Shown here: piece by piece, positions 1 through 20,000 of the stretch
How positions within the stretch are numbered: position 1 is the first letter of the stretch
Layout: each line of letters starts with the position of its first letter
DNA from: an uncultured virus (IMG/VR IMGVR_UViG_3300020048_000099)
Taxonomy: Duplodnaviria; Heunggongvirae; Uroviricota; Caudoviricetes
Reading direction: 5' to 3' (one strand)
IMG/VR virus record: IMGVR_UViG_3300020048_000099
DNA length: 20,000 bases
Notes under the pieces: generated by a model
The model's input: only the letters and a program-made list of their open reading frames with translations
What the model was told of the DNA's origin: nothing
Databases searched by the model: none
Program-made: the position numbers and the translations under genes

Positions 1-36
1 TATTAGTTCTTCTGGAGTTACATTCAAATTTTCCAT
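1..36 (-). CDS. 5' end of a gene running off the left edge (MENLNVTPEELI...), hypothetical protein
   Basis: Minus-strand ATG at 36-34, preceded by AAAAAGGATTATAGTA (SD-like AAGGA). The frame is open to position 1. Divergent from the 106..1395 gene. Confidence 0.6.
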   Translation of the reverse strand, partial: MENLNVTPEELI

Positions 37-105
37 TACTATAATCCTTTTTAGTTAGTGAATTCATTCATAACATTTGTTTAATTTTTTTTAAGGTTTA
101 CTAAA

Positions 106-1395
106 ATGACTAGTCTTAATACTGTAATACGTCCTATAAATCAACCACCAGTTAATGACTTTGGAACTTCTATGAGGGTCTCAGGTGATGGAACTCGTTT
201 AGTTGTTGGTGATATAATGACTGGCAATACTTTAACAGACGGTGGTTGTATATATGTATTTTGTTACAGCACTACGGGTACTTCATGGGTACAAGAAGCT
301 AAATTATATCCAAATGTAAGAACTTTAGGTAGTAGGTTTGGATGGTCAGTTTCAATTAATCATGATGGTAGTAAAATTATTGTAGGAGCACCGTATGACA
401 ATAATAAAAATAATGAAACTGATGTACCTGGGTGCGGAGCAGCATATATTTTTGAAAGAACAAATACCACATGGAATCAAACAAAAATATTAAAAACTAA
501 TACATTAGTTACAAATGATAAATTTGGATATGCTGTAGATATTAATGAAAGTGGTAATAGAGTCATAGTTGGAGCACCACAAAAAACTAGTCCACCGGCA
601 CCTGAAGGTAAGTCATTTGTTGGTGCTGGTGCTGCGTATATTTTTAATTATTCAAACTCAAGTTGGGATACCGGTTATCTATTAACATCACGAGAATATT
701 TAGGGTCTGACGATCATCTTGGTAGTTCTGTTTCTATTAATGCAATTGGTAATATAGTGGCAATAGGAGCTAGAGGTGATAGAAGTGGAGAAAATTTGAA
801 TGGAGCGGCCTATGTATTTAGGTATAGAGCAAATCCAGCAAATGGAGTTCATTGGATATTAAAACAAAAGATGTTAGCTGCAGTATTAGGGCGCGAAGAA
901 GAATATGGTCATGCTTTATCTTTAAGCACCACTGGTGAATACTTAGCTATTGGTGGTTTTAATAGAACCACATATTATCAAGGTGGTGGAGCAGTAGATG
1001 TATGGAAAAAACAATCCGACAATAGTTACATTATGATTGATACAATAATACAAGATAATGCTACTCAATCTAAAATTAAACCTTGTTATCAAGCCTATTT
1101 TGGTTGGTCTGTTAGTTTTCTTGGTACATCTAATTTATTATTAATTGGTGCTCCAGGTACAGTTTACGAGGGATTAGAAGGAGCTGGAGTAGCTTACTGT
1201 TATAAAAATGTTAATGATAAATTTACTATGATTAAATTGTTATTATCTCCACCAATTGCTAGTGGTGACGGTTATGGAAGCTCCGTTTGTTTAGGTGAAT
1301 CTTCAACAGGTAACACAGCTGGAACTAGACAAATGTTAGTAGCTGCTGCAGGTAATAACACTGGAAAAATTTCTTGTCATTGGGAAACATTTTAA
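106..1395 (+). CDS. FG-GAP repeat (integrin-alpha-like) beta-propeller protein, probably virion-associated
   Basis: 429 aa with about 7 repeats of FG.S(V/L).(I/L)...G..(I/L).(V/I)GA....G.AY(I/V)F, e.g. RFGWSVSINHDGSKIIVGAP, KFGYAVDINESGNRVIVGAP, YFGWSVSFLGTSNLLLIGAP. SD-like TAAGG upstream. No signal peptide seen. Confidence 0.85.
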   Translation: MTSLNTVIRPINQPPVNDFGTSMRVSGDGTRLVVGDIMTGNTLTDGGCIYVFCYSTTGTSWVQEAKLYPNVRTLGSRFGWSVSINHDGSKIIVGAPYDNNKNNETDVPGCGAAYIFERTNTTWNQTKILKTNTLVTNDKFGYAVDINESGNRVIVGAPQKTSPPAPEGKSFVGAGAAYIFNYSNSSWDTGYLLTSREYLGSDDHLGSSVSINAIGNIVAIGARGDRSGENLNGAAYVFRYRANPANGVHWILKQKMLAAVLGREEEYGHALSLSTTGEYLAIGGFNRTTYYQGGGAVDVWKKQSDNSYIMIDTIIQDNATQSKIKPCYQAYFGWSVSFLGTSNLLLIGAPGTVYEGLEGAGVAYCYKNVNDKFTMIKLLLSPPIASGDGYGSSVCLGESSTGNTAGTRQMLVAAAGNNTGKISCHWETF

Positions 1396-1419
1396 ATAAA
1401 AATATATTAAATATAGAAT

Positions 1420-1458
1420 ATATACCCACAACTGCTGTAAAGGCAGTTGTGGGTATAT
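1420..1458. terminator. Hairpin between convergent genes, probable bidirectional terminator
   Basis: Perfect 16-bp inverted repeat ATATACCCACAACTGC (1420-1435) / GCAGTTGTGGGTATAT (1443-1458), 7-nt loop, AT-rich flanks, between the stops at 1395 (+) and 1464 (-). Confidence 0.8.
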
Positions 1459-1463
1459 TATAT

Positions 1464-3392
1464 TCAATTATAAATAACTACAGTTCCTGATGATAAAACA
1501 AGACTTTCTGGGATTTCATTCTGTGGGACAGAAATAACTAATTCATTACCACTAGCATCCATACAAACTGAGTATCCAAAATATGGATCAGTACTAGAAG
1601 AAATATTATTACTTAAGAATGTATATTCTAAATTCCAAGATACTCCATTAAATATAAAGGTATATGCACTACCTATATTACCTGGTTCATTAAATCTGTA
1701 ATGAGCGCCTATCAATACTTTATCCCCTACAGCATTAATGGCTACAGAATTACCGAATTGATCACCGTCAAGACCGTCAATAAGCATTAATTTATCTTTT
1801 TCTATCCATTCTCCACTGTCTAAAATAAAGATATATGCAGAACCTGTCTGTGAGTCAAATGCACCGTTTGATTCTCGTGCACCAATAATTATAGTATTAC
1901 CATTTTGGTTAATGTCTATAGAACAACCAAACTGGTCCATATCTCCACCATCAAATGGTATTAGTTTAGCTACATGGTCATAATTATAATTTATTAAATT
2001 AAATACATGTACACTACCAGTTCCAGAATCACTATCCATTGCTCCAACAGCTATTAAATCACCGGAGGCATTTGTAGCAACAGAAGTACCAAATCTATCG
2101 TTAGCAGCAGAATCTGGTGCTATTAATTTACTTATAAATAACCAATTACCTTCATTATATTCATAAACATAAGCACATCCAGTGTTATCCACTACACCAT
2201 CATCACCACTAGATCCTATAATTAAAATACTTGCATCGCTATTAAATACTATAGAACATCCAAAGTAAGAACCTGTATTGATATCTTCTAATGTTATTTT
2301 ACTCTCTAACTCCCATAATGAATTATTAAGTCTATATACATAGACAGACCCAGTATCAACTTGAGTAGAGTCGCCATAATACGCACCTAATGCAATACAT
2401 GTACCGTCGCTAGATATAGCACTAGAAACACCTAAGTAATCACCAGGATGTGGATCATTTGCTGTTAGTTTAGCGATAAATATCCAAACATTATTTATTT
2501 TATTAAATACATAGCCACAACCAGCATCAAAATAACCTTCATCAGCTAATCTAGCTCCAACAACAATAGTGTCACCTAATGCATTTATTGATACAGCTGA
2601 CCCAAACCAATCACCATTATTTCCTTCTACGTCATATAAAATATCTGTAGCTGTAGGTGCATTAATATTAGATTTAATAGTAAACGTAGTAATAGCACTC
2701 CAATCACTTTCTGTTTCACTATTACTGGTAAACTTAGCTCTTACATAATAAGTTGCACCGGCATCTAGATCTTCTAAATCCCATTTTAAGAAAGTAGTTG
2801 GATCAATAGTTTCTTCTTTTAATTTAAATCCGGTAGCAATCAAGTTGTTAAAGTTTACATTATCCGATAGTTCAAAATATACACTATTACAATGGTTAAT
2901 AAAATCTATAGTTTCATCAACAACTTTACCAAGTATCTTATAAGCGGCTAATTCAATAGTGATATTAGGTAGTAAGTTATATGTCAAATCCTTAGGAGAT
3001 ATTATAACAGGTGCATCTGGCGTAGCTTCAACTATGCTAATATTATATATTTTATTATTAAGAGTGAAACCAAATAAACCTGTTTCATCAGGCGATGTAT
3101 ATGTAATAATATCGTCTAATATACTAACAGAACCAAATTCAGTACTAACATTATATGAAGTTTCTATATCGTAATTAGTTATTCTATAACTACCACTTAT
3201 ATTTCGTGTTAATGTAGTAGGACCTTTAACAGTTGGAGAAACACCTCCAGTTTTATAAATCTCTGTTCCCAGTTTACTAGTTAAATGTATTTCTAACTCA
3301 TTGTTAGGTTTTTTTACAAAGTATAATGTAGACGCTTCTATTGTATCTGGAAGTTTATTTACTTTTTGCAATGTTAATATATCGTTAGACAT
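1464..3392 (-). CDS. Multidomain putative virion fibre/decoration protein: N-terminal adaptor, Ig/FN3-like domain, C-terminal FG-GAP beta-propeller
   Basis: 642 aa. The N-terminal KVNKLPDTIEASTLYFVK resembles a phage fibre-type motif. FN3-like signature LDAGATYYVRAKF...SDWSAITTFT. About 7 C-terminal FG-GAP repeats (GDWFGSAVSINALGDTIVVGA, DRFGTSVATNASGDLIAVGA, DQFGNSVAINAVGDKVLIGA). Strong SD AAGGAG. Confidence 0.85.
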   Translation of the reverse strand: MSNDILTLQKVNKLPDTIEASTLYFVKKPNNELEIHLTSKLGTEIYKTGGVSPTVKGPTTLTRNISGSYRITNYDIETSYNVSTEFGSVSILDDIITYTSPDETGLFGFTLNNKIYNISIVEATPDAPVIISPKDLTYNLLPNITIELAAYKILGKVVDETIDFINHCNSVYFELSDNVNFNNLIATGFKLKEETIDPTTFLKWDLEDLDAGATYYVRAKFTSNSETESDWSAITTFTIKSNINAPTATDILYDVEGNNGDWFGSAVSINALGDTIVVGARLADEGYFDAGCGYVFNKINNVWIFIAKLTANDPHPGDYLGVSSAISSDGTCIALGAYYGDSTQVDTGSVYVYRLNNSLWELESKITLEDINTGSYFGCSIVFNSDASILIIGSSGDDGVVDNTGCAYVYEYNEGNWLFISKLIAPDSAANDRFGTSVATNASGDLIAVGAMDSDSGTGSVHVFNLINYNYDHVAKLIPFDGGDMDQFGCSIDINQNGNTIIIGARESNGAFDSQTGSAYIFILDSGEWIEKDKLMLIDGLDGDQFGNSVAINAVGDKVLIGAHYRFNEPGNIGSAYTFIFNGVSWNLEYTFLSNNISSSTDPYFGYSVCMDASGNELVISVPQNEIPESLVLSSGTVVIYN

Positions 3393-3407
3393 TATATAAC
3401 TCCTTAG

Positions 3408-3746
3408 TTATTTAGGTGAATTTTTAATGAAAAGATCTATTTCATTAATTTGATTATTACAATTTGTAAGATCTTTTAATAATCCTATATTATAGATAGT
3501 TAGTATGTTTTCTTTTCTTCTATAATCGTGTAATAGTAGTTTAAAATATTCTATATCTGTAATTTTATCTTTTACTATTAATTCACTTGTATAACTCTCT
3601 ATCACTGGAGGTTTTGTAATAAAACATTTTGTAAGTAAATGTTCAGGTACAGGGATAGTTTTAAATTCAGTAACTGTTACAACTTCTCTAATTGGTTTTG
3701 ATGAACAACCAACTAACAATGCTAAAACAATAATTAGATAATACAT
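3408..3746 (-). CDS. Putative o-spanin (Rz1-like outer-membrane lipoprotein)
   Basis: 112 aa with hydrophobic signal and lipobox LLVG-C (Cys14), Pro-rich PVPEHLLTKCFITKPP, and a C-terminal helix ending in CNNQI. Lies directly downstream of a TM-anchored i-spanin-like gene. Confidence 0.8.
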   Translation of the reverse strand: MYYLIIVLALLVGCSSKPIREVVTVTEFKTIPVPEHLLTKCFITKPPVIESYTSELIVKDKITDIEYFKLLLHDYRRKENILTIYNIGLLKDLTNCNNQINEIDLFIKNSPK

Positions 3747-3755
3747 GTAATTTCC

Positions 3756-4256
3756 TTAAGCTATTTGTTGACAAAAATCATCGGTATTAGATAAACAATA
3801 TGTTTGCCATATAGCTTCTATTTGTATTTTACTAATGGCTGAACTTATATTGACTTCTTCATCTAAAATATTATTAGCAGCATATGCTGTTTCACTATTT
3901 CCAGTTAATGGTAAAATAACTTCAGATGTAGTTAGTACTTCTGATATTTTTAAATCTTTACTATCTATGATATCTGAAACAGCAGTGTCTGTTTTTTTAG
4001 TATTTTCTTTTATATTTTTAATGGATAAGACTGTAAGATCGTGTGATTTTTTTAATACAGCTATAGACAATAATTGTTTTTTATTAGCATCTATAGCTAC
4101 ATTAGTATTCTGTGTTTCTTTATAAAGATTATTCTTAACAACTGTTCGAGTTTCAAAACCTAATTTTTCCATTATTAGATTACTATTATACATTACAGCT
4201 ACTGCTGCAATAATTGTAAAAACAATAACTATATATACAGTTACTTTGCTAAACAT
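3756..4256 (-). CDS. Putative i-spanin (Rz-like inner-membrane protein)
   Basis: 166 aa with a single N-terminal TM helix (VTVYIVIVFTIIAAVAVMY), a helical periplasmic region and two C-terminal Cys (WQTYC...FC). Adjacent to the lipoprotein gene in a separated two-component spanin layout. Confidence 0.75.
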   Translation of the reverse strand: MFSKVTVYIVIVFTIIAAVAVMYNSNLIMEKLGFETRTVVKNNLYKETQNTNVAIDANKKQLLSIAVLKKSHDLTVLSIKNIKENTKKTDTAVSDIIDSKDLKISEVLTTSEVILPLTGNSETAYAANNILDEEVNISSAISKIQIEAIWQTYCLSNTDDFCQQIA

Positions 4257-4268
4257 GATATGATCCTT

Positions 4269-4838
4269 TTAAAAGCGTTTATTTAAAAAAGCATAGCCAA
4301 CAGCTATAGCGTCTACACTATGTTCATCTAATTCATCTATATTATTTACTGTAGCTAATAAAATTTCATTTATATTCTTAATAGCTAACTTTACATCTGC
4401 TTTACCTTTCATCATACCGGCGCCCACTATCTTTTTAACATATAAAGGTTCTACAGTATGAAAAGGTATATTAACATTATATTCTATTATACTACTATGA
4501 ATCATGTTTAATACTTCTAATAAAGAACTAAAGGCAGTTGGTCTAAATCTATTATAAAATGGACTTTCACAAGCTACTATAGCAGGATTAAAAATCATTA
4601 AAATATGTTGTATAGCAGCTTTAAGTTTATATAACTTAATAGTTCTTTCTGTATAATATTCACTATCTAATCCAGTCTTATCAAATAGTTTATCGTTAAC
4701 AATAGTAAAAGCTTCTATATTTAATATCTTATTTGTCATATAGTCTATATTAAATACAGATATACCAGTATTATTAATACCAGGGTCTATACCTATTAAT
4801 CTATATATTTTATATTGGTCTGGTAAAATTAAAGGCAT
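4269..4838 (-). CDS. ruvC: RuvC-like Holliday junction resolvase
   Basis: 189 aa with RuvC motifs: IGIDPG..NTG (catalytic Asp), IVACES (Glu), P..VKK.VG...K..V, and C-terminal EHSVDAIAVG (Asp). Confidence 0.85.
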   Translation of the reverse strand: MPLILPDQYKIYRLIGIDPGINNTGISVFNIDYMTNKILNIEAFTIVNDKLFDKTGLDSEYYTERTIKLYKLKAAIQHILMIFNPAIVACESPFYNRFRPTAFSSLLEVLNMIHSSIIEYNVNIPFHTVEPLYVKKIVGAGMMKGKADVKLAIKNINEILLATVNNIDELDEHSVDAIAVGYAFLNKRF

Positions 4839-4856
4839 TTATTTATTATCCTGTAA

Positions 4857-4889
4857 ATAGTAGCTATGCATAAACAGCATAGCTACTAT
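4857..4889 (-). terminator. Hairpin after the 272-aa structural gene, possible terminator or attenuator
   Basis: Perfect 13-bp inverted repeat ATAGTAGCTATGC (4857-4869) / GCATAGCTACTAT (4877-4889), 7-nt loop. Only a short U-tract on the minus strand. Confidence 0.6.
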
Positions 4890-4898
4890 AAGTTATAA

Positions 4899-5717
4899 TT
4901 ATGATTGGAATTCTAATAGTGGTTCAACTGATCCTATGTCAAATGTCATATTAATACCTTGATTACTGAATTTAGCTGAGAAAAATGTATTAATAAAACT
5001 AATAACTTGCGCCCCTATAGCTTCTTTTCGACCACTGATAAGTCTTTCTATACCAGAACAAATACCTATTTCACTAATAATAGCGTAACCTTCGTCACCG
5101 TGTAAAATATTAGCAACATTTAATAATTCGTCTACATCATTAGCTGTCATAGTAAATGGTATCAATGCTGAAGTTGCTATATAGTCACCAGTAGTTGTTA
5201 ATACTTCTCCAGCAGCGTAGTTAGGAACTACGGGAGCATAACCATTAAAAGTAAAATCATCAGTAATAGTTATACCATTGACTATATGACGTTTCTGAAT
5301 ACGAGGAACAACTTCACTAGTATCTATTACTTTTAAATAATACGCTTCATAATCTCCAATATCTAATTGTAGTATTTTACGTAGTCTATATTTCGCTGCT
5401 TCAGCTGAAGATAAAGCATTAGATGTAGGTCTAATTATAAAAGGTAGTTGGCTATAAAAACTTATATCTTTGGGAGAGTGCTGAACTGGCTCTGGTTTAA
5501 CTATATCGCCAACACCAGTTATTAAACGATGACCTCCGTTACCTATACCAACGTACATAACTTTATATTTATCGTCTGCTGTTATGGCAATGTGATCATT
5601 TATTTTTAAAACTTGATTTAAAGAAGAAGCTAAAATAATGTCTCTATTTGGTGGTATACCTAATAACTGAGTAGTTTGTAAATATGCGCCTGCTATAGTG
5701 CGTTGAATGTTTTCCAT
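4899..5717 (-). CDS. Virion structural protein (phiKZ gp127-like, probably tail/baseplate)
   Basis: 272 aa. Motifs Y.GIGNGGH, PF..R....L....A.KYRLRK, YYLK.I and AIISEIG.CSG.E are as I recall them from phiKZ-like structural proteins. Lies directly downstream of the 730-aa gene. Assigned from recall and synteny, not a search. Confidence 0.65.
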   Translation of the reverse strand: MENIQRTIAGAYLQTTQLLGIPPNRDIILASSLNQVLKINDHIAITADDKYKVMYVGIGNGGHRLITGVGDIVKPEPVQHSPKDISFYSQLPFIIRPTSNALSSAEAAKYRLRKILQLDIGDYEAYYLKVIDTSEVVPRIQKRHIVNGITITDDFTFNGYAPVVPNYAAGEVLTTTGDYIATSALIPFTMTANDVDELLNVANILHGDEGYAIISEIGICSGIERLISGRKEAIGAQVISFINTFFSAKFSNQGINMTFDIGSVEPLLEFQS

Positions 5718-5729
5718 GAAATTTCCTTT

Positions 5730-7922
5730 TTAATAGATAGATTTAAGTGTAGACTGCTGTTCTAAAGTTAATGAATAGTAATTTTCTAATCCAGCTATTA
5801 GACTATCTGAACTTATTATTGGATCATAGTTGTCATACCTAACATCTATATAAATAGTTCCAAATCTTATAGCTATAATTGTATTAGAAGAAGTAGTTTG
5901 TATAGCGTTTAATGCTATAGGTATATCATACTTTAAAACTAATAAAGTATAATCTTTAACATCAAATTCTGGTAATTCAAGATGATGTGATCTTTGTTGA
6001 ACAAATTTAGAGTCTAATAACCCAACCGGATGATGTGAAAAAAATCTACCACTAAAAATAAATCCTATATCACCACATCTAATGGCTGCCCAATTTAATG
6101 GAATTATTCTAAAATCATTGATTTCTTTAATGATTTGAATATTGTAACTACTTAAATTTGTTAATAATGCTAATAATGCTGATTGAATATTTTTAAGTTG
6201 TTTAGTTTCATCTACAACATAACCTGTGGCACTAGAAAATATATTTTTTAATAATGCTTCAGCTTGCTCATTATTGTAATTGTAAAATGGTAAATTATTA
6301 GTTGTTAACCATGACTCTATATTACCTATAGATATAGTATCGTATGTATCTCCATATAACCTTAATATCATATTTGCTACAAAGCCACGTTTATACATGT
6401 CTTCAGTATTTGATATCATAAACCATTGCCTTAAACTTTCTTCATACAATCTATAAGATAAATTATAAAATATATTAGTAGAGAATGATTCGACTATAGG
6501 AGGTTGATTGATTAATAGGTCTTCTGCTATTTTTCTAAAGTCATTAGAACTATTATCAACTAACTTTAATAATTCTGTAATATCTGGTAATACTTCTAGT
6601 CTATATTTAGTATTATAAATAGCTATAGTTTCAGATATCTCAAAACCAGATGATTTTAAAGTTATATAATAATAATATATAAATGCATTCAATGCTGTAA
6701 GTGTTCTAATTTCTTCTGTCTTAGGATCTTTAAAATGCACTACTACATCATAAAGATTGTTTACAGACATATATATCCATTGTCTTAATAACACAACCTC
6801 TAATGGATCAGGTACAACATTATTATAATCAACTGCTCTAGATTCTAAATCTTTAGTTTTTACTACAGATGAATTAGAATTTTTAAATCTAATTGTATCA
6901 TGCTCTTCTTTATTACTATAGTAGTCTGTATTACCTATGGCTAGTTTTTTCTCTTTATTATAGAGCTGAGTTATAGGTATAAAGTCATCATCTATATCTA
7001 ACGCATTACTATTAATAACTGTTTTTTTAGCTAATAAGTTAGGATAGTATTTATTATCTACTGTCGACAATTGTCTAATACTATATTGTGAAATTTCTAT
7101 CCCTACGTCAGTTAGTAATTTATCGACAAGTGTTCTAAATTGATGTGAATTACCAAAGTTCCTACTGATATATTTTATATTTCTATAAAAATATAAAGCT
7201 TGTTTTAAAGTCATATAGTCTAAATATTTATCTAATCCCATATGACTGGTTAAATATTCTCTTATATGAAAGCTATGAACTTCATTAGTTTTACATCTTT
7301 TTAATCTAAGGTTTAATAATTTAGGAACTAAATGTAAATAAAGTAAAGAATAGTATGCTATATTATAATAGCTATCTGAAACACCGTAAGCTTGAACGTT
7401 CCATCTAATGGCGTGTCTTTTAATAAACCCTTCTAATTCTTTTATTAAACTTATCTCTTGAGGCTCTACTAAATGATTTGGATATCCTAATATACTATTA
7501 TTTTCAGCAGCTATAGCTACATCAATGTTTACTGGATATAAAATACCCATAATTAAACTTTCTTGATCAGGATATTTGTTTACTAAATTATAGTAATATC
7601 TACTTCCAAATTCATATGCTTTAGCTGTAGCTACATGATGAGAAAGATTTAGTTTGTTAAAATTTATTTCTTCTAATGTATCTAGTGACACAATAATCAT
7701 ATTTGTATCTAAACTATGATATTCTCCAGATACGTTTAAATAATATTTCCAAGTTTTCTTATCATATTTATCTACAGCTGATTCCCCGTATCCATTAATT
7801 ATTTTTGTATTTATAAGATCTGCAGTAATATCAGATTTTATATTTAGAGTTTTTATCAGTAATTTAGTATTCTCTAAATATTTTTTTAAAAATCCACTTT
7901 CACCTAAAGGTTCTATTTTCAT
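5730..7922 (-). CDS. Virion structural protein (phiKZ gp128-like, putative baseplate component)
   Basis: 730 aa. TWKYYLN.SGEYH..D..M...SLDT.EEI.F and RL..CKT.EVHSFHIREYL.SH..L motifs are typical of this phiKZ-like family. Size and position next to the portal-like gene fit. Confidence 0.7.
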   Translation of the reverse strand: MKIEPLGESGFLKKYLENTKLLIKTLNIKSDITADLINTKIINGYGESAVDKYDKKTWKYYLNVSGEYHSLDTNMIIVSLDTLEEINFNKLNLSHHVATAKAYEFGSRYYYNLVNKYPDQESLIMGILYPVNIDVAIAAENNSILGYPNHLVEPQEISLIKELEGFIKRHAIRWNVQAYGVSDSYYNIAYYSLLYLHLVPKLLNLRLKRCKTNEVHSFHIREYLTSHMGLDKYLDYMTLKQALYFYRNIKYISRNFGNSHQFRTLVDKLLTDVGIEISQYSIRQLSTVDNKYYPNLLAKKTVINSNALDIDDDFIPITQLYNKEKKLAIGNTDYYSNKEEHDTIRFKNSNSSVVKTKDLESRAVDYNNVVPDPLEVVLLRQWIYMSVNNLYDVVVHFKDPKTEEIRTLTALNAFIYYYYITLKSSGFEISETIAIYNTKYRLEVLPDITELLKLVDNSSNDFRKIAEDLLINQPPIVESFSTNIFYNLSYRLYEESLRQWFMISNTEDMYKRGFVANMILRLYGDTYDTISIGNIESWLTTNNLPFYNYNNEQAEALLKNIFSSATGYVVDETKQLKNIQSALLALLTNLSSYNIQIIKEINDFRIIPLNWAAIRCGDIGFIFSGRFFSHHPVGLLDSKFVQQRSHHLELPEFDVKDYTLLVLKYDIPIALNAIQTTSSNTIIAIRFGTIYIDVRYDNYDPIISSDSLIAGLENYYSLTLEQQSTLKSIY

Positions 7923-10644
7923 GACTAACCACCAAGAATTAAAAAAGATTATTAATTCGCTGAATAAAGGTAAACAATATCCAGCGTTACAATTAGTTAA
8001 ACATAACCCAGAGTTAGCTGCACTTGTTAGTAAACTAGTTAAACCTAAAGATCCTGCAGCTTTTGATATGGCAAAAAAAGAGTCATATTATGATCTTAAT
8101 CAGTCACAAATTAACACTATCTCAGATAGTATTAAAACTAGATTACAAGACAATGAAAACATAATTGAATTATTTCCAGACATTGAATTAGCTATACAAA
8201 TACTTGTAAGCTCTATCATATCCCCAAAGGATATGGTTAAGTCTGAATTAATTTATAGGGCATTAGAGCCTATTTTTCCAGCTGAAGTAATATTAAAATT
8301 AAATACAATAGTAAGTGAGCATTTTGAAAACTATTATAACATTAAGAACGACCTTCAAAAGATATTACGTGATACTCTTTTTACCACAGGTAGTTATGTA
8401 AAAGCTATACTACCTGAAAGTATAGTAGATGAATTAATTAATCAAAATAAGGTAGTATCAACAGAATCTTTAACAGAATTATTTAAAACAAATAAAGATA
8501 TAGTTAATCTAGGTATCTTAGGTAACCCAGGTAAAAACCAACCAAGATTAGCATTAGAACGTTTTAATAGTAATAGTCAAACTACAAATATTAGACCATT
8601 TCCTTTAGATAATAATGGTAAAATATCATTAGAAAATTTAGTAGAAGTTACAGATAATTATAAACTTTTAAAGCTACCTAAAGTTATAGATGCAAGTAAT
8701 AAAGCTAAATTAAAATCTATTATTAAAGGTAATACATTATCATTAGAAGCAGATAAACTTTCTACACATGATTTATCTACAATATTATATAAAACTAACT
8801 CTAATGATTCACAACCATTTATAGTTATTCCCAGTACTAATAACACTAAAAGAAAATCAGTAGGTAGACCATTAGTTTTACAACTACCTTCTGAATCTGT
8901 TATTCCAGTTTATACACCAGGTAGTGAAAATAAACATATTGGATATTTTGTTTTAGTAGATTCTGATGGTAATCCATTAACTATTAATAGTAATAAAGAA
9001 TCAGTAGATGGACTTTCTAGTTTACTTAATAACTCACAAGGTAATTCATTATCTTCATCTTTAATACAAAAAGCTAAAACAAATTTAGTTAATAAAAGTA
9101 AAGTAGTTACTATAGATGATATAACAAGAATATATGGAAATATCATTGAAACAGATTTAGTTGAACGTTTAAATAATGGTCTTTATGGTTCTAATGTAAG
9201 CGTAGCTAATAACGAAGCTATTTATAGAATTATGTTAGCTAGATCTCTATCATCGAAGTATACTAGATTAATATTTATTCCAGCTGAATTAACAACTTAC
9301 TTTGCATTTAAATATTTTACTAATGGAGTAGGAAAGTCATATTTAGACGATATTAAAGTATTAACTAGTTTACGTGCTATTATGCTTTTTGCTAAAGTAA
9401 TGGCATTAACTAAAAACTCTATTAACTTAACACATGTAAATATTACTCTTGATCCAAATGATCCAGACCCAGAAAAAACACTAGAAGTAGCAACTCACGA
9501 AGTTCTTAAAATGAGACAACAGTATTTTCCATTGGGAACTATTTCAACAGTTGACTTAGTGGATTGGATACAAAGAGCTGGTTTTGAATTTAGCTTTGAA
9601 GGTCATCCTGGACTACCACAAACTAAATTTGATTTTGAAAGTAAAAATCTTCAACATACTGTTCCAGACAGTGATTTAGATGAACTACTTCGTAAACAAA
9701 CATATATGGCCATGGGATTAAGTCCAGAAGTTGTAGATAATGGATTTAATTCAGAATTTGCTACTACAGTCATATCTAATAATATTTTACTTTCTAAACG
9801 AGTTATTCAACTACAAGAAACATTTACTAATCAATTAACTGATTTTTGTCATAAGGTTATAAATAACGATACTATAATCAATGCTGAATTAAAGGAAGTA
9901 TTAGTTGCTAATATTGGATTGATTGAAAAAATGTTAGATGACAATGAGAAGGAAGTATTAAGAACAGATAAAGATAGATTCATTAATGATTTGATAGAAA
10001 GATATGTCAATAATTTAAAAATAGATCTACCTAAACCAGATATAACTACTTTAGAGACGCAGGTTACTTCTTATGATTCATATGTAGAAGCTCTCGATAA
10101 GACATTAGATGCATGGATTAATTCTGAATTTATTACTTCTAACTTTGCTGGTAATATAAGCGATAATGTAGATTCTATTAAAGCTGTAGTGAAGAGTTAC
10201 TATATTAGAAGATGGATGGCTGAAAATGGTTTTATGCCAGAACTTAATGATATAGTGACTACTACAGAAGATGGTAAACCAACTATAGATATTTATGATA
10301 TTAATAAAAATCATATGGAAGGTATTATCCGTAGTTCTATAAAATTCATTAATGCTATTACGCCTATAAAAGAAGCAGCTGATAAAGATTTAGAAAGTCT
10401 AATTAAAGACAGTGGCGATAGTTCATCAGACGATACTTCTAGTTCTGATGATAACATGGGAGGAAATGAAGAAGATGGTGACGATATGTCTTTTGACATG
10501 CCAGGAGATGAACCCGACGAAGCAACAACTGACGACACGTCTGAGGAGGAAGAGAAACAGGAAGAAGAACAAAAAGAGGAAGAAAAAGTAGATGAAGAAG
10601 AAACAACTGATGACGATAAGGATATAAGTGATGAAAAAGAATAA
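7921..10644 (+). CDS. Putative portal protein (phiKZ gp129-like) with an acidic low-complexity C-terminal tail
   Basis: 907 aa. Motifs LFPDIELA.QIL.SSI.SPKDM, P.ESVIPV..PG....H.GYF.L.D..GNP, G.GKS.L and FATT.I..N.L..KRV...Q match my recollection of phiKZ-family portal proteins. The last ~80 aa are D/E/S-rich. Confidence 0.7.
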   Translation: MTNHQELKKIINSLNKGKQYPALQLVKHNPELAALVSKLVKPKDPAAFDMAKKESYYDLNQSQINTISDSIKTRLQDNENIIELFPDIELAIQILVSSIISPKDMVKSELIYRALEPIFPAEVILKLNTIVSEHFENYYNIKNDLQKILRDTLFTTGSYVKAILPESIVDELINQNKVVSTESLTELFKTNKDIVNLGILGNPGKNQPRLALERFNSNSQTTNIRPFPLDNNGKISLENLVEVTDNYKLLKLPKVIDASNKAKLKSIIKGNTLSLEADKLSTHDLSTILYKTNSNDSQPFIVIPSTNNTKRKSVGRPLVLQLPSESVIPVYTPGSENKHIGYFVLVDSDGNPLTINSNKESVDGLSSLLNNSQGNSLSSSLIQKAKTNLVNKSKVVTIDDITRIYGNIIETDLVERLNNGLYGSNVSVANNEAIYRIMLARSLSSKYTRLIFIPAELTTYFAFKYFTNGVGKSYLDDIKVLTSLRAIMLFAKVMALTKNSINLTHVNITLDPNDPDPEKTLEVATHEVLKMRQQYFPLGTISTVDLVDWIQRAGFEFSFEGHPGLPQTKFDFESKNLQHTVPDSDLDELLRKQTYMAMGLSPEVVDNGFNSEFATTVISNNILLSKRVIQLQETFTNQLTDFCHKVINNDTIINAELKEVLVANIGLIEKMLDDNEKEVLRTDKDRFINDLIERYVNNLKIDLPKPDITTLETQVTSYDSYVEALDKTLDAWINSEFITSNFAGNISDNVDSIKAVVKSYYIRRWMAENGFMPELNDIVTTTEDGKPTIDIYDINKNHMEGIIRSSIKFINAITPIKEAADKDLESLIKDSGDSSSDDTSSSDDNMGGNEEDGDDMSFDMPGDEPDEATTDDTSEEEEKQEEEQKEEEKVDEEETTDDDKDISDEKE

Positions 10645-11029
10645 AGTGTTTTTAGGTGGAACATGTAATGGTTCTACATGGAGAGATGAATTAATTCCTA
10701 TGTTAGAAATTGACTATTTCAATCCAGTAGTTCCTAATTGGACACAAGAGGATCAAAAAAAAGAAATTAAAGAACGTACAGAATCAGATTTCTGTTTATA
10801 TACTATTACTCCAAAAATGTCCGGTGTTTACAGTATAGCAGAAGTTGTTGATGATAGTAATAAAAGACCTAAGTCAACTATATTTGTATTTTTAATTAGT
10901 GATGAAGATAAAGCATTTACTATTGATCAGTATAAATCAATATTAGCTGTTGAGAAATTATTGATTAGAAATGGTGTGGTTTGTTTTGATAAGTTAGATG
11001 ATGTAGCAAAATGGTTAAATAATCAGTAA
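10628..11029 (+). CDS. Nucleoside 2-deoxyribosyltransferase-like (NDT-like, flavodoxin/TIR-like fold) protein
   Basis: 133 aa: KVFLGGTCN.STWR..LIP.L.IDYFNPVV.NW...E....D..LY.ITP.M.GVYSIAE, characteristic of the NDT-like (Nuc_deoxyri_tr2) family. The start (GTG 10628 or ATG 10631) overlaps the 3' end of the portal gene. Confidence 0.8.
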   Translation: MMKKNKVFLGGTCNGSTWRDELIPMLEIDYFNPVVPNWTQEDQKKEIKERTESDFCLYTITPKMSGVYSIAEVVDDSNKRPKSTIFVFLISDEDKAFTIDQYKSILAVEKLLIRNGVVCFDKLDDVAKWLNNQ

Positions 11030-11032
11030 ATT

Positions 11033-11073
11033 AAAAAAAAAACAACTACATGCTGGTATGCATGTAGTTGTTT
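11033..11073. terminator. Bidirectional intrinsic terminator between convergent genes
   Basis: Perfect 14-bp stem AAACAACTACATGC (11040-11053) / GCATGTAGTTGTTT (11060-11073), 6-nt loop. A10 run at 11033-11042 gives the minus-strand U-tract. Confidence 0.85.
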
Positions 11074-11090
11074 ACTATTACCTAAGTTTT

Positions 11091-11543
11091 TTACTCATGT
11101 AAATAGTTTTCAATTAAAACATTTACACCACATTCTTCAAATAATACTAAAGCACGTTCAGCATGATCTTTCCATCTTGATAAAAAATCTTCATCATTAG
11201 TTAATATGATAACAGATTTAAATCCAGCCTGAACTATAGCTCTAGCACAATCCATACATGGCGGGTGAGTTACTATCATTGTCCTTCCAGAAGTTGAGTA
11301 TCCACTTCTTGCTGCAGCATAGATAGCGTTACGCTCAGCATGTTCAAACCAGAAGTATTTTTCAGGCCTTTCTCCTCTTGGATCTCCTACTTCATCTGCT
11401 TTACATTTTCTAGGTGCGCCATTAAAACCCCAAGGTCCTCCTTCACCATCATCACCAACTATTAAAGCGCCTATCTTAGTACTTGGATCTTTAGATAGTT
11501 TAGAGATATCTAGAGCAGTGGCATATAATCTACGTAGGTTCAT
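11091..11543 (-). CDS. dCMP deaminase (ComEB-like zinc-dependent cytidine/deoxycytidylate deaminase)
   Basis: 150 aa: SKDPSTKIGA.I, G.NG.PR, zinc motifs HAERNAI and PCMDCARAIVQAG. Its start overlaps the stop of the upstream gene by 14 nt. Confidence 0.92.
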   Translation of the reverse strand: MNLRRLYATALDISKLSKDPSTKIGALIVGDDGEGGPWGFNGAPRKCKADEVGDPRGERPEKYFWFEHAERNAIYAAARSGYSTSGRTMIVTHPPCMDCARAIVQAGFKSVIILTNDEDFLSRWKDHAERALVLFEECGVNVLIENYLHE

Positions 11544-11853
11544 TATTCTTTTTGTAGATTTCGTTTTTCATTGAATAACCTTCTAACTTCCAAATCTTAT
11601 CTTTAGCATTTTCACGTGCCCAGTTTCTACCTTCTTCCGCATCAAAATTTTCTTTATCCACACATGCAGATTCACCAACAACAGCAAATCCATTTTTTAA
11701 CTTTAATATACATACTGTTACAGTTGTTTCTGGAAAAACATAATAATCTTCTCCAGTTATTAAAGTGTCAATATAATCAACAAATATTTTTTGTGTGTTT
11801 TTTACACTTAAATCATTTTCTTCTGAATTACTAACTTCACTTTTTAACATCAT
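11530..11853 (-). CDS. N4 Gp49/Sf6 gp66-family protein, candidate Acb4-like nucleotide-signal sponge
   Basis: 107 aa: TVTVC.L.LKNGF.V.GESACV..ENFDAE.GR..AR.NA..KIW.LEGY is the typical Phage_gp49_66 signature. SD AAAGGA upstream. The link to Acb4 comes from my recollection of the literature. Confidence 0.85.
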   Translation of the reverse strand: MMLKSEVSNSEENDLSVKNTQKIFVDYIDTLITGEDYYVFPETTVTVCILKLKNGFAVVGESACVDKENFDAEEGRNWARENAKDKIWKLEGYSMKNEIYKKNNEPT

Positions 11854-11865
11854 ATTTCCTTTATG

Positions 11866-11900
11866 AAAAAAATGCTACCCCATGATTTTTCATGAGGTAG
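11866..11900 (-). terminator. Intrinsic terminator downstream of the 84-aa paralog
   Basis: Minus strand CTACCTCATGA-AAAA-TCATGGGGTAG (11-bp stem with one G.U pair) followed by CATTTTTTTTT-like U-rich tail (A7 run at 11866-11872 on +). Confidence 0.75.
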
Positions 11901-11917
11901 AAAAATTATGATTACTA

Positions 11918-12172
11918 TTAAACTCTATTAATAGCTTTAAAATGCGCGCCTAAAAGACAAACCTCCTTTAAAGCCCCAGACCACTCACATGAATCCCAGT
12001 TACGTTTCATTGCTTCAGCACACATCCATGCTTTAACTTCTACTTTTAACTTATCAACAGGGTTATCAACATTATAAAAATTATAAATGTTAATAACCCT
12101 TTCAGTTGTAAGAACAAGATAAGGCTCGTTTGGTGTTCGATCATTTGGATCTGGGAATATATTACTTGCCAT
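11918..12172 (-). CDS. Hypothetical protein, tandem paralog A (84 aa)
   Basis: SD AAAGGA. Aligns without gaps to 12235..12495 with 49/84 identical residues by hand count. Confidence 0.85.
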   Translation of the reverse strand: MASNIFPDPNDRTPNEPYLVLTTERVINIYNFYNVDNPVDKLKVEVKAWMCAEAMKRNWDSCEWSGALKEVCLLGAHFKAINRV

Positions 12173-12192
12173 GATATATTCCTTTAAAAGTG

Positions 12193-12224
12193 AATAAAGC
12201 TATCCCATGAATTCACAGGATAGC
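12193..12224 (-). terminator. Hairpin (weak terminator) downstream of the 86-aa paralog
   Basis: Minus strand GCTATCCTGTGA-AT-TCATGGGATAGC (stem with G.U pairs) followed by TTTATT. Homologous to the 11874-11900 hairpin. Confidence 0.6.
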
Positions 12225-12234
12225 AGAACGACAA

Positions 12235-12495
12235 CTATGCTTTTAACTTTTTAGCAGTTTTAAAGTGAGCGCCTAATAGACAAACATCTTCAGATGCTCC
12301 AACCCATTCGCATGTATCCCAATTACGTTTCATAGCTCTTTCACACATCCATTCTTTAACCTCAGCATTTAGTTCACCTACTCTATTTTCTGCATTATGT
12401 ACATTATACAGATAAATAACTTGTCTACTCGTCATGATCAAATAAGGATCGTTCGGTGTTCTATCGTTTCCATCAGGTAAATAAATACGGGCCAT
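12235..12495 (-). CDS. Hypothetical protein, tandem paralog B (86 aa)
   Basis: SD AAAGGA. Shares PD.NDRTPN.PYL, EVK.WMC..AMKRNWD.CEW.GA and VCLLGAHFK with paralog A. Confidence 0.85.
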   Translation of the reverse strand: MARIYLPDGNDRTPNDPYLIMTSRQVIYLYNVHNAENRVGELNAEVKEWMCERAMKRNWDTCEWVGASEDVCLLGAHFKTAKKLKA

Positions 12496-12507
12496 GTTAT
12501 ACTTCCT

Positions 12508-14415
12508 TTAAAAGTGTTTAGTTAACATAAAATCACCAGGAGTTTTATAACTACTAGTAATCTTATATTTTACATTGTCAGCTGTTATCAATAAATCGTA
12601 TAAAGTTGACATACCAACTTGTTTTTTATGCAAAGATAGTGAATTAGCTATGTTATATAAATTAGGGAAAGTTTCCTTTTTAATGATGCAACTATCAATA
12701 GGATTACTTGACGAACCTTTAGTAAAAATGTAACCTAATTCATTTTCAGTATAGGTTAGATATGTAAAACTATAGTTAATTGGGAATAAAGTTAAAAATA
12801 GATCTTTATGCTTAGTCTCCTTTTCTATAGAAAGTATATCATAAACAAGATCAACATCGCTATCCATCAAAAGTAAATGCATTATATCCGATTCAAATCT
12901 ATAGAATGCCTCCTGTTCAACATTTGAATAATTGCTTAATAAATATTCTGGTAGACCTTTAATATCTTCAGCAAAGTTTTCAACTTCTTCATTTATCTTT
13001 ATACTATATCTACAGAAAGTATTAATTAACTTAGTAAGCTCATTATTAATAATACTTAATGCGTCAATAACACTACTTTTTAGATTTTCATCATCACTTT
13101 TATTTCTAACTGCTCCTACTATATTCATCATAGTCACAGATAAACCATAAAGTGATCCCGACTCCCTTAATCTTTTTATATACGCGCTAATATCAGATTT
13201 AGTAAAAATAGGAATAGTTACTGTTGAAAAGCATCTGAATATATCGTTTGTAGAACTATTTACCTGAGATTCAAATTTTCTTATTCTACCATTAATAATA
13301 GCAGAATCTTCTGAGACCTCAACTATCCATGAAGGAGATAAAACTTGTATATCTTCTGTAAAAACATCTTCATCAATAGATATTACAGCTTCATTTAATT
13401 TATTAACTGAGGCTGTATAATCCACATATTTAACTATGCCGTCAATTGCATAATGTTCGTTAAAATATGATATTTTGTGTTTAGATCTCTCCACTTCAGT
13501 GCCTCCTTTAATTTCTAATAAATTAAATCTTTTTATTTTTGCTTCTCCATTAAGTTCAGTAATTTTAGGTGAAACTATCTGAACATTAGAATTTGTATCA
13601 TCAATTGCTCTTCTATCAAATTCTCTACCAGTATCCCATTTTCTCTGTCCATCAAAATTAGATTGCTGTGGTGGTCCTTGATTAAATGTAGGTTGAGGCA
13701 TTTGCTGTGGATACTGCGGCGGCATCTGCTGTGGATACTGCGGAGGAAACTGAGGTTGGTATTGAGGATACATAGGCTGTGGATACTGTTGAGGATATTG
13801 CTGAGGAACCTGTTGGGGATACATGGGTTGTGGGTACTGCTGTGGATACTGTGGTTGACCCATAGGCTGCTGGTACTGCGGTTGCATCTGCTGTGGATAC
13901 TGTGGTTGCGACATCGTATTTCCTTTATTTAAATTTTCATGTGGTGAGTTATACATAGACTGTAATTCCTGCTTTAAGTTATTAAAGACAGGAACATTTT
14001 GAAACGCCGCATCTAAAAGTTTTTGTGAACATTTAGCTTTTAAATCCGGAAACAAAAATACTAAATTACTAGAGTACAATGTTAAAATTTGATTAACTGC
14101 ATCCTCTAATCCAGTTTCGGGTGTTCTGTATAACCCACTTATCACACTTTTACATAAGTAATCTAATGAAAGTTTTACAACCTCTATAAAGTATTCATTC
14201 TGCCAGTTACCGTTCATGAGAAGATTATAACAAAATAATCTACAAGCATTACTTCCCGCTTTAGCAGTCGCAGTGTTAGCTACGCATATAGCTACATCTT
14301 TAGTCATATGCGAAACCATAGGCATAACGTTTAAGTTAGGTAAATAAAACTGATTACTATTACTATAATGTTGCTGTGGTACCATCATGTAATCTGCTGA
14401 TACAGGTAGCGACAT
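12508..14415 (-). CDS. Conserved-type jumbo phage hypothetical protein with a central Gln/Pro/Tyr-rich low-complexity region
   Basis: 635-aa ORF, SD GGAG upstream. Helical N-terminal domain (1-167), QYPQQ repeats (~168-253), linker, and C-terminal domain (~308-635). Lies downstream of the RNAP subunit, as I recall for phiKZ relatives. Confidence 0.8.
   Translation of the reverse strand: MSLPVSADYMMVPQQHYSNSNQFYLPNLNVMPMVSHMTKDVAICVANTATAKAGSNACRLFCYNLLMNGNWQNEYFIEVVKLSLDYLCKSVISGLYRTPETGLEDAVNQILTLYSSNLVFLFPDLKAKCSQKLLDAAFQNVPVFNNLKQELQSMYNSPHENLNKGNTMSQPQYPQQMQPQYQQPMGQPQYPQQYPQPMYPQQVPQQYPQQYPQPMYPQYQPQFPPQYPQQMPPQYPQQMPQPTFNQGPPQQSNFDGQRKWDTGREFDRRAIDDTNSNVQIVSPKITELNGEAKIKRFNLLEIKGGTEVERSKHKISYFNEHYAIDGIVKYVDYTASVNKLNEAVISIDEDVFTEDIQVLSPSWIVEVSEDSAIINGRIRKFESQVNSSTNDIFRCFSTVTIPIFTKSDISAYIKRLRESGSLYGLSVTMMNIVGAVRNKSDDENLKSSVIDALSIINNELTKLINTFCRYSIKINEEVENFAEDIKGLPEYLLSNYSNVEQEAFYRFESDIMHLLLMDSDVDLVYDILSIEKETKHKDLFLTLFPINYSFTYLTYTENELGYIFTKGSSSNPIDSCIIKKETFPNLYNIANSLSLHKKQVGMSTLYDLLITADNVKYKITSSYKTPGDFMLTKHF
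13660..13914 (-). repeat. Coding minisatellite encoding (P)QYPQ(Q) repeats
   Basis: CTGTGGATACTG (+) occurs at 13705, 13729, 13777, 13840 and 13891, plus degenerate copies. Locally GC-rich. Confidence 0.9.
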
Positions 14416-14441
14416 AATATAACTCCAATAAAAATTTCTCC

Positions 14442-14774
14442 TTAAAGACTAAAGCATATCGTAAATTTATCAGTAGAAATAGCTGTGGTAAATAACCCAC
14501 ATTTTCTATCAGAATTTTTAATACTATATACTTTAATGCCGTTGGACGTAAGTTTAGCTTTAATTCTATTATTATCAATAGTTTCTATATCAAGATAATG
14601 ATTTATAGCTAATTCTACTTGTTGAAGTTCATCATAAAGATCATCAGGCATCATGTAACGCACAGAACTGTTACAGGTATCTAAAATATTATTATCATCA
14701 AGCATAGCTTCTATACCTGGAAGATTATTTAGTTTATTAATAATCCTAATAATGTCATCTAACGATTTAATCAT
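14442..14774 (-). CDS. Hypothetical protein (~110 aa, MIKSLDDII...)
   Basis: The ORF track starts it at 14828, but ATG 14774 has an AGGA SD and overlaps the stop of the RNAP subunit gene (AATGATTAA), suggesting translational coupling. Confidence 0.7.
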   Translation of the reverse strand: MIKSLDDIIRIINKLNNLPGIEAMLDDNNILDTCNSSVRYMMPDDLYDELQQVELAINHYLDIETIDNNRIKAKLTSNGIKVYSIKNSDRKCGLFTTAISTDKFTICFSL

Positions 14775-16395
14775 TTTTAACTGTCCTATTCGAAAATAAA
14801 TTACTTGTTTTATTAAGAAGGTCAACAAACTTTGGATTTGGCATTATGACTCCTGTATACGGATTTAAACATACAAATGGATTAATATGATTGGTTGGAG
14901 TAGGATTACTTTTAGATAAGTATAAAACACTACCAGCTTCGATCATACTAACATCTACAAATTTATCTTCACCAACTTTTAACCTCTTAGTACTACCGCG
15001 TGTTCCACCAGGTAAACTTTCTTGTTCTGTGATCTTAGAGGTAACTTTAGGAAACTTATGATCACCACAATAAGTCACAGGTTCAGTAATTATTTTACCA
15101 GAAGTCAATGAGAATATAGCTCCAGGCTTTATATTCTTATTAAAAGCTTCAATAACATCTTTAACTATAAGTTGTTTCTTATTGGCTAATTTACTTAACT
15201 TAAAATTAACATTAAATATACCATAAGTAACTTCATATAACATATAGTAAAGAATTTCTAAGCTTTTACCATACATACTGGAAATTGTGTTCTCACTATT
15301 CAAAACCATATTGTTAAAGTTACCTAAAATATATGCAAGTAAATCATAAAAGTCTTCTATTCCATTTGTAGTTTCCTTAAGTTTTTCTAAAACAATACTA
15401 TCTACATAATCGTCTAGAGATGAAAAATGCTCCATCATGTTGTCGTACAGTTTATTCTCACCATACAAACCACTAAAAACTATATGACCTAATAGAATAG
15501 CCCATAAATTTGTACTATCTAAATACCCAGGTTTAAATCTATTAGGAAAATGATCTACTACATAAAAGAAACCGACTACTAAACCTTTAACTAAAGGAGT
15601 CCATTTATCTATAGGAATAACTAATTTAATAGTGGTAGGTTCGTAAAATTCACCTATATAAGTCTTAGGTTTAACTTTAGATGATTCCACTATCATCCAT
15701 TTATCTGGAGGGTATGTACTATCTAAAATATCATCAGTACCAACAATAGGTACAAATCCACAATACTTTTCAAATGTTTTTGTAAAACCATATTTAACAA
15801 ATAAGTAATGTGACAGACTTGTAGCAGCTTTTGTTGTTATAGGGACTTTTTTAGTGTCTCTAGGTTTTCGATGTATTTTACTCCAAATGACGTGAGAAGT
15901 TTCTCTAATATTATTAATAACAACAGCGTGATAACATCTCTTAAAGTTAATCTTATCTCTAAGTAACCTAACAAAAACACTGTCGTATCCTGGAGATATA
16001 ACTTTATCTGATAGTACTGGTGTTACTTGATAGAGAGCCCCACCTAAACTAAATAATCCACCTTCCCTAACAAATGGTAAGTGTATAAATCTAGGAGGCA
16101 ACTTAACACCTTCAAAACTAAAATAATACTTTAATGAATAAATATCAGATTTAGCTAAATCAAATATTCGTTTATTTGTTTTTATCTTTGTTACTTCTTC
16201 AAATTCTTCTTGAGGCGTGCAACGCTCATAACCTTCATAAACTAATCCAGGTGGAAAGCTTTTACTTGCAGAATGGAACACAGTATCTATATAAAATTCA
16301 GCATCTTTCATTCTGTAGAAAGCTAAACCATCAACAACTTCTTTGTTTAATTTAGGTGTATAAATTTCGCACATTTTTGAAAATAAGTTGTTCAT
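14767..16395 (-). CDS. Non-virion RNA polymerase beta-like subunit (N-terminal part, phiKZ gp123-like)
   Basis: 542 aa. Motifs L.YEGYERCTP.EEF, FDLA.SD.Y..KY.F.F.G, LPF...GG...L.G..Y...PV.SD.VIS, VF.RL.RDK..F.R and S..EAGS.L...KSNP.P...INPF, and the length, match my recollection of the phiKZ nvRNAP gp123 family. Confidence 0.85.
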   Translation of the reverse strand: MNNLFSKMCEIYTPKLNKEVVDGLAFYRMKDAEFYIDTVFHSASKSFPPGLVYEGYERCTPQEEFEEVTKIKTNKRIFDLAKSDIYSLKYYFSFEGVKLPPRFIHLPFVREGGLFSLGGALYQVTPVLSDKVISPGYDSVFVRLLRDKINFKRCYHAVVINNIRETSHVIWSKIHRKPRDTKKVPITTKAATSLSHYLFVKYGFTKTFEKYCGFVPIVGTDDILDSTYPPDKWMIVESSKVKPKTYIGEFYEPTTIKLVIPIDKWTPLVKGLVVGFFYVVDHFPNRFKPGYLDSTNLWAILLGHIVFSGLYGENKLYDNMMEHFSSLDDYVDSIVLEKLKETTNGIEDFYDLLAYILGNFNNMVLNSENTISSMYGKSLEILYYMLYEVTYGIFNVNFKLSKLANKKQLIVKDVIEAFNKNIKPGAIFSLTSGKIITEPVTYCGDHKFPKVTSKITEQESLPGGTRGSTKRLKVGEDKFVDVSMIEAGSVLYLSKSNPTPTNHINPFVCLNPYTGVIMPNPKFVDLLNKTSNLFSNRTVKND

Positions 16396-16403
16396 ATCAA
16401 TTC

Positions 16404-17684
16404 CTAGGTTGATTTCTTATAAATAGCAAATGCACTTAATCCAGTAGCTAATATAATACCTGCTATTTTGAGTATTTCACTAAAATCCTTTCTATTGTGA
16501 GATTTAGTTTCAAAATTATCAGATCTTTGTGCTTTTACATGGTCTAATGTATCTTTAAGTAAACTATTAACAGCTTTTTGTTGATTAAGCTCAAATTCAA
16601 TAGCAGCTAATTTACTTTCATATATAAACTTAGCTTGCTCGTATTCAGATTTAGTTTTCTCTAAGATATGTTGTCTTTCATTTCTATCTTTATCTAATTC
16701 CTCTTTAAGTTTAGAGTTAGTGGCTTTTTGTTGCTCCAACATTAGTTCAGCATCAGTTAACTTATTCCTTACAGCCAATTGTTCTGTTTCAAATTTCATT
16801 TTTGTTTTTTCATAAAGTTGTTTAGCTTCATTCAACTCTATTTTATATTTGCTTTCTTCTATTCTAGAAAGGATATCTGGATTACCTCCAGATATAGCTT
16901 CTTCCTTTGTCTTAAAAAGTCCAAGTACAGTTTCAGCTTCATCTATGGTACAATACTCAGGTACTATAGTAGCATTGTCTAAAGAATCAAAATTGACAGT
17001 AGTAAAATAAACTCCAGAATTTTTGTTCATATCCACTAAAACAGGTACTTCAATTAAGTGTTTAGCTATATAACAATATCTGTTTTTTACAGTACGATCA
17101 TTATCTATAAGTTCCATGAAAATACCAGAGACTTTATTCTCAATAATAAATTCTTCGTGATTTGATCTAGCTAACCCTTCTTGACTATAAGGATGTACAT
17201 GTTCAAATAAAGAAGAACTATCCATTACTAAAAAATCACAATCCGTTAAATAAACACTACCAAATTCTTTAATAGTTTTAGAAGGTATTTCTTTATCTAT
17301 ACCTATAGTAATGAACGATAAATTTTTATCACGATCAAAAGATAATAATAATCCTTTTAACAATAACTCTAAATCTTCTTGAACTATTTTATATTTTTCT
17401 TTATAAGCTTGGATTGCGTTAATGGTACTAACTATACGACTTTTACTATTAAAATGATATAATGTTCTAATAATAAAATTGCCATAGCCAGTAAAGACAT
17501 TATTACTTCCTCCGGTTCCTTTGTTAATTATAATAGGTAAATTGTTTCTACCTAGTACTGCTATATCAATATTACTATTATTAATAAAAAGTTGCACTAT
17601 TTTAAAATCAATAGTATTTTCCTTAGTATTAGTTTCATATACTAAACTTGCTTTACCTTTAACGTATTCTATTCTATTAGTCAT
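16404..17684 (-). CDS. Conserved-type jumbo phage protein with long coiled coil and C-terminal membrane anchor
   Basis: The ORF track starts at 17699, but ATG 17684 has SD AAAGGA. Globular N-terminal region, E/K/Q-rich heptad region of ~120 aa, and terminal hydrophobic helix ILKIAGIILATGLSAFAIY followed by KK. Confidence 0.8.
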   Translation of the reverse strand: MTNRIEYVKGKASLVYETNTKENTIDFKIVQLFINNSNIDIAVLGRNNLPIIINKGTGGSNNVFTGYGNFIIRTLYHFNSKSRIVSTINAIQAYKEKYKIVQEDLELLLKGLLLSFDRDKNLSFITIGIDKEIPSKTIKEFGSVYLTDCDFLVMDSSSLFEHVHPYSQEGLARSNHEEFIIENKVSGIFMELIDNDRTVKNRYCYIAKHLIEVPVLVDMNKNSGVYFTTVNFDSLDNATIVPEYCTIDEAETVLGLFKTKEEAISGGNPDILSRIEESKYKIELNEAKQLYEKTKMKFETEQLAVRNKLTDAELMLEQQKATNSKLKEELDKDRNERQHILEKTKSEYEQAKFIYESKLAAIEFELNQQKAVNSLLKDTLDHVKAQRSDNFETKSHNRKDFSEILKIAGIILATGLSAFAIYKKST

Positions 17685-17717
17685 AATAGATCCTTTCATT
17701 GTTAGTAAAAACCACTA

Positions 17718-17734
17718 TCAATTAAAGTATATAT
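17718..17734 (-). promoter_or_regulatory. Candidate phage-RNAP promoter motif ATATATACTTTAnnTGA (copy 1)
   Basis: 15/17 identical to 18956-18972, same orientation, intergenic, ~35 nt upstream of the operon that includes the nvRNAP subunit. Confidence 0.55.
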
Positions 17735-17812
17735 TGCTATAATAATATAGAAATTAAAGCTTAAAACATATCTAGATTAGACGATTATTAATTAGGTATA
17801 GGGTATGTAGTC

Positions 17813-17856
17813 TTATACGTCACAGAAGCCAGCATAGTGGCTTCTGTGACGTATAA
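17813..17856. terminator. Long perfect hairpin (terminator or processing site) downstream of the 201-aa gene
   Basis: 19-bp perfect inverted repeat TTATACGTCACAGAAGCCA (17813-17831) / TGGCTTCTGTGACGTATAA (17838-17856), 6-nt loop. No clear U-tract on the minus strand. Confidence 0.6.
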
Positions 17857-17871
17857 TTGTTATAATAGTAA

Positions 17872-18477
17872 CTAGGCTGTTTTTAATTGATCCTGTTTAA
17901 TTTGGTTTAAAATATTTGCTAAATCTGCTCTAGGTATATTAACATTACCATTGATCTTTACATTTCTTAATAATTCTTCCTGCTCTTCTGTTAATGCTTC
18001 ATCATAAACTACATCAGATTTACCTTCAATAGAACCATCGTTATTGATAATAACTGGTTCAACTTTTTCTACTTCCTTAACTGTATTTGGTTCAACTTCA
18101 GTTAATGGATCATCAAGTTCTTCATTTGTTTTAGCTTTATATCCGCTATCTGGAAATAGATAAGGAACTAAAGTAGTTAAAGTTTCTTCATTACGAATTA
18201 GAAATTCTTTAATACTTTTAGCATGAAACTCTTTATACGAACATTTACAAATTAAAGTAATACATCCATTCTCTAAACCTGTCTTATGAATAAACGCTAA
18301 ATATCTAAATAGTCCAGTAGTTGTATCTTTAATAGAGTTTTCTAAATAATCATCATACCGTTTTTTCTTATTACCTATACCTAAACTAACAATAGAAGGG
18401 ATAGCGGTAATATTTGGTTTATCAATATGAAACTCTATTGTACATTTAGGATTATTACTGGTATAAATTTCATACAT
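17872..18477 (-). CDS. Hypothetical protein, possible degenerate DUF4326-like Cys/His motif and acidic linker
   Basis: 201 aa, SD AAGGA. LICKC....FHA..I.EFL loosely resembles the L.C.C.P..CH motif. The C-terminal half is E/D/V-rich. Confidence 0.7.
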   Translation of the reverse strand: MYEIYTSNNPKCTIEFHIDKPNITAIPSIVSLGIGNKKKRYDDYLENSIKDTTTGLFRYLAFIHKTGLENGCITLICKCSYKEFHAKSIKEFLIRNEETLTTLVPYLFPDSGYKAKTNEELDDPLTEVEPNTVKEVEKVEPVIINNDGSIEGKSDVVYDEALTEEQEELLRNVKINGNVNIPRADLANILNQIKQDQLKTA

Positions 18478-18510
18478 TTTATTTCCTTAAAAATAATTAG
18501 TTGGCTATAT

Positions 18511-18528
18511 TATTACATATGTAATATA
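18511..18528 (-). promoter_or_regulatory. TATATTAC phiKZ-type early promoter element within a perfect 16-bp palindrome
   Basis: GTAATATA at 18521-18528 reads TATATTAC on the minus strand. TATTACATATGTAATA (18511-18526) is self-complementary. About 35-50 nt upstream of the 18477 start. Confidence 0.5.
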
Positions 18529-18577
18529 TTTTTTTCACTATAGGATTGTAGTGACCATATCATTATAGGTGAGATAG

Positions 18578-18618
18578 AAAAAAAAAATACTGGCGGCAGT
18601 TATTAGGCTGCCGCCAGT
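18578..18618 (-). terminator. Intrinsic terminator
   Basis: GC-rich 11-bp stem ACTGGCGGCAG (18589-18599) / CTGCCGCCAGT (18608-18618) with an A10 run at 18578-18587 (minus-strand U-tract), directly after the stop at 18622. Confidence 0.92.
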
Positions 18619-18621
18619 CTC

Positions 18622-18912
18622 CTAAAGAAATATCTGAGCCGCTCCAGGGCTCACTAGCAACTTCTTTAGGGTAATATCGGATCCCGCCTTGAACCCAACA
18701 GGCGGGACCACATCATAGAATTTGCCAGGCTTTTCTTCTACCTGGCAAACTCCCCTGAAAGTCCCGATTAACAGGACCCTCAGACCGCTGGGGGATCTTA
18801 TCCCCAGTACCATCCCTGGCGGTACTTCTGTACCGCCAGGGCGAAACGCTGCATTGCGGTCGTAACCGGCCGCAAAGAACGTTTCAAACAACCCATGTGT
18901 GCAATTAGCCAT
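18622..18912 (-). CDS. Small hypothetical protein (96 aa), GC-rich, probable early gene
   Basis: Strong SD AGGAGGT before ATG, with its own promoter-like motif and terminator. About 50-55% GC by partial hand count. Confidence 0.85.
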   Translation of the reverse strand: MANCTHGLFETFFAAGYDRNAAFRPGGTEVPPGMVLGIRSPSGLRVLLIGTFRGVCQVEEKPGKFYDVVPPVGFKAGSDITLKKLLVSPGAAQIFL

Positions 18913-18955
18913 CTTGCACCTCCTATAAAAAACGATATTACAATATGCAATATCT

Positions 18956-18972
18956 TCAGCTAAAGTATATAT
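18956..18972 (-). promoter_or_regulatory. Candidate phage-RNAP promoter motif ATATATACTTTAnnTGA (copy 2)
   Basis: The minus strand reads AAAAAATTTCAGTCATATATACTTTAGCTGA, placed between a terminator and the 96-aa gene. Near-identical copy at 17718-17734. Confidence 0.6.
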
Positions 18973-18999
18973 GACTGAAATTTTTTATATGCGGGAGTG

Positions 19000-19042
19000 A
19001 AAAAAAAAACAATACCCAGGGTTGATAGCCCCGGGTATTGTT
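19000..19042 (-). terminator. Intrinsic terminator
   Basis: Minus strand AACAATACCCGGGG-CTATCAA-CCCTGGGTATTGTT (14-bp stem with one G.U pair) followed by a U-run (A10 at 19000-19009 on +), just after the stop at 19049. Confidence 0.9.
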
Positions 19043-19048
19043 CAACTA

Positions 19049-19471
19049 TCAATCATCATCATCCTCATCCTCTTCTTCTCCCCAGTCTTGCTCGCGATCT
19101 CTTCTATCACGAGCAAGACGTGTTAAGTGAGCATTCTTTTTGCGACACTCGCCGCAAACAGGGAGCTCTTCATCTCCCTGAGCCGCATAGAAGTCATACC
19201 ACTTCCATAAAATACCACCACTTGCGAGGGTGAAATCACCATTGCAATCGTTGCAAGTGTGAACTTCCTCCTCAATTTGGTTCTGCTGCGCTTCGTAGCA
19301 ATCTTCGCAGAGGCAATAACCTTCACTACCGAATGAGTCGTTTTCCCTCCACACCGCGAACATTACTAATGGATTTTCAGACACGTGATCGCAGCAATCG
19401 TTCTCAGCTGCAAGAACGGCTTTCTTTTCTGGTGTTGCTCCAGTTACAAAACTTGCAGTAAACCAGTTCAT
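19049..19471 (-). CDS. Cys-rich putative zinc-finger protein (~140 aa) with acidic C-terminus
   Basis: Motifs CCDH, CLCEDC, CNDC and CGEC could bind two Zn ions. Tail EEEDEDDDD. The most likely start is ATG 19471 (GGAG SD), not 19513 as in the ORF track. Confidence 0.8.
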   Translation of the reverse strand: MNWFTASFVTGATPEKKAVLAAENDCCDHVSENPLVMFAVWRENDSFGSEGYCLCEDCYEAQQNQIEEEVHTCNDCNGDFTLASGGILWKWYDFYAAQGDEELPVCGECRKKNAHLTRLARDRRDREQDWGEEEDEDDDD

Positions 19472-19559
19472 GTTAAACTCCATACCCCAGATAGAACCCC
19501 GAGGAGCAGGCATATGGCCAAAGTTGGCCTAATGTATAAACTACATTAACTAAACTATA

Positions 19560-20000
19560 TTAAGTACGTTGTACCAGTTGAGAGTATTCATCTAAACTAA
19601 TTCTCCTATAATTGAATAAAGCTAAATTGTTCAACCTATTTAACATAGTAGCGTAGCTTATTCCAGTTTTTCTTGATGCTTCCATTATACTTCTATATGG
19701 TACATCGTTTACTAACACTGGTTGTGCATTTGCATTTGCACTGTTTTTAAAAGCTGTTTCAGTAAGAACTCTATGCTTCGCTGAAAATGACATCTTTTCT
19801 TTAGTTTCTTTAGTGAAAATTCTATTTTTAGCTATTTCAGCTAATTTATTTTTAACCTCTAAACTAGCTATTCTACCTTTGATTGCTTCTGAAATTTTCT
19901 TTTTAGTTTCTTCAGAGTGTTTTTTACCAGTTCTATATTGCGACATTTTTGCCCTGGTTTCTAAACTAATAATCCTACCTTTAGCTGCTTCAGACATCTT
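19560..20000 (-). mobile_element. 3' part of a homing endonuclease gene (NUMOD3 repeats plus C-terminal NUMOD1/HTH DNA-binding domain); nuclease domain outside the window
   Basis: Repeats such as GKKHSEETKKKISEAIKG, GRIISLETRAKMS and FTKETKEKMS, then V.VNDVPYRSIMEASRKTGISYATMLNRL. The frame is open to the window edge (AAG before the listed ATG). Confidence 0.8.

Follow-up and report, generated by a model that had tools for sequence, protein, structure and literature searches.

Five accessory genes, one of the Acb4 family, at a variable junction between core operons of a phiKZ-like jumbo phage

Five small genes lie where two core operons of an uncultured virus converge. Do they act together against host defence? 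The window, a stretch of 20,000 nt from the uncultured virus IMG/VR IMGVR_UViG_3300020048_000099 (Caudoviricetes), comes from an aquatic metagenome and belongs to a jumbo phage, phiKZ-like but divergent. The first-pass annotation had described the five genes as a nucleotide-centred anti-defence island. A variable island with an Acb4-family gene was indeed found, but nothing shows that the five genes act as one system; the proposal is thus partly supported, and a coherent anti-defence system is not demonstrated. The interval is probably, though far from certainly, a mosaic cassette of accessory genes in three functionally separate parts, with a single known counter-defence gene. This reading is built on gene structure and family memberships, on the duplication and the variable slot, and on the genomic context in which each family occurs; from these we infer the activities of the five proteins and the independence of the parts.

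An accessory insertion at a variable slot

Table 1. Features of the junction (coordinates are window positions)
Feature	Position	Strand	Remarks
Portal / virion structural protein	7921..10644	+	Left-flank core gene; acidic tail at end; phrog_3004, E 4.5e-205
NDT-like enzyme (PF15891), 133 aa	10628..11029	+	Likely start ATG 10631; overlaps portal stop
14-bp-stem hairpin	11040..11073	.	Between convergent units; 14 pairs, 5 G-C; A-run on one side, T-run on the other
dCMP-deaminase-type zinc deaminase, 150 aa	11091..11543	-	Second of two-gene unit; PF00383, phrog_174
Acb4-family (PF13876) protein, 107 aa	11530..11853	-	PF13876, 98.1 bits; PDB 9E4W match
Terminator-like hairpin	11875..11900	-	After paralog A
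Paralog A, 84 aa	11918..12172	-	Unnamed ~80-aa alpha/beta domain family
Terminator-like hairpin	12199..12224	-	After paralog B; homologous to hairpin after paralog A
Paralog B, 86 aa	12235..12495	-	58% identical to paralog A; own RBS
635-aa fast-evolving gene	12508..14415	-	Right flank; conserved position next to RNAP subunit gene

All five ORFs are present where the first-pass annotation had placed them, between the portal gene and the 635-aa gene with its adjoining RNAP subunit gene (phrog_2943, E 2.1e-134), and matches to PF15891, PF00383, and PF13876 bear out the families it had named. The portal protein is 38% identical to that of Burkholderia phage FLC9 and has matches in 286 phiKZ-like phage records. 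Paralog B starts 12 nt past the 635-aa gene's stop. The host is probably Gram-negative, given the spanin pair. No chimallin gene was found within the 20,000-nt window. The five ORFs are not chance frames, since homologs of each were found elsewhere and the paralog pair has a rough dN of 0.28 against a dS of 1.54.

A hairpin closes each cassette unit: on the minus strand between 10400 and 12700, three terminator-like hairpins were found, against 0.7 ± 0.7 expected. The hairpin between the convergent units is likely to be a bidirectional terminator, judging from its base pairing and flanking runs.

The slot was compared with those of metagenome locus L095, the closest relative found, and of the cultured phages FLC9, AgentSmith, and FLC1-1B. 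L095 has the same gene order as the window (spanin, RuvC, DUF7208, a 730-aa gene, portal, a large gene, RNAP subunit, and a 431-aa homolog), with 57.6% identity of the portal proteins and 26–28% identity between the 635-aa protein and its 1065-aa counterpart, but just 92 bp where the window carries five genes. In FLC9 the slot holds no gene. AgentSmith has one small gene there, unrelated to the paralogs, and FLC1-1B likewise has one unrelated small gene. The 635-aa gene has no detectable similarity to its positional counterparts in FLC9 and AgentSmith. In the whole genomes of the three cultured phages, none (0/3) gave a match to the paralog profile, the deaminase, PF13876, or PF15891. The variability among related phages, which the first-pass annotation had proposed to check, is therefore real: the five-gene cluster is a true accessory insertion at a variable slot between core genes. 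No relative examined has these genes, so essential housekeeping is not their role. Their GC3 (0.16–0.24) lies in the range of the phage (0.08–0.23 for its other genes); this means that they have long been resident in the genome. The cassette would have been built up at a permissive junction, that at which the portal operon converges with the RNAP-subunit/635-aa operon.

The Acb4-family gene and the coupled deaminase

The 107-aa protein matched PF13876 (Phage_gp49_66) with an E value of 4.2e-28 and a score of 98.1 bits (cut-off, 27). It also matched Acb4 in PDB entry 9E4W, with E 5.2e-5 for the single sequence and 2.3e-8 for a 7-sequence profile, and has homologs in 836 phage records. According to the text excerpts of Chang et al. 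(PMC11722364), PF13876 is the Acb4 sponge family, in agreement with the first-pass annotation, and 3'3'-cGAMP was bound by all eight diverse homologs tested (8/8), despite their sequence divergence. Since the 107-aa protein is, by its sequence, a solid member of this family, a CBASS-signal sponge is its likely function. Most likely it would form a homotetramer and sequester CBASS cyclic dinucleotides of the 3'3'-cGAMP class, and the host effector would then never be triggered.

Like SPO1 Acb4 (9E4W), the protein is small, stand-alone, and from a phage accessory region, and the two align over the β-sheet core and the α4 helix. Unlike SPO1 Acb4, it is extended at the N terminus by 25 residues of low complexity, and its gene is from a phiKZ-like jumbo phage and is translationally coupled to a deaminase gene. 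The single-sequence alignment with 9E4W (chain numbered +1) was mapped onto the ligand contacts named in the excerpts of PMC11722364. Three of the ten contacts are identical (F48/F56, F62/F70, and K81/K89 in SPO1 Acb4 and the 107-aa protein, respectively); among them are the stacking Phe and one Lys that contacts a phosphate. In place of K36 and E49, which read guanine, the 107-aa protein has T44 and A57. As seven of the ten contacts differ, the choice of ligand, or even binding, could differ, and the base specificity is probably not that of SPO1 Acb4. The stacking Phe (F56) is invariant throughout the clade of the 107-aa protein.

Alternatively, the cluster might serve nothing but the nucleotide metabolism of an AT-rich genome, as housekeeping, with a PF13876 protein that has drifted from sponging to another role. 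In favour of this are the differing contacts, the long residence indicated by GC3, and the metabolic enzymes that two of the genes encode, but with all eight diverse homologs binding 3'3'-cGAMP in the cited excerpts, F56 invariant, and the genes missing from every relative examined, this explanation is very improbable.

The deaminase gene and the PF13876 gene share 14 nt, from the ATG of the former (11543) to the stop of the latter (11530), as had been reported. The deaminase matched PF00383 (dCMP_cyt_deam_1, E 4.6e-17) and the dCMP deaminase group phrog_174 (E 2.4e-29), and both zinc motifs, H68-A-E70 and P95-C96-x-x-C99, are intact in the translation. It therefore resembles phage dCMP deaminases of the T4 Cd type in its PF00383 fold and its HAE and PCxxC motifs, and is 43–47% identical to the annotated enzymes of the jumbo phages PA5oct (Pseudomonas) and RAS14 (Stenotrophomonas). 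Unlike those enzymes, it is far under the NCBIfam equivalog cut-offs (ComEB, 40.8 against 219 bits; anti-phage dCTP deaminase, 46 against 400) and is without a counterpart in the nearest relatives of the phage. It looks like a common, ordinary phage dCMP-deaminase type, which occurs in 1908 phage records. The enzyme would convert dCMP to dUMP, feeding the thymidylate supply of a genome of ~70% A+T. It should be mentioned that the 14-nt coupling to the sponge gene could reflect a shared purpose, not mere packing, which would speak against separate parts.

The PF15891 gene at the end of the portal operon

Over residues 5–69 the NDT-like protein matched PF15891 (Nuc_deoxyri_tr2), with E 4.8e-8 and 33.7 bits (cut-off, 30). 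The coupling to the portal gene that the first-pass annotation had described is an overlap of 17 nt from the GTG at 10628 to the portal stop (10644) and 14 nt from the ATG at 10631; the ATG is the more likely start. The database copy (P0003) is of 132 aa. Because of this translational coupling, the gene is probably expressed with the structural genes.

Homologs number 6920 at E ≤ 1e-3, and the best are 55–66% identical. All of the aligned sequences (25/25) have Glu72 of the YSIAE motif, and we take this residue to be at the position of the NDT-fold nucleophile. In this Glu and in a score above the PF15891 gathering threshold, the protein is like the NDT/DNPH1 (Rcl) superfamily. Unlike that superfamily, it matches Pfam over the N-terminal half only and is in a very tight clade of its own, with 55–66% identity among thousands of metagenomic and phage proteins. 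No PDB relative was found by sequence, including the solved NDT and DNPH1 chains. With the match limited to residues 5–69 and no solved relative, NDT-type chemistry is itself something that we infer. Searches of the literature for "PF15891" and "Nuc_deoxyri_tr2" found nothing, and the clade is without a published function; a study of phage NDTs (10.1101/2025.10.22.683976) deals, in its accessible part, with another family, PF05014. The PF15891 group to which the gene belongs is large, uncharacterised, and highly conserved. With its gene at the end of the portal operon, the enzyme would most likely act on the N-glycosidic bonds in deoxynucleosides or deoxynucleotides, for salvage or pool editing.

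More than half of the 144 direct neighbours of this family, from 75 viral loci, have no Pfam family. Most of the identifiable ones belong to nucleotide metabolism and replication, not to the sponges: ribonucleotide reductase (6 loci), AAA_28 (2 loci), ThyX, NUDIX, the PRPP-synthetase-associated domain, DnaB, UvrD, PolB, RNase H, and DHH. Within 4 kb in 80 viral loci, a dCMP deaminase was found in three, an Acb4-family gene in one, and the paralog family in none.

These contexts bear on the possibility of a single, coherent counter-defence island, centred on nucleotides and made up of all five genes, in which the CBASS sponge would be joined by NDT-like cleavage of signalling or toxic nucleotides, rebalancing of pools against dNTP depletion by the deaminase, and a new sponge or inhibitor family, the paralogs. 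Such an island would accord with the bona fide sponge-family gene, its coupling to the deaminase gene, the absence of all five genes from relatives, and a viral contig (L079) with an Acb4-family ORF two genes before an NDT-like gene. However, the neighbours of the NDT-like family do not present it as an anti-defence partner, its coupling to the portal gene does not suggest an early-looking unit, and the deaminase is of a common phage type. Together with the properties of the paralogs described below, this makes the island unlikely.

The tandem paralogs

The paralogy of the 84/86-aa pair that had been noted is clear (58% identity, E 5e-40), and the duplication covers the whole cassette: the 5' leader with RBS, the ORF, and the terminator hairpin. 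The rough dN/dS of ~0.18 suggests that the paralogs are under constraint. The family is sparse and unnamed, with 63 representative clusters at E ≤ 1e-3; ENA holds a 99%-identical copy of paralog B (P0001). The AlphaFold2 model of paralog B, from a 51-sequence alignment, has a pLDDT of 90.4 and the order β-α-α-β-β.

The proposed comparison with known sponges yielded no match. At E ≤ 0.01, no Pfam family, including sponge and DNA-binding families, matched either paralog or the 51 family members, and no solved sponge was among the matches of the fold searches. Small size (<100 aa), phage origin, an accessory slot, and a neighbouring sponge gene are sponge traits in the excerpted text of 10.1101/2025.07.12.664507, and the paralogs have them in common with Tad1, Tad2 (PF11195), Acb2, Sequestin (PF21825), and Lockin. 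Unlike these, they are without a Pfam match and, from sequence, nearly neutral in net charge; unlike the all-helical Sequestin, they have a predicted α/β fold.

In other phages the domain occurs in various settings. Jumbo phages of Erwinia and Klebsiella carry it in fusions, N- or C-terminal to unrelated regions; none of the fusion partners found is a sponge domain. In phrog_18480, 24489, 26772, and 33648 it is the C-terminal module. Family members are also found as prophage morons. In two gut-phage contigs the gene begins at the base right after the ThyX stop, within a replication module, and in four independent prophage or phage contexts it adjoins terminase or portal genes. The paralogs might thus be small nucleic-acid-binding or adaptor proteins, such as regulators or modules for docking to complexes of the phage or the host, unrelated to immunity; a portable interaction module would account for the varied fusion partners. 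The best fold resemblances, to winged-helix RepE (Z 5.0) and R3H domains (Z 4.2–4.3), point the same way but are under any meaningful threshold (typical chance Z 7–8). Since, in addition, no DNA-binding Pfam family was matched, and a duplicate in tandem, equipped with terminators of its own and set beside a sponge gene in a variable slot, is more arms-race-like than regulator-like, this role seems improbable.

A known counter-defence gene is absent from most contexts of the paralog family. The sole link of the paralogs to counter-defence is adjacency to Acb4-family genes, in the window and in Erwinia phage PhiEaH1, where the domain is two genes from an Acb4-like gene; this is a lead, not proof, and would fit the island considered above. 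In the mosaic cassette that we favor, the tandem duplicate would be a small α/β domain that other phages carry as a mobile moron or module. The same adjacency, in two unrelated jumbo phages, speaks against separate parts; the Acb4/deaminase part and the paralog part may therefore be functionally linked.

The junction between the portal and RNA polymerase genes

The five open reading frames between the portal gene and the 635-aa gene, as delineated in the first-pass annotation, were all confirmed, and so were the families claimed for them: PF15891 for the NDT-like gene (33.7 bits against a gathering cut-off of 30, over residues 5-69 only), PF00383 and phrog_174 for the deaminase (E 4.6e-17 and 2.4e-29), and PF13876 for the 107-aa gene (98.1 bits, with the cut-off at 27; E 4.2e-28; positions 4-81 of the 82 in the profile). 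The first 14 nt of the deaminase gene lie within the PF13876 gene, and the NDT-like gene is coupled to the portal gene by an overlap of 17 nt from its GTG codon or 14 nt from the likelier ATG; both couplings agree with the original description. Paralogs A and B are 58% identical, and the duplicated unit consists of a leader with its RBS, the ORF and a terminator-type hairpin. Three terminator-like hairpins end the three minus-strand units, where 0.7 +/- 0.7 would be expected. PADLOC and NCBIfam scans gave nothing further than deaminase-domain matches. The positions are collected in the table.

Positions of the features discussed (in the window unless another locus is named)
Feature	Position	Strand	Remark
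Convergent FG-GAP genes	106-3392		429 and 642 aa
Overlapping start codons	7920-7923	both	730-aa gene (minus, 7922); portal (plus, 7921)
Portal gene	7921-10644	plus	907 aa
Antisense ORF	10311-10664	antisense to portal	117 aa
Island	10628-12495	both	NDT-like gene (133 aa, plus); deaminase (150 aa), Acb4-family gene (107 aa), paralogs A (84 aa) and B (86 aa), all minus
NDT-like gene, start	GTG 10628 or ATG 10631	plus
Hairpin	11040-11073		terminator-like, between convergent units
635-aa gene	12508-14415	minus	beside RNA polymerase subunit gene
High-GC ORF pair	18622-19513	minus	96 and 154 aa
NUMOD3/HNH homing endonuclease gene	19560-19997
L079 gene group	298-1333	one strand	IMG/VR contig
L093 and L094, paralog-family context	3308-4228		gut-phage contigs
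AGX01825 in L008	4950-5261		PhiEaH1, Acb4-like

The evidence best supports reading this interval as a mosaic accessory cassette, placed at a permissive junction of convergent operons. Its parts would be a known counter-defence gene, of the Acb4 family, with a dCMP deaminase coupled to it, a pool enzyme of the NDT fold attached to the portal operon, and a small-domain moron present in duplicate. In the closest relative, the metagenome locus L095, the portal and the RNA polymerase subunit are each 57.6% identical to those of the window and nine genes stand in identical order, yet just 92 bp separate the portal gene from a 1065-aa homolog of the 635-aa gene. Among the cultured relatives, the junction holds no gene in FLC9, one 80-aa gene unrelated to the paralogs in AgentSmith, and one 74-aa gene in FLC1-1B. 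Searches of these three complete genomes with the paralog profile, the deaminase, PF13876 and PF15891 found each of them in 0/3, the deaminase search being one without a positive control. Since the families of the five island genes are missing from the three cultured relatives and the junction in L095 is nearly empty, the island genes are accessory. This variability of the interval, a point raised in the first-pass annotation, argues against invariant housekeeping, and the island is an insertion into a conserved junction.

The GC3 of the island genes (0.16-0.24) is within the range of the other phage genes (0.08-0.23); therefore, they are not recent arrivals. In ENA, there is a copy of the PF13876 protein with 97% identity (P0219, on a 37.6-kb contig) and one of paralog B with 99% identity (P0001). 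This means that a very close relative retains at least these two genes.

It should be mentioned that the neighboring 635-aa gene keeps its position beside the RNA polymerase subunit gene and is very fast-evolving in sequence. Its product is 26-28% identical to the 1065-aa homolog in L095, showed no detectable similarity to the proteins encoded at the corresponding position in FLC9 and AgentSmith, and contains a P/Q-rich low-complexity stretch at roughly residues 165-250.

The Acb4-family, deaminase and NDT-like genes

Membership of the 107-aa protein in the Acb4 family is firm at the sequence level, and the assignment of this Gp49/66-type gene in the first-pass annotation is upheld. In addition to the PF13876 score, the solved chain of SPO1 Acb4 (9E4W) was matched with an E of 5.2e-5 by phmmer and of 2.3e-8 with a profile of seven close homologs, aligned to chain residues 24-87. 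SPO1 Acb4 is described as a tetramer that sponges 3'3'-cGAMP and related signals of CBASS, PF13876 as the Acb4 family with 1,331 homologs, and K36, F48, E49, V56, Y57, F62, N63, I66, T70 and K81 as the ligand contacts (PMC11722364). When these ten residues were carried over through the 9E4W pairwise alignment, three of the ten were identical in the window protein (F56, F70 and K89), F56 being invariant within its own clade, and the guanine-reading contacts K36 and E49 were replaced by T44 and A57, respectively. The same report describes binding of 3'3'-cGAMP by 8/8 diverse homologs assayed, and of 3'3'-cAA as well by homologs from phages of Gram-negative hosts (PMC11722364). Because diverse homologs described there still bound cGAMP, the divergence of the contacts does not decide binding. 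The 107-aa protein is likely to function as a sponge.

Of the homologs, found in 836 phage records, the best share about 64% identity across the core. The Acb4 assignment is in itself already-known biology. Jumbo phages that form a nucleus, and related ones, are protected against DNA-targeting immunity, and less has been documented about how they handle signaling defences such as CBASS. The clear Acb4-family gene described here, in a variable slot of a phiKZ-like phage that is very divergent, is a data point that such phages carry signal sponges too.

The translation of the coupled deaminase gene contains the zinc ligands H68-A-E70 and P95-C96-M-D-C99. The protein shares 43-47% identity with dCMP deaminases annotated in other jumbo phages and has homologs in 1908 phage records. 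None of the NCBIfam equivalogs was reached (ComEB TIGR02571, 40.8 bits against a cut-off of 219.45), and the assignment is therefore kept at dCMP-deaminase-type. On a plain reading, the enzyme would convert dCMP to dUMP and thereby feed thymidylate for a genome of about 70% A+T.

The NDT-like protein belongs to a very tight group of 6,920 proteins at E<=1e-3, the best of which are 55-66% identical to it and which bear a precomputed PF15891 label. The contigs carrying this group include 287 confirmed viral ones, 2 to 425 kb in size; only 21 cultured phage records have the gene, among them Lak megaphages, Psa21 and phiCD418. Motifs including Glu72 are invariant in 25/25 aligned homologs. Glu72 may be the equivalent of the acidic nucleophile of NDT/DNPH1 enzymes. 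No solved chain was related by sequence to the protein, and the literature searched contained no paper on "PF15891" or "Nuc_deoxyri_tr2". The PF15891 group is a very abundant, very conserved and under-studied phage auxiliary enzyme.

ORFs were called in 80 fetched viral loci, of which 75 had a recognizable NDT-like ORF. The 144 direct neighbors in these 75 loci include ribonucleotide reductase (six loci), AAA_28 (two loci), ThyX, NUDIX, a PRPP-synthetase-associated domain, DnaB, UvrD, PolB, RNase H, DHH and methylases; most others are without a Pfam family. Within 4 kb of the NDT-like gene, a dCMP deaminase was present in 3/80 loci, an Acb4-family ORF in 1/80 and the paralog family in 0/80. 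Judged by these neighbors and by its coupling with the portal gene, the NDT-like gene would more probably serve nucleotide-pool metabolism than destroy an immune signal.

The single locus with an Acb4-family ORF is L079, in which a 148-aa Acb4-family ORF, a 62-aa ORF and the NDT-like gene are arranged head to tail; this is the sole case in the 80 loci.

The five genes had been proposed to form a unified, nucleotide-centred anti-defence island. One Acb4-family gene and an accessory slot are what stands of this proposal, which as a whole is improbable; its unity comes from adjacency and theme only, and the identifiable neighbors of the NDT-like gene are mainly those of nucleotide metabolism and replication. 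A shared theme of nucleotides does not make five neighboring genes one system.

The small paralog family

When the paralog profile was run with HMMER over all 1.84 billion representatives, 63 proteins were found at E<=1e-3, and the members other than the paralog A of the window are distant (E 4e-10 or weaker). Two longer matches (P0127 and P0164) were set aside as low-complexity noise by appearance. A word-based protein search returned just the query protein and its paralog, and tblastn against phages with paralog B and with the family member P0130 gave no match. Members occur in records of Lachnospiraceae, Ruminococcus, Oscillospiraceae and Selenomonas. In the alignment of 51 sequences, FPDPNDR(S/T)PNxP at the start is conserved, and an LYN motif and a W...A...GW pattern are seen as well. 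A zinc site was considered and dropped, since C51, C62 and C72, common to A and B, are not conserved across the family.

AlphaFold2 on the 51-sequence alignment gave a model with a pLDDT of 90.4 and the order beta-alpha-alpha-beta-beta, which replaced an earlier three-sequence run (pLDDT 62); the model from the ESM Atlas was of poor quality (pLDDT 0.39), and the rows it gave carried no meaning. Foldseek against the PDB gave nothing significant (best E 0.68). In BFVD, the model matched proteins of 200-420 aa, none of them characterised, from Erwinia jumbo phages and from Klebsiella phage Eowyn, at a probability of 1.0. Prediction of a homodimer (two copies, family alignment) scored 0.11 and 0.01 against a mark of 0.42, which gives no verdict either way.

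Three fused forms were confirmed by the sequence profile: PhiEaH1 AGX01827 and Eowyn CAD5236291 have the domain at the N-terminus, and phiEaH2 AFQ96642 has it at the C-terminus. The domain also forms the C-terminal module of four unannotated PHROGs. The other fused forms had no Pfam partner, and in phiEaH2 the domain was absent from the four genes following the domain-bearing gene. The contexts of the family are heterogeneous. In two related gut-phage contigs (L093 and L094), the gene begins at the base right after the ThyX stop (4000/4001), within a replication module containing a RecD-like helicase, Gp157 and an NAD-dependent ligase. Elsewhere, two contigs carry the gene next to Tn916-type Xis/Int, one contig has it close to a tail gene, and one MAG has it in a plain metabolic neighborhood. 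In four independent contexts, in prophages or phages, it either adjoins the terminase and portal genes or lies between them, in part on the opposite strand.

In PhiEaH1, AGX01825, annotated as a hypothetical protein, is Acb4-like (PF13876 24.9 bits against the cut-off of 27; BLASTP E 1e-9 to the window protein) and is encoded two genes downstream of AGX01827. This adjacency is the one suggestive link of the paralog domain to Acb4. In phiEaH2 and Eowyn, which have the domain, no PF13876 gene was found. The two families are therefore neighbors within two genes in 2/2 examined genomes holding both (the window and PhiEaH1), a small post hoc sample.

The paralogs had been put forward, by association, as a new anti-defence family. 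Their domain does lie close to an Acb4-family gene here and in PhiEaH1. However, Pfam at E<=0.01 assigned no family to either paralog and no sponge family (Tad2 PF11195, Sequestin PF21825, Acb4 PF13876) to the 51 scanned members, and a wide VIA-align search (best Z 5.0, RepE) had no sponge (Tad1, Tad2, Acb2, Acb4, Lockin) among the matches listed, which does not exclude one. It seems rather improbable that the 84/86-aa paralogs found a new phage counter-defence family working beside Acb4. In that reading, FPDPNDR(S/T)PNxP, strictly conserved at the N-terminus, would be the business end, and its target would be either an immune protein of the host or a nucleotide signal no known sponge covers. 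What speaks for it is the position within two genes of the Acb4-family gene in both genomes holding both, the mobile-moron behavior in prophages, and the fusion of a portable module to varied partners in jumbo phages. In the preferred reading, the paralogs would be a duplicated moron of the mosaic cassette. The family is a sparse domain of about 80 aa with a confident predicted fold, no solved counterpart and a striking N-terminal motif. It is cheap to test, and together with the PF15891 group it is worth bench time.

The phage and other features of the window

The GC content of the 20-kb window is mostly 0.26-0.36, that is, AT-rich. Hallmark genes of phiKZ-like jumbo phages, identified by Pfam and PHROG matches, are encoded in it: those for the portal/virion protein (phrog_3004, E 4.5e-205), the RNA polymerase subunit (phrog_2943, E 2.1e-134), RuvC, DUF7208, a virion-type protein of 730 aa and a spanin similar to Rz/Rz1. 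Judged by the spanin, the host is probably Gram-negative. Portal homologs were found in 286 phage records, every one below 60% identity, the best being those of Burkholderia phage FLC9 (38%), Bacillus phage AgentSmith and Ralstonia phages.

Megablast of positions 10000-13000 against 50,697 phage records gave no nucleotide-level relative, and viral contigs scanned with either the 635-aa protein or the portal gave no relatives; the metagenome scan gave L095 as the single one. A single aquatic-metagenome study had near-identical DNA in three of its runs, and one of these runs may be the source. No contig from these runs had a joint bypassing the island, and the cover was fragmentary in two runs and hence uninformative on variants. 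No RNA run was listed as containing the stretch.

The start codons of the divergent 730-aa and portal genes overlap back to back; therefore, both promoters must sit within coding sequence. The C-terminus of the portal protein is a long acidic D/E/S tail, and the antisense 117-aa ORF is a shadow of that tail. The convergent genes near the left end of the window are made of FG-GAP repeats (E 1.5e-32 and 1.3e-59) without a PHROG match, which is unusual for a phage structural region. Near the right end, two minus-strand ORFs, the longer of which is phrog_8344, have GC contents of 52.6% and 47.3%, against 23-37% in all other window genes, and directly adjoin the homing endonuclease gene. This region looks like a compositionally foreign patch.
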